The notes beneath the pieces were generated by a model, which was not told the origin of the DNA, searched no databases, and saw only the letters and a list, made by a program, of their open reading frames with translations. A program made the position numbers and the translations under genes. DNA of 64,000 bases. It comes from Candidatus Omnitrophota bacterium. Lineage in GTDB: Bacteria; Omnitrophota; Gorgyraeia; 2-01-FULL-45-10. Each line of letters begins with the position of its first letter. The stretch's first letter is position 1. Shown here piece after piece: positions 1-64,000 of the stretch. The stretch lies in contig JBAYMS010000005.1 of NCBI GenBank assembly GCA_041663425.1, positions 531 to 64,530 of the forward strand, read 5' to 3'.

Positions 1-1260
1 CGACACCGTCTATCATAGTAAGCACCCTGTGCCAGGCTATCTCATCTTTTATATTCATCGCTATTTTAAGGTGCGCGAGGATATCTTTGACATGCGCCGT
101 TTCGTAAAATTTTAATCCGCCGAACACCTGGTAAGGTATGCCGTTTTTGCTCAGCTCGGCCTGCAGAGATATTGACACGTAAGCCGACCGGAATAAGATC
201 GCCTGGCTCTCCAGCCCTACACCTTCCGCCTGCAGCTTCTGTATCTGCTCTACGATCCATTCCGCTTCCTCATACTGATTTTTGAAGTAATTGAGCTTCG
301 GTTTATCCCCCGTATCCTCCCTTGTAGACATCAGGCACTTGGAATACCTGTTATCCATATTTTCAAGTACCGAATTTGCAACATCGAGGATATTCTGCGT
401 CGAACGGTAATTCTCCTCGAGCTTTATTATTTTGCATTCGTTAAATTTATTCGGGAATTCCATTATATTTTTATGCGACGAACCCCTGAAGCCATATATG
501 CTCTGAGCGTCATCTCCGACGACCATTATATTTTTGTGCTCAGAAGCAAGCATGTATGCAATGTCGCCCTGCAAGGCATTTGTATCCTGGTATTCGTCCA
601 CCATCACATATTTATATCTGGCAGATATAGTCTTTCTCATCTCGTCGATCTCGAGAAGCAGTTTCAGGTAAACAAGAAGATCGTCATAATCGAGATAGCC
701 TTTTTCTATTTTATATGCGGCGTATTCTTTTTTCAGCTTCTCTATATAAGATGTGAACTCGACAAAATGCGGGTATTCTTTTTCAAGTATCTCCCGTATG
801 GATCGGCCCTTGTTCAGGGACATGCTCAAGATAGCTTTTAGAGTATCTTTCTTCGGAAATTTCGATTCTCTCTCAGATAATCCCAATTTAAGCACACACC
901 TGTGGACGGCTTCAGAGCTGTCGCTCTCGTCCAGGATAGTGAACTGGTTTGAAAGTCCGAGCGCTTTTGAATATCTTTTAAGGATTTTGAAAGCGAAAGA
1001 ATGGAATGTGCCGCCGTCTATATGTTTGCATCTGGGGTCATGCTTTGAAGCGCGCGAGACCATTTCGTGAGCGGCTTTTCTGGTAAATGTCAGTAGGAGA
1101 ATAGCTTCCGGACGAACACCTTTAGTTATGAGGTTTAATACTCGGTATTCTATTGCCCGGGTTTTACCGCTGCCGGCGCCGGCTATTACAAGGACCGGAC
1201 CGTCCGTAGCTGATACCGCCATGAGCTGGGAAGGATTGAGTTTATCTTTTAAGTCGAGCA
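1..1260 (-). CDS. UvrD/PcrA/Rep-family DNA helicase, N-terminal part. The gene continues past the window start, so the C-terminus is missing.
   Basis: Manual minus-strand translation from the ATG at 1260..1258 gives MLDLKDKLNPSQLMAVSATDGPVLVIAGAGSGKTRAIEYRVLNLITKGVRPEAILLLTFTRKAAHEM. This has the canonical SF1 helicase Walker A (AGAGSGKT) and motif Ia. There is no stop codon down to position 1. The ORF track misses it because it is truncated. Confidence 0.85.
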
Positions 1261-1291
1261 TCTTACTGATTTGCGGCAAAAGACGAAGACG

Positions 1292-1741
1292 CTACCAGGG
1301 CTTGCGGCCTTTCGTAGGGCTGGAGAGCACCAGCGCTTCTTCGGCCGGTACTTTCCCGTCCTTTTCTATATAGTTAAAAAGATTTTTTGCGATAAATTCC
1401 GACAGTTGGGAATTAAGAGACGTTACTTTTATCTCCGTCTTGCCGGGCTCTGCCTCGGTAAAAAATACGCCCAGCTCTGTCGTGCTGATACAATTCCTGA
1501 ATGCGTAATCAAGCTCCATCGCTACGATATAATCGTTTTTACGTTCCTGAAATATTACCCCGTTCCAACTCACCAGGATCTTTTTTGTAAGTTCGTAGCA
1601 ATAAGGAAGGTCTTTGTTGATAATTTTGGTGTGAACTGTCTTTATTTTACGCAGACCGTCTACATCAGCGAGAAATATTGCGCATCCGCTGAATGATACG
1701 GCAAGACAGATAACTATTATGATATTAGTTAATCGTTTCAT
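1292..1741 (-). CDS. Small lipoprotein, function unknown
   Basis: 149 aa. The N-terminus MKRLTNIIIVICLAVSFSGC has a hydrophobic signal followed by a lipobox-like SFSGC. No recognisable enzymatic motif. Confidence 0.45.
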   Translation of the reverse strand: MKRLTNIIIVICLAVSFSGCAIFLADVDGLRKIKTVHTKIINKDLPYCYELTKKILVSWNGVIFQERKNDYIVAMELDYAFRNCISTTELGVFFTEAEPGKTEIKVTSLNSQLSEFIAKNLFNYIEKDGKVPAEEALVLSSPTKGRKPW

Positions 1742-1771
1742 CGGGATTTATTATATCATTACTGCATAAAA

Positions 1772-3430
1772 TTACAATACAGAAACTTCTTCCAGGATCT
1801 CAAAATTTTTATTAAAATCCATCTCCCTGGAAAGCCTCGGAAGTTTAAATTGGCTGTCGTGAGCGCCTCCGGCTACCTTCATCCTGCGGTATTTTTCAAA
1901 TTCACCCTTTTTGACCACTAAAAGCACCGGATGCCCCAGCAAAAACTGCTTTCTTGTATCATCGTATTCGCTGTTTTGCCGGCGCAGGCCGTCTTCCAGG
2001 GACGCGAGGAATTTTCTCTTCCCCTCGACCGAGGGGTCGGAATTGAATTCGACAAGAAACGCGTAATGAGGCACATTACCGCTTCGCAGGCACGCGCTGA
2101 ACGAAGCCACCGACAGGTTGTGCTCAGCTATGGCACCGCTGACCGCTTCGTTAATATGCGATTCGTAAACCTTCTCGCCCGTCAGAGAAACAGCGTTGTG
2201 TGCTTTCTGGACAAATTCTATTACAGGCGTCTTATTGAAAAAACCGTTTACCCTTATAACATCATCTATGTCATAACGATAAAGGCCTGCCGCTGTAGTG
2301 ACAACGATAATATACTCTTTACCCTTCTCAAGTTCGTCGCACAAAAGATAGCGCCTTTTTTCCTTATCAGCGTCTTCTTTTGGTATAAATTCATAAAAAT
2401 TGGTCTCTATGGCCAGAACCCCGCCGGCATCTTCGCCCGTCATCGGTATAGAACTGCGCGCTTCGGTAGACAGGCATCCAAAATCCCAGATATCCACACG
2501 CCCGAAGTATTTAGGCAATTCCCGCAGATATGATTTCACCGTCCCGCCCTTCCAGCATTCTATCAGATCAAGATCAGGCCAGAAATATTTCGGCAGAAGT
2601 TTGCCATTGTCATTTAAAATACGCTTAAGTTCCTCTGCTCTTTTAGGGTTCGGCTTAAGTTTTTTCTCTATTGCAGCTCTTATTCCGACCTCTATATTAA
2701 GGCTCTTGTCGAGCGTCCCTGCGGATATATCTTTTATTATTCTATCCTGCAGATGCGGTATCCGGTCGCACAAAAGGACCAGAGTGCTGGGATTGAGCGT
2801 GGCTATCGTTGAGATATTATGCTCCATGGCTATCCTGAGCATGCTGTAATATCTCGCGTCGTAATCGTCCACATAAAAAAGTTCATACGGCAGGACATAT
2901 TTATTCTTTATAGGGCCGGGAAGATTATTGTATGCATGTCCGTCTTCGGGGCCATATGGTATGCCAGCCTCAGTGTGACTTTTTACCTCGGGGCTTATTA
3001 CGGCCAGTACTTTGCTATCAAGGACCTTCGGGTGTTTTTTGCTGACATAATACGCCCACAAGCTCATCAGCGAGGATTTCTTCTCCTGCGAATACTTCGT
3101 TACCGGTATAAGCTTCGGAGTTCCCGTCGTGCCGCTCGTTATACCGAAGAACGTAACCTCGTCTGAAGTAAGTATATTCTTTTCGCCTTTTGCTATCCTG
3201 TTAACATATGGCCGGATGTTCTCATAATTTACTACCGGCAGCCTGGAACGGAACTCATCCACAGAGCCTATGGAAGAAAACTGGTATTTTTCTCCATACT
3301 CCGTATTTCTATTCCTTTTAATATACTTTAGCAGCGTGCGCTCCTGGGCAAGCATGGGATCCTTAGTGGCTTTTTCAAATGACATCGCGCGCAGAGCGAG
3401 TAATTCCAGGGCTATAGCAGCAAGGCTCAT
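1772..3430 (-). CDS. GH3 auxin-responsive-promoter family protein (acyl-acid amido synthetase superfamily)
   Basis: 552 aa. The motif FFGITSGTTGTPKLIPVT matches the adenylate-forming P-loop of GH3/ANL-superfamily proteins. Length and overall layout fit bacterial GH3 homologues. Confidence 0.65.
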   Translation of the reverse strand: MSLAAIALELLALRAMSFEKATKDPMLAQERTLLKYIKRNRNTEYGEKYQFSSIGSVDEFRSRLPVVNYENIRPYVNRIAKGEKNILTSDEVTFFGITSGTTGTPKLIPVTKYSQEKKSSLMSLWAYYVSKKHPKVLDSKVLAVISPEVKSHTEAGIPYGPEDGHAYNNLPGPIKNKYVLPYELFYVDDYDARYYSMLRIAMEHNISTIATLNPSTLVLLCDRIPHLQDRIIKDISAGTLDKSLNIEVGIRAAIEKKLKPNPKRAEELKRILNDNGKLLPKYFWPDLDLIECWKGGTVKSYLRELPKYFGRVDIWDFGCLSTEARSSIPMTGEDAGGVLAIETNFYEFIPKEDADKEKRRYLLCDELEKGKEYIIVVTTAAGLYRYDIDDVIRVNGFFNKTPVIEFVQKAHNAVSLTGEKVYESHINEAVSGAIAEHNLSVASFSACLRSGNVPHYAFLVEFNSDPSVEGKRKFLASLEDGLRRQNSEYDDTRKQFLLGHPVLLVVKKGEFEKYRRMKVAGGAHDSQFKLPRLSREMDFNKNFEILEEVSVL

Positions 3431-3479
3431 TTTTTATCGTTCCTTATTTTTTTCATTGGAATAAATCAGAACAAATTTG

Positions 3480-4007
3480 TTAAGCGCTTTTTTCCACCAT
3501 GGAGGGCTTGTAAATTTTGTTCGGTTTTATCCTGCAGTCGTCCAGTATTTCATTTATATCCGGCAATATCTGCAATGTAACGCCCAGTTTCTCAACTACC
3601 ATTTCCGATATTACTGGAAGTTCCGGCTGAAAATAATTTTCTTTAGTGAGAAATATCCTGGCTACAAATCCTTTTCCGTCTATCGAAAAAGGATAATACC
3701 TGGTCCAGCCCTTCTTAAGCACATCGAGATTCTCGAGATCAAAACGAACCACGGAATCCGGAAGCGCTATACCATACATTTTTATCAATTCTTCTTTGGG
3801 CAGCCTCTGAAAAGCGTCAGACTTATAAAGCGATAGAGCCATACATATTATATTACACGCTTCCCTGAATGCAACATTTCCTTTATCGGCATGAATTTCT
3901 GTGAGTGGATTTGGAGGATAAACTTCTGCCTGCAGTGTGCCTGCTATAAAAAAAGCCTGAACAATAAATAAAGCAATTGTCACTACAAATGTTATTTGTT
4001 TGTTCAC
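3480..4007 (-). CDS. Exported hypothetical protein
   Basis: 175 aa. The N-terminal hydrophobic signal-like segment is MNKQITFVVTIALFIVQAFFIAGTLQAE. No known motif recognised. Confidence 0.4.
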   Translation of the reverse strand: MNKQITFVVTIALFIVQAFFIAGTLQAEVYPPNPLTEIHADKGNVAFREACNIICMALSLYKSDAFQRLPKEELIKMYGIALPDSVVRFDLENLDVLKKGWTRYYPFSIDGKGFVARIFLTKENYFQPELPVISEMVVEKLGVTLQILPDINEILDDCRIKPNKIYKPSMVEKSA

Positions 4008-4052
4008 ACAGCAAGTTTATCACAAAACTAACTTTTTGCAAATTTTTCTGCT

Positions 4053-4832
4053 TTAAACACGGACCATGGGCTTAAACGCTTCCCATGTTATATGCATGCC
4101 GCCCGTAAAAGGAAAGTCGAGCAATAATATGGTAAATAGTATCATCGCTATTACCATCGCCAGCATTGAAGACATTAAAAGCTGGGCCTTGAGATTTTCC
4201 GACCCGAAGAATAACGTGAAGACTATTGTGGTAATCCCTCCCGTTATCAGTATGGCCCATAGTATGCCATGTATGCCTGAACGCGAATCCATCAAGCGAA
4301 GCCTGCGCAGCTCTCCCGCCTCATTAAGCTTGCGGACAGATTCCGCTAAAAATATCTTCTCATTCTCCGTCTTGGGCTCATATGAACTATATGAAATCCA
4401 TATCTTTTCCAGTATTTCATGAGCCGCAAGGCTTTGCTGCCCTTTAGCGATCAATTTCCACTCTTCTTTAATTATTGTCACTACATATTCTTTGATCAGA
4501 GAACGCGCTTCATTTCTGAATGTTTCCGGAAACGCTATGGAATCACGATAAAGAGCCACAACACAGTTTGCTTCCTTTTCAACATTAACGCCGCATTTGT
4601 CATAATTCTGCCAGGCGATGACCACCACAAAAGCAAGGAGCACCGTATAAGCAACACCCAGCGTATTAAATATAGCACTGGCAACATCGTTATGGACTTT
4701 AAGTTTATGGTGCGGAATAAACCGGCGGACTAAAAGTATACCGCCTATGGCAAACCCTACAAAAATCAAAATTATAACCACGCCGAGAATCATCGGCGGC
4801 ACATAATAAAGCAGTTTTTGCGCAAATGGCAT
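4053..4832 (-). CDS. Integral membrane protein (DUF4239-like)
   Basis: 259 aa. There are two hydrophobic helices at the N-terminus and two to three at the C-terminus around a soluble central region. Size and topology fit the DUF4239 family. The assignment is from memory of the family and was not computed. Confidence 0.4.
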   Translation of the reverse strand: MPFAQKLLYYVPPMILGVVIILIFVGFAIGGILLVRRFIPHHKLKVHNDVASAIFNTLGVAYTVLLAFVVVIAWQNYDKCGVNVEKEANCVVALYRDSIAFPETFRNEARSLIKEYVVTIIKEEWKLIAKGQQSLAAHEILEKIWISYSSYEPKTENEKIFLAESVRKLNEAGELRRLRLMDSRSGIHGILWAILITGGITTIVFTLFFGSENLKAQLLMSSMLAMVIAMILFTILLLDFPFTGGMHITWEAFKPMVRV

Positions 4833-6239
4833 CTATGACTCACTTTCTTCTTCTAAAACTTTAATGAACGCATCAATGACTTCAGGATTAAATTGAAGTC
4901 CTCTATTAGCTTTCAGCTGCAATATAGCGTCTGCTTTGGTTATGCTCTTATGCCTGTAAGCCCTGTTAGAAACCATCGCATCATAAGAATCTGCGGCGGC
5001 AACTATGGCCGTCGACACGCTTATCTCACTCCCTTTAAGCCCATCGGGATAACCATTGCCGTCATAACGTTCATGATGACCCCTGACCATAGCTAATAAC
5101 TCCAGGTCCAAAGATACCGGCTTTAATATCTCCTCGCCTATTTCCGGATGTTTTTTTATAGCATACCAGTCTTCATCTGTAAGAACAGATTTTTTACTGA
5201 GTATCATTTCCTGTATGCCCAGCTTACCTATGTCATGCAAAAGCGCAGCCTCGCGCAGCAGCTCTATCTTGCCCTCCGCAATCCCCATCTTACGCGCTAT
5301 CTTCACGGTATATTCAGCCACCCTGTCGGAATGGCCGCGCGTATACGGATCTCTTGCTTCGAGAACTCTTATAAGCGACTGGACCGCGCGGTAAAAATAA
5401 TTTAGAAGCGCCTCTCTTGCTTTATGAAGATCGGATCCCATCTTATTAAATGAAGACGCAAGTTCACCGATCTCGTCTGAACTTTTAATATCAACTTTAT
5501 ATTTAAGGTCCCCTGACGATATATGGCGCGTTCCTGCGACAAGTTTCTTTATCGGCGATACGACCCGCCTGGCTATGCCGAGCCCGAATATTGCCGATAC
5601 TAAAACCCCCAATACGAAGATAATGGCAGCGCGCCTCCTGGTCTCTTTTTCTACACTATAAACATCATCGGCTGCCATATCTATACCCAGGATCGCGATC
5701 ACATTACCGTTTTTGTCACGTATAGGAGAATACCCGGACAGAAAAACACCCCACCTGTCAGATATCATCTTCTTATCAGCTGTAGGCCCGTTAAAAGCTT
5801 TGAGCAGTTCCGAGTAAGATTTTGCATTATAAATCTCACCAGGAGAGGCAGAAGCAACAGCCGTCTCATAATGGCCCGGGTGTATATCCATAATAAACTG
5901 CAGGATACCGTCCTGCTCTGTCTTTTTCAGTATATACATATAAGCAAGCGACGGCATGACCTCTTTCATCTTCAGCAATTCAGCCTCTACAGCTTTATAC
6001 TGCGGGCTCGCCAATCCATCTTTATTTAAAGGTATCCCGATAAGATTTTCCTGATCAATAGTCATGGCAACGGCCTGGGCGACTGTCGTCAATTTGTCTC
6101 TCAACTGATCAAATTGTGATTTAAGAGAATATTCGTATATGAGCAGGTTGCTCACGGCGGCAGAAAGGCACATCAGCAGTATGAAAGCTGCCGCCACTTT
6201 TACTCCGAAACTTCTGAATATCTTAAAAGATTTATTCAT
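4833..6239 (-). CDS. Membrane-anchored HD-GYP domain c-di-GMP phosphodiesterase with a periplasmic sensor and a HAMP linker
   Basis: 468 aa. It has an N-terminal TM, a ~170 aa periplasmic segment, a second TM plus HAMP-like region, and a C-terminal HD-GYP signature (LLHDIGKLGI ... HHERYDGNGYPDGLKG). It is the last gene of the long operon and its start overlaps the stop of the upstream cupin gene. Confidence 0.85.
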   Translation of the reverse strand: MNKSFKIFRSFGVKVAAAFILLMCLSAAVSNLLIYEYSLKSQFDQLRDKLTTVAQAVAMTIDQENLIGIPLNKDGLASPQYKAVEAELLKMKEVMPSLAYMYILKKTEQDGILQFIMDIHPGHYETAVASASPGEIYNAKSYSELLKAFNGPTADKKMISDRWGVFLSGYSPIRDKNGNVIAILGIDMAADDVYSVEKETRRRAAIIFVLGVLVSAIFGLGIARRVVSPIKKLVAGTRHISSGDLKYKVDIKSSDEIGELASSFNKMGSDLHKAREALLNYFYRAVQSLIRVLEARDPYTRGHSDRVAEYTVKIARKMGIAEGKIELLREAALLHDIGKLGIQEMILSKKSVLTDEDWYAIKKHPEIGEEILKPVSLDLELLAMVRGHHERYDGNGYPDGLKGSEISVSTAIVAAADSYDAMVSNRAYRHKSITKADAILQLKANRGLQFNPEVIDAFIKVLEEESES

Positions 6240-6771
6240 TTAAGTTAAGTTTTGCTAAAACCTTTTTATTAAAATCGCCGGAATCCGGCGAACCCTCAGA
6301 CGGCGCCCACCCGGCAAATTTCTTTTCGATATTTTTATCATAGGGCCCTTCCTTTGCCTCATACAGGACGGATTCGGGTTTCAGGACAATGAAAGAATGC
6401 CACTTACGGGGAGGTATCTCTACAGCTTTTGCGCCAGCCTCGGGATCAAGGACAACATGATCTATTATTTTGCCGGCATCATCAAATTCTACCACCACAA
6501 CCCTTCCCTTCAATATCACAAAGACTTCAACCTTGTCGGGGTTTTCATGCTTATGCGGCTGTATATATGTCCCCACTTCTGCGGCATTAAGCATCCGCTG
6601 AAATATCGCGGAGTCGGAGGAGTGAAAATTATAGTTAGTCCTCTTCCTGGGCGAAACTTTCGCTTTCTCCGAAACATTTTTTATGAGGTCTTCAGTTATC
6701 TTTATCATTTTATTAATTATATCATTTACCCGCTGCGCTGACCACTCTCTTACAATAATAATTGGCTGCAA
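6232..6771 (-). CDS. WbuC-family cupin-fold metalloprotein
   Basis: 179 aa. Cupin motif 1 is YIQPHKHENPDKVEVFVILKG (HxH...E). This is typical of WbuC-like cupins found in O-antigen/LPS clusters. Confidence 0.55.
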   Translation of the reverse strand: MQPIIIVREWSAQRVNDIINKMIKITEDLIKNVSEKAKVSPRKRTNYNFHSSDSAIFQRMLNAAEVGTYIQPHKHENPDKVEVFVILKGRVVVVEFDDAGKIIDHVVLDPEAGAKAVEIPPRKWHSFIVLKPESVLYEAKEGPYDKNIEKKFAGWAPSEGSPDSGDFNKKVLAKLNLNE

Positions 6772-6793
6772 AACAGCTGCGCCGGATAAAAGA

Positions 6794-7396
6794 TTACTCC
6801 AGAGAATCTATCCGCTGCATTATCAGCTTCGTGGCCTCTTTGGCACCGGCCCATATCGGTTCGGTATCATATGATCCGTCGAGCAAGATGGGCGTACCTA
6901 TGGAAACGCCTATCTTAGCGCCAAATTTGACGCGGCACTTTCTGATATTTAAAGCTTCGTCAGTGCCTGTTATCTTTACCGGTAAAATTTTAGTTCCGGT
7001 CCTCAATGCCGCTAATGCCGCGCCAGGTTTGCCTTCTATAGGATGCCCGGTCTCATTCCTGCCCCCCTCGGGGAAAAATAGCACCATCCTGCCGTTTGCG
7101 ATCCTTCTGCATGCCTCCACTATCGCCATAGGCCCTGTAGCGGCAATACAATCCCCGACAAATGCCCTGGCAATAAATCTTAGGAATACATTGAGGCCGG
7201 TCATAAAAGCCATCTCCCGCGGAAATATTGTGGTTAAAAGATAGGGGTCTATGTGACCTATATGGCTGGACGCGATCACGCACGCACCTTCTTTTGGTAT
7301 GTTTGAAGCACCTTTTACAGTTATTTTAAAAAAAAATAACCTGAAGACCAGCCTTATCATGTTTTGATAAATTTTATAAAAAAATGGGCGTATCAT
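6794..7396 (-). CDS. Lysophospholipid acyltransferase (PlsC/AGPAT family)
   Basis: 200 aa. HX4D-type motif (SSHIGHID) and FPEGGR motif are characteristic of 1-acyl-glycerol-3-phosphate acyltransferase-like enzymes. Confidence 0.7.
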   Translation of the reverse strand: MIRPFFYKIYQNMIRLVFRLFFFKITVKGASNIPKEGACVIASSHIGHIDPYLLTTIFPREMAFMTGLNVFLRFIARAFVGDCIAATGPMAIVEACRRIANGRMVLFFPEGGRNETGHPIEGKPGAALAALRTGTKILPVKITGTDEALNIRKCRVKFGAKIGVSIGTPILLDGSYDTEPIWAGAKEATKLIMQRIDSLE

Positions 7397-7397
7397 A

Positions 7398-8609
7398 TCA
7401 GAAATTTATTGAATCAGAATAGACTTCATCCACGGTTATCATCTTAAGGCATTTATTATCACGGCATACGGAATTCCTGTGATTATACGCTGAGAAACAG
7501 GGGCTGCAGGCCAATTTTTTATACAGCACCTTTTTATTTTCCTTAAGCGGAGCGTAAAGGACCGGCGTCTCCGGGCCAAAAAGCACCACCATGTTAACAG
7601 CTGTAAGAGAAGCCAGGTTAGCGGCACCGCTGTCATGACTTATAAATAGCGAAGCAATACTGCACAATGCTATCATTTCCTTAACCGAGGTCCGGCCTAT
7701 CATATTTATAAAACGCTTATTGCCGGATAAATAATCTATGCCATCCGCGCCGTCTTCTGATTCTGCGCTTATGCCTGTAAAAACTACAAATGTGTTTTCG
7801 TCCTTAAGCATCCTGCCGGCAAGTTCGATATAATTTTCGACCGGCCACCTGCGCAGAAATAAAAACTCACCTATGCCGGGATTTAAAACTATTATGCGGT
7901 TATTTTTATTTATCGCACTGTTAATTTTTTTCAGCTTGTCCCATATACCTGTAATATCTTCCTGTGTTAATTTCATTAAGGGCACTGTTGTTTCAGTGCC
8001 ACCCAGCGCTGTTTTCAGGTAAGGCACTTCGTACGCGGTTTTGATGGACCGAACGAGCGCTAAAAAGTTCTTACTTATATGGCTATACGGATTATACATG
8101 ACATTATGCGTGTAGATATCCGCACGGCTAAGGCCTTCGAGGGTAAATTTATGAAACCCAACCTTTGTCTTCGCACCGCTGAAAAACGCCAATATGCTTG
8201 TGAACCTGGAGAACAGCTCCATGTCTATTACGGTATCTATCTTCTCCCGCCTTATCCTACGTAAACTTCTTATGGTATCAAAAAGCAGAATTAAAATATT
8301 ATCCGTTCGTATCGTTATAACATTTTCTTTAGGTATAACATCGAGAGTATAAACACTTTCGACATTATCTTTAAATATCCAGAAATAGAGCTGTGCATCC
8401 GGATAGCTTTCCCTGGCCTCCTTCATGGCCGAATAGGCCAGAATGGCTGCCCCCATTTCAGAAAGTTCTAAAAATATTATTTTTTTTGGTTCTGGGTTAA
8501 TTTTTACTCTGGGAGAGAAAAATCTTTGCATCCGGCTAAACAAAGATAACGGATAACATATCAACGGCCCTATCCAGCAATCCAGTGCAAAAGCAACGCA
8601 TGGCTTCAT
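7398..8609 (-). CDS. Glycosyltransferase family 9 (ADP-heptose:LPS heptosyltransferase-like)
   Basis: 403 aa. The N-terminal region resembles the RfaF/WaaC EL-SEMGAA-YSAMKEARESYPDAQLYF block. The C-terminal HDSGAANLAS motif resembles the conserved GNDSGPMHLA box of GT9 enzymes. Confidence 0.6.
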   Translation of the reverse strand: MKPCVAFALDCWIGPLICYPLSLFSRMQRFFSPRVKINPEPKKIIFLELSEMGAAILAYSAMKEARESYPDAQLYFWIFKDNVESVYTLDVIPKENVITIRTDNILILLFDTIRSLRRIRREKIDTVIDMELFSRFTSILAFFSGAKTKVGFHKFTLEGLSRADIYTHNVMYNPYSHISKNFLALVRSIKTAYEVPYLKTALGGTETTVPLMKLTQEDITGIWDKLKKINSAINKNNRIIVLNPGIGEFLFLRRWPVENYIELAGRMLKDENTFVVFTGISAESEDGADGIDYLSGNKRFINMIGRTSVKEMIALCSIASLFISHDSGAANLASLTAVNMVVLFGPETPVLYAPLKENKKVLYKKLACSPCFSAYNHRNSVCRDNKCLKMITVDEVYSDSINF

Positions 8610-10741
8610 CAGAAGCTTCCTTTAACAGACGCTATGCCATTTCGCGCTTTTTCATTGTTCGGATCCACATCCAGCATCTTCTGCCAGTATCTAAGAGCCT
8701 TCTCCTTCATACCCATCTTTAGATATATCACTGCGAGGTTGTTATATGCATCTAAAAATTTAGGGTCTGATTTTGCAGCTTTCTCAAATGAAGCTATAGC
8801 GTCATCGACGAGCCCTTTTTTATAATACGCATTGCCCAGGTTATAATAACCGCCTGCAAAATCAGGATTCGCCTCTACAGCCTTTTTAAGCTCATTTATA
8901 GCGTCATCATAACGGCCCATCTTTACATAAATATTTGAAAGATTGTTCCTGGCCTTATAATTAGACGGTTTTTCTTTCAAAAGATCTTTATAGGTGTTTA
9001 TAGCCGCGTCATAATCACCCTTAGCCATATATGTATTTGCGAGATTATACCAGGCATCCATGTAGTTTGCTTTTATTTGAAGAGCTTTTTTAAACTGCTT
9101 TATCGCATCATCATAACGGCCCATCTTGAAATAAATATTACCGAGATTATTATTGGCCTGGAGATGGAACGGCTGTTTATCCAGAAATATCCCATATTCT
9201 TTTATAGCATCTTCATAGCGGCCCATCTTGAGATAGGAATTAGCCACGTTAAAATGACTGGTCAAAACATCGGGGTTTAATTTTTCGGATTTCCTGGTCT
9301 CTTCAATAGCTTTATCATATAGCCCTTTTTCAAAATATATATTGCCGAGGCTTAAATGCGCATCCGCATAATCAGGGGCAATAGATATGGCTGTTGTGAA
9401 TTGCTCTTCTGCTTTATCGTAAAGTTTCAGATCCTGATACGCTGTGCCTAAACTGACATGAGAGCGCGCTGTAGCCGGGGGGCGCCTCACCCTTTCCTCC
9501 CAAAATACAACGGGATTCCTCCAATCCATGTTACGCGTTACAGTTCTCCAACCATAGAAAATAAAAATAACTGAAGCAGCGGCAATAGCTATTTGCTGGT
9601 ATTTTTTATTCGCGTAAATCCTCAAGATCACAGCGCTAAGCAGCATAGAAAATCCGGCGACGGCGGGATAGAGAAGTCTTTCGGCGACGGGCGTATACGG
9701 ATGCGCTATAGTAGGCCCGACGGAAAGGAATATCCATGCCATTGCAAATACAAAGATCCGGTCCTGCTTAAATTTACGGATAACAAACAGAATAAGCGCT
9801 GCAATAGCTATAAATGAAAATAAAGCCTGCGATTCCAGCATCGAATGCGACATACGAAAAACATATTCAGCAGAAAGCTGTATAGGGAACAATAGCAGCT
9901 TCAGGTAATGTAAGATGTATTGGCTTCCCATCATTACAAGATACCCGAGGTCTGTATTAAGACGTGTTTTAAATAGCACTGCAGGAGAGGCAAATTTAAC
10001 AAGGCTTATATACTCGTAAAAGATAGCGATTGCAACATATCCGGCGTATATAAAAATCGCATTTTTGATCGCATTGTTTAATTTGCTCTTATCCACGCCG
10101 CCTTTCCATGTACATACGTCTATAACTACCAATAACAACACTGCACCGACGGCAAGTTCTCTTGTAAATATAGCAAGAAAGCAGAATAATAAAGAACAGG
10201 CATAAAATACGGTTCTCTTTATGCCTTCAGAGGTTTTCACTTTCAGATAAAAAATGATCGCGGTGAAAAACAAAGCGCAGAAAATAGCGCTGCCCCTGAA
10301 CGCAGGGCTATTCACCACCTCAGTCTGGACGGGGTGGGCAATAAAAAACAAGCCGGATAATGCGGCAACTAAACGCGCCGGAAGCTTAGCGTCCAGCATC
10401 GGCGTAATAAGTAACACTAGAAAATAAAGCGCTATTCCGGCCAGCACATGGAAAAAGATATTCGTCAGATGATATCCGACGGGGTTAAATTTCCAGAAAT
10501 GGTAATCGATTATGAATGTAAGTGTAGTCAGGGGACGATAAGAAAATTCGCCGGAGCCGGCGTAATACTCTTTTGTAAAAAGATACTTTATATTACTGAG
10601 CTTTGTAAGGAATACGTTATTTTTTACTAGTAGGTCGTCATCGTAAACGAATTGGTTCTGTAATGAATTGGCATATATGGCAAATCCTATTACCACTATC
10701 AGGGCTATGGAGATAAAAGATATTTTAAAGCTGCTATTCAT
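8609..10741 (-). CDS. TMTC-like GT-C fold glycosyltransferase (multi-TM, DD motif) fused to C-terminal TPR repeats
   Basis: 710 aa. There are about 11-13 N-terminal TM helices with a first-loop FVYDDD motif and a YRPLT motif as in PMT/TMTC-type GT-C enzymes. The C-terminal ~300 aa is made of about 8 TPR units (repeated AxxxYxxAxxxxP / YNLGNxY patterns). Confidence 0.6.
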   Translation of the reverse strand: MNSSFKISFISIALIVVIGFAIYANSLQNQFVYDDDLLVKNNVFLTKLSNIKYLFTKEYYAGSGEFSYRPLTTLTFIIDYHFWKFNPVGYHLTNIFFHVLAGIALYFLVLLITPMLDAKLPARLVAALSGLFFIAHPVQTEVVNSPAFRGSAIFCALFFTAIIFYLKVKTSEGIKRTVFYACSLLFCFLAIFTRELAVGAVLLLVVIDVCTWKGGVDKSKLNNAIKNAIFIYAGYVAIAIFYEYISLVKFASPAVLFKTRLNTDLGYLVMMGSQYILHYLKLLLFPIQLSAEYVFRMSHSMLESQALFSFIAIAALILFVIRKFKQDRIFVFAMAWIFLSVGPTIAHPYTPVAERLLYPAVAGFSMLLSAVILRIYANKKYQQIAIAAASVIFIFYGWRTVTRNMDWRNPVVFWEERVRRPPATARSHVSLGTAYQDLKLYDKAEEQFTTAISIAPDYADAHLSLGNIYFEKGLYDKAIEETRKSEKLNPDVLTSHFNVANSYLKMGRYEDAIKEYGIFLDKQPFHLQANNNLGNIYFKMGRYDDAIKQFKKALQIKANYMDAWYNLANTYMAKGDYDAAINTYKDLLKEKPSNYKARNNLSNIYVKMGRYDDAINELKKAVEANPDFAGGYYNLGNAYYKKGLVDDAIASFEKAAKSDPKFLDAYNNLAVIYLKMGMKEKALRYWQKMLDVDPNNEKARNGIASVKGSF

Positions 10742-10750
10742 ATCCCCTCT

Positions 10751-11959
10751 TCAGGTTAATGCCTCGCTCAAGGCATCTGCTATTATTGTAGCTTCACGAT
10801 CTGTCATATCGTCATATAACGGCAATTGGATGGAAGATTCATAAACACCTTTAACCACAGGATATTCCTCTTCCAAGTTCAGATACAAAGCGCAGTTGTC
10901 GGTTATTTCGCCTTTTACGCCGGAGTCAATACCCCTTTTCACCAGCTTTCTGCGGATATCCTCTATTGCGCCGTTATAACTACTTAATCTTATCACAAAA
11001 AAATAGAATATTCTATCTCCCTGCACAGAGATATCCTGAAATGATATATTATCGCCAAGCCTTTTTATAAGACGATCCGCGGCATTGTTTCTTAGTTTAT
11101 TTTTATACTCAAGATCCCCCAGTTGTCTTAGCCCTAAAAAAGCCTGCAGATTGGTAAAACGCGATTTTTTAGCACGCGCTGATCTGCGCGTAGACAGATA
11201 AAATCTGCTTATGATGCCGGAAGTTTTTTTGCCAGCCAGGAATCTTATGAGGACAGGATATGCGGGTGAATTCATGAGGAGATCTTCTGCGTATGAAAAT
11301 AATATTTTGGTTAGAATGCCATAACTTTTATAGGGATATGATTCAAGGGCGGATTTGATATGTTTTATGATACTCTCATTATTGGTGGTTGCCATACCGC
11401 CGCCGAATGTGTTTATGCCTTTGATCGTTTCGAAACTAAAAAATGCGGCGTCGCCAATAGAACCTACATGTTTTCCGTCAATCGTTGCGCCTAAAGCATG
11501 CGCGCAATCCTCTATAACTGCCATGCCGTACTTTTTTGCAATGCTTGTTATCTTTTCCATATCACATGGGACTCCAAAAAGATGGGTCGCTATTATGACT
11601 CTGCTTTTAGGAGTAATGTGAGCGGATATCAGCTGCGGATCCATATTAAATGATTTTTTCTCTACATCGACCAGTTTGGGCACCAGCCCTTTGGCTATAA
11701 CAAGATCTACCAGATCCTTCAGTGTATATGCCGGCATTATAACTTCATCGCCTCGCTCAAGCTTCAGCGCGTCAAGAATAAGTGATAATGCATCACGCCC
11801 TGAACAGGTTGATACAGCAAACTTCGTGCCTACATATTCCGCAAATTTGTTTTCGAACAATGCTATATCCTGGCCTTTTGCCGTCTGGCCAGTAAATATC
11901 AGGCTGAATACATCTCTAAATTCACCCTTATAGTATCGCGGCTTTCGGCGTCTTATCAT
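10751..11959 (-). CDS. DegT/DnrJ/EryC1/StrS-family PLP-dependent sugar aminotransferase
   Basis: 402 aa. The FSFETIKGINTFGGGMATT block matches the conserved FSFHxxKxxxxGEGG Schiff-base lysine region of DegT-family enzymes. The N-terminal region has a fold-type I layout. Confidence 0.85.
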   Translation of the reverse strand: MIRRRKPRYYKGEFRDVFSLIFTGQTAKGQDIALFENKFAEYVGTKFAVSTCSGRDALSLILDALKLERGDEVIMPAYTLKDLVDLVIAKGLVPKLVDVEKKSFNMDPQLISAHITPKSRVIIATHLFGVPCDMEKITSIAKKYGMAVIEDCAHALGATIDGKHVGSIGDAAFFSFETIKGINTFGGGMATTNNESIIKHIKSALESYPYKSYGILTKILFSYAEDLLMNSPAYPVLIRFLAGKKTSGIISRFYLSTRRSARAKKSRFTNLQAFLGLRQLGDLEYKNKLRNNAADRLIKRLGDNISFQDISVQGDRIFYFFVIRLSSYNGAIEDIRRKLVKRGIDSGVKGEITDNCALYLNLEEEYPVVKGVYESSIQLPLYDDMTDREATIIADALSEALT

Positions 11960-13050
11960 ATTTTTAAACCTGTTATTTTTTGAAGCGGTATATTTAGACT
12001 AAAACGATCCATCCAGCAATCGCATCTTGCGCCAGACCTGAACGCACAGCGCAGATCCTGCATTTCAGCACTGTGCCACAGATCTATGAGATTTGTATCA
12101 TTCAGATTGCCTATAGGCACATTGGGCGACATGGTCAATTCATGGCATGGCAATAAATTGCCCGACACATCTGCACCTCCGAAGAACGTGCCGGCAAAAC
12201 ATAAAAATTTATCTTTCAGTTTTTCGGGATGGAATATAAATGACGGTATATTGCGGTGATAAACTGTATTCAGAATTTTATATTTTCTCAGTAAGCCCTC
12301 AAAGCACTTCCTGAATGCAGGCTCATCTTCTGCGCTGAACCTCATGTATTCGGGAACGTCATAAGACAGTTCTGTGTTTTTATAAATAGGCTTAAACGAT
12401 ATAGCATCAACTTTTTCTCTAAAATGGCCGGCAAAATCCTCCACAAAAAGATAATTCTGCTTATTGATAAGATATCGTGCCTCTATAAACACCGGCGATC
12501 TTGTAGAAAAATTGCGTATCGCTTTTATACCATTTTCTATTTTGTCAAACAATCCGTCCCGGCCTCTTATTTTATCAACGGTTTCCGCATCGGGGCCATC
12601 TATGCTTATAGTGATAAAATCCACCCCGCCCCTTATCATCGATTCCGCTTTTTCCTCCAGAAGAAAGCCGTTCGTCGAAACATTCACTATCATGCCCGAG
12701 GATTTGGCTTCCCGTATAACATCATCCAGGTCTTTGCATAATAACGGCTCTCCTCCGCATAAGCTCAGGAACCATACGCCGCTTTCAGCTATATTTTTTA
12801 TAATTTTTATTTTTTGTCTGAGGTCCGGCTCTTTTTTAATTTGCGCCGGCACCTGCCCGGCTTTCCAAAATCCGCAAAAAGGGCACCTGAGATTACAGCT
12901 TGCTGCTATATCCCATACAAAAAAAAGAGGGCCTCTACGCGGCGTCTTTTGCGTCATAGCTACAAGGTAGTTGTCTGTAAAAGTGAGGAGTAGTCTGGGG
13001 ATAGACTTGATATTCCTGCTTAAGGCATATCTCAGCTTGTTTTTATTCAA
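11956..13050 (-). CDS. Radical SAM enzyme with C-terminal SPASM/twitch-like Cys-rich domain
   Basis: 364 aa. It has CNLRCPFCGFW (CX3CX2C), a GGEPLL motif, and C-terminal cysteines (CFAGTFFGG...C...RCAFRSGARCDC). The start overlaps the DegT stop by 4 nt and its own stop overlaps the upstream flavoprotein gene. Confidence 0.85.
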   Translation of the reverse strand: MNKNKLRYALSRNIKSIPRLLLTFTDNYLVAMTQKTPRRGPLFFVWDIAASCNLRCPFCGFWKAGQVPAQIKKEPDLRQKIKIIKNIAESGVWFLSLCGGEPLLCKDLDDVIREAKSSGMIVNVSTNGFLLEEKAESMIRGGVDFITISIDGPDAETVDKIRGRDGLFDKIENGIKAIRNFSTRSPVFIEARYLINKQNYLFVEDFAGHFREKVDAISFKPIYKNTELSYDVPEYMRFSAEDEPAFRKCFEGLLRKYKILNTVYHRNIPSFIFHPEKLKDKFLCFAGTFFGGADVSGNLLPCHELTMSPNVPIGNLNDTNLIDLWHSAEMQDLRCAFRSGARCDCWMDRFSLNIPLQKITGLKI

Positions 13051-13718
13051 TTTTCCGCCTGGAATGTAATTCCTTTAAGCTTAAACATTATTTCGTTTTT
13101 AAAGATATCGAAATTATGTTTAAAGACATACATGCCGACAGGGATTATCGGTTTAGAGATAAGTTCTTCGGCTCTTTTCGGCACCGCTTCGCCTCGCGCG
13201 ATAGCTTTAGCGGCCACAGAGAAAGCTTTTTTTATGTTCAAACCTAGGATCGTGAGAACTAAACCGCGGCCATACATCAACATAGGTCCCATCCCTATAG
13301 CAAAAACTCCTAGACAGGAAAAGCCAGATTCTTTTGCAAATTGCCTATAAATATTTACGGCCGAATTATTCTGCCTTGCCTCAGGAAAACCGCAATTTGA
13401 TATGGCGAACATACCTTTGCTGTTATTTATCTTGGACATATTTTTTTTCAAACTGTCCATGGCGCGTATTACAAAAGACGGCGGACCGCCGTTATTTATC
13501 GGAGAAGAAAATACAACATTCTCATGGCCATTAATTGCACATAGTAAGTTCTCTTCCCACTTTTCAGAATTCATCAGGGCAGCAAGATTAATAATGGTAG
13601 ATTCTACATTATTACCGGCAAGTGCTTTTGCCAACATATCTCCCGCTATCCAGGAAGCGCACTTATGACCCTGCTTGGGAGAACTTATTAAAATAAGGAT
13701 TTTTCTTTTAGTATTCAT
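13047..13718 (-). CDS. Flavodoxin-like fold NAD(P)H-dependent FMN reductase family protein
   Basis: 223 aa. The N-terminal KILILISSPKQG is typical of flavodoxin-like FMN reductases (KIxxIxGSxR). It overlaps its neighbours by 4 nt on both sides. Confidence 0.5.
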   Translation of the reverse strand: MNTKRKILILISSPKQGHKCASWIAGDMLAKALAGNNVESTIINLAALMNSEKWEENLLCAINGHENVVFSSPINNGGPPSFVIRAMDSLKKNMSKINNSKGMFAISNCGFPEARQNNSAVNIYRQFAKESGFSCLGVFAIGMGPMLMYGRGLVLTILGLNIKKAFSVAAKAIARGEAVPKRAEELISKPIIPVGMYVFKHNFDIFKNEIMFKLKGITFQAEN

Positions 13719-14296
13719 TTATGAACACCCGCCCGCATTAAAGCATCATCTACCATGCCTTTTATTACGTCCTCGGTGCAGTTACTACCCAAAACGGTCT
13801 TTACAATACACTTGCCATGAAAATTTATCGAGTTATGGCTGACGAGTTTTTTAAAAACGTCTTCGAGCTCTTTGTTTTCGGCAGCCATTGATCCAAAAAC
13901 TATAACTTTGGATTTTTTATTATTTCTACGGCGCAGATGGATGTCGCCGTCTATTTTTATAAACAAAGGAAACAATATCACTATCAGCCTGTCGAGCAGT
14001 TTTTTAAGATGCCAGGAGTATCCGCCGTAAGTAATAGGCGTCAGAGATATCCACAAATCACTCTCATCGGCTGCGCGGACTATTTCTTTGCCTGCATCAC
14101 TTATAACACATAAGCCCGGCGTCTTATACCAGCAGTCAAGACAGCCCAGGCAGTGATCTATTTTTATATCACGGAGAGTAAAAAGCTTCACGTCATAATT
14201 GCTGTAATTGAGAGTTTTTTTGATAACTTCGAGCGTGGTTTTTAAAGCAGTATCATTTTCGGTAGAACCATCTAATAGCAATATTCTCATAATCAC
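13715..14296 (-). CDS. Iron-sulfur flavoprotein (Isf-like), flavodoxin fold with compact 4Fe-4S motif
   Basis: 193 aa. The N-terminal ILLLDGS flavodoxin-like start is followed by HCLGCLDCWYKTPGLC, which is CX2CX2CX7C. That is the compact cluster motif of Methanosarcina-type iron-sulfur flavoproteins. Confidence 0.6.
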   Translation of the reverse strand: MIMRILLLDGSTENDTALKTTLEVIKKTLNYSNYDVKLFTLRDIKIDHCLGCLDCWYKTPGLCVISDAGKEIVRAADESDLWISLTPITYGGYSWHLKKLLDRLIVILFPLFIKIDGDIHLRRRNNKKSKVIVFGSMAAENKELEDVFKKLVSHNSINFHGKCIVKTVLGSNCTEDVIKGMVDDALMRAGVHK

Positions 14297-14311
14297 AATG
14301 TGGGGTAAATA

Positions 14312-14388
14312 TGGCGTCCCTGGCCTGATTCGAACAGGCGACCCTCTGCTTAGAAGGCAGATGCTCTATCCAACTGAGCTACAGGGAC
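14312..14388 (-). tRNA. tRNA-Arg (anticodon TCT)
   Basis: Reverse complement GTCCCTGTAGCTCAGTTGGATAGAGCATCTGCCTTCTAAGCAGAGGGTCGCCTGTTCGAATCAGGCCAGGGACGCCA. It folds with a 7-bp acceptor stem, GCTC/GAGC D stem, anticodon loop CTTCTAA, T loop TTCGAAT, and encoded CCA. Confidence 0.85.
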
Positions 14389-14408
14389 GCATAAAGAACA
14401 ATACTAAC

Positions 14409-14485
14409 TGGTCGGGAAGGCGAGATTCGAACTCGCGACCCCCTGGTCCCAAACCAGGTGCGCTAGCCAGCTGCGCTACTTCCCG
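14409..14485 (-). tRNA. tRNA-Pro (anticodon TGG)
   Basis: Reverse complement CGGGAAGTAGCGCAGCTGGCTAGCGCACCTGGTTTGGGACCAGGGGGTCGCGAGTTCGAATCTCGCCTTCCCGACCA. The acceptor stem is CGGGAAG/CTTCCCG, the anticodon loop is TTTGGGA, and CCA is encoded. It closely parallels E. coli tRNA-Pro. Confidence 0.85.
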
Positions 14486-14496
14486 GGAAAACTATA

Positions 14497-15090
14497 TTAT
14501 AGATGTTTCTTCAAAAATTCGCGAACTTTTTTTAACGCCTTGGAGCGATGGCTCATCCTATCTTTCACTTTAAGGCCAAGTTCACCGAACGTCTTTTTAT
14601 ATTTAGGTATAAGAAATAACGGGTCATAACCAAACCCGTAACCGCCTTTTTCTGAAAATGCTATCATGCCGCTGCAGGATTCCTCCAGCACCTTAAGGAC
14701 TTTGCCATTGTCGCATATAGCGACGGCGCAGACAAATTTTGCCTGTCTTTTTTCCGGCGGTACTTTTTCTAAAAGTTTCAGTATTTTTTTATTGTTCTGC
14801 TTATCGCTCTTCCCCGGACCTGCGAATCTGGAGGATCTCACTCCCGGAGCGCCCTTCAAAGCCCGGACGGCGAGACCTGAGTCATCCCCCACTGCCAAAC
14901 CTTTCGCAAACTGCGATATTATAAGTGCCTTTTTGGTCGCGTTTGCTTTAAACGTTTTTCCGTTCTCGACTATACGCGGGGTATTTTTAAATTCTTTAAG
15001 AGAGACCACCTCGGCCTTTATGCCCTTAAGATACCTTCTGAGCTCATAAAGCTTTTTATCATTTTTAGTAGCAATAACAAGACGGCGCAT
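14497..15090 (-). CDS. rdgB: Non-canonical purine NTP pyrophosphatase (RdgB/HAM1, dITP/XTP diphosphatase)
   Basis: 197 aa. Motifs VIATKNDKKLYEL, GDDSGL and FGYDPLF are characteristic of the Ham1/RdgB family. Confidence 0.85.
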   Translation of the reverse strand: MRRLVIATKNDKKLYELRRYLKGIKAEVVSLKEFKNTPRIVENGKTFKANATKKALIISQFAKGLAVGDDSGLAVRALKGAPGVRSSRFAGPGKSDKQNNKKILKLLEKVPPEKRQAKFVCAVAICDNGKVLKVLEESCSGMIAFSEKGGYGFGYDPLFLIPKYKKTFGELGLKVKDRMSHRSKALKKVREFLKKHL

Positions 15091-15092
15091 AT

Positions 15093-15827
15093 TTAAACAA
15101 TGCCTTTCAGCACCTTCTTCTGCGCACAGATAAGTTCGTCGACACCTTTTTTCGCAAGCGTAATAAGTTTATTCATATCTTCTTTTGAGAACGGCTCCCT
15201 TTCAGCAGTTCCCTGGATCTCGACAAACCTGCCGTCACCGGTCATAATAATATTCATATCAACTTCCGCGGTAGAATCTTCGTCATAATCTAGATCAAGC
15301 ACCGGCTTTCCGTCCAGCATGCCGACGCTGATAGCAGCCACATAATCTGAAACCGGGATCTCTTTGATAAGCCCGGACTTACGCATAGACTCCAACGCGA
15401 GTATCGCTGAAACAAAACTTCCGGTTATGCTCGCGCATCTCGTTCCGCCGTCAGCCTGGATGACATCGCAGTCTATCCATATCGTCCTCTCGCCTATCTT
15501 TGACATGTCGGCCACCGATCTCATAGACCGGCCTATCAGACGCTGTATCTCCATAGTCCTACCGCCGAGCTTGCCCTTTGCCGCTTCCCTCTGCACGCGT
15601 GTCTTACACGAGCGCGGTATCATACCATATTCCGCTGTTATCCAGCCAGTACCTTTGCCTTTCATAAAAGGCGGGACGGTATTTTCCACCGTCGCGGTCG
15701 TGATCACCTTAGTATCGCCGATCTCTATAAGGCATGACCCTTCAGCATACTTAATATAATTCTTCGTTATCTTTAATTTTCGTAATTCGTCAGACGCTCT
15801 TCCACTTGGCCTTGTCATATATGTCAT
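15093..15827 (-). CDS. rph: Ribonuclease PH
   Basis: 244 aa. [23 protein letters not shown] and [19 protein letters not shown] are RNase PH signatures. The true start is probably the internal M (MTRPSGR) at about 15818. Confidence 0.9.
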
Positions 15828-16338
15828 TCCCTTTCGAGTCTATTCCTACAATCAATGGAAAATCCACAACTTCCATTTTATATATTGCCTCCGGGCCGAG
15901 ATCACTGAACAATATCGCCTTGGCGGCTTTTACTTTGGCTGAAAGAAGCGCACCTATGCCTCCTGTAGCCAGAAAATATACACGTTTATATTTTTTAATG
16001 GCATTACGGACTTCCAAAGACCTGTCGCCTTTTCCTATCATAGCACCCAATCCCAATTTCAAAAGTTCAGGGGTAAACAGATCCATCCTGGAGCTCGTAG
16101 TAGGTCCGCATGACCCTATTGCCCTGCCTGGCACAGGCGGTGTGGGACCTGCGTAATATATTACGATATCCTTTAGATTGATCGGGATCTTTTTGCCTTT
16201 AGCGATAACCTCATGCAGCCTTTTGTGTGCGGCATCTCGCGCAGTAAATATAACACCTGTCAGCAGGACTTCGTCGCCTGCCTTCAGAGACATAGCAGCG
16301 TCGCTCGTAATAGGTGTTTTTATTTTCAAGGCGCTCAT
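15790..16338 (-). CDS. Class I (Fe-S) fumarate hydratase / tartrate dehydratase beta subunit
   Basis: 182 aa. The subunit layout matches the C-terminal half of FumA/TtdB-type hydro-lyases, lying immediately downstream of the alpha subunit (CQDTG). It overlaps the alpha gene by 4 nt. Confidence 0.8.
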
Positions 16339-17177
16339 ATAGTTTTCTCAGCGCTCCTCGTAGCATGGCAGCTGACATTTACCGCAACCGGCAATCCTGC
16401 TATATGCGTAGGGGCTTCCAGTATGTTTACGCCCAGCACTGTGGTGCTGCCGCCCAGCGCCATCGGCCCCATACCAAGATAATTTATTTCGCGCATAAGC
16501 TCTCGTTCCAATTTCGCAATATGCTTTTTAGGATTTCTTTTATCTATAGGACGAAGAAGCGCCTTCTTCGCAAGATATGCGCATTTTTCAAACGTTCCGC
16601 CCAATCCTATACCTAAAATCATAGGCGGGCAGGCATCCGGCCCGGCTTTTCTGACCACATCCAATATAAATTCTTTTATATTTTCAAACGGATCGGTGGG
16701 TTTGAACATCTTTATCATGCTTTTATTTTCACTGCCGAAACCTTTGGGTGAAACTATAATCTTCACCCTATCGCCTTCGATAATATCAGCGTAAATCACA
16801 GCGGGGGTATTGGTATTTGTATTTTCACGGACAATAGCATCAGATACTACGGATTTTCGTAAACAGCCTTTTCTATACGCTTCGGCAACGCCTTTATTGA
16901 TAGCCGCATTCAGATCTCCGCCGACAAACGAAACGTTCTGTCCTATCGAGATATGAACAATCACCATTCCGGTATCCTGGCATATGGCAATACGTTCCTT
17001 CTTTGCAAGCTCAGCGTTTTCTATAACTGTTTTAATGATATTTTTAGCGCGTGCATTCTTCTCTTTGGCGAGGGCATCTTCAAGAGCTCTGAGGACATCG
17101 CCTCTAAGCTCAAAATTTGCCTTCAGGCAAAGCTCATAGACAGCTTCTTTTATTATGGATACGTTTATTTTTCTCAT
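16335..17177 (-). CDS. Class I (Fe-S) fumarate hydratase alpha subunit
   Basis: 280 aa. The CQDTGMVIV motif is typical of Fe-S dependent hydro-lyase alpha subunits. A two-gene alpha/beta arrangement is typical of anaerobes and archaea. Confidence 0.85.
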   Translation of the reverse strand: MRKINVSIIKEAVYELCLKANFELRGDVLRALEDALAKEKNARAKNIIKTVIENAELAKKERIAICQDTGMVIVHISIGQNVSFVGGDLNAAINKGVAEAYRKGCLRKSVVSDAIVRENTNTNTPAVIYADIIEGDRVKIIVSPKGFGSENKSMIKMFKPTDPFENIKEFILDVVRKAGPDACPPMILGIGLGGTFEKCAYLAKKALLRPIDKRNPKKHIAKLERELMREINYLGMGPMALGGSTTVLGVNILEAPTHIAGLPVAVNVSCHATRSAEKTI

Positions 17178-17569
17178 TATTCCTTTTTATATTCCGCCCG
17201 CACAGTCGTCTTTATTCCGCCTCGCGCGTTGAATTCCCCTACCAGTTCCATCCATCTCGGTTTGCAGGACCTCACCAGATCGTCGAGCATTTTATTAATA
17301 ACATTTTCGTTGAATATCCCTATATTGCGGTAAAATATTGTGTAATATTTAAGAGACTTCAGCTCAACACATAAAATATCAGGAATATACCTTATTACTA
17401 TAGTCGCAAAATCCGGCAATCCTGTCTTAGGGCATATACATGTAAATTCGGGGATATCTATCGTGATAACATAGTCCCTGTCAGGATACTGATTCTTCCA
17501 TGTCTCTATGACCGGCGTTTTAAGCGAACGAACTTTCGACTGCAATCCTTCATATAACGATCTTTTCAT
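17177..17569 (-). CDS. queF: NADPH-dependent 7-cyano-7-deazaguanine (preQ0) reductase
   Basis: 130 aa. The EFTCICPKTGLPDFATIVI motif matches the QueF catalytic Cys motif E(F/Y)TSLCPKTGQPDFAT. Size fits the unimodular QueF type. Confidence 0.85.
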   Translation of the reverse strand: MKRSLYEGLQSKVRSLKTPVIETWKNQYPDRDYVITIDIPEFTCICPKTGLPDFATIVIRYIPDILCVELKSLKYYTIFYRNIGIFNENVINKMLDDLVRSCKPRWMELVGEFNARGGIKTTVRAEYKKE

Positions 17570-17573
17570 TTTA

Positions 17574-18290
17574 TCACTTCACTTTCAAAATTTTATGTAT
17601 CTGAGGAATTACCCGCATATTGATAAAGTCGTTCCTGGATCCGACTTCTAAAAACTTAAGCAGCCTATCACGATCTATGCTTTTATCGGCCGGGCTTACA
17701 GGAGAGACCGGCTGCAGTATAAAAGGTATATTTTTATGCGACTTCTTTATCAGCTGTATCGCCTTCTCAATATCTTCGATGTTTGTCTCGGGCGTAACTA
17801 CCGCTTTAACGAATACCTTCTTTTTTGATGCTATCTTAAGAAATTCAGCGTGCTCAGACCAGTACTCTCTCTCGCCGGTGGCGGATGGCAGCTTAAAGTC
17901 CATGGCAACTATGTCCACAAGGTCTATTATATTCGACAACTCGCCTGGAAGGGTGCCATTAGTTTCTAAATATGATTTAAATCCCCTGTTTTTCTTCATC
18001 GTCTTAAGAAGGTCTTCCAGAAAATCCCAGTACAAAAGCGGTTCACCTCCGGTAAAAGAAACGGAATGGTGCGGCCCTTTTTCAGCATCCATAGCTTTTA
18101 TGTGTCTCGAAAGCTCTATGGAAGTGTATTCCTTGGGCTCGGAGCTCCTGGTTTCATCGCAAAATACACAATTAAGATTGCACTTCTTAAACCTGACGAA
18201 TATCTGTTTCGCGCCGAGGAATATGCCCTCTCCCTGTATCGATGAAAAAATTTCCGTTATTTCTGCTTTAACATTGTTCATATATTTCAT
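17574..18290 (-). CDS. queE: 7-carboxy-7-deazaguanine synthase (radical SAM)
   Basis: 238 aa. It has a CNLNCVFCDE radical-SAM motif and FTGGEPLLY. It lies between queC and queF. Confidence 0.8.
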   Translation of the reverse strand: MKYMNNVKAEITEIFSSIQGEGIFLGAKQIFVRFKKCNLNCVFCDETRSSEPKEYTSIELSRHIKAMDAEKGPHHSVSFTGGEPLLYWDFLEDLLKTMKKNRGFKSYLETNGTLPGELSNIIDLVDIVAMDFKLPSATGEREYWSEHAEFLKIASKKKVFVKAVVTPETNIEDIEKAIQLIKKSHKNIPFILQPVSPVSPADKSIDRDRLLKFLEVGSRNDFINMRVIPQIHKILKVK

Positions 18291-19000
18291 CTTTCGGTTG
18301 TATCGTCAATGCCGGCTTCCTTAAAACCTCTCGCCCTTAACACACAGGAATCGCATTCGCCGCAGGGCTTTGCCCCGCCTTTGTAACAAGACCAGGTATA
18401 CTTAAAAGGAACTTTCAGACGCTGCCCCAACTCAACAATTTTCTTCTTAGGCATTTTTATAAGCGGTGAAATCAGCTTAAGCCTGTTTTCAATGCCGCGC
18501 TTGGTTCCGATCCTTATCACGCGGTCAAAAGCTTCAATATATTCTTTACGGCAATCCGGATAACCGCTCGAATCCTCAGAATGAGCACCGATAAATATCG
18601 CATCGGCTCCTATTGCTTCTGCGTAAGACGCCGCAATGCTCAAAAATATCGTATTGCGCGCAGGCACATACGTCGACGGCACACCGGATCTTTTTATTAC
18701 CGCCGGATGCCGGCGTAAAGGCAGGTTGAGTTTTTTATCAAGCAAGCTCGAACCGCCCCAGGGCATCCCTATTTTAACCGTTCTTAAATCAGCGCCTGCC
18801 GCTCTGGCAATCTTCGCGGCCATTTTCATCTCAATGCGGTGGCGCTGGCCGTAATCAAAATTAAGGCAATAGCATTCATACCCCCTGTTCTTTGCAAAAA
18901 ACAGGGTAACTGCCGAATCTAGTCCGCCCGAAAGAAGTACAACCGATTTTTTCTTAGTTGCCATTTTTTTATTCAAAATAAACGGCGCAGGATTTTTCAT
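18287..19000 (-). CDS. queC: 7-cyano-7-deazaguanine synthase
   Basis: 237 aa. It has the VVLLSGGLDSAV PP-loop ATPase motif and C-terminal zinc-binding CGECDSCVLR cysteines. Confidence 0.9.
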   Translation of the reverse strand: MKNPAPFILNKKMATKKKSVVLLSGGLDSAVTLFFAKNRGYECYCLNFDYGQRHRIEMKMAAKIARAAGADLRTVKIGMPWGGSSLLDKKLNLPLRRHPAVIKRSGVPSTYVPARNTIFLSIAASYAEAIGADAIFIGAHSEDSSGYPDCRKEYIEAFDRVIRIGTKRGIENRLKLISPLIKMPKKKIVELGQRLKVPFKYTWSCYKGGAKPCGECDSCVLRARGFKEAGIDDTTER

Positions 19001-19325
19001 TCTCCCATACCGCGATCGAATACACGCTCTTCATATTTTTCTTCAGTTTGTCGTAAATAAATTTCGCTATATTCTCCGAGGTAGGATTTACTTTTTTAAA
19101 AAATTCCAGCTCGTTCAGATAAGAATGATCAAATTCCTCAACGCTGTCTTTAAGCGCCTTTTTCGCGATCTTAAAATCTACGGCCAGGCCATTTTCATCA
19201 AGATCTTTATATCGGAAAACGGCCTCCACTATCCAGTTGTGGCCATGCAATTTTTCACATTTCCCTTCGTAGTTCCTCAGGTTATGCGCCGCACTGAAAT
19301 CTGTTTTAACTTTTATCTCAAACAT
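18969..19325 (-). CDS. queD: 6-carboxy-5,6,7,8-tetrahydropterin synthase
   Basis: 118 aa. It has DFSAAHNLRNYEGKCEKLHGHNW (the zinc-binding HxH and Cys of PTPS/QueD). Confidence 0.85.
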   Translation of the reverse strand: MFEIKVKTDFSAAHNLRNYEGKCEKLHGHNWIVEAVFRYKDLDENGLAVDFKIAKKALKDSVEEFDHSYLNELEFFKKVNPTSENIAKFIYDKLKKNMKSVYSIAVWENEKSCAVYFE

Positions 19326-20123
19326 TTAAACTGCTCTCTTTACGCATTTTATTTTTCTCTTCAGAAATTTCTCGCCTATGCGGACGAACCGGTTTGGCTC
19401 GTCGCTGACAAAGAACCTGTGGTCTCCTGCTTTTTTCGAAGCATTCAGCAGACCGCTCGCATCAAGTATGTCCCTGGCCTCTTTTGCCACCTCGTTTGCA
19501 GAATCTACAAGAACAACTCCGGGTCCCATAACTTTTTTAAGCACATTTTTCAAAATAGGGTAATGAGTGCAGCCCATTATAAGAGTGTCGACACGTTTTC
19601 CTTTTAAAGGCTTCAGATAAATTTGCGTAACGGTCTTCGTAACGTCTTTATCATCCCAGCCCTCTTCCACCAGAGGAACAAACAACGGACAGGCCTGGGT
19701 AAACACAGAATATCGCGGACTTATCTTCTTTACCGCCTTCTCATAAGCCCCGGAAGAAACGGTAGCGTTAGTCCCTATAACACCTATACGATTATTACGC
19801 GTAACACTGACCGCCTGTCTTGCGCCGGGTCCTATAACACCTATCACCGGAACCCTGAAACACCTTTTCAAAAAATCGAGACTGAGCGAAGATGCGGTAT
19901 TGCATGCAACTATAACCAGCTTAACATTATGTTCCATGAGAAATTCAACATTCTCGACGGAAAACTTGGTAACCGTTTCTTTCGACTTAGTGCCATAAGG
20001 AACCCTTGCGGTATCTCCGAAATAGACCAGGTTTTCATTGGGTAGCATCTCCTGGATCTTGCCGACGACCGTAAGACCGCCAACACCGGAATCAAATATG
20101 CCTATAGGTCTCGAATCACTCAT
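19326..20123 (-). CDS. murI: Glutamate racemase
   Basis: 265 aa. It has IGIFDSGVGGLTV and VIVACNTAS catalytic Cys motifs. Confidence 0.9.
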   Translation of the reverse strand: MSDSRPIGIFDSGVGGLTVVGKIQEMLPNENLVYFGDTARVPYGTKSKETVTKFSVENVEFLMEHNVKLVIVACNTASSLSLDFLKRCFRVPVIGVIGPGARQAVSVTRNNRIGVIGTNATVSSGAYEKAVKKISPRYSVFTQACPLFVPLVEEGWDDKDVTKTVTQIYLKPLKGKRVDTLIMGCTHYPILKNVLKKVMGPGVVLVDSANEVAKEARDILDASGLLNASKKAGDHRFFVSDEPNRFVRIGEKFLKRKIKCVKRAV

Positions 20124-21250
20124 ATCCTTGTAAAACCCTCTGTCTTTTCGTATTCTCTTTTGTATCTCAGTATGCCCTGAGCTATAGACTCTGCCAGCCG
20201 GCCAAGAAAATCAGGATCTTTCAGTTTAAGCTCCTCGTATCTATTGCTTATATAACCGGCCTCTACAAGGACTGCCGGAATATTAGTATGCTTAAGAACA
20301 TAGAACCTCGCGCTCCTTATCCCCCTATTCCCTATAGCCAGACTATCATTTATAGAATCACAAATATAGCTGGCAAGCTCGGCGGATTCCAGCCTATTCT
20401 CTGTAAGTGTCATATCCCAGAGAGTTTTGTCAAGCGGCCGGGAATGCTGAGCCGATGCCGCCTCGTCCATCTTCAGCGAAGAGTTTTCAAATGCTTCGAG
20501 CGCACGGGCATTATCGTCTGTAGCGTTAGAAAGATAATAACATTCAAACCCCCTCATAAGCCTTGAACGTGAAGCATTTATATGTACGCTTACAAAAATA
20601 TCCGCACCGCTTTTGTTCGCTATCTCTGAGCGCCGGGGAAGAGGTATAAAAACATCGCTGTCTCTGGTCATAATGACTTTAATGCCCGCTTCTTCCAATA
20701 AGGATTTAATTTTTCTGGCCAACTGAAGAGTCAGGTTTTTTTCTTTAATATGAAGTCTTCTGCCTATAGCTCCGGGATCATTGCCGCCATGGCCCGGATC
20801 CAGGACTATCGTTTTTATTGCAAATCTTTTAGCCCCCTCTGCCGCAACGGGAGTTTTCACGACAGGACGGTAAACTACCATATCCCCCATATTATTTCTT
20901 ATAAACGAAATAGGGATAAACAGCTCCCCGCCTCTCATAGTGGCGGGTTTATCCATCTTTACAATATCTGCATTTAATAGCGCCCTGTCTCCCCCATCCC
21001 GCAGAATTATTTTGGTTGAGCCTTTGCGAATAAAAGCCGTCCTGGCAAAAGTATCATATTTATAATCAAAACCGTAAAAATCGCATATTTTCACGAGTGG
21101 TATATACTCGGAACCATTTAATATCCTTACATCCTTCTGCAAAGATGCATCAAGTTTAGAATACGATGCCCTGGTCGCGCATCCGGATAAAAATGCAATG
21201 GCACAACATATAATAATTATAGGGTAATATTTGTAATAATTTTTTTTCAT
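20120..21250 (-). CDS. N-acetylmuramoyl-L-alanine amidase (Amidase_3, AmiC-like) lipoprotein
   Basis: It has [16 protein letters not shown] and FVSVHINAS amidase_3 motifs. The start is set at the ATG at 21250 ([24 protein letters not shown] signal/lipobox). The longer ORF-track start at 21355 runs through the tRNA-Leu gene. Confidence 0.85.
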
Positions 21251-21268
21251 AATAGTATAAAGTATAAG

Positions 21269-21353
21269 TGGTGCGGAGAGGGGGATTTGAACCCCCAAGG
21301 CTTGCGCCACAGGCTTCTGAGACCTGCGTGTCTGCCAGTTCCACCATCTCCGC
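21269..21353 (-). tRNA. tRNA-Leu (anticodon CAG), long variable arm
   Basis: Reverse complement GCGGAGATGGTGGAACTGGCAGACACGCAGGTCTCAGAAGCCTGTGGCGCAAGCCTTGGGGGTTCAAATCCCCCTCTCCGCACCA (85 nt). The acceptor stem is GCGGAGA/TCTCCGC, the anticodon loop is CTCAGAA, the T loop is TTCAAAT, and CCA is encoded. Confidence 0.85.
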
Positions 21354-21440
21354 ATACCGCAATTTCACTCAACTCAAACAGCTTTTAGGTATTTTGTGTC
21401 CCGAGCAAGGCTATCGTTTATCTCCGGCCGTGCCGAGGGA

Positions 21441-21463
21441 CCAGTTCCACCATCTCCGCATAC
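21441..21463 (-). repeat. 23-bp duplicate of the tRNA-Leu 5' end (4 nt flank plus first 19 nt), 106 bp upstream of the intact gene
   Basis: ccagttccaccatctccgcatac occurs at 21335..21357 (part of the tRNA) and again at 21441..21463. The second copy does not continue into a complete tRNA. Confidence 0.7.
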
Positions 21464-21562
21464 ATTTAAACAAAATTCCGGCAATATTAAGCTTATTAGT
21501 ATACCTCAAAACCGCGGCGCTGGCAAGGTTGATTTCACGTCGATATTGTGCTATATTAAGTT

Positions 21563-22024
21563 TTGAAAATGGCAGATAACATTATAGCGACTAATAGACA
21601 CGCACGGTTTGAATACAACATACTCGAGAGCTTTGAGGCTGGTATAGCACTTACTGGTACAGAGGTCAAATCGCTGCGAACCGCCAAGGCAAGCCTGGCC
21701 AACGGCTTTGCCAGAGTCGAAGGCAATAATGCGGTTTTTCTGTATAATATGCACATAGCACCTTACGCATTCGGGAATATCGCAAACCCCGATCCGTTAA
21801 GGCCGAGAAAATTGCTTCTGCACAAGAGAGAGATAAAAAGACTTGCGGCGGATATCACGACTAAGAAATTAACATTGATACCGCTTAAAGCTTACTTTAA
21901 AAATGGCATAGTTAAAATTGAGCTTGGGCTGGCAAAAGGAAAAAAGCTTTACGATAAACGCGATGTTATCAAGAAGCGGGATTCTGACAGAGAGCTTAAA
22001 AGAATTTTGAGAAATAAAGCTTAA
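21563..22024 (+). CDS. smpB: SsrA-binding protein SmpB
   Basis: 153 aa. NRHARFEYNILE, GIALTGTEVKSLR and the C-terminal basic tail are SmpB hallmarks. It lies immediately upstream of the tmRNA. Confidence 0.9.
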   Translation: MKMADNIIATNRHARFEYNILESFEAGIALTGTEVKSLRTAKASLANGFARVEGNNAVFLYNMHIAPYAFGNIANPDPLRPRKLLLHKREIKRLAADITTKKLTLIPLKAYFKNGIVKIELGLAKGKKLYDKRDVIKKRDSDRELKRILRNKA

Positions 22025-22046
22025 TATTGTTCTTTAATATATCGTC

Positions 22047-22463
22047 GGGGGTGAAAGGTTTCGACCCAGATGAGCAAGGCATAAGCAGCATGTAGAGGTT
22101 GCTAGGAGGCCTCTTAAAACACCTGGCAAAAAATCAAATGCTGAAAACTTCACAGTTCCAGCTACGGTAAACGAACTCCTGAACACCATGCAAGTGGTGC
22201 CGGGACCAGTTCTACCGGTCGCGTTACCTTTATAAGGTAACCCGTCAACCAGTTCTTTTCCTGCGGGGGCTGGATTGACGACACACAGCAGGATGGCCCG
22301 GAAAGTTTAGCCTTTGGCGATCCGGGCGAGACATCTAAAAGGATACCCTTTTGAAATTCCGCCTATTGAAGTTCATGAGGGGAAATTAAAGATTAGGATA
22401 AACATGTAGCGGCTTTTGTTTTGACGTTCGGGGACGCGGGTTCAATTCCCGCCACCTCCACCA
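22047..22463 (+). ncRNA. ssrA: tmRNA (ssrA), one-piece
   Basis: The 5' GGGGGTGAAAGGTTTCGAC (acceptor arm plus D-like region) pairs with the 3' ...GGGACGCGGGTTCAATTCCCGCCACCTCCACCA (T arm, acceptor 3' strand, CCA). The A-rich stretch GGCAAAAAATCAAATGCTG precedes the tag-reading region. Confidence 0.8.
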
Positions 22464-22617
22464 ATTTTAGCTGCTATTAAACTCCGGCTAAAATTTCAAA
22501 GGAAAAAACGTAGTTTTTTCCTTATGACGCTCGCACCTCACCTCTCAATATCTTCGAGTGCTCGCTGTATCCTTTTTCCTTAAATGTATTTCGCAAAAAT
22601 AATGATAATTTCTTAGC

Positions 22618-22651
22618 TTAAGGAAAGGAGAAATATTTCTCCTTTCCTTAA
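22618..22651. terminator. Perfect 34-nt palindrome (putative bidirectional intrinsic terminator) between ssrA and the minus-strand deacetylase gene
   Basis: ttaaggaaaggagaaatatttctcctttccttaa is perfectly self-complementary (a 15-bp stem), followed by AAAATCTTTTTCTCTTT on the plus strand and by a T-rich tract on the minus strand. It lies 51 bp downstream of the stop of the 22703..23557 gene. Confidence 0.5.
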
Positions 22652-22702
22652 AAATCTTTTTCTCTTTACATAAGTGTCGCTTCGCGACCTAAAACCTGTG
22701 GA

Positions 22703-23557
22703 TTATTTTTCCTGCAGTTTGGCAAGTTCACTGAAAGTAATGAGTTTGATACCGTTATCGGCTATGGCTTTCTTAATGCGGCGGCTTGTTAATGCGGCAA
22801 GGTCAGTTTCGCAATTTCGGTGAAATACGCACCTATCCAAAACTTCAGCGCTTATAAATCCGGGATGTGCTACAAGCTCTGTAACACCGTCGGGTAGTTC
22901 GGTCAGCATCTGCATTAATATATCTTCTCTGATGTTTCCCGAATCGAATAATCCGAGAAAATTATCAGTGTGAAGGACGGATGCCTTATTAAGCGCACGT
23001 ATCATATTTTTATCAAAATATCCCAGGATAATTTTTTTAAATAATTTGTTCGCGTTATACGGATAAGCAAATCTGTCTCTATGCAGATATCTTATAGCGG
23101 GGATGCTATATTCTTTTGCTAGTTGTATGAAGATATCTAATATTCCGGGCAGCATGTGGATATGCTGATGACTACTAAGGCTTGTTATGGGCAGACCGGA
23201 TTCTTTCAGCCTTTCGACCTGGCTCTTCAATTCTATATATATATGCGTTGAGCTTATTTTGCCTAAAAGAAAAGGTAAAAGAAAACCCGCATAGCCTTTA
23301 TGAAATCTTCCGTCCCTGGTGACAAGGCTTGCTACCTCGGAAGGATCGCTCACGGGGGCAGTTTCAGTAAGAGCAAGATGCGCGCTTATCTCTTTTAATT
23401 TAGCGACCCTAAGAAGCGCCATAGCATCGTAAAAGGCCGCGCCGGAAGAGAGAACATTAACGGCTGTGGTTATCCCCGCCTCACAGCTTTTCATGATGCC
23501 GCGGTTTATACTATCGGACAGCCCCAGGTCATCAGCGCTAACTATAAGATACTTCAT
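22703..23557 (-). CDS. YdjC/ChbG/HpnK-family carbohydrate deacetylase (NaxD/LgmC-like)
   Basis: 284 aa. The N-terminal LIVSADDLGLSDSINRGI and later HLAL/HQHIH motifs are typical of the YdjC-like deacetylase superfamily. It is co-transcribed with the GT2 and GT-C genes (4-nt overlaps). Confidence 0.7.
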   Translation of the reverse strand: MKYLIVSADDLGLSDSINRGIMKSCEAGITTAVNVLSSGAAFYDAMALLRVAKLKEISAHLALTETAPVSDPSEVASLVTRDGRFHKGYAGFLLPFLLGKISSTHIYIELKSQVERLKESGLPITSLSSHQHIHMLPGILDIFIQLAKEYSIPAIRYLHRDRFAYPYNANKLFKKIILGYFDKNMIRALNKASVLHTDNFLGLFDSGNIREDILMQMLTELPDGVTELVAHPGFISAEVLDRCVFHRNCETDLAALTSRRIKKAIADNGIKLITFSELAKLQEK

Positions 23558-24246
23558 TTCGAAAACCTATACTTCAGCATATCCCAGAATGTCCTCGCGA
23601 CTACGCTCATTCTCGATATCGTTGATTCTCCTTTTGTGCGCAGTTCAAATATTAGCCCATACTGTTTTATAGCAAACCCTCTCCTCGCCGCCTCGGCAAA
23701 TATTTCGACATCTATGAAAGGACTTCTTGATTTCAGATCGAGCCCTTCTATAACTTTTCTCTTATATATTTTAAGACCGGAATTTATATCCCTTATTTTA
23801 AGACCGAAAAGAATCCGAACCAGGAAATTGTAACCTTTCGACATTATAATACGCTTAAGACTAGCGTCTTTTAAGACCAGGCTGTATGCCGTAACGACAT
23901 CCGCGCCATTAAGCATATCGAGAGCGCCTTTTATATCCTTTTCTCTGGCAGGGAGATCTGAATCAGTATATATCACAACTCCCTTGGAAGAATTTTTCAG
24001 GCCTTCTTTCAAAGCACCGCCGAATTTTGTATTAACTTTAAGCCGTACGGATTTTATATGCTTATCAGCTGAGGCTAATTTATCAACAATGTCACCGCTT
24101 CCGTCGGTAGAAGCATCGTCAACTATCACTATTTCGTAGTCATCCGCTATCTCCGACGCCAGAGCTGTCGCGCGCCTTAAGGTCTCCTCAATATTCTCAG
24201 CCTCATTGAACATCGGAAATACGAAAGATATGCTATGTTTTATCAT
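23554..24246 (-). CDS. GT2 polyprenyl-phosphate sugar transferase (DPM1/ArnC/LgmA-like)
   Basis: 230 aa. The motifs SFVFPMFNEAENI, YEIVIVDDASTDGS and YTDSDL are GT-A fold DXD-type GT2 signatures of dolichol/undecaprenyl-phosphate glycosyl synthases. Confidence 0.8.
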   Translation of the reverse strand: MIKHSISFVFPMFNEAENIEETLRRATALASEIADDYEIVIVDDASTDGSGDIVDKLASADKHIKSVRLKVNTKFGGALKEGLKNSSKGVVIYTDSDLPAREKDIKGALDMLNGADVVTAYSLVLKDASLKRIIMSKGYNFLVRILFGLKIRDINSGLKIYKRKVIEGLDLKSRSPFIDVEIFAEAARRGFAIKQYGLIFELRTKGESTISRMSVVARTFWDMLKYRFSK

Positions 24247-25913
24247 TTAACAAATTCTCTTTTCAGGATATAGACGCCATCGTCCGGTTCGACATTGGTT
24301 ACTATCGACCTTTTCCCTACGGTATATAACAGGTAGGTCGGCTTAACATATTCATTATTTATCGCCGGATCATACAGCCCTCTGTGGTTTTTATCCTTTA
24401 TTACAGCCCAGACCCGTTTATCCGAATTTAAAAAATTTACCATAATGTGGTGTTTATCCAGGTCTACCGGAAATTTATCCGCGTAAAACGCAAGCCCGGG
24501 AAGATAGTTGCTCTGTGAACCGAGCGCCTCGCCCTCTTTGATCAGCAGGCGCAATTTGCCGCTCACTTCTTTGCTCGATTCGTAGCGCTCAACATCCGGC
24601 AATACGTAAAAATCAAGCGGCAGTATCAGTGCTGCCAAAGACACTACAATTAGACAAAAAGACGCGAAATGTTTTTTCTTTAAAAATAAAACTGCCGAGG
24701 CAATAAATCCAAAGACTAACACAAGACTCGAGAAGACAACTCCTTTTAATATTTCGGGCATGTCGATCTTTACAAATATAGACAAACCTACAGCACCCGC
24801 TATGATCGCTATTGCCAATAAATAATAAGATACCTTCACCCCTGCAGCGACGGATCCGGATATTTTGCCTGAATTTAAAAATTCATTCCATAGCGCGCCG
24901 ACTATAAGCGCGAGCGATATGAAAGTCGGGAAAACATACGTCGGTAATTTTGTGCGGGACGCTGAGAAAAACAGGAAAATCACAAAGAACCAAACCAGCG
25001 CAAAAACAGAGCCTTTTGCTTCTACCCGCCCATCGCCCCTGGCCCCCTGTCTATTTTTGAATATATACCAGAAACCAAATGGTAAAAATATGCTCCATGG
25101 GAAAAATCCTGCCATAATAACCGGGATATTATAATAAAATTGAGAGCCGATCTTGTGCTCCGACTGCATAAACCTCGTAACATTATGGAATCCGAAGAAA
25201 GCATCGATAAATTCCATACCGTGAAGCTTATAAGCCGTAAAATACCATGGCCCGGCAATGACCACGAATATCAGAACGCACCATCCAAATGGTATCTTCT
25301 TTAAACTGCCGAGATCTCCAACTATAGCCAGAAATATAATAAATGCCAGGACGGGCAGCGCAATTGCTATTGGCCCTTTCGCTAGGACCGCGAAAGCAAA
25401 AGCGGCGGATGATAATATGTAAAAGGATTTCTTATTTTTCAGATACCCATAGAAGAAAAACAGGACGCCAAGCAGCATAAATGCCGTCAATGTCATGTCG
25501 GTAATGCATGCTCTGGAAAGCACTATATATTCTACGTTTGTGGCCAATATCACCGCTGATAAAAAACCTGCTTTTTTACCGAAGAGCACAGACCCAAGAA
25601 AATACATAGCTATAACACCTATCAGGCCAAACAATGCTGATGGCAGCCTCGCAGACATTTCATTCACCCCGAATATTTTATATGAAATTTCTATCAGCCA
25701 GTATATCAGGATAGGTTTTTCAAACTGCGGTTTGCCGTAAAGATACGGAGTCGTCCAGTCACCCTTATTGACCATCTCTTTTGCCGTCTGGGCATAGAAA
25801 GTCTCATCGGGGTCGGTAAGCGCCATATCCCCTAATTTAAATAAAAACAGATATGCGCATAATATTACTAATAACGTTACGGCAAGGTATGGTTTTTTGA
25901 GGATTTTATCCAT
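24243..25913 (-). CDS. ArnT/PMT-like GT-C membrane glycosyltransferase (GT83/GT39 family)
   Basis: 556 aa with about 12-13 TM helices. The first periplasmic loop has DPDETFYAQTAKEM (the DE motif of ArnT/PMT enzymes). The N-terminal layout is typical of lipid A / protein glycosyl transferases that use polyprenyl-P-sugar donors. Confidence 0.7.
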   Translation of the reverse strand: MDKILKKPYLAVTLLVILCAYLFLFKLGDMALTDPDETFYAQTAKEMVNKGDWTTPYLYGKPQFEKPILIYWLIEISYKIFGVNEMSARLPSALFGLIGVIAMYFLGSVLFGKKAGFLSAVILATNVEYIVLSRACITDMTLTAFMLLGVLFFFYGYLKNKKSFYILSSAAFAFAVLAKGPIAIALPVLAFIIFLAIVGDLGSLKKIPFGWCVLIFVVIAGPWYFTAYKLHGMEFIDAFFGFHNVTRFMQSEHKIGSQFYYNIPVIMAGFFPWSIFLPFGFWYIFKNRQGARGDGRVEAKGSVFALVWFFVIFLFFSASRTKLPTYVFPTFISLALIVGALWNEFLNSGKISGSVAAGVKVSYYLLAIAIIAGAVGLSIFVKIDMPEILKGVVFSSLVLVFGFIASAVLFLKKKHFASFCLIVVSLAALILPLDFYVLPDVERYESSKEVSGKLRLLIKEGEALGSQSNYLPGLAFYADKFPVDLDKHHIMVNFLNSDKRVWAVIKDKNHRGLYDPAINNEYVKPTYLLYTVGKRSIVTNVEPDDGVYILKREFVK

Positions 25914-25948
25914 ATTTTCTTAAAGGTTACTATAAAACTAGCATCCTG

Positions 25949-26764
25949 TCAATGAGTATGCTCATGACTAGGGTGTTCGTGCGGATGCACGTGCGATTTG
26001 CCATCATGAATGTGAGAATGGACATGAATAAGGTTGTTCTCATGAAGAAAGGTAGTATCAGCTAAAAGTTCTGCTGGACGAGCAGACCGTATGATCGTTT
26101 TATCGTGATTGAACACATAGACAATATCGGCGATCTCCTCAATTATATGCATATCGTGAGTCGCAGTAATAATAGTCTTGCCATCACCATGATATTTATT
26201 AAGAAGATCCACCAACCCCCTGGAGGTTCTCGGATCAAGCCCGGCAGTAGGCTCATCCAGCAAAAGCACTTCCGGGCCGGATATCAAAACAGACGCCATT
26301 GATACTTTCCGCTTCTCGCCTATACTTAACTGATGGGGCATCCTATCAGAAAGATCTTCTATGCCGAATATCTTCATTATCGGGTCAAAAACCTTATCTA
26401 TTTCTTTGCGGTCAAAACCAAGATTAAGCGGGCCGAACATAACCTCCTCTTTTACAGTCGGGCAGAATAGCTGAACATCCGGATTCTGGAATACCAGGCC
26501 CACCTTCGACCTGAACTCATGATTAAACCCCTCATCATTAAATGCGCCCTCGCCAAGCTCAACGCCAAACGCTTTTACAGAACCGCTATCAGGGAATATC
26601 AGGGCATCGAAAAGATGCAAAAGAGTAGACTTGCCGGAACCGTTAGCTCCGATGATAGCCACCCGCTGACCTTTTTCAACCGAAATATTCACTCCGCGCA
26701 GGGCGGGATATTTCCCAAGATACGAAAAACGGACATCTTCTGCTTTGAAAATTATCTCGCTCAT
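25949..26764 (-). CDS. cbiO: ECF-type cobalt/nickel transporter ATP-binding protein with a His-rich C-terminal tail
   Basis: 271 aa. It has Walker A GANGSGKST, the signature LSIGEKRKVS, and Walker B LLLDEP. The C-terminal tail is HVHSHIHDGKSHVHPHEHPSHEHTH (11 His in the last 25 residues). Confidence 0.85.
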   Translation of the reverse strand: MSEIIFKAEDVRFSYLGKYPALRGVNISVEKGQRVAIIGANGSGKSTLLHLFDALIFPDSGSVKAFGVELGEGAFNDEGFNHEFRSKVGLVFQNPDVQLFCPTVKEEVMFGPLNLGFDRKEIDKVFDPIMKIFGIEDLSDRMPHQLSIGEKRKVSMASVLISGPEVLLLDEPTAGLDPRTSRGLVDLLNKYHGDGKTIITATHDMHIIEEIADIVYVFNHDKTIIRSARPAELLADTTFLHENNLIHVHSHIHDGKSHVHPHEHPSHEHTH

Positions 26765-27624
26765 ATTATGTTAAATCTCCACATTTCGCCGAAATAAAGA
26801 AGTGCGCCGGAGGCTGATATCACTAAAAGAAACCATACCCAGTCCATAGGCCGTGTCTTAAAATCATGCAATACGACCGGCTCTCCCCGGTAACCTCTGG
26901 ATAACATTGCACCATACACAGCATCATTCAGCCGATACGACCTGTACCATAAAGATGCCATATTCCATGCTACCATATGCTGCCCTTTTTTATAATGCAC
27001 CCTTCGTCCCACACGGCTTTTTATAGCCACATAAGTATTTTCGACCACTTCCATAAAAAGGTAAATATATCTGTAGCACATCCCAAGCACCATAACAAAT
27101 ACCTGCGGCACCTTTATTACACGCAGGACTTTAAGCAGCTCAAAATGTTTTGTTGTAATGCTTAAAAGCACAGCAAAAGAGACTGAGGCAATTACGCGCG
27201 TCACAAAAAGCGAAGCGCCCAGCAGGCCCTGTCTCGTAATAATAAAGTTTAAATTCATTATCTTAAAAGTCAATATCGGGTCTCCTGGCGAGAAGAAACT
27301 GAACAAAGCCGGTATGGCTATGAATAGCGAGAACAGGGGCATAAATACCCATGTTCTCTTCAGGAAAAATCCAAGATTTATCTTTGACAAATACGCAAGA
27401 AACAAACATGCAATGTAGAGAAAAAAGGAAACCACAATACTTTTTGTAAAAAGAACTGTCACGATAAAAATTGCGAATGTCACAGCTTTTATCCTTGGAT
27501 CTATCGACTGCAGAAAACCAGACACCGACGCGTATTCATCCGAAAATACGGATTCTTTTAAAAAAGATAGAGCGCTCATGATAGAGCGCTCTATGAAATT
27601 ATTTTTCCTTTTAACTGCCAACAT
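26761..27624 (-). CDS. cbiQ: ECF transporter transmembrane (T) component CbiQ/NikQ
   Basis: 287 aa polytopic membrane protein. Its position between cbiN-like and cbiO, and its size, fit CbiQ/EcfT. Confidence 0.7.
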   Translation of the reverse strand: MLAVKRKNNFIERSIMSALSFLKESVFSDEYASVSGFLQSIDPRIKAVTFAIFIVTVLFTKSIVVSFFLYIACLFLAYLSKINLGFFLKRTWVFMPLFSLFIAIPALFSFFSPGDPILTFKIMNLNFIITRQGLLGASLFVTRVIASVSFAVLLSITTKHFELLKVLRVIKVPQVFVMVLGMCYRYIYLFMEVVENTYVAIKSRVGRRVHYKKGQHMVAWNMASLWYRSYRLNDAVYGAMLSRGYRGEPVVLHDFKTRPMDWVWFLLVISASGALLYFGEMWRFNII

Positions 27625-27959
27625 TAATCGCCTTTTTTAACCAGCATCTTCCCTATAAAAAACACGGCTAAAACCGTTATCCCTATTCCCGTAATAGCTG
27701 ATATTATATAGGCTACACTAAGCTGTGGCAATCCTTTTTCTTCCCAGCCCTTAAAAGCATAATCAGGTATAGGCGCACTCCAGAGAGCGGAAAGTTTCTC
27801 AAGGCCTTGCGGAATATAACCGACTAATTTCTGCATTTCATCGGCTCCCCATTCACCCCATGCCGAGCCTGCTTTAAAATGATCCGGCAATATAAGTCCT
27901 ATGGGAGACAAGACGATCAATACCGCCAATCCTATACATAATTTTGTGGTTAGCTTCAT
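27624..27959 (-). CDS. cbiN: CbiN/NikN-like small membrane component
   Basis: 111 aa. There is one TM at each end around a central loop with PDYAFKGWEE (compare CbiN PDYEPWF). It sits between cbiM and cbiQ as in canonical cbiMNQO. Confidence 0.5.
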   Translation of the reverse strand: MKLTTKLCIGLAVLIVLSPIGLILPDHFKAGSAWGEWGADEMQKLVGYIPQGLEKLSALWSAPIPDYAFKGWEEKGLPQLSVAYIISAITGIGITVLAVFFIGKMLVKKGD

Positions 27960-27961
27960 TA

Positions 27962-28642
27962 TTATTTCCTCCCCTCTTCAAGCAGGCTCAAATCCTGCTT
28001 CTGCAAATATTTAACAACCAGCGCCGTTACAATAGCCTCTACCCATCCAAATACAAGAGCGTGCTCGCCGATCATTGCCGGAAGAGCAACATTTAACCCG
28101 TAGGGGCAGTATAGCGCCTGTCCGGCTGCCGTCTTGTGCAATAAAGGCTGAATACCAAATTCAAATCCCGTCATCGCAGCAGCAATATTCAGGGCGACAT
28201 ACCCCGCAATGCCTGCAGCGATAACTCTTCGCCCGGAGCTGGCAGAAGAATTATAACTGATAATTTTATATATATAGTATCCGACAAACGGCAGAACAAA
28301 CGCCATATTAAAGCAGTTCGCCCCGATCGCAGTAATACCGCCGTCACCAAATAATAGAGCCTGGACTACAAGCGCTACGGTAATCGCTATACAAGCCGCC
28401 CACGGTCCCAATAGTATCGCAACCAATACTCCGCCTACGGCGTGTCCGGTCGTCCCTCCGGGTATCGGAACATTGAACATCATAATAACAAAACTGAACG
28501 CAGCGCCTATAGCTAAAAGCGGCACTTGTTTTGCCTTAAGTGTTTTTTTAACCACACTGGAAGCTATCGCCCATATGGGAGCCATTACTACATAGAAAAA
28601 TCCGCATGTCGTAGGCCCTAGATAACCATCTGGTATATGCAT
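27962..28642 (-). CDS. cbiM: Cobalt/nickel ECF transporter substrate-capture component CbiM/NikM
   Basis: 226 aa. The N-terminus MHIPDGYL is the conserved metal-coordinating start of CbiM/NikM proteins. It is a polytopic membrane protein. Confidence 0.85.
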   Translation of the reverse strand: MHIPDGYLGPTTCGFFYVVMAPIWAIASSVVKKTLKAKQVPLLAIGAAFSFVIMMFNVPIPGGTTGHAVGGVLVAILLGPWAACIAITVALVVQALLFGDGGITAIGANCFNMAFVLPFVGYYIYKIISYNSSASSGRRVIAAGIAGYVALNIAAAMTGFEFGIQPLLHKTAAGQALYCPYGLNVALPAMIGEHALVFGWVEAIVTALVVKYLQKQDLSLLEEGRK

Positions 28643-28663
28643 ACTGTCCCCTTTCGTTTTTAC

Positions 28664-30073
28664 TTAAAAACTAATTTGACCTCTCATGCCATAAACAAAT
28701 ATTGTATTGCTGTCTCCCTGATACGATTCATTAACACCTCGGGGATTCCAGATAAATTGAATATCCGGACTAAGTGCCAGGTTTTTTGTAATTTTGAAAT
28801 TATAATAAGCTTCAAAGTGCCCTTCAGCAGCCGTGCCATGCACAGTGCCATCATCATACCCTTTGTATTCACTGCTAGGGAACAACTGGCCTATAGCGAA
28901 GGCGAGAACGTCTTCGTCTCTTTTCCAGTACTTACCTGTCATCTGAAGGCCGGCAGACCACATCCACTCGACGGGCGCCGCATTCAGATTTGTGCTTGCT
29001 ATACTGACATCGCCTCTCTGCCAGCTGAGTCTGGCAAATGCGCCGAAAACATCCGTTATCATCTGGTCACAGCTCAATCCAAAACCTGTATTGGTTTGCT
29101 TGGAACTATCCTCCACTGCGGTAAATTTAACATGGTCCAGGCCGTTATACCATAAATAAGCTCTATAATTACCAGCCCACATTTTTTCATCATATCCGAA
29201 TGCCTTAGCCGGCATAAAGGTAAGTTCCGTTGATATGAAAGGTTTGTCAAAAATATCCTTATAGGTATTGTTTGCGTTGAAATATGATGCATTTACTGCT
29301 ATATAAGGCAGCCTTTCCAGAACCATTGAGATAGAAGCGCCGAGAGTATTATCATTCGGCCACTCTATAGCCGCAGAATTCCTGAACATACGGCCTAAGA
29401 ACTGCGTGGTTTCATCGAACGCGTATTCGTTCTGGTCCAGATAATTGGCCGGATCCATTTTACCGGCAGTTACAGAAACTTGTTTATTAAAAAGGTAATG
29501 CTGATACCAGACTTCCGTTATAGGAACATTTGCGTTGGTATCATTAGCATCCCTGTTAACATTACTGAAAACATTAAGCCTGTCTTCAAGAGTGTTTGAC
29601 TGACCCGGCTCTAGATGCATCAATGCAAGACCCCAGTCGTCAAATGCCTTCTCTATAAATATGTCTGCAGACCACGAAGCATCGCATCTGGACTTATTGC
29701 TGTCTCCGGCATTATTAGCATCCGGAGTCCCCTGCACAATAAACGTCGCGTCAGCCTGTATCTTAAATCCACATGGCAATTCGACTCCCTCGCCCGGCGC
29801 GTATTTTATCAATCCTTCGGTAGGCACAGCCTGTATAAGAGACTGCTTTACATCCCTTACAGTTCCCTGTTGTTCCAATATAGCGCACTTCTGCTCACCA
29901 ACCTGCTTCTGAAGCTCCGCTATCTGCGCTTTCAGCTGATCCATTTCCGATATTTTTGCTTTCAGTTCAGCGATTTCTTTTTTGAGCTCTTCCTCGCTCG
30001 CAAACACAGGTTGCGCTAAAAAAGACATGGCAATGAATAGAACTGTTAGTTTTCTTACTACTTTACCCCACAT
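28664..30073 (-). CDS. Outer-membrane beta-barrel porin, OprB-like (carbohydrate-selective porin family) with N-terminal coiled coil
   Basis: 469 aa. It has a signal peptide (LTVLFIAMSFLAQPVFA), a ~45 aa heptad coiled coil (EELKKEIAELKAKISEMDQLKAQIAELQKQV), then alternating hydrophobic beta-strand patterns ending in ...YGMRGQISF (C-terminal Phe). The layout is shared with OprB-type porins. The family call is tentative. Confidence 0.5.
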   Translation of the reverse strand: MWGKVVRKLTVLFIAMSFLAQPVFASEEELKKEIAELKAKISEMDQLKAQIAELQKQVGEQKCAILEQQGTVRDVKQSLIQAVPTEGLIKYAPGEGVELPCGFKIQADATFIVQGTPDANNAGDSNKSRCDASWSADIFIEKAFDDWGLALMHLEPGQSNTLEDRLNVFSNVNRDANDTNANVPITEVWYQHYLFNKQVSVTAGKMDPANYLDQNEYAFDETTQFLGRMFRNSAAIEWPNDNTLGASISMVLERLPYIAVNASYFNANNTYKDIFDKPFISTELTFMPAKAFGYDEKMWAGNYRAYLWYNGLDHVKFTAVEDSSKQTNTGFGLSCDQMITDVFGAFARLSWQRGDVSIASTNLNAAPVEWMWSAGLQMTGKYWKRDEDVLAFAIGQLFPSSEYKGYDDGTVHGTAAEGHFEAYYNFKITKNLALSPDIQFIWNPRGVNESYQGDSNTIFVYGMRGQISF

Positions 30074-30091
30074 ATGCTGCTTCTCCTTCCT

Positions 30092-30430
30092 TTATTCGCT
30101 CGATATAAAATCGATATAAAATTCTTTACCTTTATCTATATCAAAATCACTGCTTTTACACATAGGACACTCAAACACAGGTTCGCTGTGCTTTGATATC
30201 TTTTTGCAACTTTTACAATGCATGGTAAATTCGCCTGTCTTTACATTAAGTTTAACGTGTCCATAACCTTCAGGCTGAGCCAATACCTTAAAAGTTTCTT
30301 TAAGCCCTTCCGGCTTAACATGACTAAACGGACTTAAAGTTACATTTACAATAACGCTACACTTACTATTTTTGAAATTACCCTTCTTAAGCATTGAAAT
30401 AATTTCATTTGCGTATTTCAGATCGTGCAT
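30092..30430 (-). CDS. hypA: Hydrogenase/urease nickel-insertion metallochaperone HypA
   Basis: 112 aa. It has an N-terminal MHD (MHE-type nickel site) and a zinc finger CKSCKK...CPMCKS (CxxC-x13-CxxC). Size is typical for HypA/HybF. Confidence 0.7.
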   Translation of the reverse strand: MHDLKYANEIISMLKKGNFKNSKCSVIVNVTLSPFSHVKPEGLKETFKVLAQPEGYGHVKLNVKTGEFTMHCKSCKKISKHSEPVFECPMCKSSDFDIDKGKEFYIDFISSE

Positions 30431-30452
30431 CTTCTCCTCCTTTCTAAATACC

Positions 30453-31442
30453 TCACAGATATCTATTATTTTTTAAATATAAGGCGTAATCCTTAACAGA
30501 TTCGCTGATCGTCGCAAAACTCTTTTCATACCCGGATTTTCTCAGCTTCCCCATCTCCGCCCGGGTAAAATACTGGTATTTCTCTCTTAACGTTTCCGGC
30601 ATCTCTATATATTTAACGCAAGGTTTTTTATTAACGGCGGAAAACATAGCAGCGGCTAGCTCATTCCAGCTATGAGCAACCCCGCTTCCTAAATTAAATA
30701 TCCCGGTTTTCCCGGGGTTACTCAAAAAGAAAAATAAAACATCGACGGCATCTTTCACATATATAAAATCTCTTTTTTGCTCGCCGTCTTTACAATCTCT
30801 CCTATATGACTTAAACAGTTTTATGCATCCATGATCGGTAACTTCTTTAAATTTTTTGCACACTACACTCATCATATCGCCTTTATGATATTCATTGGGC
30901 CCGAATACGTTAAAAAATTTAACGCCAGTAGCTTCCTTATCCAAATCCAAACGATTATTTAATAACCATAAGTCAAAAAGCTGCTTCGAATACCCATACA
31001 TATTAAGAGGTTTCAGCTTCAGGATGGTTTCGACATCATCCCGATAACCAAACTCACCATCACCATATGTTGCGGCGGATGAGGCATATATGAATTTGAC
31101 TCTATGATCTATTGCCCATATAGCGAGGGCTTTGGAATATTCGTAATTGTTTTTTACAAAGTACGCAGCATCGGTAAAAGTGGTTGAACTGCAGGCGCCA
31201 AGGTGCACTATCGTTTTTATACCGGAAATCTTACCGGAATGAAGCAGTCCTAAAAAATCTTCTTTTTGTATATAATCGGATATCTTTTTGCCGGAGAGAT
31301 TATGCCATTTTTCTGAAGTGCCGAGATTGTCTACTACTATAATATCATTTATGCCTTCTTTATTTAGCTTCCACAAAAAACAACTCCCTATGAAACCCGC
31401 GCCGCCCGTCACAACTATAGTATTTTTTTTCAATGCCCACAT
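30453..31442 (-). CDS. hldD: ADP-L-glycero-D-manno-heptose 6-epimerase
   Basis: 329 aa. It has VTGGAGFIGS, VVDNL, HLGACSSTT and YASSAATYG, matching RfaD/HldD nearly motif for motif. Confidence 0.85.
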   Translation of the reverse strand: MWALKKNTIVVTGGAGFIGSCFLWKLNKEGINDIIVVDNLGTSEKWHNLSGKKISDYIQKEDFLGLLHSGKISGIKTIVHLGACSSTTFTDAAYFVKNNYEYSKALAIWAIDHRVKFIYASSAATYGDGEFGYRDDVETILKLKPLNMYGYSKQLFDLWLLNNRLDLDKEATGVKFFNVFGPNEYHKGDMMSVVCKKFKEVTDHGCIKLFKSYRRDCKDGEQKRDFIYVKDAVDVLFFFLSNPGKTGIFNLGSGVAHSWNELAAAMFSAVNKKPCVKYIEMPETLREKYQYFTRAEMGKLRKSGYEKSFATISESVKDYALYLKNNRYL

Positions 31443-31495
31443 CCGCTATGTAGTATTACTTATTTAAAAATCGTGCTACTTTATACCAAAAAAAA

Positions 31496-31909
31496 TTATA
31501 TCCCCTTGCCGGTACTTGACATGCTGAGAGTGGCATGCTTAACACCTTTTATCGCCCTTAAAATATCCGCTAGTCTCTGTACTTTCTCCGCTGTTCCTTT
31601 TATAGCCACTATCTCAAGACAGTTATCATGATCCAGGTGAATATGCTGGGTCGACATTATCACTTTGCTGAAATCATGCTGTATATCCATAAGCTTATTC
31701 ACAAGCTCCCGCTTATGGTGATCGTAGATCATTATGATAGCCCCGGCGACCTCTTTGCCCTCCACCCATTCGCGCTTAACAAGCTCCTGACGCACGATGT
31801 CAGAGAAGGCCTTCGAACGGTTTGTGCAGCCCCTGGCTTTCATCAAACGATCAAATTTGTCTAGAAGGTCTTTTTCCGCGGATATCCCGAAACGCGCCAA
31901 TCCCGCCAT
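31496..31909 (-). CDS. nikR: Nickel-responsive transcriptional regulator NikR (ribbon-helix-helix plus metal-binding domain)
   Basis: 137 aa. It has an N-terminal RHH (RFGISAEKDLLDKFDRLM) and a C-terminal domain with HHKRE...H...HIHLDHDNCLE, which resembles the NikR high-affinity Ni site (His/His/Cys). Confidence 0.7.
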   Translation of the reverse strand: MAGLARFGISAEKDLLDKFDRLMKARGCTNRSKAFSDIVRQELVKREWVEGKEVAGAIIMIYDHHKRELVNKLMDIQHDFSKVIMSTQHIHLDHDNCLEIVAIKGTAEKVQRLADILRAIKGVKHATLSMSSTGKGI

Positions 31910-31930
31910 ACGTTACCTCGCTTAAATTGA

Positions 31931-31955
31931 TGTTACTATTTTAAATATAGTAACA
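31931..31955. promoter_or_regulatory. 25-bp near-perfect palindrome (9-7-9) upstream of nikR, candidate NikR operator
   Basis: The sequence is TGTTACTAT-TTTAAAT-ATAGTAACA, with 9-bp arms that are perfect reverse complements. It lies 22 bp upstream of the nikR start codon. Confidence 0.45.
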
Positions 31956-31974
31956 CGTAAAAGATCTCTGTCAA

Positions 31975-32823
31975 TTACTTTTTAAATATTTTTTTAAGCA
32001 AGGCCGTTAAACAATAAAATAATGCCGCAAAAAGAACTATAGTAGCCCCTGAGGCCGCTCCCCAATAATATGAGCAGATCAAACCCGCCACACCAGACAC
32101 AAGGCTTATTACCACCGCAAACATAGTATACCGGCGCATATCTCCTGCAATATTACGGGATGCGGCTGCAGGCAGTATAAGCAAAGAATTGATTATCAAA
32201 ATACCCACTAAACGTATCGATAAAGTTACAACAAGCGCTACAAGAACGGCAAAACTTATCTCTATTAGAAGTACATTAATGCCACGGCTCGAGGCAAGAG
32301 AAGAATTTACACTAACCATCGAAAGCTTATTTCCGCATACCACACAGTAGAAGAGAACACCTACTGCCATTAATGCCAGTATAACAACCTGCGAAGGCGT
32401 AACTGTCAGGATGTCGCCTATCAAATAAGCAGTGTATTTTGCAAATCCACCCCCGCGGCTAAGGATAACGATACCTAAAGCTACCACCATAGCAAAAAAT
32501 ACGCCCAATACTGTATCGGAAGCAGCCTGAGTAGTCCCTTTAAATAACACAACAGCAATAGCCAGCACCACCCCCAAAGCTATCATCGATACAGAAGGAT
32601 CCGGCAATCCCAAGACTACTCCGATCGCTATACCAGCCAGAGCGGAATGCCCCAACACGTCAGAAAAAAACGCCATGTGCTTACTTATAATAGCTGTTCC
32701 CAGAAGAGCAAACACAGGGGTAATTAAGATAACCGCCAGAATGGCATTTTTCATAAAATCATATTTCGCCCAGCCAAAAGGCAGGATCAATTCCATAATT
32801 TTATATAAATTTTCCATGATCAC
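31975..32823 (-). CDS. znuB: Zinc/manganese ABC transporter permease (ABC-3 family)
   Basis: 282 aa polytopic membrane protein with ABC-3 (ZnuB/MntB/TroC) N-terminal conservation. It is co-directional with the ATPase and SBP genes. Confidence 0.8.
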   Translation of the reverse strand: MIMENLYKIMELILPFGWAKYDFMKNAILAVILITPVFALLGTAIISKHMAFFSDVLGHSALAGIAIGVVLGLPDPSVSMIALGVVLAIAVVLFKGTTQAASDTVLGVFFAMVVALGIVILSRGGGFAKYTAYLIGDILTVTPSQVVILALMAVGVLFYCVVCGNKLSMVSVNSSLASSRGINVLLIEISFAVLVALVVTLSIRLVGILIINSLLILPAAASRNIAGDMRRYTMFAVVISLVSGVAGLICSYYWGAASGATIVLFAALFYCLTALLKKIFKK

Positions 32824-33590
32824 CGCGCCTCTTTATCCGAAGCAGGGCCGGGTAGTTTCGAAATATTCCACAAGCTCGGCCCCAAAGACTGTATGAGCCG
32901 CTCATCGGAAAGCACTTCCTGCGGCTTACCGCTTGCGATAATAGAATTATTCAAAAGCACCATCCTGTCAGCATGAGGCGCTACCCCTATAAGGTCATGC
33001 GTAACAAGCAGCACCGTAACATCGTTCGTCTTTTTTAATGAGGATGCTATTTCATAAAAAAGTGCCAGGCCTTTAGCGTCCACGCCCGACATCGGCTCAT
33101 CCAGTAAAAGCAGGTCCGGCTTAGGCGTCATAGCCATAGCAAGAAGGACTCTCTGCAGCTCACCGCCGGAGAGCTCTCCTATCCTTTTTCCCAAAAGGTT
33201 TCCGGCAGACACACCTTCCAAGGAAGCCTTTATTGTTTCTTTTACAGAATGCTTCACCCCCAGCCATACAGGATCTTTGCTGATGGCGGACGCTATGAGA
33301 TCGGATACACTTAGAGGAGAATCGAGATCATAATTTAGTTTCTGAGGAACATAACCGATGCGCGGATGCTTATTGAGCTTGCCTTTTACCTGAAAATTTA
33401 TACTGCCGCTATAAGGTATTTCCCCTAATATCGCTCGCAGCAGAGTCGTTTTCCCGGCGCCGTTAGGCCCAATTATCGCTATCAGCTCTCCGCAATTTAC
33501 ATGAAGATTGATACCATTTAAAATAACGGTAGAACCCAATCTAACATTTAAATTTTCTATCTTTGTACAACAATGTTCGCATGTATTCAT
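32820..33590 (-). CDS. znuC: Zinc/manganese ABC transporter ATP-binding protein
   Basis: 256 aa. It has Walker A GPNGAGKTT, signature LSGGELQRV and Walker B LLLLDEP. Confidence 0.8.
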   Translation of the reverse strand: MNTCEHCCTKIENLNVRLGSTVILNGINLHVNCGELIAIIGPNGAGKTTLLRAILGEIPYSGSINFQVKGKLNKHPRIGYVPQKLNYDLDSPLSVSDLIASAISKDPVWLGVKHSVKETIKASLEGVSAGNLLGKRIGELSGGELQRVLLAMAMTPKPDLLLLDEPMSGVDAKGLALFYEIASSLKKTNDVTVLLVTHDLIGVAPHADRMVLLNNSIIASGKPQEVLSDERLIQSLGPSLWNISKLPGPASDKEAR

Positions 33591-34507
33591 TGAGCCAAGG
33601 CCTTACGTAAAACAATGAGATTGCTTTCCATGATATTCAGATAGGCATCCGGGTCATCAGGGCCTGCGACAGCAGGATCTAGAACATAAACCGACGCACC
33701 CGTTTCTTTAGCTATGGTATCTGCGGCAGTTGCCGGATACTGCGGTTCGGCAAACAAGGTCTTTATCCCGCTTCTTTTAATAAGGTCTACGGTTTCGGCC
33801 AGCTCTTTTGCGCTCGGTTGGCTGCCCGGCTCCCTTTCCACAACAGCAGCTATATCCAAGCCAAACTCTCTGGCAAAATATGGGAATGCTTCATGGAACG
33901 TGACTATTTTTTTCCCTTTAAACAGCGCCAGCTCTGAATTCATAGATAAACGCAGCTTCTCTAATTTAGCGATATACGCACCCTCATTTTCGATATACAG
34001 CTCTTTGTGCACAGGGTCAAAAGATACCATGGCTTTAACCAAATTCTTAACTTCGAATATATAATCGGAAATACTTACCCATACATGCGGATTATCACCT
34101 GCGTTATCATTTATAAGAGAAATACCCTCTGATAAAATAACTATTTTAATCCCGTGGTATTGCGCGACCACTTTGTCTAAAAACGATTCCATCCCTGCGC
34201 CATTTGCGACAAGAATATCCGCCCCTACCAGCTTTTTCATATCATTTGTCGTTATAGAATAATCATGCAGACATCCTGTCGTCGGCGGAGTAAGATTTTC
34301 TACCGTTACGCCAGGCACATCCTTACAGACATTTAACGCTATGATATACATAGGATAAAAAGACGCAACTACATTAATATTTCTCGGCTCTTCAGCATTC
34401 GCTTTAGGAGCATATAAAATCCCCGGTAGAAAAACATTTAACATACAGAAAACCATAATAAAACAAACCGATCTCTTCATAGGCCCTCCAATATAAATAG
34501 AAATCAT
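33587..34507 (-). CDS. znuA: Periplasmic metal (Zn/Mn) substrate-binding protein, ZnuA/TroA family
   Basis: 306 aa with a signal peptide. The conserved His-containing motifs (HDYSIT, DPHVWVS, FHEAFPYF) are typical of cluster A-I SBPs. Confidence 0.8.
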   Translation of the reverse strand: MISIYIGGPMKRSVCFIMVFCMLNVFLPGILYAPKANAEEPRNINVVASFYPMYIIALNVCKDVPGVTVENLTPPTTGCLHDYSITTNDMKKLVGADILVANGAGMESFLDKVVAQYHGIKIVILSEGISLINDNAGDNPHVWVSISDYIFEVKNLVKAMVSFDPVHKELYIENEGAYIAKLEKLRLSMNSELALFKGKKIVTFHEAFPYFAREFGLDIAAVVEREPGSQPSAKELAETVDLIKRSGIKTLFAEPQYPATAADTIAKETGASVYVLDPAVAGPDDPDAYLNIMESNLIVLRKALAQ

Positions 34508-34548
34508 TTCTATTTATTATACACCGAACAAAAAGATTGTCAAAATAA

Positions 34549-35127
34549 TTAATAAGAAAGAATGCTGCTTAAAAACGATTCCTTAACCTTCTCAGCCGTA
34601 GCATTAGTTATGTAGAATAAACCTGCAAGCTTTCCGTCTTCGCAGGAACTCTTCTCTGCCTTAAATATTCCTGTCACGGTTACACGTTGAGAATAGGGCG
34701 GGTCCAAACGCACACCTTCTTTTAAGGTCACAAAAACACTATCAAATACAGTGGGCGCAGGCCCCCACGTACAGCATGGGCAGCCAAACGCGTTCCTGGA
34801 TATCGCAAAATTCTTTAACGGCTCATTCATGTAATATTGTTCACTTGGAATCAAGAGATTCCCCGTTAGTTTTACCATCTTACCGTTAAGCTTCAATATT
34901 TCGTCAGGGAAACCTGTTATATCTTCACCTTTCTTTTTCTTATCTGCATACTTCCTCGTCTGCTCCAACTGCTCAAAGGTCACGGTGTAAATTTCACCTG
35001 CTTTGCCTACGCTCGCTTCGGCAGCACTCGACATGCTAACGAAATCAATACGGCGCGGCCCAAAACCCCCACTTACACTTATGACAACGATTATTAAAAG
35101 CGACAAAAAACAGACTTTTATCTTCAT
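34549..35127 (-). CDS. Exported hypothetical protein with CPCC motif
   Basis: 192 aa with a signal peptide. The central FGCPCCTWGPAP motif is present. It lies in the Zur-type operon between the TPR protein and znuA. Confidence 0.4.
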   Translation of the reverse strand: MKIKVCFLSLLIIVVISVSGGFGPRRIDFVSMSSAAEASVGKAGEIYTVTFEQLEQTRKYADKKKKGEDITGFPDEILKLNGKMVKLTGNLLIPSEQYYMNEPLKNFAISRNAFGCPCCTWGPAPTVFDSVFVTLKEGVRLDPPYSQRVTVTGIFKAEKSSCEDGKLAGLFYITNATAEKVKESFLSSILSY

Positions 35128-35128
35128 C

Positions 35129-35740
35129 TCACGTACCCTTGATTTTCAAAAGCTTGCCCTTCGCCTTTGCATTGTCCGGATAAAATTTTAATGTCACATC
35201 TATGGCACGTTTCAATTCGGCAGCATTTCCCAGCCTTTCAAAGCATGTGATGAGCATTTCACAGGAAGATCGATGATATGATATGAGACTTAACGTCACC
35301 TCATTTTCTTTGCCCATAGCTACAATATAGTTAAAGTGCTTTACCGCTGCATTAAAATCCTTATTCATCACATAAATCATACCCAAACTGAAACGAGCTT
35401 TTCTGTTATCAGGGTTTATTCTGATTGCATCTTCATAAGTTTCTATCGCCTCCATGACATCACCCCTACCCTTATATGCGTAGCCAAGCCAATCCCAGGC
35501 GTCATCACTATTTTTATTCAAAAAAACGCATTTTTTGTATTGTCTTATGGCGTCATCATATAAAGGGTAGGCTACATACGCACAGGCTCTGTTAAAAATC
35601 TGCGTAAATAAAAATGGTTTTAACGCGACTAAACTTAAAAAAATAAAGATGGCGCTTAAGAACCATTTTTTCTTTAAGCTTATTAATGGCACATGGTCGT
35701 GCATATGCCCGCAAGCGCAATGCGGATTTTTTTCTGTCAT
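35129..35740 (-). CDS. Membrane-anchored TPR-repeat protein with His/Cys-rich N-terminus
   Basis: 203 aa. The N-terminus is MTEKNPHCACGHMHDHVP, followed by one TM helix and then 3-4 TPR units. Confidence 0.5.
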   Translation of the reverse strand: MTEKNPHCACGHMHDHVPLISLKKKWFLSAIFIFLSLVALKPFLFTQIFNRACAYVAYPLYDDAIRQYKKCVFLNKNSDDAWDWLGYAYKGRGDVMEAIETYEDAIRINPDNRKARFSLGMIYVMNKDFNAAVKHFNYIVAMGKENEVTLSLISYHRSSCEMLITCFERLGNAAELKRAIDVTLKFYPDNAKAKGKLLKIKGT

Positions 35741-35753
35741 TTACCCATCCCTG

Positions 35754-36446
35754 TTAAGCTATGATAAAAAAACATATTCCCAAAACTATAAGTACGTTTC
35801 CTGCTATAAACTTAATCCATTCTTCAGATTTTTCTATTTTTGGCGTAAGATATTTCAAAATTCCGGTCGAAGAACCTATCAGCAATATAGGAAAGCTCTG
35901 CCCTAAAGCAAAGCTGAAAAATATCATCAAAGAATACGCAAATGAACCCTTGAGGACAACAACGCTCGATATCACAAGCAGGACAGAGCTGCAGCACGGA
36001 CAGGCAGGCATTTCGAGGAATGCGAAAACTACACCAAATAAAAATGCTCCCAGGTAACCTTTCTTTTTAAATTTTTCAGTACTTATATCGGCATGTCGTT
36101 TAGGTCTTATTTCTATAAGGCCCGAAAAAAACAATCCGCTCACAATAAGAAAAATACCTAATAATCTATAGATTACCTTGCTTGCATTTATAAGTATCCC
36201 TGTAAAGTTCCCTATCATGCCGATAGAAATACCCAGCATTGTATAACTCACTATTAATCCCGCTACAAAAGATATGGTTATTAGGAATGCTTTCTTTTTG
36301 GAATGCGAAGCACCGGCGACATACCCTGAAATGACCGGAATCCTAACAAAAGTGCACGAACTCATAGAAGCGACGACACCGGCCCAGAAAACAATAAATA
36401 TGGCCATAATAGGTGTATTAAGTATGATTTTTTCGATGGGTGGCAT
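35754..36446 (-). CDS. DsbD_2/CcdA-like thiol-disulfide membrane protein
   Basis: 230 aa with about 6 TM helices. A Cys lies in TM1 (ASMSSCTFV) and a Cys cluster in a later TM (EMPACPCCSS). This arrangement resembles CcdA/DsbD-beta family proteins. Confidence 0.45.
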   Translation of the reverse strand: MPPIEKIILNTPIMAIFIVFWAGVVASMSSCTFVRIPVISGYVAGASHSKKKAFLITISFVAGLIVSYTMLGISIGMIGNFTGILINASKVIYRLLGIFLIVSGLFFSGLIEIRPKRHADISTEKFKKKGYLGAFLFGVVFAFLEMPACPCCSSVLLVISSVVVLKGSFAYSLMIFFSFALGQSFPILLIGSSTGILKYLTPKIEKSEEWIKFIAGNVLIVLGICFFIIA

Positions 36447-36456
36447 AATACGTTGT

Positions 36457-36864
36457 CTATCTACATTCTTTGCATAGCCCGTCGAGCTGCAAAAAATGAT
36501 TCAGGATTTTAAATCCTCCTGACACTTTTTTATTGAAAAGATCGCAGTCTGGAAACTCGCCGATTTTGCCGCACTTTACACAGATTATATGATGGTGGTG
36601 CGCATCTTTCTTCGCTCCGCAAAGCGCATAATAAAGTCTTCTATCAGGCCTCATCACTTTAAGAAGAATGCCTATATCGCATAACTCTTCCAAATTGCGG
36701 TATACGGAAGGCAGGCTCGCTTTTTTAAATTCTTTCTTTATTAAGGAAAATATCTCGTCAGGGCTCAAATACCGTTTTTCATCTAAAAACAGCCTTATCA
36801 CCGCTTTTCTTTTAGGCGTACATTTAAGTTTATTTATTTTTAATTTCTTAAGAAACTCCTCCAC
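36457..36864 (-). CDS. zur: Fur-family metalloregulator, probably Zur
   Basis: 135 aa. It has a winged-helix N-terminus, HHHHIICVKCG plus a CxxC near the C-terminus (structural and sensing metal sites). It heads the operon containing znuABC. Confidence 0.75.
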   Translation of the reverse strand: MEEFLKKLKINKLKCTPKRKAVIRLFLDEKRYLSPDEIFSLIKKEFKKASLPSVYRNLEELCDIGILLKVMRPDRRLYYALCGAKKDAHHHHIICVKCGKIGEFPDCDLFNKKVSGGFKILNHFLQLDGLCKECR

Positions 36865-36959
36865 TATATATCCTCCTATATAGAAACTATTTCTGTTTAT
36901 TTTACCACAGGAATAAATGCTTTGGAATAATTAATTCGACATATCGACCTAGAAACCGG

Positions 36960-38042
36960 TTATTTCTTCAGGAAGGAAAGACTGTTACGGAAAATTATAT
37001 CGCTCAGGTCCATGGTATTGATGCGGGTTTTTATACTTGAGTCTGCGGAAGTGGCAGTTATGATATCTTTGTCTTTCGCCCATGGTAAATTATCAACGGT
37101 CAGTCCGAGGAAAGATATTTTTTTAAGGACATCATAAATTATAGGTGTGAACAAGCGGACATTGCTTCCTGAAAAAATTATGTCGTCAAGGCCTCCCATG
37201 ACCGATATTCCTTCCCCTATATACTTCATTATCTGCGCGCGATAAATATCGAATGCCAGATCGACCTTTGCGTCCTTGCCGCGAAGCTTAAGCATCTCGT
37301 TTAATCCGATATTATAACCGGTCAGTCCAACAAACCCACTCTCATTCTTCAGCATTTCATCTATTTTATATATAGAAAAATTATGGACGTTCATAAGATA
37401 AAAGACTATTCCGGGGTCCATATCCCCGCACGATGTTCTGGACATAACCCCTTCGAGCGGCGTATACCCCAGGCTGACGGACAGGGGTTTCCGGTTGTGA
37501 ACAGCACACACGGTAGTCTGCTTATCAAATACTATAGAAACGCCTTTACTGCTGACGGAAAGCATATCAGCATTGGCGGAATGGAATATGCCGTGAAAAC
37601 CCCATTTTTTTATTTTGTTGTCTTCTGAATACTTAAATGGCATAGCATAATATTTCTCTTCGTCGGGAAGGCTCAGGAAAAATGATGTTTCAAAAAATGC
37701 TATCAAGGGAATATCTTTAAATACTGCGCGGAAATTTTTCAGCATATGAGATATCGGCGGCACATAGAAAGGAAACAGGTCTGTAAGTTTTTCAAAACGC
37801 GTAAAAAACCTTGAATCTATAATTGCCGGACCGGCAAAATAATCGCCGCCGAACAATATCCTGAAAGAGACAGCCCTTATCCTGCTCCTGCCCGCAATGT
37901 CACGGATATATTTTACAAGCGCCGCATCGCTGCGCACCTCTTCCATGTCTTTAACATGATCTGAGGCAGAGATGCTGCCATGCACTTCTTTAAAGGAACG
38001 GATCTTTATCTGCTTTAAATCGCAATCTATTACCAGGATCAT
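36960..38042 (-). CDS. Divergent acetate/propionate kinase-family paralog (possibly non-canonical or inactive)
   Basis: 360 aa. It retains the acetokinase C-terminal signature (LGYTPLEGVMSRTSCGDMDPGIVFYLM) and WGFHGIFH. It lacks the N-terminal NCGSSS phosphate-binding motif (it has IDCDLKQ) and the LHLGNG motif. Confidence 0.55.
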   Translation of the reverse strand: MILVIDCDLKQIKIRSFKEVHGSISASDHVKDMEEVRSDAALVKYIRDIAGRSRIRAVSFRILFGGDYFAGPAIIDSRFFTRFEKLTDLFPFYVPPISHMLKNFRAVFKDIPLIAFFETSFFLSLPDEEKYYAMPFKYSEDNKIKKWGFHGIFHSANADMLSVSSKGVSIVFDKQTTVCAVHNRKPLSVSLGYTPLEGVMSRTSCGDMDPGIVFYLMNVHNFSIYKIDEMLKNESGFVGLTGYNIGLNEMLKLRGKDAKVDLAFDIYRAQIMKYIGEGISVMGGLDDIIFSGSNVRLFTPIIYDVLKKISFLGLTVDNLPWAKDKDIITATSADSSIKTRINTMDLSDIIFRNSLSFLKK

Positions 38043-39262
38043 ATTCTTGCCGACTCCTTATAAGCTTCCCGCGCTATCATAATCTCTTCATCCGTAGGGA
38101 TCACCAGGATTTTGGTTTCAGAAGCAGGAGACGATATCTCATATATACCGTCTTTATACTGCGTATTCCTTTTCTCATCGATGTCCGGCCCTAAGAATCG
38201 CATATTCCTGCAAATGCTGCGGCGAAGAAGGGATGAACCCACCCCCAGCGAATCCGTAAATATCAGAATATCCGCTTTTTTAAGTATCAGAGTATAAAAC
38301 CCTATATACGCCCTCACCCTGCGCACATACATATCAAATGTAACCTTGGCCTGCTTATCTTTATCTATACCGCCAATGACATCTCTCAGGTCGGATGAAG
38401 AGCTAAACATCCCCAGGATCCCGCTCTTATTGTTCAATATACTTTCAGCTTCTTCCGATGAAAAACTTTCTTTAAACATTATGTAAAATACCGCTCCCGG
38501 ATCTATGTCGCCGCAGCGCGTATTCATCATAAGGCCTTCCAGGGGCGTAAATCCCATAGAGCTATTTATAGACTTTCCGTAATCTATAGCACAAACACTT
38601 GATCCGCCAGTGCCCAGATGACAACTTATTATCTTCTGCTGTGTCCGGTCCTTATTTAGAAACTTGCACGCCTCCTCCATAACATACCTGTGAGATATTC
38701 CATGAAAACCTATTTTTTTTATTCCATATTTTTTTGCAACCTTTTGCGGCATCGCATAGGTAGCAAATTCCGGCGGGATGGTCTTATGAAACGCCGTATC
38801 AAAAACTACGTACTGACTTATCCTTGCGTATTCACTATGACAAAATTCAATAAGCCCATAGGATATCGGATTGTGTATTGCCGCAAGCGGCAGCGTCTCT
38901 TTAAGCTTGTTCAGAACAGTCCTGTCAACTTTTACGGATTTAGTAAAAAACGTGCCGGGATGAACATATCTGTGGGCAAAAGCATCAAATCGGATATCTT
39001 TATTTTTTTTCGCATCACAAGCTATCATCTCAAGAACTTTTTTAAGCGCGGATGAATGGTCCGGCAAGGATGCCTCAACGATCCTTTTTTTGCCCATAAC
39101 ATAATGAGTGATAAGGGACGGTCCTTTGGTTTTAATACCGACTCTCTCAGCTTCACCGCGGACAAGCTCCGCCCCGCCGGGCATCCTCAGGATCTTATAT
39201 TTTAAAGATGAGCTCCCGCAATTAAGCACAAGAATATTTGCGACGGGACAATCTTTATATTT
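38039..39262 (-). CDS. ackA: Acetate kinase
   Basis: It has ILVLNCGSSSLKY, AHRYVHPG, FDTAFH, IGFHGISH, CHLGTGGS and MGFTPLEGLMMNTRCGDIDPG, the full set of acetokinase motifs. The start is placed at the MKYKDCPVANILVLNCG methionine. Confidence 0.85.
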   Translation of the reverse strand, partial: KYKDCPVANILVLNCGSSSLKYKILRMPGGAELVRGEAERVGIKTKGPSLITHYVMGKKRIVEASLPDHSSALKKVLEMIACDAKKNKDIRFDAFAHRYVHPGTFFTKSVKVDRTVLNKLKETLPLAAIHNPISYGLIEFCHSEYARISQYVVFDTAFHKTIPPEFATYAMPQKVAKKYGIKKIGFHGISHRYVMEEACKFLNKDRTQQKIISCHLGTGGSSVCAIDYGKSINSSMGFTPLEGLMMNTRCGDIDPGAVFYIMFKESFSSEEAESILNNKSGILGMFSSSSDLRDVIGGIDKDKQAKVTFDMYVRRVRAYIGFYTLILKKADILIFTDSLGVGSSLLRRSICRNMRFLGPDIDEKRNTQYKDGIYEISSPASETKILVIPTDEEIMIAREAYKESARI

Positions 39263-40472
39263 CATCCGAGCTCCAGCCAAAAGTAGGCATACCTATATTC
39301 CTTTGGACAATCAGCGCCTGTCCATAAGACGCTCTTTCGATCCGGTCGGTGCCAAGCAAATCCGGCTCAGTATCGCCTGCGTCTTCCAGTCCGGCGCCAA
39401 ATCCTATAGTTGGTATTTTAAGTTTTGCGTAAGTGTATGAACCTTCCGTGATCAGCTTCTTCCAATACCCAAATTCGGACTTAAAGCCATTTTCCTTCAG
39501 GCACTTAAGCGACTCCAGGGCAAAAGGTTCATGGCTCTCCATAGACCATGGCTTAGATTCTTTCTCTGACAGAAGCTCCATACCCGTATAGGTTTTAACC
39601 CTTTCCCGGGCGAGGAGAGTATTGACGGTAACATCTGCCTGAGTCTTATAAACACTCTTGGCTATAGTTTTGGCTTTATCCAGAACAAAGTCCCTGCTCT
39701 CCTCCGGAATGAACACCCTGTCAACAACTACCCTGAATTCATTTACCTCATCCTGCGGATGGTATCCGCTGTAACGCACATCTTTTATCCTAAGGCCGGA
39801 ACGGCCCAGATTCAGATCGCTCGGCAATTCTTTCGACACTTTCTCAAGTTCACTTATAAGAGGGAACATCGTTCCGAGCATATTCATCCCGCGGTTTTCA
39901 AGAAAACTCTCATTCAGCCTTCCCCTCACCACTATCTCGTATTCCATCCTCCCCTTGTGGCCGAGGTTAACATTAAATCCTGTAGGCTCACAAAGGATAA
40001 CGCCTTTGATTTTCTTTATCTGATTCTTAAGAAAATCGTCAAAAAGATATTTAACGCCGGAATCACAGCTTTCATGCCTCGGCACGCAGCATACTATCAG
40101 GTCGCCTGTCAACGGCAGCATCGAATTTTTTATCAATGCTCCGGCATAAACGCTCGAAACAATACCTGCTTTAAATCTTGCCATGCCGTTGTCATCAAGG
40201 CCTTCCAGTTTTTGCTGATTCTTCGTCATGGCGTCAATGTGCGACACCATCACGACGGAAGCCTTGTTACCGTAACCTTTTATGATACCTATCAGGTTGC
40301 CTGCCTTATCTTTAGTAACTTTATCGAACGCCAGCTCTTTCATCTCGGCGGAGACAATATCAGCAAACTCGCCCATGCTCGTATTGTCAACCCTGATGCC
40401 GGATATCTTCTTTTTAAATTTATCCATTGGCTTTTTAAGGCCTTTTGCTTTCTGCTTCATCAACTCTTTCAC
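39255..40472 (-). CDS. M20-family metallopeptidase / deacylase (ArgE/DapE-like)
   Basis: 405 aa. The metal-ligand pattern is SHIDAM ... GLDDNG ... RHESCDSG ... CEPTG, consistent with the H-x-D / D / E-E / E / H pattern of the M20 family. Confidence 0.55.
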   Translation of the reverse strand: MKELMKQKAKGLKKPMDKFKKKISGIRVDNTSMGEFADIVSAEMKELAFDKVTKDKAGNLIGIIKGYGNKASVVMVSHIDAMTKNQQKLEGLDDNGMARFKAGIVSSVYAGALIKNSMLPLTGDLIVCCVPRHESCDSGVKYLFDDFLKNQIKKIKGVILCEPTGFNVNLGHKGRMEYEIVVRGRLNESFLENRGMNMLGTMFPLISELEKVSKELPSDLNLGRSGLRIKDVRYSGYHPQDEVNEFRVVVDRVFIPEESRDFVLDKAKTIAKSVYKTQADVTVNTLLARERVKTYTGMELLSEKESKPWSMESHEPFALESLKCLKENGFKSEFGYWKKLITEGSYTYAKLKIPTIGFGAGLEDAGDTEPDLLGTDRIERASYGQALIVQRNIGMPTFGWSSDEI

Positions 40473-40548
40473 AACACACCTCCAGTTTGTTATTTGCTAG
40501 TTAACACTATTAACTATTAATTAACATTTTCTCCAAAAAAAATGCCTT

Positions 40549-41100
40549 TTAGAATGTCGGGGGCGTTACAACCCAGACAGCTTCCGCTTCATCTTTACCT
40601 ATATTCTTAAAAGCATGCGGAACGCTTGAATTAAAATATATACTATCCCCCTTCTTTAATATATAAACCGTGCTGTTGAGCATAACCTCGATCGAACCCT
40701 TAAGCACTAAGACAAATTCCTGGCCAAAATGCCTGTAGGAACTTGCTCCGGATGTGGCGCCTTCTTTAAGTTTAAAGAGAAGGGGTTCCATCTGTTTATT
40801 AGGATCGCGTGATGTCAGAAGATAGAGATTTATACCTTTGCCGGCTTCCTGCATAGATTTTCGCTCTTCCGCCTTTACCACCGGACTCTCCTCCGACTTC
40901 TGAGCCTCGCCTATTAAATTGCCTATAGTCGTAGAAAGCGTATCGGATATGCTCTTCAAGGTAGCCAGAGATGGTGAAGCTTTGCCGCTTTCAACCTGCG
41001 ATAAAAAACTGGCGCTTATATCAAGCTTCTTGGCCAGCGCACGGAGTGTCAGCCCCTGCTCTTCTCTTAACCTTTTTATATTCACACCTACGATCTTCAT
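40549..41100 (-). CDS. XRE-family HTH regulator with C-terminal cupin domain
   Basis: 183 aa. The N-terminal HTH_3 is IKRLREEQGLTLRALAKKLDISASFLSQVE. The C-terminal cupin_2 region is GDSIYFNSSVPHAFKNIG. Confidence 0.8.
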   Translation of the reverse strand: MKIVGVNIKRLREEQGLTLRALAKKLDISASFLSQVESGKASPSLATLKSISDTLSTTIGNLIGEAQKSEESPVVKAEERKSMQEAGKGINLYLLTSRDPNKQMEPLLFKLKEGATSGASSYRHFGQEFVLVLKGSIEVMLNSTVYILKKGDSIYFNSSVPHAFKNIGKDEAEAVWVVTPPTF

Positions 41101-41195
41101 ATTTTCCTTTTTGGATAGTATAAACTATCAGCAACTTCTTGTCAAGTATTATTTAACAAAAGTAGTTATTGTTAATTCAGGCTTAACACGGCAAA

Positions 41196-42035
41196 TTATC
41201 GGTTTAGATAGCTCCCAGCCATATACGAACTACGCACATACGGCCCGCTCTCGACATGCGAGAAGCCCAGCTCTTTGGCCTTCTCTTTGTATTGTTCAAA
41301 TTTTTCCGGCCTGATATATTCTTTGACCGGATAATGGCGTTTGCTTGGAGCAAGATATTGTCCGATACTTAAAAAATCACATCCTGCACGGCGCAGATCC
41401 TTCATCGACAAATACACTTCTTCCTCTTTCTCACCCAGACCCAGCATAATACCGGATTTTGTCTTCATATCCGGAGATATATTTTTAATTATACGCAGAA
41501 CCTCTATAGAACGTTTATAATCCGCGCCCTGATGAACTGACGCATATAAAGAAGGTATGGTTTCTATATTGTGAGCTATGATGTCCGGGGCAGCTTTTAC
41601 AACAGCCTCAAGACTGGACTTTAAAAGTTTAAAATCAGGTATCAATATTTCAATGGTAACGCCGGGCGATCTTTTGCGGACTGAGACCACAGTATCTGCA
41701 AATATGGCGGCTCCACCGTCCGGAAGGTCATCGCGCGTGACGCTTGTGATAACAACGTGCTTTAAAGAAAAATGCGCTGCGGCATCGGCTACTCTTTTTG
41801 GTTCTTCCGGATCGGGAGGAAGGGGTTTGCTTTTATCTATATTGCAGAAACTGCACATCCTTGTGCAATGCTTACCCAATATAAGAAAAGTCGCTTCATT
41901 ACGGCCGAAGCATTCGCCGGCATTCGGACACATCGCCTGTTCGCAGACAGTTTCAACCCGCAAGGCACGCAGGGCTTTCTTCATCTGGGAATATGTCTTA
42001 AGATCTATTTTTTTATTTAACCATTCCGGCTTCAT
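41196..42035 (-). CDS. lipA: Lipoyl synthase
   Basis: It has CPNAGECFG and CTRMCSFC (the two LipA Fe-S cysteine motifs). The start is placed at MKPEWLNKK. The longer ORF-track start would overlap the upstream ligase gene. Confidence 0.9.
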   Translation of the reverse strand: MKPEWLNKKIDLKTYSQMKKALRALRVETVCEQAMCPNAGECFGRNEATFLILGKHCTRMCSFCNIDKSKPLPPDPEEPKRVADAAAHFSLKHVVITSVTRDDLPDGGAAIFADTVVSVRKRSPGVTIEILIPDFKLLKSSLEAVVKAAPDIIAHNIETIPSLYASVHQGADYKRSIEVLRIIKNISPDMKTKSGIMLGLGEKEEEVYLSMKDLRRAGCDFLSIGQYLAPSKRHYPVKEYIRPEKFEQYKEKAKELGFSHVESGPYVRSSYMAGSYLNR

Positions 42036-42759
42036 ATGACGATCCGTCTTCCTCGATAAATTTAACATCAAATGTTACAGCAAAAGCATCGATCAGTTTT
42101 TGTTCCAGAATATTTTTGTCCGGAACTTTTACAAGCTCCTGGGCGAGCGTAGTAACATGTCTGTAAATATCATCCGGCAGCCCCTTAACATAACGTCCCA
42201 TGGCAGACCAGTCAATACTGCATGGAATAGAGCCATGCTGGAATATCGCCTGCCTTGTCCTTTTCTGAGCGTTGCCGCCGATCTTTTTTTCTTTTATCAC
42301 TATATCGTATTTTTCATGCGATGCGCTGCAAAGTTCGTGGGGAACGCTTTTATCTTTAAAATCCGGCGCTTCACAAGCGAAAGATGCGCTAAGCCCTATC
42401 GTATTGTAAAATTTAATAAGAAAAGCGCAGATCTCACGGTACGAAACGAGTGCGCTTGCAGGCTCACCTACATCGGCTTTACCGCAGGCAAAACTATAGG
42501 TTATCTCATCATTATGGAACAAGACCCCGCCTCCGGTCATCCTGCCGGCAATACCTACCCCGTTACGTTCACAGCATTTAACATCGATTTCAGATTCCGG
42601 TTTTTGCGATGCTCCGAAGGTAAATGAGGGCTCAGCCCATGCATATACACGGAATACGGGAATAGCATCTTTCAGGTAACGGGCGAATATGGCAGCATCA
42701 AGCGCCATGTTATAGGAAGCGCTCGCCTGAGGAGAGCGGATGAGACGGAATGTTTTCAT
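42013..42759 (-). CDS. Lipoate-protein ligase / octanoyltransferase family protein (LplA/LipM-like)
   Basis: 248 aa with the BPL_LplA_LipB catalytic-domain layout (KIGGNAQKRTRQAIFQHGSI). It sits between gcvPB and lipA. Confidence 0.65.
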   Translation of the reverse strand: MKTFRLIRSPQASASYNMALDAAIFARYLKDAIPVFRVYAWAEPSFTFGASQKPESEIDVKCCERNGVGIAGRMTGGGVLFHNDEITYSFACGKADVGEPASALVSYREICAFLIKFYNTIGLSASFACEAPDFKDKSVPHELCSASHEKYDIVIKEKKIGGNAQKRTRQAIFQHGSIPCSIDWSAMGRYVKGLPDDIYRHVTTLAQELVKVPDKNILEQKLIDAFAVTFDVKFIEEDGSSYEAGMVK

Positions 42760-42771
42760 GCTTTTATCGTA

Positions 42772-44220
42772 TTATGGCCGCCATCGGAGATTCGGCTCCC
42801 TCGCAGCCTTTGTTTCATCAAGGCGTTTGATCGGCATATTAACCGGCGCATTTTTTACAGCGGACGGGTTTTCTTCCGCAAGACGAGCAATCTCGATCAT
42901 AACGGCAATAAATTCATCCAGAGTCTCTTTCGATTCCGTTTCTGTCGGCTCGATCATCAGCGCTTCTTTTACGATAAGCGGAAAATAGCTCGTGGGAGGA
43001 TGATATCCTTTGTCGATCAGATATTTTGCTATGTCCAGAGCGTGAACTCCGTTCTTCACCTGGCGCGATGCGGAAAAGACACATTCGTGCATACATGTCT
43101 TATCAAATGCCACGTCATAATACTTTTTAAGTTTCGCAAGGCAATAGTTTGCGTTTAAGACCGCTGCTTCGGCCGCCTCTACAAGGCCTTCTTTGCCCAG
43201 CTTCAGGATATAGGCATACGCCTTAAGAATGACTCCGAAGTTTCCATAGAATGGAGCTATGTATCCTATAGACTTAGGCCCATGATAATCGAGCGCATAA
43301 GTTCCGTCGTGCCTGCGCACAACACGCGAAATAGGTAAAAATTCGATAAGCTTCTCACAGACACCTACCGGGCCGGCACCTGGCCCGCCTCCTCCATGAG
43401 GAGTGGCAAATGTCTTATGCAGATTTATGTGCACAACATCAAAGCCTAGGTCCGCAGGGCGGGCTTTCCCCAGCAGCGCATTTAAGTTTGCACCGTCGTA
43501 ATATACCAAAGCGCCTACTTCATGCGCCATATCTGCGATCTTCTTTATGTTTGGATTAAAGATACCGAGAGTATCAGGACAGGTCAGCATAACCGCGGCT
43601 ACGTCGTTATTAAGGCGTTTCTTATATTCATCCAGATCCATGTAGCCGTCTTTACCTGTGGGTATAACGATAACCTGATATCCGGCAATCGCAGCACTTG
43701 CAGGATTCGTTCCGTGAGACGAATCAGGCACAATAACAAATTTACGCTTCGCACCTTTATCTTTATGATAAGCGGCAATAAGCATTACGCCTGTAAGTTC
43801 ACCGTGCGCTCCGGCCATAGGCTGCATTGTAAATGCCTTCATGCCCGTTATTTCGCATAAAAGCTTTTCTGACTCATACAGCACTTCCAAAGACCCCTGC
43901 GCAAGCATTCCTCCGCCGGAAAGCTGAGGAAGTAAGGGGTGGACATCTGAAAATCCTTCAAAAGACGCAACACGCTCGGTAAATTTCGGATTGTATTTCA
44001 TAGTACATGAGCCGAGAGGATAAAAATTTGTATCTACAGAATAATTAAGCCTGGAAAGATTTGTATAATGACGAACCACATCCAGCTCGCTCAAAGAAGG
44101 CAGGTTAGTATCTTTCTTCCGGCAATATTTTGCTGCCAGGCCTTTTGCCTGTGGAATATCGGATTTTATAGAGTAAGATCCGCGTCTGGATTCTTTATGT
44201 TTTTCAAATATCAGTTTCAT
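42772..44220 (-). CDS. gcvPB: Glycine dehydrogenase (decarboxylating) subunit 2
   Basis: It begins MKLIFEKHKESRRG, has PLP-lysine region HINLHKTF, and ends with PTSYFPLIVKEALMIEPTE. The start is placed at the internal M, so it abuts gcvPA. Confidence 0.9.
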   Translation of the reverse strand: MKLIFEKHKESRRGSYSIKSDIPQAKGLAAKYCRKKDTNLPSLSELDVVRHYTNLSRLNYSVDTNFYPLGSCTMKYNPKFTERVASFEGFSDVHPLLPQLSGGGMLAQGSLEVLYESEKLLCEITGMKAFTMQPMAGAHGELTGVMLIAAYHKDKGAKRKFVIVPDSSHGTNPASAAIAGYQVIVIPTGKDGYMDLDEYKKRLNNDVAAVMLTCPDTLGIFNPNIKKIADMAHEVGALVYYDGANLNALLGKARPADLGFDVVHINLHKTFATPHGGGGPGAGPVGVCEKLIEFLPISRVVRRHDGTYALDYHGPKSIGYIAPFYGNFGVILKAYAYILKLGKEGLVEAAEAAVLNANYCLAKLKKYYDVAFDKTCMHECVFSASRQVKNGVHALDIAKYLIDKGYHPPTSYFPLIVKEALMIEPTETESKETLDEFIAVMIEIARLAEENPSAVKNAPVNMPIKRLDETKAAREPNLRWRP

Positions 44221-45548
44221 AGCACCGCCTCCAGACTGTCGGCCAATTTGCATATATCTTCTTTAGTCCTTTTCTCGGTTACCGCAATCAAAAGATAATT
44301 ATCCATACCTTTATAGAATCTCCCGAGCGGAAAGCCTGAGGCAAACCCTTTCTCGACCATCCTATAGACCACTTCATCTGCAGCTCGCGGTAAAAGAACT
44401 GTAAATTCATTAAATGTAGGAGAGCTGCGTTTAACTTCTACACCCTTTACACGCGACAAAGTCTCTTTTGCAAATTCAGCATTACGGTAATTATGCTCGG
44501 CAAGCGCTTTTATGCCGTCTTTTCCCAAAAGTGCGACAAAAACTGCCGCACGAAGAGCGCATAAGGCTTCGTTTGAACAAATATTAGAAGTAGCCTTCTC
44601 GCGCCTTATATGCTGTTCACGAGTCTGGAGCGTTAAGACAAACCCTCTCTTGCCATCACTATCAACTGTAGCGCCCACTATCCTGCCGGGCATCTGTCTA
44701 ACCAGCCCTTGTTTAGCTGCCATAAATCCCAGGTACGGGCCGCCGAAAGAAAGCGGAATGCCCAGGCTCTGCCCTTCACCTGTAGCGATATCAAATCCCA
44801 TCTCACCGGGAGATTTCAGCATACCAAGCGAAACCGGATATGTAGAAGCAATGGCAAGCGCACCGACTTTATGCACACGCTCAACCAGATCGCTGTGATC
44901 ATCTACAGCCCCGAAGAAATTAGGATTCTGCAGTATTACGGCTGCGGTTTTGTCATCGAGATGTTTTATGAGCTCATCGCGTGAACTCTGGCCATGGACC
45001 ACCGGTATCTCTACGAATTCTACTGAAAGATTAGAAGTGTAAGTATAAAGCATTGTGCGGTAGATCAAGTTTACACCGCTATCCATTATTATCTTATTAC
45101 GCCCTGTAAGCCTTACCGCCATCATGGCGGCCTCATAAAGCGCTGTTCCGCCGTCATACAAAGAAGCATTTGCCACATCAAGGCCTGTCAGCTCACAAAT
45201 TATCGTCTGGTATTCATATATTGACTGGAGCCAACCCTGAGAACACTCCGGCTGATATGGTGTATATGCAGTGTAAAATTCTGAACGGCTGACGATAGCG
45301 TCTACTGCCGCAGGAATGAAATGATCGTAAAATCCTGCGCCGACGAAATTTATCAGATTGGTGGCATTCTTCGAGGACAACTTTTTTAAATGCTCAGTTA
45401 CTTCAAATTCCGACTTGCCCTGCGGTATATTAAAAGATTTTGCTCTTAAATTATTCGGTATGCCTTTGAATAGCTCTTCAGTAGTTGATGCACCTATTGC
45501 TTTGAGCATTTCCTTAATATCATTTTCAGTATGCGGAACATAGCTCAT
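44217..45548 (-). CDS. gcvPA: Glycine dehydrogenase (decarboxylating) subunit 1
   Basis: 443 aa. It has MSYVPHTENDIKEML, GAGFYDH and QPE..QG, typical of N-terminal P-protein subunits. Confidence 0.9.
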   Translation of the reverse strand: MSYVPHTENDIKEMLKAIGASTTEELFKGIPNNLRAKSFNIPQGKSEFEVTEHLKKLSSKNATNLINFVGAGFYDHFIPAAVDAIVSRSEFYTAYTPYQPECSQGWLQSIYEYQTIICELTGLDVANASLYDGGTALYEAAMMAVRLTGRNKIIMDSGVNLIYRTMLYTYTSNLSVEFVEIPVVHGQSSRDELIKHLDDKTAAVILQNPNFFGAVDDHSDLVERVHKVGALAIASTYPVSLGMLKSPGEMGFDIATGEGQSLGIPLSFGGPYLGFMAAKQGLVRQMPGRIVGATVDSDGKRGFVLTLQTREQHIRREKATSNICSNEALCALRAAVFVALLGKDGIKALAEHNYRNAEFAKETLSRVKGVEVKRSSPTFNEFTVLLPRAADEVVYRMVEKGFASGFPLGRFYKGMDNYLLIAVTEKRTKEDICKLADSLEAVL

Positions 45549-45934
45549 TTTAAAAGCCCTTCTACGTAACTCTGATATGCGGCAGCATCCATAAGCTTTG
45601 ACTTTTCAGCAGGGTCTGAAAGCTCCATCTTAAAAAAATAACCTTTTTCGTAGGGTGTTTTATTAACCAGTTCAGGATGCGCGGCAATATCCTGATTAAT
45701 AGATAACACTTTTCCAGAAAGCGGCGCATAAACATCAGAGGCTGCCTTTACTGACTCAACTGTAGCGCAGATATCCGACTGCTTCAGGACATCACCTGTT
45801 TTAGGCAGCTGGGCAAAAGTAATATCTCCCAGCGAGGACTGGGCATAATCCGTTATCCCCACATAAGCTGTTTTGCCTTCAATGCGCGCCCATTCATGAT
45901 CCTTAGTATAAAAGCACTCTTTTGGTATATTCAT
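45545..45934 (-). CDS. gcvH: Glycine cleavage system H protein
   Basis: 129 aa. The lipoyl-lysine motif is VESVKAASDVYAPLSGKV. Confidence 0.9.
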   Translation of the reverse strand: MNIPKECFYTKDHEWARIEGKTAYVGITDYAQSSLGDITFAQLPKTGDVLKQSDICATVESVKAASDVYAPLSGKVLSINQDIAAHPELVNKTPYEKGYFFKMELSDPAEKSKLMDAAAYQSYVEGLLK

Positions 45935-45959
45935 TAAAGTCTCCTCTTTTTATTTACAC

Positions 45960-47030
45960 TTACGCTTTTTTATAGAAAGGTTTCGTCGTGATAATTACCG
46001 GTATCTCCACAGCCGCATCTTTAATAAGGAGATGGTCACCTATATTATGTTTACCGGAAATATACCCCGCCCCTATCCCTACCGAAAGGCTGGGCGAAAA
46101 AGAACCGCTTGTAACCGTACCCACGCGCTCATTTTGCGCATATATCCCAAACCCGTTACGGGGTGAACGGCGTGATTCGGCTTTAAAATATACCAAGCTC
46201 TCTTTTGAACCTTCTGATTTTTCACGAAGAAGCGCATCCTTACCTATAAAATCTTTTGAAATATCTACAAATTTATTAAGCCCTGCAGCAAGCGGCGTAT
46301 GGTTTAAATCGAGCTCGTGACCATAAAGCGGGTAACCCATTTCCAGCCGGAGCGTATCTCTGCCGCCCAGACCCGCAGGTTTGACGATCGGGTTCTCAAG
46401 TAAAAGTTTCCATAGCTTCACCACGTTATCATTCGATATATATATTTCATACCCGAGCTCTCCGGTATAGCCGGTGCAGCTTACTATGCATTTCTCTCCC
46501 CATAAAGGAAATTCGCCAAATGTATAGTATTTCAGATCTTCTATACCTTTACCGAAAATTTTTGCAACGACTTCCTTTGAACGCGGACCCTGGACATCCA
46601 GCTTACCCAACATACTCGAAACATCGTTAAACTGAAAATCCCCTGAAAGATTTTTAAGGAAATGCTCCCTATCCCCTGGAATGGTAGCTGCATTAACAAC
46701 TATCATCCATGAATTTTTCTTTATCCGGTAAACAATAAGGTCATCAATAACTCCGCCGTTATCGTTAAGTATGAAACCGTATCGGCAAGAGCCTGTAGGC
46801 ATGGAAACAATGTTCTGGGTAACTATCCGGTCGAGGCCGCTTGAAATAGGATCTGCTTCAAGCATGAATTCGCCCATATGACAGATGTCAAATACGGAAA
46901 CCGCTTGGCGCGTATGCGCATGTTCGGAGAGAATACCATCATACTGGATAGGCATAATCCAACCGCCGAATGGAGCCATCTTAGCACCCATGGCCACGTG
47001 AGTTTCATACAGCGGTGTTTTCTGCAGCAT
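45960..47030 (-). CDS. gcvT: Aminomethyltransferase (glycine cleavage T protein)
   Basis: 356 aa. It has the N-terminal TPLYETHVAMGAKMAPFGGWIMPIQY. Confidence 0.9.
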   Translation of the reverse strand: MLQKTPLYETHVAMGAKMAPFGGWIMPIQYDGILSEHAHTRQAVSVFDICHMGEFMLEADPISSGLDRIVTQNIVSMPTGSCRYGFILNDNGGVIDDLIVYRIKKNSWMIVVNAATIPGDREHFLKNLSGDFQFNDVSSMLGKLDVQGPRSKEVVAKIFGKGIEDLKYYTFGEFPLWGEKCIVSCTGYTGELGYEIYISNDNVVKLWKLLLENPIVKPAGLGGRDTLRLEMGYPLYGHELDLNHTPLAAGLNKFVDISKDFIGKDALLREKSEGSKESLVYFKAESRRSPRNGFGIYAQNERVGTVTSGSFSPSLSVGIGAGYISGKHNIGDHLLIKDAAVEIPVIITTKPFYKKA

Positions 47031-47125
47031 CTTTACTTAAAGCCCATCCCCTCTTTACTACCTGATAAATTATTATAATGCCCTTAAAAATATGTTAGCA
47101 CTGAAAATATTCTAGTCAAGTTATT

Positions 47126-48145
47126 TTATTTCGGGTTCTTGTAATAACTAGCCCGGGTATCGTATTCGTCTTCTATTTCACCTACTATCTCTTCCAAAAG
47201 ATCCTCAATAGTAACTATGCCGATATAATTACCCTTTTCATCGACTACCGTCCCCAGATGGGTATGCCCCTTCTGAAACTCCTTGAGCAGCTCCGAGACC
47301 TTCTTGTTCTCTGAAAATATAGCAGCCGGATAAATTATATCCTGAAGCAGGACGAGGTTTCTATTTGTAGACAGGTTGAGGATATCTTTCATATTAATAA
47401 CACCGATTATCAAATCAGGGCTATCCTTATAAACTGGGAAACGGGAATACCCTGACTCAAGAACCTTTTCAATAATATCATCGAGGCTGGAATTTATATC
47501 TATAGCTACTACTTCTTTCTTAGGGGTCATTACACTCTTTACCAGCTTATTACTGAAATCAAATACCTTGGACAACATTTTGTACTTATCTGCATGGAGA
47601 ACGCCCTCTTCTTCGCCTATCTTAATATAGGCTTTGATTTCGTCTTCGGTAACGAGGGTCTTGGCGTCTTTCGGCACAGCTCCCACAAAACGGACTGCCG
47701 CATCGGCTACTCTAACGAATAATTGTACGATCGGCGCAAAAAACACTATCATATAACTAAGAGGTTTGGCGACTTTAAAGGCTATCCTTTCGGAATGAGC
47801 TGCAGCTACTGTCTTTGCTGCCACTTCGGATATGATAATAATTATAGATGCAACAACCGCCGCTATTATCACACCTTTGCCCTCGCCAACCAATGAGACA
47901 AGCAAGACCGTAACAATAGAAGCTATGAGGGTAGTTACGACATCGTTTACAACCAGTATTGTGCTAAAGAATTTTTCGGGGGCTTCGAGTATCTTCTGAA
48001 TAATTTTAGCGCGCTTAGAACCCTCTGAGGCAAGCTTACGAAGGCGTAGACGGCTCACGGCTATTATCGCTATTTCAGATGCAGCGGTAAAAATCGTGAA
48101 GAATAAAAGTATTAATATTAAAACAAATTGTATAAATGTAATCAT
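47126..48145 (-). CDS. CNNM/CorC/HlyC-family transporter (DUF21 plus CBS pair plus CorC_HlyC)
   Basis: 339 aa. There are four N-terminal TM helices (DUF21), then CBS domains, then a C-terminal transporter-associated domain. Confidence 0.8.
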   Translation of the reverse strand: MITFIQFVLILILLFFTIFTAASEIAIIAVSRLRLRKLASEGSKRAKIIQKILEAPEKFFSTILVVNDVVTTLIASIVTVLLVSLVGEGKGVIIAAVVASIIIIISEVAAKTVAAAHSERIAFKVAKPLSYMIVFFAPIVQLFVRVADAAVRFVGAVPKDAKTLVTEDEIKAYIKIGEEEGVLHADKYKMLSKVFDFSNKLVKSVMTPKKEVVAIDINSSLDDIIEKVLESGYSRFPVYKDSPDLIIGVINMKDILNLSTNRNLVLLQDIIYPAAIFSENKKVSELLKEFQKGHTHLGTVVDEKGNYIGIVTIEDLLEEIVGEIEDEYDTRASYYKNPK

Positions 48146-48147
48146 TT

Positions 48148-48744
48148 TTATATATTTTGGGATACAAAAGAAGCGATGGTATCCAACACTCCTTTTCGTA
48201 TCATCATGACCGCTATCGCGGCCAGCAACAAGCTAGCTATTTTAGAAAATGCTTTGGAACCAGCTTTGCCTAAAAAGTTAGATATAGCAGTTGCGTAATA
48301 AAACGTAATCCAGACTATAAGAAGGTTTATTATAAAAGATGTCACAGTAAGAACCACACCGTATGAATCTAGTAGTATAATTATGGTTGTAAGGACTGCG
48401 GGGCCTGTAATAAGCGGCGTTCCTATGGGAACAGCTCCGAGCGTTTCCGACGGCAGCTTATGTCCTTTTTCATGCTGCAGAAGATCTCGTAATGATATTG
48501 CCAGAAGAACAATGCCGCCCGCTATTTTAAAATCGGCGACCATAACACCGAGTATTTTAAATATCCATTTGCCTAAAAATAAGAATACAACTCCGACGAT
48601 AAACGCCGTTATTATGGACTGGGTAAGGATCCTGCGTCTTTCGTTCTTTTTAAGATGCTCGGTAAAGCCTATGAACATTGGCAGGACACCTATGGCATCC
48701 ATAGCAACAAATATAGGAATAAAGGATAAAAGGAATTCTTTCAT
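48148..48744 (-). CDS. MarC-family (UPF0056) integral membrane protein
   Basis: 198 aa. It has the N-terminal FIPIFVAMDAIGVLPMF motif characteristic of MarC/UPF0056. Confidence 0.8.
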   Translation of the reverse strand: MKEFLLSFIPIFVAMDAIGVLPMFIGFTEHLKKNERRRILTQSIITAFIVGVVFLFLGKWIFKILGVMVADFKIAGGIVLLAISLRDLLQHEKGHKLPSETLGAVPIGTPLITGPAVLTTIIILLDSYGVVLTVTSFIINLLIVWITFYYATAISNFLGKAGSKAFSKIASLLLAAIAVMMIRKGVLDTIASFVSQNI

Positions 48745-48829
48745 AAGGCCCCCATAGCAATAAAGGCAGGGTTACGGTTATCGTCTAACCCATTACCCTG
48801 CCTCTAGCTAAAAATTTTGGCTTCCGATA

Positions 48830-49015
48830 CTACCTGGAAAGCTTACCCTTTACGATTCTCTCAGCTTCTAGCCAATCATCCATCGAATGTCCGGCTTTGC
48901 GGCCTCTTTTCTCATAAAGCTCGTAAGCTTTTTTCTCCACAAGCTTACATACATCCTCTTTTGTCATTGTTGGGTTCGAGGATTTCCCCAATTTAAATGC
49001 TGCAGGTCTTGCCAT
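48830..49015 (-). CDS. DUF2934-like small protein
   Basis: 61 aa. AYELYEKRGRKAGHSMDDWLEAER matches the AYxxWxxRGxxxGxxxxDWxxAE consensus of the DUF2934 family. Confidence 0.55.
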   Translation of the reverse strand: MARPAAFKLGKSSNPTMTKEDVCKLVEKKAYELYEKRGRKAGHSMDDWLEAERIVKGKLSR

Positions 49016-49067
49016 AACGCCACCCCCTTCTTTTAGGCTTATAATTTATTATACTAGCTAGACATTT

Positions 49068-50705
49068 TTATGCAATAGAAATCTTCAAAAAATCCGGAAT
49101 GGGCTTACCCAGTATCTTATACACATTTTGAAGGTGCGTCAGATATAATTTATCAAATGGATTATCGGTCCCGGCATGCGCTTTTCCCTGATACCACCAA
49201 TTCCAGTCGCTTCCCTCAGCTATATACAGCTCCCGCCAAGCCTTATCGTTCTTTCCGGATTCTTTAGTAAATTTAACAAGGTCCTTCCTGACCCTTGCAA
49301 GGTAATCCCACGATACATTGTCCTGTTCCTGGCCTATCCATATCTCAAAATTGTGGTTTATCCATGAGCCGGGGAATACGTTTGAAAGCGTTTTCCTGGG
49401 TGGTTCGAATAAAAGATAATCACTTATAGTGGTAGAGCATATAGCATCCTGTTTATCAAGATTCGCATATAATGTTTCGAAGAAATTCCTGCCATTATCC
49501 TCGTAATATTCCCAGGCATTCTCTCCATCCATAACTATAGTCAAGAGTCCTTCGTCTGTATCCCGTCGTAAATTATGCGCGGCAGTCCTGCAATGGCCTA
49601 TAAGATCCCATGCTGCGTCATGCGGATTCCATGAATTATAACTGAAACTGATCATATCAGACAGATTCTTGTCCCTAAATATCATAGACAGACTTCCAGA
49701 ATCCTTCTTTACTTTATACGGACGATATATGATCCTGCGGTCAAAGTATTCAATTCCTTTATATTTCCTGTCATACAGCGAAAGTGAACGGAATAATATA
49801 TCTTCGTCGGTAGCGATCCACTTAATACCTTTCGATATGATAGTTTCTATGGCTTTATCGGAAACACTTCCCTCGGACGGCCACATGCCTGCAGGTGGGG
49901 CGCCGAACTGCGCTGTGTGATACTTGACCGCTTCGGCTATCTGCCAGGCAGCATCTTCAGGATGCGAAAATTTCTTTGGCAGTTCCATTCCGGGAGATGA
50001 AATATTAGCTATAGACGTATCGCATAAAAGCGGAAGTATAGGGTGGTAAAAAGGTGTAGTGGTTATCTCTATCCTGCCTTCGTTATTCAGTTTCTTATAG
50101 AGAGGTATTATGCAGCCTAGGATCTCTTTCTGTTTTACTACAACATAATTTTTATCTGATTCGGTATAATCTTTCTTTTTAGCTACAAGTTTCTGAAGGT
50201 TGGGATCGCTGTCGATACTTATAGAATGAAACCATGCCATATTAAAGAGAACCTGCAGATCGAGAAAATCCTGGTCAGAAAAACTCTGCACTACTTTCTT
50301 CAGCGCCGACCCCGATAACGGCCTGACGCCTTTCTTTATAAGAAGTTCGGCATATCTTGGATTGGGCTCGATGAAACGCTTAAAATTTACATGGAAAAAA
50401 TTATTAAGCATAAAAATTTTATCTGCGGAGGAAAGAGAGCTCGCCTTTTTCACGGTCATATCAAGATAGGTGTCACTTGCGTCGTTATTGACATAGTCAT
50501 TGATCTGCTCAACCAACGACGGGACGAGATTAAAAGTGGCTCTCATACTGTCAAATTTATCGACGAGAGCAGCCATCGGGAAATAATCCTTAACGCCTCG
50601 CAGACGCACCCATGGCATCATATACTCGTTCGACAGCGGATCTTTATAGAACGGCTGATGCATGTGCCATAAAAAGGCAACGCCTAAAGTTTTTTTAGCA
50701 TCCAT
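49068..50705 (-). CDS. Glycoside hydrolase family 57 alpha-glucan enzyme (amylase / 4-alpha-glucanotransferase type)
   Basis: 545 aa. The N-terminal VAFLWHMHQPFY is the GH57 HxHQP region I motif. The central acid/base region has E-containing motifs. Confidence 0.8.
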   Translation of the reverse strand: MDAKKTLGVAFLWHMHQPFYKDPLSNEYMMPWVRLRGVKDYFPMAALVDKFDSMRATFNLVPSLVEQINDYVNNDASDTYLDMTVKKASSLSSADKIFMLNNFFHVNFKRFIEPNPRYAELLIKKGVRPLSGSALKKVVQSFSDQDFLDLQVLFNMAWFHSISIDSDPNLQKLVAKKKDYTESDKNYVVVKQKEILGCIIPLYKKLNNEGRIEITTTPFYHPILPLLCDTSIANISSPGMELPKKFSHPEDAAWQIAEAVKYHTAQFGAPPAGMWPSEGSVSDKAIETIISKGIKWIATDEDILFRSLSLYDRKYKGIEYFDRRIIYRPYKVKKDSGSLSMIFRDKNLSDMISFSYNSWNPHDAAWDLIGHCRTAAHNLRRDTDEGLLTIVMDGENAWEYYEDNGRNFFETLYANLDKQDAICSTTISDYLLFEPPRKTLSNVFPGSWINHNFEIWIGQEQDNVSWDYLARVRKDLVKFTKESGKNDKAWRELYIAEGSDWNWWYQGKAHAGTDNPFDKLYLTHLQNVYKILGKPIPDFLKISIA

Positions 50706-50716
50706 ATATTTTTTGG

Positions 50717-52306
50717 TTAGGGGCTGTAAATCGAATAGTCAATGTCGGGGAACAAATTAAATTTATCTTCGATCTTTTTTATATACTCTTCGTCAAGTGA
50801 GTTATTTTTTATATCCTCATAAAGCTCTGTAAAATTTTCAGCATGCTGACGCAGACGCTCAATGGCATAAGGAACGTGGGATCCGGTCTTCATTATAAAA
50901 GCCCAGTCACTCGATTGCGCAAGCAAAAGCTCTCTTGCCATCTGATTTAAAGCCCGTAGCAGCAAGCCTTTCGCGTTTTTATGCGTCCGTGCCATTTCAA
51001 CCATGCGCTCAGCCATTTTATGAGTATGCCTATATACCCAGTCATTGGAACCTTCCAGCCATACTTCGCTGTAACCTTTATAGCCCCAGCTTGATGCCGC
51101 CGGAGCAAGAACCTGAAACTTCTTGTACTTTTTGAGATATTCGCCGGGAGTTGTAAGCTCTACCGTCTTCTGATCATATCTCATCTTTCTTATGAGGAAA
51201 TCAAGCCATTGCGGACCTTCATACCACCAATGTCCATAAAGCTCGGCATCGTAAGGAGCAACTATAATGGGCGCCCTTCCGTCCATCTGCCCGGCCAAGT
51301 GCTCAATCTGCTTTTCCCTGTTGAACATAAAATTGCCGGCCTGGTCCGCAGCTCTCTGCCGCGCAGCTTCCGGATTGTAGGGCTCTTTATGGCTCGTAGT
51401 TCCCGTTATCTTATAATATTTTATACCGGTATTTATCCTAACGCCATCGGCATTTATGTAAGGTTTTATATAATCATAGTCAAGATCAAAACCTATATCC
51501 CTATAAAATTCTCTGTAATTATAATCTCCGGGGTAACCTTCTACAGCACTCCATACGGCTTTGGAAGATTCTGTGTCGCGGCCGTAAGCGGCTACTCCAC
51601 ATTTAGTAAGATATGGATTAAAAACTCCGAATTTTGGTCTGGGATTTCCGAAAAGGATACCGTGCGTATCGACAAAGAAATACTTGATACCTTCTTTCTT
51701 AACCGCCTCTTCATCGCCCGGCTTATATCCGCACTCCGGCAGCCAGATACCTGCGGGTTTTTTACCAAATATTTTTTGATACATATCAGCCGCTACCTTA
51801 ACTTGCGCACGGACAGAGATTTCTCTCTCTACCTCCATAAGAGGAAGGTATCCGTGAGTAGCGCAGCATGTAATAACTTCGAGATTTCCGAGGTCCTGAA
51901 AGCGTTTAAATGCATTTACTAAGTTTGAATGATATTCGTCTACAAATATTTTCTTTGCGTCGAGGAACATTGAATGATACATATGAGCAAGGTTATTAAA
52001 TTGCCCCTGCCATTTTGTGCGGTCTATCTCTTTTTCGGAAAGTTCTATAAGCTTATCCAGGTGTTTTATGTATTTCGACTGCAGATGCGGGTCCATCAAC
52101 ATAGACATCAGCGTCGGAGAAAGCGATATCGTAAGCTTATAATCCACTTTATCACGTGCCAGTCCGTCCATAACCTTTATTAAAGGTATATATGTTTCGG
52201 TAATGGCTTCAAAAAGCCAGTCTTCTTCCAGGAAATCGTCAAATTCGGGATGCCGTATAAACGGCAGATGCGCGTGAAGGACTATCGCAAGATAACCTTT
52301 TGGCAT
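50717..52306 (-). CDS. GH57-family 1,4-alpha-glucan branching enzyme-like protein
   Basis: 529 aa. It has the N-terminal YLAIVLHAHLPFIRHPE (GH57 region I of branching-enzyme type). The C-terminal alpha-helical domain matches the DUF1957 layout. Confidence 0.8.
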   Translation of the reverse strand: MPKGYLAIVLHAHLPFIRHPEFDDFLEEDWLFEAITETYIPLIKVMDGLARDKVDYKLTISLSPTLMSMLMDPHLQSKYIKHLDKLIELSEKEIDRTKWQGQFNNLAHMYHSMFLDAKKIFVDEYHSNLVNAFKRFQDLGNLEVITCCATHGYLPLMEVEREISVRAQVKVAADMYQKIFGKKPAGIWLPECGYKPGDEEAVKKEGIKYFFVDTHGILFGNPRPKFGVFNPYLTKCGVAAYGRDTESSKAVWSAVEGYPGDYNYREFYRDIGFDLDYDYIKPYINADGVRINTGIKYYKITGTTSHKEPYNPEAARQRAADQAGNFMFNREKQIEHLAGQMDGRAPIIVAPYDAELYGHWWYEGPQWLDFLIRKMRYDQKTVELTTPGEYLKKYKKFQVLAPAASSWGYKGYSEVWLEGSNDWVYRHTHKMAERMVEMARTHKNAKGLLLRALNQMARELLLAQSSDWAFIMKTGSHVPYAIERLRQHAENFTELYEDIKNNSLDEEYIKKIEDKFNLFPDIDYSIYSP

Positions 52307-52311
52307 AATGA

Positions 52312-53142
52312 TTACTCTGTCTTTCTCGTAACTATAGGGGTTATGCGGCGGCGGTCAATTCCGTCACTTGAAGTGGCTTCAACTGGGATCTCTTGTTTTC
52401 CGTCCGGTAACGCAAACCTTAGGGTGAAAGTTCCGTCTTCTCTTAATTTTATATCTTTGCCCTGTACGGTAAGTTTAGCATCCGGCTCAGTGGCTCCATA
52501 AACTATAAGCTCACAATTTACAACAAGCCAGAATTTCCGTTCAGCAGGCCGTCTGTAAAATGAGGCACTGCTGGATATCCCGCCTGAGGTAACCTGCTCC
52601 TCAAGGCGTTTTTTAAACATCTCCCTGACTTCCAAAGATCCTTTTCCTACACCCATACCTCCGGAGAGAGCAAACATTTTACGAAATGATTCTTCCGGGG
52701 CCATCCATTCTGTATCGAGTTGATCTGACATGCCAAATCGTGGTGTGCGGACAATGTTGGAGCGGGATAGAAGATAAAATTTACCTTTATTCGAAACTAT
52801 GCCTATATCAACAACCCAGGAGCTGTCCGGCATATTGACGTTTATATACCAGGTGCTGGCCAATCCCTTAAGCTCTATATCAAAAAAAGAACGGGCATTT
52901 CTCCCGTTAAAATTAATATCTGTAACATCATAAACTCGCAGTATCGACTTATCGGGCATTTCGCCGGCATCTTTTATCTTCCGGACGATTTCCTCCTCTT
53001 TATCTTTCCTTACTTCCCAATAAGTGAAAAGCCACCACGGATCCCTGACAAGCAGAACGATCTTATGATCACCATACCCCTGAGGAAATTTAAACGATTT
53101 CCTCGCCCGGGTATTTAAAGGCTTGGACGAACCCTGCGCCAT
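52312..53142 (-). CDS. DUF4912-like protein associated with GH57 enzymes
   Basis: 276 aa. It has LLVRDPWWLFTYWEV (the DPxWLFxYWE box of DUF4912). It lies immediately downstream of the GH57 branching enzyme. Confidence 0.55.
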   Translation of the reverse strand: MAQGSSKPLNTRARKSFKFPQGYGDHKIVLLVRDPWWLFTYWEVRKDKEEEIVRKIKDAGEMPDKSILRVYDVTDINFNGRNARSFFDIELKGLASTWYINVNMPDSSWVVDIGIVSNKGKFYLLSRSNIVRTPRFGMSDQLDTEWMAPEESFRKMFALSGGMGVGKGSLEVREMFKKRLEEQVTSGGISSSASFYRRPAERKFWLVVNCELIVYGATEPDAKLTVQGKDIKLREDGTFTLRFALPDGKQEIPVEATSSDGIDRRRITPIVTRKTE

Positions 53143-53160
53143 ATGAATAGCCCTCCGATA

Positions 53161-53619
53161 TTACTGCTTAGGCATTTCCTGCGGCTTCTCTTCAACTGTA
53201 ACCGGCATTTCAGCGGCCGGAGCTTCTTCTTCCTTCTCCACTATGATAGATTTTGCAGCATTCTTACCATTTGCTACTGAATATATAACATCGGCCCAGT
53301 TACCCTGCTTAATATCAGCAACCGTAGCTGCATTTTCCATCTTCGTGTTGGTGTCCATTGCAATATCTATCGTCTTTTCTTCATCGCTGTCATAATCGTA
53401 ATACTGTATAGTCATAGAATTAGCCGCAGCGTCAACAGCCTTTATCTCACCATAGATAGAAATTTCCTGAGGCTGGACAGCTTTCTCGGCTGGCGCCGTA
53501 ACTACAGCTTCGGTAACAGTCTGAGATGCATTCTGATCAGTGGCAGCCTGATTATCCTGGCAATATCCAATGCTGGCAAATAACCCAAGTATCAATATCG
53601 CTAAAATATAATGTTTCAT
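53161..53619 (-). CDS. Exported acidic low-complexity protein, unknown function
   Basis: The signal peptide is MKHYILAILILGLFASIGYC, followed by an Ala/Glu/Thr/Gln-rich sequence. The start is placed at the ATG (MKHY). The ORF-track start uses an upstream TTG. Confidence 0.4.
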   Translation of the reverse strand: MKHYILAILILGLFASIGYCQDNQAATDQNASQTVTEAVVTAPAEKAVQPQEISIYGEIKAVDAAANSMTIQYYDYDSDEEKTIDIAMDTNTKMENAATVADIKQGNWADVIYSVANGKNAAKSIIVEKEEEAPAAEMPVTVEEKPQEMPKQ

Positions 53620-53627
53620 ATGCACCT

Positions 53628-53731
53628 CCAAGTTTATTCAGCCACGCTGCCGACTAAGTACCGATATCTCTGATATCGGCCAAGTTTATTCAGCCACGCT
53701 GTTAACTAAGTGCCGACGTCTCCGACATCGG
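53628..53731. repeat. Two tandem 52-bp direct repeats, each made of a CCAAGTTTATTCA box and an 8-bp-stem hairpin with a TCT/TCC loop
   Basis: Unit A is ccaagtttattcagccacgctgccgactaagtaccgatatctctgatatcgg. Unit B is ccaagtttattcagccacgctgttaactaagtgccgacgtctccgacatcgg. The hairpins are CCGATATC-TCT-GATATCGG (perfect) and CCGACGTC-TCC-GACATCGG (one mismatch). Confidence 0.8.
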
Positions 53732-53743
53732 TCCGGTTTGCTA

Positions 53744-54103
53744 TTATTGAGCAACAGGCTTAGCCTGCTTATCCTGCAATTCTTTATTATCCGACAATAA
53801 TTTATCGTAAGCTGCCTTTAAAGCTATCTTCTCGTCGAGGATCTTATCATATTCACCCTTAAGCGCGGCTTTCTCGTTAGTCAAAGTTTCAACCTGAGTT
53901 GCAAGCGCCATCTTCTCATCAAGCAAATTGTCGTATTCTTTTTTAAGAGCTTCTTTGCCAGTAGTAAGCACTGTTACTTTTTCTTCTATAGCTATTTTTT
54001 CGTTAAGAAGCGCTTCGTATTTATCTTTAGGTACACCACAGCCCGACAAGGCGGCTAAAGATACAGCCATAACCAGCAGTATTGAAACCTTCGTATACTT
54101 CAT
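53744..54103 (-). CDS. Coiled-coil lipoprotein
   Basis: The start is placed at MKYTKVSILLVMAVSLAALSGC (lipobox). A triplicated heptad block EYDNLLDEKMAL / EYDKILDEKIAL / AYDKLLSDNKEL is present. Confidence 0.5.
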   Translation of the reverse strand: MKYTKVSILLVMAVSLAALSGCGVPKDKYEALLNEKIAIEEKVTVLTTGKEALKKEYDNLLDEKMALATQVETLTNEKAALKGEYDKILDEKIALKAAYDKLLSDNKELQDKQAKPVAQ

Positions 54104-54123
54104 TAAAATATTCCTCCGATTTT

Positions 54124-54576
54124 TTATTGCTGAACTAAATACTTTTCCAGTTCGGCCCATGTCTTAGGCCCAACCTTACCGTCAACTTTAAGGCCTACTG
54201 ATTTCTGGAATTCCTCAACAGCTTTCTGTGTCTTCGGCCCTAATTTACCGTCGATAGAACCAGTGTAAAAACCTGCATTTTTAAGTGCTTTCTGGATATC
54301 TTTAACTTTGTTGTATTTCTCCTGAACAGCTGATTGCACCACTACAGACTTTTCGGCTACCTGTGGAGCAGCGGAGGGAGGTATGGTCTCTGTTGCCACT
54401 ATCTGCGCCGGTTCCGGCGTTGCAAGGGTTTCTGTTGCCGGAGATATAGCTTCAGCAGGCATAGTTGCGCTCGTTTCTGGAGTTTCCGTCTTCTCAACCT
54501 TTGCCTTGCAACCAAAAAATGCAAGCGGCAGAACAATCACCGCGACTAAAACTATTATAAAAAATCTTTTATTCAT
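54124..54576 (-). CDS. Lipoprotein with C-terminal peptidoglycan-binding (PG_binding_1) domain
   Basis: 150 aa. The lipobox is LAFFGC. A Pro/Thr/Ala-rich linker follows. The C-terminal IQKALKNAGFYTGSIDGKLGPKTQKAVEEFQKSVGLKVDGKVGPKTWAEL is a PG_binding_1 repeat. Confidence 0.65.
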   Translation of the reverse strand: MNKRFFIIVLVAVIVLPLAFFGCKAKVEKTETPETSATMPAEAISPATETLATPEPAQIVATETIPPSAAPQVAEKSVVVQSAVQEKYNKVKDIQKALKNAGFYTGSIDGKLGPKTQKAVEEFQKSVGLKVDGKVGPKTWAELEKYLVQQ

Positions 54577-54659
54577 CTACTCCCCCTTTCTAATTTTTGG
54601 AAGATGAATTATTATTGCATATAATCATTCTAAAATTATACCGCCACTCGCCACTTTGT

Positions 54660-54715
54660 CAAGTTAATTCAATAAGTCTATCTACCAGGTGCCTCGATCT
54701 CTGATCGAGGCCAAG
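54660..54715. repeat. Third copy of the CAAGTT-box plus TCT-loop hairpin intergenic element
   Basis: The sequence is caagttaattcaataagtctatctaccaggtgcctcgatctctgatcgaggccaag. The hairpin GCCTCGATC-TCT-GATCGAGGC (perfect 9-bp stem) is flanked by CAAGTTAATTCA and CCAAG, as in the 53628..53731 copies. Confidence 0.7.
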
Positions 54716-55876
54716 CTATATCTGACTTTCTGATTTAAGAAAACGCTCTGTCCGTAGCATAGCTTCTTTTAATTTATCAAAACCTGTCGCGTAGGATATT
54801 CTCACATATCCTTCGCCTGACGGGCCAAAGGCCGTGCCGGGCACAACCGCCACTTTTTCCTGCTTTAAAAGGCGGCTGGAAAATTCCAGCGAAGAAAGTC
54901 CGGTTTCCTTTATAGAAGGGAACGCATAAAAAGCCCCCTCGGGCTTATGACAGGGAAGCCCCATTTCATTAAGCCGCGTTATAACAAATTCCCGCCTTCT
55001 TCTGTATTCACGCTTCATCTCAGCAACAGACCTCTCACTATTCTTAAGCGCTTCTATGGCCGCCATCTGAGAAGATATGGGAACACACATCATTGTATAC
55101 TGATGTATTTTTGTCATAGCGGCGATTATGTCTTTCGGACCGCAGGCATATCCTATCCTCCAGCCTGTCATAGCAAAAGCTTTGGAGAAACCGTTTAAAT
55201 ATATAGTCCGCGCTTTCATGCCGGGCAGCGTCGGAAAAGGCGTATGCTCAAAATCATATGTCAGGTCGCAATATATTTCATCGGCGACCATAATAAGATC
55301 CTTCTTAGCGACAACGCCCGCTATGGCCCTCAATTCTTTTTTGGAATAAGAATTACCTGTTGGATTATTCGGATAACTTAGAACTATGGCTTTTGTCTTT
55401 TTATCATATGCTTTGACTATGTCACGGGGAGTAATCTTAAACCCATTCAGAGGAGATGTTTTTATAGGAACAGGTCTACCGCCGCAGATTGTAGTAACCG
55501 GCCCATACGAAACATAGGCAGGCTCCTGTATCAGTATTTTATCTCCACGATCGGTTATCGCTCTTATAGCAAGATCAAACCCTTCGCTCACTCCGACCGT
55601 TACTAAAATCTCTTCTTCCGGATCATAATCAAGGTTGTATCGATTTTCAAGGTATCTGGAAATTTCCCGCCTCAATTCCACCATACCTTTATTAGAAGTA
55701 TACGAAGTATAGCCTTCTTCAAGAGAAAATATCGCCTTCTCCCTTATGTTCCACGGTGTGACAAAATCGGGCTCTCCGACACCAAGGGATATCACATCCT
55801 TCATGCCCAGGACAAGGTCAAAAAATACACGTATCCCGGACGGGGGAATCTGCTGAACCAATTTAGATATCTTCAT
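54716..55876 (-). CDS. Class I/II PLP-dependent aminotransferase (aspartate/aromatic aminotransferase-like)
   Basis: 386 aa. It has GVGEPDF and NGFSKAFAMTGWRIGY (SxSKxxxxxGxRxGY PLP-lysine motif) and NPTG. Confidence 0.85.
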   Translation of the reverse strand: MKISKLVQQIPPSGIRVFFDLVLGMKDVISLGVGEPDFVTPWNIREKAIFSLEEGYTSYTSNKGMVELRREISRYLENRYNLDYDPEEEILVTVGVSEGFDLAIRAITDRGDKILIQEPAYVSYGPVTTICGGRPVPIKTSPLNGFKITPRDIVKAYDKKTKAIVLSYPNNPTGNSYSKKELRAIAGVVAKKDLIMVADEIYCDLTYDFEHTPFPTLPGMKARTIYLNGFSKAFAMTGWRIGYACGPKDIIAAMTKIHQYTMMCVPISSQMAAIEALKNSERSVAEMKREYRRRREFVITRLNEMGLPCHKPEGAFYAFPSIKETGLSSLEFSSRLLKQEKVAVVPGTAFGPSGEGYVRISYATGFDKLKEAMLRTERFLKSESQI

Positions 55877-55898
55877 GTCCTATTACAAACCATCCTTT

Positions 55899-56384
55899 TT
55901 ATAACGTTATCGCCGGCCGCTTGCTTCTCTCCGGCTGTTTTAATATATCCCCGTCTTCTTTATATTTTTTTAGTATGAAATGAGTGACCGTCCCGCGCAC
56001 ATTCTCCATAGGCGATAATTTTTCCGCAACGAAATTTGAAACAGTGTGAATACTCTTGCCTTCCACGACGACGAGAAGATCGTATGTACCTGACATCAGG
56101 TAACAGCTGGTCACTTCAGGGAACTGATATATTCTCTCAGCTACATGCTCAAATCCAAGATTCTTCTGAGGAGTTATCCTGACCTCTATAAGCGCACGGA
56201 CACCCGATTCATCCTCCCTGGTGATCTCTTTATTTATGATCGCTTTGTATTTAAGTATCACGCCGTCTTTTTCGAGTTTTTTTATTTCTTTTTTTACGGC
56301 TGCGGGAGAGATGCCGAGCATCTTCGCTATTTCTTCAGGCGTAGTCCTTGCATCCTTTTCCAATATCTCTAATATTTCGTTCAT
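55899..56384 (-). CDS. Lrp/AsnC-family transcriptional regulator
   Basis: 161 aa. The N-terminal HTH is LEKDARTTPEEIAKMLGISPAAVKKEIKKLEKDGVI. The C-terminal RAM domain has an AsnC-type layout. Confidence 0.85.
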   Translation of the reverse strand: MNEILEILEKDARTTPEEIAKMLGISPAAVKKEIKKLEKDGVILKYKAIINKEITREDESGVRALIEVRITPQKNLGFEHVAERIYQFPEVTSCYLMSGTYDLLVVVEGKSIHTVSNFVAEKLSPMENVRGTVTHFILKKYKEDGDILKQPERSKRPAITL

Positions 56385-56395
56385 TTTAATAGTCT

Positions 56396-56441
56396 CCTAA
56401 ATTAAAAGGGGCTGCTCTCTGTAACTCGAGAGCCGCCCCTT
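56396..56441 (-). terminator. Rho-independent terminator downstream of the 56464..56979 lipoprotein gene
   Basis: On the minus strand the sequence is AAGGGGCGGCTCTC-GAGTTACA-GAGAGCAGCCCCTT (a 14-bp stem with one mismatch), followed by TTTAATTTA. Confidence 0.6.
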
Positions 56442-56463
56442 ATTAAAATTTTCTATATCTTTG

Positions 56464-56979
56464 TTACTTTGTGGCAGCTCCCTCGTCAGACAACCCTGCG
56501 GCGCTTTGTGCCGACGCAGACTCATACCTGCTAAGAGCTTCCCATGTCTTCGGCCCTACAACACCGTCAGCTTTAAGGCCGTTCGCTTTCTGAAATTCTT
56601 TTATAGCTTTCTTTGTATTCCTGCCCTTAACTCCGTCAATGTTTCCTTTATAAAAACCCGCGTTCTTAAGGCACGCCTGTATTTGTTTGGTATGCTCGCG
56701 GCCTTTAACAGATCCAGACCTGGTAGTTATATTGGTAACAACTGTTTTCTCTTTGGCAGACTTGATATCTTCTATCGTTTGGCCCTGCTCATTCACCATA
56801 CGCTCTGACTCTGCCTGCTTGGATTCCATAGATTCAACTCTTGATTCTAATGTATCCACTTTAGATTTAATGCCGGACACTTCTTCTTTGAACTTCTTAG
56901 GCACAGTGCTGCAACCGGATGCTAAAAACGCCGCAGACACCATCACCACTACTAATAAAACTAAATTTTTTCTTACCAT
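56464..56979 (-). CDS. Coiled-coil lipoprotein with C-terminal peptidoglycan-binding (PG_binding_1) domain
   Basis: 171 aa. The lipobox is LASGC. A coiled-coil segment follows. The C-terminal IQACLKNAGFYKGNIDGVKGRNTKKAIKEFQKANGLKADGVVGPKTWEAL is paralogous to the 54124..54576 domain. Confidence 0.65.
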   Translation of the reverse strand: MVRKNLVLLVVVMVSAAFLASGCSTVPKKFKEEVSGIKSKVDTLESRVESMESKQAESERMVNEQGQTIEDIKSAKEKTVVTNITTRSGSVKGREHTKQIQACLKNAGFYKGNIDGVKGRNTKKAIKEFQKANGLKADGVVGPKTWEALSRYESASAQSAAGLSDEGAATK

Positions 56980-57041
56980 CTAAGTTCCTCCCGTTCAGAC
57001 CTTTAAAAAATTATATGCCACAATCACCCGAAAAGCAAATA

Positions 57042-57836
57042 CTATTTTCTATTCTTAGCACCATTTAAAATTTCCGCGGACTCTTTTACGCTTGCACCTT
57101 CATGGACTATTTTACGCACAGCCTTTATCATGCTAACAGCATTATCTGACTGCCATATGTTCCTACCCATATCAACGCCACACGCACCTTCATTAACAGC
57201 CTTATAAGCAAGCTTCAGGACATCTAACTCTGTCTTGAGCTTAGGCCCTCCCGCTATTACAAGTGGAACGGGACAAGATTTCACAACCTTCTCAAAATCT
57301 TCGCAATAGTATGTCTTCACGACCTGGGCGCCCAGCTCTGCGGCTATCCTGCAGCATAAGCCAAGATACCTGGCATCTCTCTTCTCAAGTTCTTTACCTA
57401 CGGCGGTAACGGCCAGAACCGGCATGCCATATCTCTGTCCTTCATTAACCAGCTCACTCAAAGATGTCAGCGTTTTATTTTCATGCTCAGTGCCGATATA
57501 TATCGAAAATGCTACGGCGGAAGCGTTAAGCCTGAGAGCATCCTCCATAGAAGTTTGTATGCTTTCATTTGAAAGCGCCGGGCCGGCAATGCTATTTCCT
57601 CCGGAGACTCTAAGAATAACCGGAATATCCAGAGATGTATCAACGCAATTTCGCAGGACACCTCGTGTCAACATGAGAGCATCGGTGAAAGGAATGAGCG
57701 GTTTTATCGTTTCGCCCGGTTCTTCAAGCCTCGATATGGGCCCTAAAAAATAGCCATGATCGACAGCAAGCCACACAGCTTTACCGGTATCCGTTTTTAT
57801 TAAACGCGACATCCTGTTCTTCATTCCCCAGTCCAT
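57042..57836 (-). CDS. DhnA-type class I fructose-bisphosphate aldolase family (archaeal type, DeoC/LacD fold)
   Basis: 264 aa. It has AVDHGYFLGP, VLAVTAVGKE (Schiff-base Lys region) and VDMGRNIWQ, matching the GRNxFQ box of DhnA/FbaB-type aldolases and ADH synthase relatives. Confidence 0.65.
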   Translation of the reverse strand: MDWGMKNRMSRLIKTDTGKAVWLAVDHGYFLGPISRLEEPGETIKPLIPFTDALMLTRGVLRNCVDTSLDIPVILRVSGGNSIAGPALSNESIQTSMEDALRLNASAVAFSIYIGTEHENKTLTSLSELVNEGQRYGMPVLAVTAVGKELEKRDARYLGLCCRIAAELGAQVVKTYYCEDFEKVVKSCPVPLVIAGGPKLKTELDVLKLAYKAVNEGACGVDMGRNIWQSDNAVSMIKAVRKIVHEGASVKESAEILNGAKNRK

Positions 57837-57847
57837 ATCGCTCTCCT

Positions 57848-59641
57848 TTAGCCCAACTTCTTTTTCATTATATTCAATTCATCCCACATTTCTTTAGGCA
57901 TGCGCGGACCGAATTTTTTAAAGAACTCCTCTATGCCTTCAGCTTCATGCTTCCAGCCTTTTACATCTATATCAAATAATTTATCCAGATTTTCCTTCGG
58001 GATATTAAGCCCGGTGAGATCCAGATCTTTAATATGAGGCACAAAACCTAGAGGCGTATCTTTAGCTTCTACCTTATTATTGATCCTGTCGATCATCCAC
58101 TTCAATACTCTCATATTATCACCAAATCCCGGCCAGATATATTTACCCTTATCGTCTGTGCGGAACCAGTTGATCGAGAATACCTTCGGAGGATTGGAAA
58201 GCTTCTTACCTATATTAAGCCAATGCCTGAAATAATCGCCCATATTGTAGCCGCAGAATGGAAGCATCGCCATAGGATCACGCCTGACGACACCCTCCTT
58301 ATGAGTGGCAGCGGCAGTAGTTTCAGACCCCATACTTGAACCTAAGAAAATATTATGCTGCCAGTTAAAACCTTCGACGACAAGCGGCTTCACCTGGGTC
58401 CTCTTTCCGCCGAATATTATGGCAGAAATAGGCACGCCTTTGGGATTATCAAACTCCGGCGATAAGGTTGGGCACTGATAGATTGAGGCAGTGAATCTGG
58501 AATTCGGCTGAGCAGCTTTTGTGCCCATCGACTTATCCCATTTTTTCCCCTGCCAATCGACCATATTTTTCGGTATATCGCCATCGAGCCCTTCCCACCA
58601 AGGTTCGTTCTTATCTGTATCGAGCGCAGTATTTGTAAACAATGTAGGATAAAACGTGCCTTTTTTTAGGGTCTTCAGCATATTTGGATTTGTTTTCATG
58701 GATGTGCCCGGCGCAACACCAAAAAATCCGGATTCAGGATTTATAGCCCATAGCCTGCCATCGGATCCGACGTTAAGCCACGCTATATCATCACCAAGGG
58801 TCCATATTTTATATCCGGGCAAAGCAGGCTGAAGCATAGCAAGATTCGTTTTACCGCACGCACTAGGAAGCGCTGCTGCAACATATGTAACATTGCCCTT
58901 CGGATCCTGAATGCCCATTATGACCATGTGTTCGGCCAGCCAGCCTTCTTTCAGGCCAAGCCATGATGCTATGCGCAGGGCAAAGCATTTCTTGCCGAGC
59001 AAAGCATTGCCGCCATAACCGGAGCCTATACTCCAGACAAAATGCTCATCCGGAAAATGCATAACAAATCTCTTATCAGGATTAAAATCTCCTACAGAAT
59101 GAAAACCCTTTACGAAATTTTCATTATTACCGATCTTTGTAACGGCATCCTTGCTCATTCTGGTCATGATCCTCATGCTCACCGCAACATATGTAGTATC
59201 AGTAAGCTGGATACATGCCTTGGAGTATGGAGACTGAGGATGGCCCATAGTGTAGGGCAGTACATACATCGTCCGGCCCTTCATGCATCCGTCGGAGAGC
59301 TTGCGCATCTTCTCTTTTGCTTCGTCAGGATCCATCCAGTTATTATTAGGGCCTGCGGACTCTTTGTCGGAATGACATACGAATGTCAGGTGTTCTGTGC
59401 GCGCTACATCCGTAGGATGACTTCTGTGTAAATAGCAGTCTTTGTATGTTTTCTGGTTAAGTTCATGGAAAATCGGATTACCATCAAGCTTCTCTTCTTT
59501 TATTCCGATCTCAATAAGCTTATGCGCTTCCTCTTCGGAGCCGTCGCACCAGTATATTTTGTCCGGCTTTGCAAGTTTCGCCTGTTCATCAACCCATTTC
59601 TCAAGTGGTGTAGCCATTTTCTCCTCGTAATACACAGTCAA
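57848..59641 (-). CDS. pckG: Phosphoenolpyruvate carboxykinase (GTP)
   Basis: 597 aa. It has the kinase-1a P-loop region GSGYGGNALLGKKCFALRIAS and WEDP-type GTP-PEPCK motifs. Confidence 0.9.
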   Translation of the reverse strand: MTVYYEEKMATPLEKWVDEQAKLAKPDKIYWCDGSEEEAHKLIEIGIKEEKLDGNPIFHELNQKTYKDCYLHRSHPTDVARTEHLTFVCHSDKESAGPNNNWMDPDEAKEKMRKLSDGCMKGRTMYVLPYTMGHPQSPYSKACIQLTDTTYVAVSMRIMTRMSKDAVTKIGNNENFVKGFHSVGDFNPDKRFVMHFPDEHFVWSIGSGYGGNALLGKKCFALRIASWLGLKEGWLAEHMVIMGIQDPKGNVTYVAAALPSACGKTNLAMLQPALPGYKIWTLGDDIAWLNVGSDGRLWAINPESGFFGVAPGTSMKTNPNMLKTLKKGTFYPTLFTNTALDTDKNEPWWEGLDGDIPKNMVDWQGKKWDKSMGTKAAQPNSRFTASIYQCPTLSPEFDNPKGVPISAIIFGGKRTQVKPLVVEGFNWQHNIFLGSSMGSETTAAATHKEGVVRRDPMAMLPFCGYNMGDYFRHWLNIGKKLSNPPKVFSINWFRTDDKGKYIWPGFGDNMRVLKWMIDRINNKVEAKDTPLGFVPHIKDLDLTGLNIPKENLDKLFDIDVKGWKHEAEGIEEFFKKFGPRMPKEMWDELNIMKKKLG

Positions 59642-59649
59642 GTTGTAAA

Positions 59650-60678
59650 CTATTTCTGTGGTTGTATAATAACTTTTATCGAATCTTTCGCTTCTGCCAC
59701 TAATTTAAACCCCAGACCCGTGTCTTTTAGGCTAAATTGATGTGTTATCATATCACAAACATTTATTTTATGCGAGGCAATTTTTTTGAGCGCCTCGGCA
59801 TGATCCTTCGGGCTTCCGGCATATGAACTTATAATACTAACCTCATTTCGCCAGAATATATCATTTATCGGGACAGGGAATAATGCGTCCTTTTCTGCGG
59901 CCGCAAATATCAAAATAGTCCCTCCGCGTTCTACAGATCTCAGCGCCTGTTCAAAAGCTGATCTCGCACCGGCACATATGATCACATAGTCAGCAAGACA
60001 GCTGCCGTTAAGTGCCTTTAATTTTTCGGGTATATAATCTTTAGCATCGATAGCATGGTCAGCGCCGAATTTTTTTGCAGCGAGAAGGCGCGATCCGGCA
60101 ATATCCGTTGCAAATATATTTTTAGCACCTGATGATCTGGCTAGTTGAATATGCAGAAGTCCCGATATGCCGCTGCCTATTACAAGGACGGTTTTACCTT
60201 TTTTAAAACCGGCTAGACGCTGGCCGCGCAGAACACACGCCAGGGGCTCAATAAATGTCGCCTCGTTAAAAGAAACATTTTTAGGTATAAGATACGTGCC
60301 CTTTTCGACATTTATTTTAGGAATACGGACAAATTCACAGAATCCGCCGGGGTCAAAATTTGTTTTCCGCAAAGTATCACATACTGTCTCATGGCCGTCG
60401 AGACAGAAGCGGCACTCCCCGCACGGAACATGATGAGATACAGAAACCCTGTCGCCAATTTTGTATTTTTTAACACCCTTGCCTGTCTCAACTATAGTCC
60501 CGGCAATTTCATGCCCCAGAACAAGGGGGACTCTATGAATACGGTACCACTCGAGACAATCGGTCCCGCATATACCGCTCGCTTCTATCCTTACAAGAAG
60601 CTCGCCTGCGCCTATCTCGGGCGTGGGCTTCTCCTCGATACGGATATCGTTATTGCTGTAATAAACCGCTACTCGCAT
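59650..60678 (-). CDS. Zinc-dependent medium-chain alcohol dehydrogenase (threonine/sorbitol dehydrogenase-like)
   Basis: 342 aa. It has GHEIAGTIVETG, the structural-zinc motif CGECRFCLDGHETVC, and the Rossmann motif VIGSGISG. Confidence 0.8.
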   Translation of the reverse strand: MRVAVYYSNNDIRIEEKPTPEIGAGELLVRIEASGICGTDCLEWYRIHRVPLVLGHEIAGTIVETGKGVKKYKIGDRVSVSHHVPCGECRFCLDGHETVCDTLRKTNFDPGGFCEFVRIPKINVEKGTYLIPKNVSFNEATFIEPLACVLRGQRLAGFKKGKTVLVIGSGISGLLHIQLARSSGAKNIFATDIAGSRLLAAKKFGADHAIDAKDYIPEKLKALNGSCLADYVIICAGARSAFEQALRSVERGGTILIFAAAEKDALFPVPINDIFWRNEVSIISSYAGSPKDHAEALKKIASHKINVCDMITHQFSLKDTGLGFKLVAEAKDSIKVIIQPQK

Positions 60679-60686
60679 AAAATTTG

Positions 60687-61166
60687 CTACACTATCTTCT
60701 GCAGCGATGACGCTACGAAATCGTTATCCTGATTTTTCCTATCGGGAATATTTATCTCTTCTATCTTTGAAGCCCCCTTTGCCTCAAGGACAGCCCTTAT
60801 ATTTTTAAAACATTTTTTTACACCCATACCACTTCCGGAAGTCAGCAGCACTATGACCCGCTTATTCTTCAGGCCTGTAAGATTTTCGAGAAAAGTATTT
60901 ATTGCAGGCACCGGGGCAAACGCCCATACGGGCGAACCGATTATCACGAGATCGTAAGAGGATGCGTCAAACTTTACACCCTGCCCCAGGATCGCCCTCG
61001 AGCCTTTTTGAGCTGCCAGGCACTGACCTATAAAACCTTTTATTTCATTGGTAGGTTTAAGCCTCTGGACATGGACCTCGCCTTTAGATTCCATTATTTT
61101 TCCAAACATTCTGGATATTCTGTCGGTATGACCGCTATAAGAATAATATGTTATAAGAGTTTTCAT
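60687..61166 (-). CDS. Flavodoxin-family protein
   Basis: 159 aa. The N-terminal TLITYYSYSGHTDRI is an FMN phosphate-binding loop (T/SxTGxT-like). Confidence 0.6.
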   Translation of the reverse strand: MKTLITYYSYSGHTDRISRMFGKIMESKGEVHVQRLKPTNEIKGFIGQCLAAQKGSRAILGQGVKFDASSYDLVIIGSPVWAFAPVPAINTFLENLTGLKNKRVIVLLTSGSGMGVKKCFKNIRAVLEAKGASKIEEINIPDRKNQDNDFVASSLQKIV

Positions 61167-61194
61167 CGCCTACCCCCGGTTAAAAATTTATACA

Positions 61195-62247
61195 CTACCA
61201 TCGCCATGCTGCGCCCGCGTAAAAAGCCAATTCATGCTTTAATGCCAGGGCGCGCAGAAATATTTCACCTGTGCCGTCTAAGATTTTGTCTGACATTTCA
61301 AATTCCATACCCAGATACTCATTGCTGGTGCCGCTCTTCAATTTAAATGATACCATGCCCCCGTCCTTAAGCGCAACATCCGCCCCGAAAAGTATAGCAC
61401 GGCATTTCCTGCCTTCGTATTTTATCTCAAACAATAAACCCGCATTACGTTTTAGCTTCCATTTACCGTATAGAGCAATCGTCTGCTTTTTTACCGATGT
61501 TCCTGACGCCAAACCTATACCTGCTTCATATTTAATGCAATTTCCGGACAACACGCCAGCGCTCGTTTTAAAATCGAAACCGGAATCCGAATCCCCGGAA
61601 AATAAATACGATATCCTCGCCTTTTCTTTTATGTCCCAATATCCACTGAATATCAGAGTATGGATTTCTTTTTTCTTTCCGGAAGAAGAGGCCTTTTTAT
61701 ACTGGTATGCTATCTGATGATATTTATTAATACTCCAAGTCCCGTCCAATGTAAGCGTGTCAGATCTACCAGATTCTCTTTTCACCCTGAAAGACAGCCT
61801 GTTCTTTTCATCGGCGTTCCATGACCCCTGGAGATCCAGGACATAAGTAGATTGTTTTACCCCGCTTCTGGTGGTGACTGAAAACAGAAGCGAACTCTTG
61901 CCGACATCAAGTATCCGGCCCTGTATAGTAAGCTGATCGCCGAACGTCCTGCGCCCCTCCTTATCGAGGGTAAATTTGAGTTCGTGATTATCGCCGAGCG
62001 ACCAACTGCCGTCCAGCCTGAATTGATGAGGAATATTCTCGCTTCCGTCCAGAGGGGATTTTATTCGGTATGAGAGATTGTTATTACCGTCAATACAGAA
62101 TCTGCCGTCTAATATTTTCCGGAATTTCTGAAGGCCGCTTTTGGTACCGCTATTATTAATGACAAGCCTGTTAAACGGGTCCGTCTCATAATATGTTTTT
62201 TGCATATGATCGCTGAATAATATAGTGCTCGCCCTGGCACATAACAA
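61195..62247 (-). CDS. Hypothetical protein with five internal ~47-aa repeats (DGSW...F motif), C-terminal aromatic
   Basis: 350 aa. The repeats are LDGSWSLGDNHELKF, LQGSWNADEKNRLSF, LDGTWSINKYHQIAY, FSGYWDIKEKARISY and LYGKWKLKRNAGLLF. It ends in ...AAWRW. Confidence 0.4.
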   Translation of the reverse strand: MLCARASTILFSDHMQKTYYETDPFNRLVINNSGTKSGLQKFRKILDGRFCIDGNNNLSYRIKSPLDGSENIPHQFRLDGSWSLGDNHELKFTLDKEGRRTFGDQLTIQGRILDVGKSSLLFSVTTRSGVKQSTYVLDLQGSWNADEKNRLSFRVKRESGRSDTLTLDGTWSINKYHQIAYQYKKASSSGKKKEIHTLIFSGYWDIKEKARISYLFSGDSDSGFDFKTSAGVLSGNCIKYEAGIGLASGTSVKKQTIALYGKWKLKRNAGLLFEIKYEGRKCRAILFGADVALKDGGMVSFKLKSGTSNEYLGMEFEMSDKILDGTGEIFLRALALKHELAFYAGAAWRW

Positions 62248-62266
62248 CTATTGCATTTTCACTTTT

Positions 62267-62500
62267 TTAGCTGCGGGACACAGTGCCGATACCGTCGGCC
62301 ATTTTCTGAAATATTCCTATCTTTTTAAAAGGCACCGTCTTTACTTCGTATTCACCGTGTATCACATCGCTCATCTTCTGAAATACCGTATCATCCTTTT
62401 CCTCACCGGCAGCCTGTTCAGGCTGTCCGTAAGCCGGCACCGCTGCAACCGCGCCGCAAATAATAAGAGATGCAATAATTAAACTTTTATAATTTTTCAT
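62267..62500 (-). CDS. Small exported hypothetical protein
   Basis: 77 aa. The signal peptide is MKNYKSLIIASLIICGAVAAVPAYG. Confidence 0.35.
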   Translation of the reverse strand: MKNYKSLIIASLIICGAVAAVPAYGQPEQAAGEEKDDTVFQKMSDVIHGEYEVKTVPFKKIGIFQKMADGIGTVSRS

Positions 62501-62561
62501 ATCTGCTCCTTTTGAAATTATTTTACCTCAAAACAACTCTTAACTACAACTTATTTTGTTA

Positions 62562-62570
62562 CAGCCGCCA
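62562..62570 (+). promoter_or_regulatory. Candidate -10 element (TGTATAAT) for the plus-strand oxidoreductase gene
   Basis: ATGTATAAT contains a perfect TATAAT with an adjacent TG. It coincides with the first three codons of the longest ORF, so the real start of the downstream gene may be the second Met (MDKVNVTIIGAG) at 62594. Confidence 0.3.
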
Positions 62571-62578
62571 TTACTATT

Positions 62579-63703
62579 ATGTATAATATAGGTATGGATA
62601 AAGTAAATGTCACGATAATAGGAGCGGGGGCGGTAGGTCTCGCTGCGGCATTTGAACTGTCCGGCTCCGAGAAAGATATTTTCGTCATCGAGAAGAATGA
62701 TTCTTTCGGACGCGAAACAAGTTCCAGGAATAGCGAGGTTATTCACGCAGGGATGTATTATCCTCAACATTCCCTAAAAGCAAAAACCTGCGTCATGGGC
62801 CGGGAGCTATTGTATGATTTCTGTACGAAAAATAACGTACCGTTTAAAAAAATAGGAAAACTGATCGTTGCGACGGATAAAGACGAGATCGCAGGATTGG
62901 AAAAGATTTCAACGGATGCAATTGCAAATGGTATAGCGGATTTAAAATTCCTGTCACGTGCTGAGCTGAAAAAGATAGAACCGAACGTAACGGCTGAAGC
63001 TGCTTTATATTCGCCATCTACAGGCATAATAGACTCTCACTCATTCATGAAGCAGCTGGCAGCCATATTCAGAAATCGCGGCGGACAGATAAGCTACAAT
63101 GCCGAAGTTGTTGGTATAAATAAGATGAAAGAAGGCTTCGAGATAACCGTAAGAGATGCGTCCGGGGAGAATTTTAAATTCCTCACCAGGATATTAATAA
63201 ATTCGGCGGGACTATGGTCGGATAAAATCTCCTCAATGGCCGGTATCGATAAAGATGAATACAAATTAAAATATTGCAAAGGCTCTTATTTCCGCGTCGC
63301 AGAGAAGAAGGCAAATTTTATTCAAAGACTCATCTATCCCCTTCCGGAAAAATACAGAACTGGCCTTGGAATACACGCAACGCTGAACATGGCCGGAGGA
63401 ATGCGCATAGGCCCCGATACAGAATATGTAAACGAACCGGACTACGGGGTTAATGAAGCAAAGAAAACTATATTTTGTAATAGTGTTAAAAAATTCCTGC
63501 CGTTCATTGAGATTGCAGATCTGAGCCCCGACACCGCAGGAGTCCGTCCTAAACTTCAGGGGCCCGGAGAAGGATTCAGAGATTTTATTATAAGGAATGA
63601 AACTGCAAATGGCATTCCGGGCCTGATAAACCTCATAGGTATCGAGTCTCCCGGCCTTACCGCATCTATGGCTATTGCAAAGATGGTCAAAGAACTGGTT
63701 TAA
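62579..63703 (+). CDS. FAD-dependent oxidoreductase (L-2-hydroxyglutarate oxidase / glycerol-3-phosphate dehydrogenase-like, DAO family)
   Basis: 374 aa. It has the dinucleotide-binding VTIIGAGAVGLAAAFEL and IEKNDSFGRETSSRNSEVIHAG, typical of LhgO/YgaF-like DAO-family enzymes. The start may be at 62594. Confidence 0.7.
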   Translation: MYNIGMDKVNVTIIGAGAVGLAAAFELSGSEKDIFVIEKNDSFGRETSSRNSEVIHAGMYYPQHSLKAKTCVMGRELLYDFCTKNNVPFKKIGKLIVATDKDEIAGLEKISTDAIANGIADLKFLSRAELKKIEPNVTAEAALYSPSTGIIDSHSFMKQLAAIFRNRGGQISYNAEVVGINKMKEGFEITVRDASGENFKFLTRILINSAGLWSDKISSMAGIDKDEYKLKYCKGSYFRVAEKKANFIQRLIYPLPEKYRTGLGIHATLNMAGGMRIGPDTEYVNEPDYGVNEAKKTIFCNSVKKFLPFIEIADLSPDTAGVRPKLQGPGEGFRDFIIRNETANGIPGLINLIGIESPGLTASMAIAKMVKELV

Positions 63704-63719
63704 CCAAAACCACATTTCT

Positions 63720-64000
63720 CTATTTATACCAATCAGATTGTCCAGGCTGAACAGTGGTATTGGTCGATGAGGTGGTGCTGGTCGACGTTGTAGTACTGGA
63801 CGTGGAAACAGCTGTAGGAGTAGTTGTCGGCTTGACAAGTGAATCGCTGGACGAAGACGAGCTGGATGAGGACGAACCGGACTCTCCCTGAGTCGGATAC
63901 CATCCTTTGCTCTGCAAAAAAGGATACCATTCTTTGCTCTCCGCAAATGCGGGCCCTGAAAAAAATAGTAACAGCGCCGATAGTATAATTAATTTTCGCA
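63720..64000 (-). CDS. Exported Ser/Thr-rich low-complexity protein (N-terminus beyond the window end)
   Basis: Minus-strand translation continues in frame to the window edge as ...KLIILSALLLFFSGPAFAESKEWYPFLQSKGWYPTQGESGSSSSSSSSSSDSLVKPTTTPTAVSTSSTTTSTSTTSSTNTTVQPGQSDWYK. This is a signal peptide plus SK(E/G)WYP repeats. The start codon is beyond 64000. Confidence 0.45.
   Translation of the reverse strand, partial: RKLIILSALLLFFSGPAFAESKEWYPFLQSKGWYPTQGESGSSSSSSSSSSDSLVKPTTTPTAVSTSSTTTSTSTTSSTNTTVQPGQSDWYK

Follow-up and report, generated by a model that had tools for sequence, protein, structure and literature searches.

What do three overlapping genes beside ssrA in an Omnitrophota genome make together, and where on the cell does the product end up? 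The phylum Omnitrophota is abundant and uncultivated; most of its members are very small and possibly dependent on a host. We analysed a 64-kb stretch of DNA (hereafter the window) in which the three genes encode an ArnT-like GT-C, a GT2 and a YdjC-family protein. The original prediction held that this trio adds a free hexosamine to lipid A by way of a polyprenyl-phosphate carrier, and that it lies where accessory or acquired DNA often lies.

The 4-nt overlaps at both junctions (24243-24246 and 23554-23557) and the position beside ssrA, which had been noted beforehand, were borne out by the ORF coordinates and the tmRNA match, and all three family assignments by matches to Pfam PMT_2/PMT, Glycos_transf_2 and YdjC (Table 1). 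The trio and ssrA are convergent, with a 239-bp gap between them, and the hairpin is likely a bidirectional terminator common to both. No terminator was found on scanning the spacer between cbiO and the GT-C gene, so co-transcription of the trio with cbiMNQO is possible; the upstream neighbour differs among relatives (cbiO in L001, bioY in L003), so the link between the trio and cbi is not conserved. The public gene call starts the GT2 later, giving 219 aa. Judged from the alignment, the overlapping 230-aa start is the right one, since the first conserved ArnC strand is matched by residues 5-12 (SISFVFPMFNE) and relatives are called at 230 aa. Among the annotated neighbours of the trio we found no arnA/B/D/E/F genes and no chb, PTS or glycosidase genes.

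Table 1 Features of the trio and its surroundings in the window.
Feature	Position	Strand	Details
GT-C, ArnT-like	24243-25913	-	556 aa; Pfam PMT_2/PMT
GT2, polyprenyl-phosphate-sugar synthase type	23554-24246	-	230 aa; Pfam Glycos_transf_2 (3e-23)
YdjC-family de-N-acetylase	22703-23557	-	284 aa; Pfam YdjC 1.3e-54, full length
tmRNA (ssrA)	22047-22463	+	179 bits
15-bp perfect palindrome hairpin, T/A runs both sides	22618-22651		terminator scan and sequence
Spacer, 35 nt, cbiO stop to GT-C start codon	25914-25948	-	sequence and terminator scan

Trio order was kept in 17 loci (13 from genomes, 4 from metagenomes), namely the Omnitrophota-type (class A) loci that yielded a homologous GT-C, and it was retained from 75% down to 41-45% GT-C identity and from 72% down to 31% YdjC identity. 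Recurrence of the same order in relatives indicates that the arrangement is not due to chance, and together with the overlaps it marks the trio as a co-transcribed cluster. In one locus (L020), a non-homologous membrane protein fills the GT-C slot.

With moderate confidence, we read the trio as a core operon for adding a free-amino hexosamine to the envelope via polyprenyl-phosphate, the likeliest acceptor being lipid A or the LPS inner core. As homology suggests, the membrane-peripheral GT2 would work at the cytoplasmic face, loading undecaprenyl phosphate with HexNAc taken from UDP-HexNAc; since the trio has no 4-epimerase gene linked to it, this sugar is probably GlcNAc. The cytoplasmic YdjC enzyme, to judge from its family, intact active site and linkage, would deacetylate this product to Und-P-HexN, as NaxD and LgmC do. 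An unlinked flippase would carry the lipid to the periplasmic leaflet, no LgmD/ArnEF-type flippase gene being present in the cluster. The GT-C, with its ArnT-like fold and its catalytic and Und-P-binding residues, would then, on the periplasmic side, hand HexN over to an acceptor. Most likely this is a phosphate or sugar within lipid A or the inner core of LPS, and its modification would leave the surface less negatively charged. The two-step logic predicted at the outset, from Und-P-HexNAc to Und-P-HexN and on to periplasmic transfer, is well supported by families, residues and linkage. On a lipid A phosphate, HexN gives a +161 Da species (PMC9431647, PMC11401268). The modification is probably constitutive, and not an inducible resistance trait, because the operon is phylum-conserved in a housekeeping neighbourhood.

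Precedent for this chemistry comes from Bordetella LgmABC(D) and Francisella FlmF2-NaxD-FlmK, which modify lipid A with hexosamine (GlcN/GalN) (PMC11279074, PMC2233673, PMC11401268). These systems comprise the same three families (ArnT-like GT-C, ArnC-like GT2 and YdjC) in clustered genes and have the same inferred reaction order on undecaprenyl-phosphate, as compared by description. In contrast to them, the Omnitrophota GT2 has only 230 aa and lacks TM helices, a LgmD-like small membrane protein is not encoded, the GT-C bears FYA/QFEKP motifs and not RYA/YFEKP, and the operon is phylum-wide with no two-component regulator adjoining it. The enterobacterial/Burkholderia Arn pathway (ArnC, ArnD, ArnE/F, ArnT) follows an identical logic of GT2 loading, deacylation and periplasmic GT-C transfer, and its ArnT resembles the Omnitrophota GT-C in fold (TM 0.8) and has in common with it the residues for catalysis and Und-P binding. 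It differs in having arnA/arnB for Ara4N synthesis, ArnE/F, and a CE4-type deacylase, ArnD, where the trio has YdjC; equivalog scores for the trio reach only 181 of 567 (ArnT) and 76 of 529 (ArnC).

Linkage of YdjC to an ArnT-like GT-C extends to other lineages. In a genome scan with the YdjC protein, limited to the best 80 loci, of which none came from Bordetella, Francisella or Acinetobacter, roughly 38 of the 80 named-genome loci, from several phyla, had an ArnT-like GT-C within 5 kb of the related YdjC gene; several of the loci with this linkage are unclassified MAGs. The Negativicutes clusters combine YdjC with a flippase-like protein, a GalE-like epimerase and a GT-C. Acidobacteriota loci carry YdjC and GT2 with no GT-C within 5 kb, and on a Sphingomonas plasmid YdjC and a GT-A are paired with a GT87 GT-C. 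In the literature searched, no amino-sugar modification pathway is assigned to lineages with the YdjC-GT-C linkage, such as Negativicutes.

We propose that the GT-C is the periplasmic transferase that moves hexosamine from the polyprenyl-phosphate carrier to an envelope acceptor. Its roughly 13 TM helices are followed by a periplasmic domain of some 110 aa at the C terminus. A PDB sequence search returned ArnT as the only match (5ezm, 1e-37), with no PMT or OST chains, even at E<=10, and identity to E. coli ArnT was 29% (125 bits). In Foldseek comparisons, the AlphaFold model (pLDDT 87.9) gave TM values of 0.78-0.80 against ArnT (5f15/5ezm), with the superposition covering the whole fold, C-terminal domain included; OST and ALG reached 0.40-0.55, and Pmt1/2/4 0.31-0.48. 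Neither the search nor the TM values thus grouped the GT-C with PMT or OST, the placement that the original prediction had named as contrary to it, and the Pfam PMT/PMT_2 matches reflect the breadth of those models. In ArnT, E84, K85, R270 and Y345 bind the Und-P phosphate, and D55 and the D158/K203 pair are catalytic (PMC8306577, PMC5377068). These catalytic and Und-P-binding residues are all kept in the 119 GT-C orthologues, in which D36, E37, Y40, E65, K66, D139, K179, R247 and Y326 are invariant.

Membership of the ArnT family nevertheless holds only at superfamily and fold level. The NCBIfam ArnT model matched the GT-C at 3.6e-53 and 181 bits, against an equivalog cutoff of 567. ArnT homologues carry the motifs RYA and YFEKP (PMC5377068); the GT-C has FYA/QFEKP instead in 119/119 orthologues, F39 and Q63 replacing ArnT R58 and Y82. 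Every orthologue thus has Phe in place of R58, the Arg that forms an ion pair with D55 in ArnT and is said to position the phosphate of lipid A. Pfam Arnt_C had no match in the GT-C, whereas it does match P0155, a protein with the canonical motifs. In a rough tree, the GT-C branched apart from canonical ArnT, and deacetylase-linked GT-Cs grouped together. On these scores and motifs, and with no arn genes nearby, we rejected ArnT sensu stricto, the Ara4N transferase, as the identity of the GT-C. Many uncharacterised COG1807 proteins are nearer to it than E. coli ArnT is (more than 212 bits for 150 representatives, versus 125). Across COG1807 (33,916 representatives) the residue at the R58 position varies widely, and it is Val in the YdjC-linked Negativicutes GT-Cs, so this position says little for or against a lipid A acceptor.

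The same donor pathway could instead serve an acceptor other than lipid A or the LPS core, such as a periplasmic polymer, a glycolipid or a protein, which we regard as possible but less likely. The Phe and Gln that replace R58 and Y82 throughout the orthologues, the placement of the GT-C outside the canonical ArnT group with no Arnt_C match, and the variability of the R58 position in COG1807 are all consistent with such an acceptor, as is the GT87 pairing on the plasmid of Sphingomonas, a genus not known to make LPS. A further precedent is PpgS-Rv3632-Rv3779 of mycobacteria/corynebacteria, in which Rv3779 puts GalN on arabinogalactan, a non-lipid-A acceptor (PMC9671496). There too, a short TM-less GT2 makes polyprenyl-P-HexNAc, deacetylation follows and a GT-C delivers the free amino sugar outside, but the GT-C is of another family, arabinogalactan belongs to a monoderm-derived envelope and the similarity of our GT2 to PpgS is weak (35 bits). 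Arguing for lipid A or LPS core instead, the only characterised systems of YdjC, GT2 and ArnT-like GT-C act on lipid A, and the overall GT-C fold, C-terminal domain included, superposes on ArnT. LPS is also expected in the recognised diderm lineages that have the linkage, Omnitrophota and Negativicutes. The window itself contains LPS-core genes: hldD (392 bits, above the 274.6 cutoff) and a gene for a GT9 heptosyltransferase-like protein, along with one for an OprB porin. No lpx genes were found in the 64-kb window, whose 53-62 kb part encodes central metabolism, and lipid A synthesis is therefore something we infer for this genome.

A more specific version, which we consider rather unlikely, is that the FYA/QFEKP GT-C represents an uncharacterised ArnT-fold subfamily, recurrently coupled to de-N-acetylases, that would place HexN elsewhere than on a lipid A phosphate and would give Omnitrophota a constitutive, phylum-defining trait of the envelope. 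Its de-N-acetylase partners may be YdjC in Omnitrophota and Negativicutes and PIG-L in a sister lineage; among the contexts examined, a PIG-L de-N-acetylase follows the GT-C of the nearest out-of-clade relative with the FYA motif, a pairing that also favours our main reading. Such a subfamily might, for instance, use a sugar of the core, peptidoglycan, a surface protein or a different glycolipid as acceptor.

Returning to the envelope-decorating operon, we propose that the GT2 is a polyprenyl-phosphate N-acetylhexosamine synthase at the cytoplasmic face, both sugar and lipid being predicted. Its best NCBIfam matches were ArnC (76 bits, equivalog cutoff 529), Dol-P-hexose transferase, AglJ and PpgS, all below cutoff, and its PDB matches were ArnC (5.7e-17), Dol-P-Man synthase (1e-12) and GtrB (1e-7). 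Identity to E. coli ArnC was 27%, and the alignment stopped before the ArnC membrane tail; the GT2 has no hydrophobic segment, and the C-terminal membrane helices of ArnC are absent.

If the GT2 and YdjC enzymes instead made a membrane aminoglycolipid directly, in the style of HpnI/HpnK, GpgSD or HexSD, the GT-C would be unrelated to them; we think this improbable. HpnI/HpnK, GpgSDF and HexSDF likewise transfer HexNAc and then de-N-acetylate it, giving a membrane lipid a cationic GlcN head group, and HpnK is the best named relative of the Omnitrophota YdjC protein (NCBIfam TIGR03473, its best match there, at 166 bits). Operons for a GlcN-lipid synthase and deacetylase, with or without a flippase, are known (PMC12713373, PMC10128005); a genuine hpnI-hpnK pair occurs in L014, and the Acidobacteriota loci without a nearby GT-C would also fit. 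However, the HpnK score is under the 232.6 cutoff and the adjoining GT2 has no HpnI match in NCBIfam, for which reasons we rejected HpnK, the hopanoid GlcN deacetylase, as the identity of the YdjC protein. In those systems, moreover, GT4, GT28 or HpnI-type enzymes glycosylate the final lipid directly and no GT-C is needed, whereas the best matches of the Omnitrophota GT2 are polyprenyl-P sugar synthases. This GT2 is translationally coupled to the GT-C by the 4-nt overlap, in an order kept in all 17 class A loci with a homologous GT-C, and the GT-C needs a polyprenyl-P-sugar donor, which the GT2 would supply.

For the YdjC enzyme, we propose the conversion of polyprenyl-P-HexNAc to polyprenyl-P-HexN, as its sequence and context suggest. 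It is predicted to be cytoplasmic, with no signal peptide or TM segment, and a PDB search with it returned YdjC structures. Across 120 orthologues, D9, D10, H60, E109, Q113, H130, H132, H134, R156, E227 and H231 are invariant; HpnK and ChbG have the same D/H core. The YdjC genes recovered by tblastn from plasmid records were all of ChbG, HpnK or unrelated kinds, and those on the chromids of Cupriavidus CH34 and Azospirillum had no GT-C or GT2 nearby. With ChbG the protein shares a Pfam family and 30% identity, and it could on that ground be a catabolic deacetylase of soluble chito-oligosaccharides whose position beside glycosyltransferases is meaningless. This is very improbable: the score against the ChbG equivalog was 131 bits (cutoff 227) and chb genes are absent nearby, on which we rejected ChbG membership; PTS and glycosidase genes are likewise absent, unlike the celF-chbG arrangement of L016. 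The linkage to GT-C is also conserved across phyla, and an insertion of about 25 aa sets the clade apart from ChbG.

A horizontal origin of the trio, as accessory DNA that entered at an integration hotspot, is suggested by its adjoining ssrA but has next to no likelihood, since GC and skew are uniform across the region, the ssrA 3' end occurs only once (no att repeat), the absence of an integrase was upheld among the annotated neighbouring genes of the window, the trio is syntenic with ssrA, smpB and tRNA-Leu in most class A loci checked, to about 31% YdjC identity, and GT-C and YdjC orthologues sit on the same long contigs. This part of the original prediction fails; by its synteny and composition, the trio is an ancient core feature of Omnitrophota, not acquired DNA.

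Because Bordetella, Francisella and Acinetobacter already provide examples of the chemistry, the trio extends a known theme and does not introduce a new mechanism. If our reading is true, Omnitrophota carry a built-in cationic hexosamine decoration on their outer envelope, with effects to be expected on surface charge, on cell-cell contact and on how well the cells resist cationic peptides and metals. The linkage of YdjC with an ArnT-like GT-C in, for example, Negativicutes provides candidate genes for hexosamine-modified LPS outside Proteobacteria.

The three genes of the trio, encoding an ArnT-like transferase (GT-C), a putative polyprenyl-phosphate-sugar synthase (GT2) and a putative de-N-acetylase (YdjC), lie on the minus strand, exactly at the coordinates that had been predicted, with the predicted 4-nt overlaps present at both junctions in the ORF listing. 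The public gene call starts GT2 11 codons downstream of the overlapping start; alignment indicates that the overlapping start is the correct one, because the 11 residues in question make up the conserved first strand in the alignment with ArnC. As the trio and ssrA are on opposite strands, transcription of the trio heads towards ssrA, and a perfect palindrome of 15 bp with T/A runs, which probably acts as a bidirectional terminator, lies in the 239-bp gap between them. The tmRNA tag given by ARAGORN is unusually long (AENFTVPATVNELLNTMQVVPGPVLPVALPL); relatives have the same long form or a short one (AMQVVPDPILPVALPL in the comparison locus L018), and the resume codon may be mis-set by prediction. 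The listed start of the nearby amidase ORF falls inside tRNA-Leu, so translation must really begin further downstream; in relatives the protein is called at 374-376 aa.

Features of the window and of comparison loci (L-numbers, each with its own coordinates)
Locus	Feature	Position	Strand	Description
Window	GT-C gene	24243-25913	minus	556 aa; Pfam PMT_2/PMT
Window	GT2 gene	23554-24246	minus	230 aa; Pfam Glycos_transf_2
Window	YdjC gene	22703-23557	minus	284 aa; Pfam YdjC full length, 1.3e-54
Window	tmRNA (ssrA)	22047-22463	plus	smpB just upstream
Window	tRNA-Leu(CAG)/smpB/tmRNA block	21269-22463
Window	tRNA-Leu	21269-21353
Window	Amidase ORF	20120-21355	minus	Amidase_3 + Cu_amine_oxidN1 domain
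Window	Beyond ssrA and smpB			tRNA-Leu, amidase, murI, queDCEF
Window	Upstream of trio		minus	cbiMNQO, OprB-family porin, hldD, nikR, znuABC-like transporter
Window	GT9 heptosyltransferase-like gene	7398-8609
Window	710-aa protein	8609-10741	minus	N-terminal ~11 TM helices, YDDD motif after TM1, C-terminal TPR repeats
Window	DegT aminotransferase	10751-11959
Window	Radical SAM/SPASM gene	11956-13050
Window	Acetate-kinase-family genes	36960-39280	minus	Tandem, 360 aa and 413 aa
Window	GH57/DUF4912 group	49068-53142	minus	Two GH57 genes, one with branching-enzyme C-terminal domain, adjoining DUF4912 protein with glucodextranase-like domain
Window	GH3-family protein	1772-3430	minus	Full length; auxin-amido synthetase-like acyl-acid amido synthetase
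L007	GT-C and PIG-L genes	2224-5189		GT-C, then, overlapping, 438-aa protein with PIG-L (GlcNAc-PI de-N-acetylase) domain; no YdjC
L012	Sphingomonas parapaucimobilis plasmid	3344-6801		GT87 (GT-C fold) gene divergent from GT-A + YdjC pair
L020	MAG labelled Syntrophaceae	2563-5876		GT2 (63% identity), YdjC (44%), 553-aa multi-TM protein in GT-C slot
L057	Phascolarctobacterium faecium	5001-9336		Annotated cluster: YdjC, COG0392 flippase-like, GalE-like epimerase, ArnT-like GT-C

GT-C finds its best NCBIfam match in the ArnT equivalog (3.6e-53, residues 12-430) but scores 181 bits where the cutoff is 567; identity to Escherichia coli ArnT is 29% across 330 residues. A PDB sequence search (E<=10) returned CmArnT (5ezm/5f15; 1e-37) as the only meaningful match; the other, a glutaredoxin-like NrdH (E 1.8), was taken as chance, and no PMT, PglB, AglB or STT3 chain was matched. 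The AlphaFold model, with 41 orthologues as input, is confident (pLDDT 87.9, pTM 0.88) and superposes over its whole length on ArnT with TM values of 0.78-0.80 (E 3e-21), whereas OST and ALG enzymes reach 0.40-0.55 and Pmt1/2/4 reach 0.31-0.48. The ArnT-specific PDB match and the TM values thus place GT-C with ArnT and not with protein O-mannosyltransferases or oligosaccharyltransferases, the grouping that the original prediction had named as incompatible with its reading.

Equivalents of ArnT D55, E56, Y59, E84, K85, D158, K203, R270 and Y345, whose functional roles have been described (PMC8306577, PMC5377068), are invariant in 119 GT-C orthologues. Just as invariably, the position of ArnT R58 (the Arg of RYA) is Phe and the Tyr of YFEKP is replaced by Gln in all 119; GT-C has no match to Pfam Arnt_C. 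In ArnT, R58 pairs with D55 and reportedly orients the phosphate of lipid A. Across the 33,916 representatives recovered by an exhaustive search of the GT-C family (E<=0.001), this position is highly variable.

The Omnitrophota clade amounts to a handful of these representatives (43-55% identity); next come environmental proteins at ~35% identity, and all outscore E. coli ArnT. In a rough neighbour-joining tree, built without support values, E. coli ArnT falls into one cluster with the canonical-motif representatives, and the Omnitrophota clade joins a GT-C whose next gene encodes a PIG-L de-N-acetylase, with other YdjC-linked GT-Cs, Negativicutes included, in its neighbourhood. One canonical-motif representative does carry Arnt_C and is accompanied by an EamA-like small membrane protein and a GT2 of 334 aa. 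Among the contexts examined, the L007 GT-C (38% identity) is the closest non-clade relative to share the FYA form of the RYA motif, with a few other non-clade representatives scoring higher; its PIG-L partner looks like a non-homologous deacetylase swap for YdjC.

GT2 is best matched by polyprenyl-phosphate sugar synthases (ArnC, archaeal Dol-P-hexose transferase, AglJ, PpgS, Pyrococcus Dol-P-Man synthase and GtrB), all short of their equivalog cutoffs. It aligns to E. coli ArnC residues 10-235, ends ahead of the ArnC membrane helices and has no hydrophobic segment in its sequence, an architecture like that of the short PpgS/DPM1 type. YdjC has neither a signal peptide nor a TM segment. Its Asp-Asp, His and HxHxH residues, common to HpnK and ChbG, are invariant in 120 orthologues, and it is about equidistant from these two proteins (26-30% identity) and below both cutoffs. 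An insertion of ~25 residues in the YdjC clade, partly hydrophobic and lacking in ChbG, which acts on a soluble substrate, would fit a lipid-linked substrate.

The order GT-C, GT2, YdjC is kept in Omnitrophota relatives with GT-C identities of 65%, 58% and 43%. A YdjC profile scan of 185,579 species genomes gave 462 confirmed relatives, from the best 80 loci of which classes were drawn. Thirteen of these 80 have the trio order (Omnitrophota, MAGs labelled Planctomycetia and one 8.2-Mb genome). In ~25, from Negativicutes (genera including Pelosinus, Sporomusa, Phascolarctobacterium and Propionispora), YdjC is followed by an ArnT-like GT-C, usually with a COG0392 flippase-like gene and a GalE-like epimerase between them; this is apparently an uncharacterised candidate hexosamine-modification locus of diderm Firmicutes. 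The Negativicutes cluster GT-Cs (L057 and ~25 other loci, L023-L095) have Val at the R58 position. In nine Acidobacteriota loci YdjC is followed by a GT2, and the surrounding 5 kb hold no GT-C. Overall, an ArnT-like GT-C lies <=5 kb from YdjC in ~38 of the best 80 loci, and of the comparative evidence, this recurrent coupling of a de-N-acetylase to an ArnT-fold transferase speaks most strongly for a carrier-lipid pathway.

The 553-aa protein of L020 has a WRDE motif after TM1, no Pfam match and no detectable similarity to the window GT-C. Sphingomonas makes glycosphingolipids in place of LPS; the L012 plasmid locus would be a case of this gene logic directed to an acceptor that is probably not lipid A.

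The position next to ssrA had suggested acquired DNA, an idea that our comparisons do not bear out. In most trio-type loci checked tRNA-Leu(CAG) follows the trio, as does tmRNA wherever the fetched contig reaches. Some Omnitrophota lineages carry the tRNA-Leu(CAG)/smpB/tmRNA block (window, L001, L003, L017, L022, L034 and L052) inverted relative to others; the element nearest YdjC is tRNA-Leu in L001 and tmRNA in the window, L003 and L017. GC content and skew are uniform over 15-33 kb of the window, the ssrA 3' end is single in the window with no second copy found, and no integrase stands among the annotated neighbours, as originally noted. The conserved RNA neighbours, single ssrA 3' end, flat composition and lack of an integrase rule out recent acquisition at ssrA.

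All three proteins have a 100% match in a Candidatus Omnitrophota MAG, on a contig of 65 kb. Nearly all genes lie on the minus strand. The surrounding genes, including hldD (ADP-heptose 6-epimerase; 392 bits, cutoff 274.6), the OprB-family porin and the GT9 gene, point to a diderm host with heptose-type LPS-core genes; gene annotation gave no lpx genes within the 64-kb window. The 710-aa protein, flanked by the GT9-like, DegT and radical SAM/SPASM genes, has a TMTC/PMT_2-TPR architecture and is therefore a second candidate GT-C in the window; 617-aa TPR proteins akin to it directly follow YdjC in L003 and L020. Elsewhere, the first of the tandem acetate-kinase-family genes covers only part of the profile, the GH57/DUF4912 group is probably an alpha-glucan metabolism cluster, and the GH3-family protein belongs to acyl-acid amido synthetases that are uncommon among bacteria.

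Homology, conserved residues and gene linkage, on which every step rests, uphold the gene families and pathway logic of the original prediction, and make a four-step carrier-lipid pathway the best-supported model. GT2 would make Und-P-HexNAc on the cytoplasmic face, YdjC would deacetylate it to Und-P-HexN, an unlinked flippase would carry this over to the periplasmic leaflet, and the ArnT-like GT-C would hand HexN to a periplasmic acceptor. The E. coli Arn pathway follows the same logic, with ArnD as deacylase.

The acceptor is most probably lipid A or the inner core, a prediction favoured because every characterised system built from this set of genes acts on lipid A, because the recognised linkage lineages, Omnitrophota and Negativicutes, are diderm, and because the window holds LPS-core genes. 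Another acceptor may be used instead: GT-C lacks the lipid-A-orienting Arg and falls outside canonical ArnT, and in mycobacteria equivalent carrier logic serves arabinogalactan (PMC9671496). Direct aminolipid synthesis, as in HpnI/K, GpgSDF and HexSDF, is unlikely because GT2 is of the polyprenyl-phosphate type and translationally coupled to a GT-C. With FlmF2/NaxD/FlmK of Francisella and LgmA-D of Bordetella as precedents for the carrier-lipid pathway (PMC2233673, PMC11279074, PMC11401268), the trio would represent a known kind of chemistry, conserved across an uncultivated phylum.
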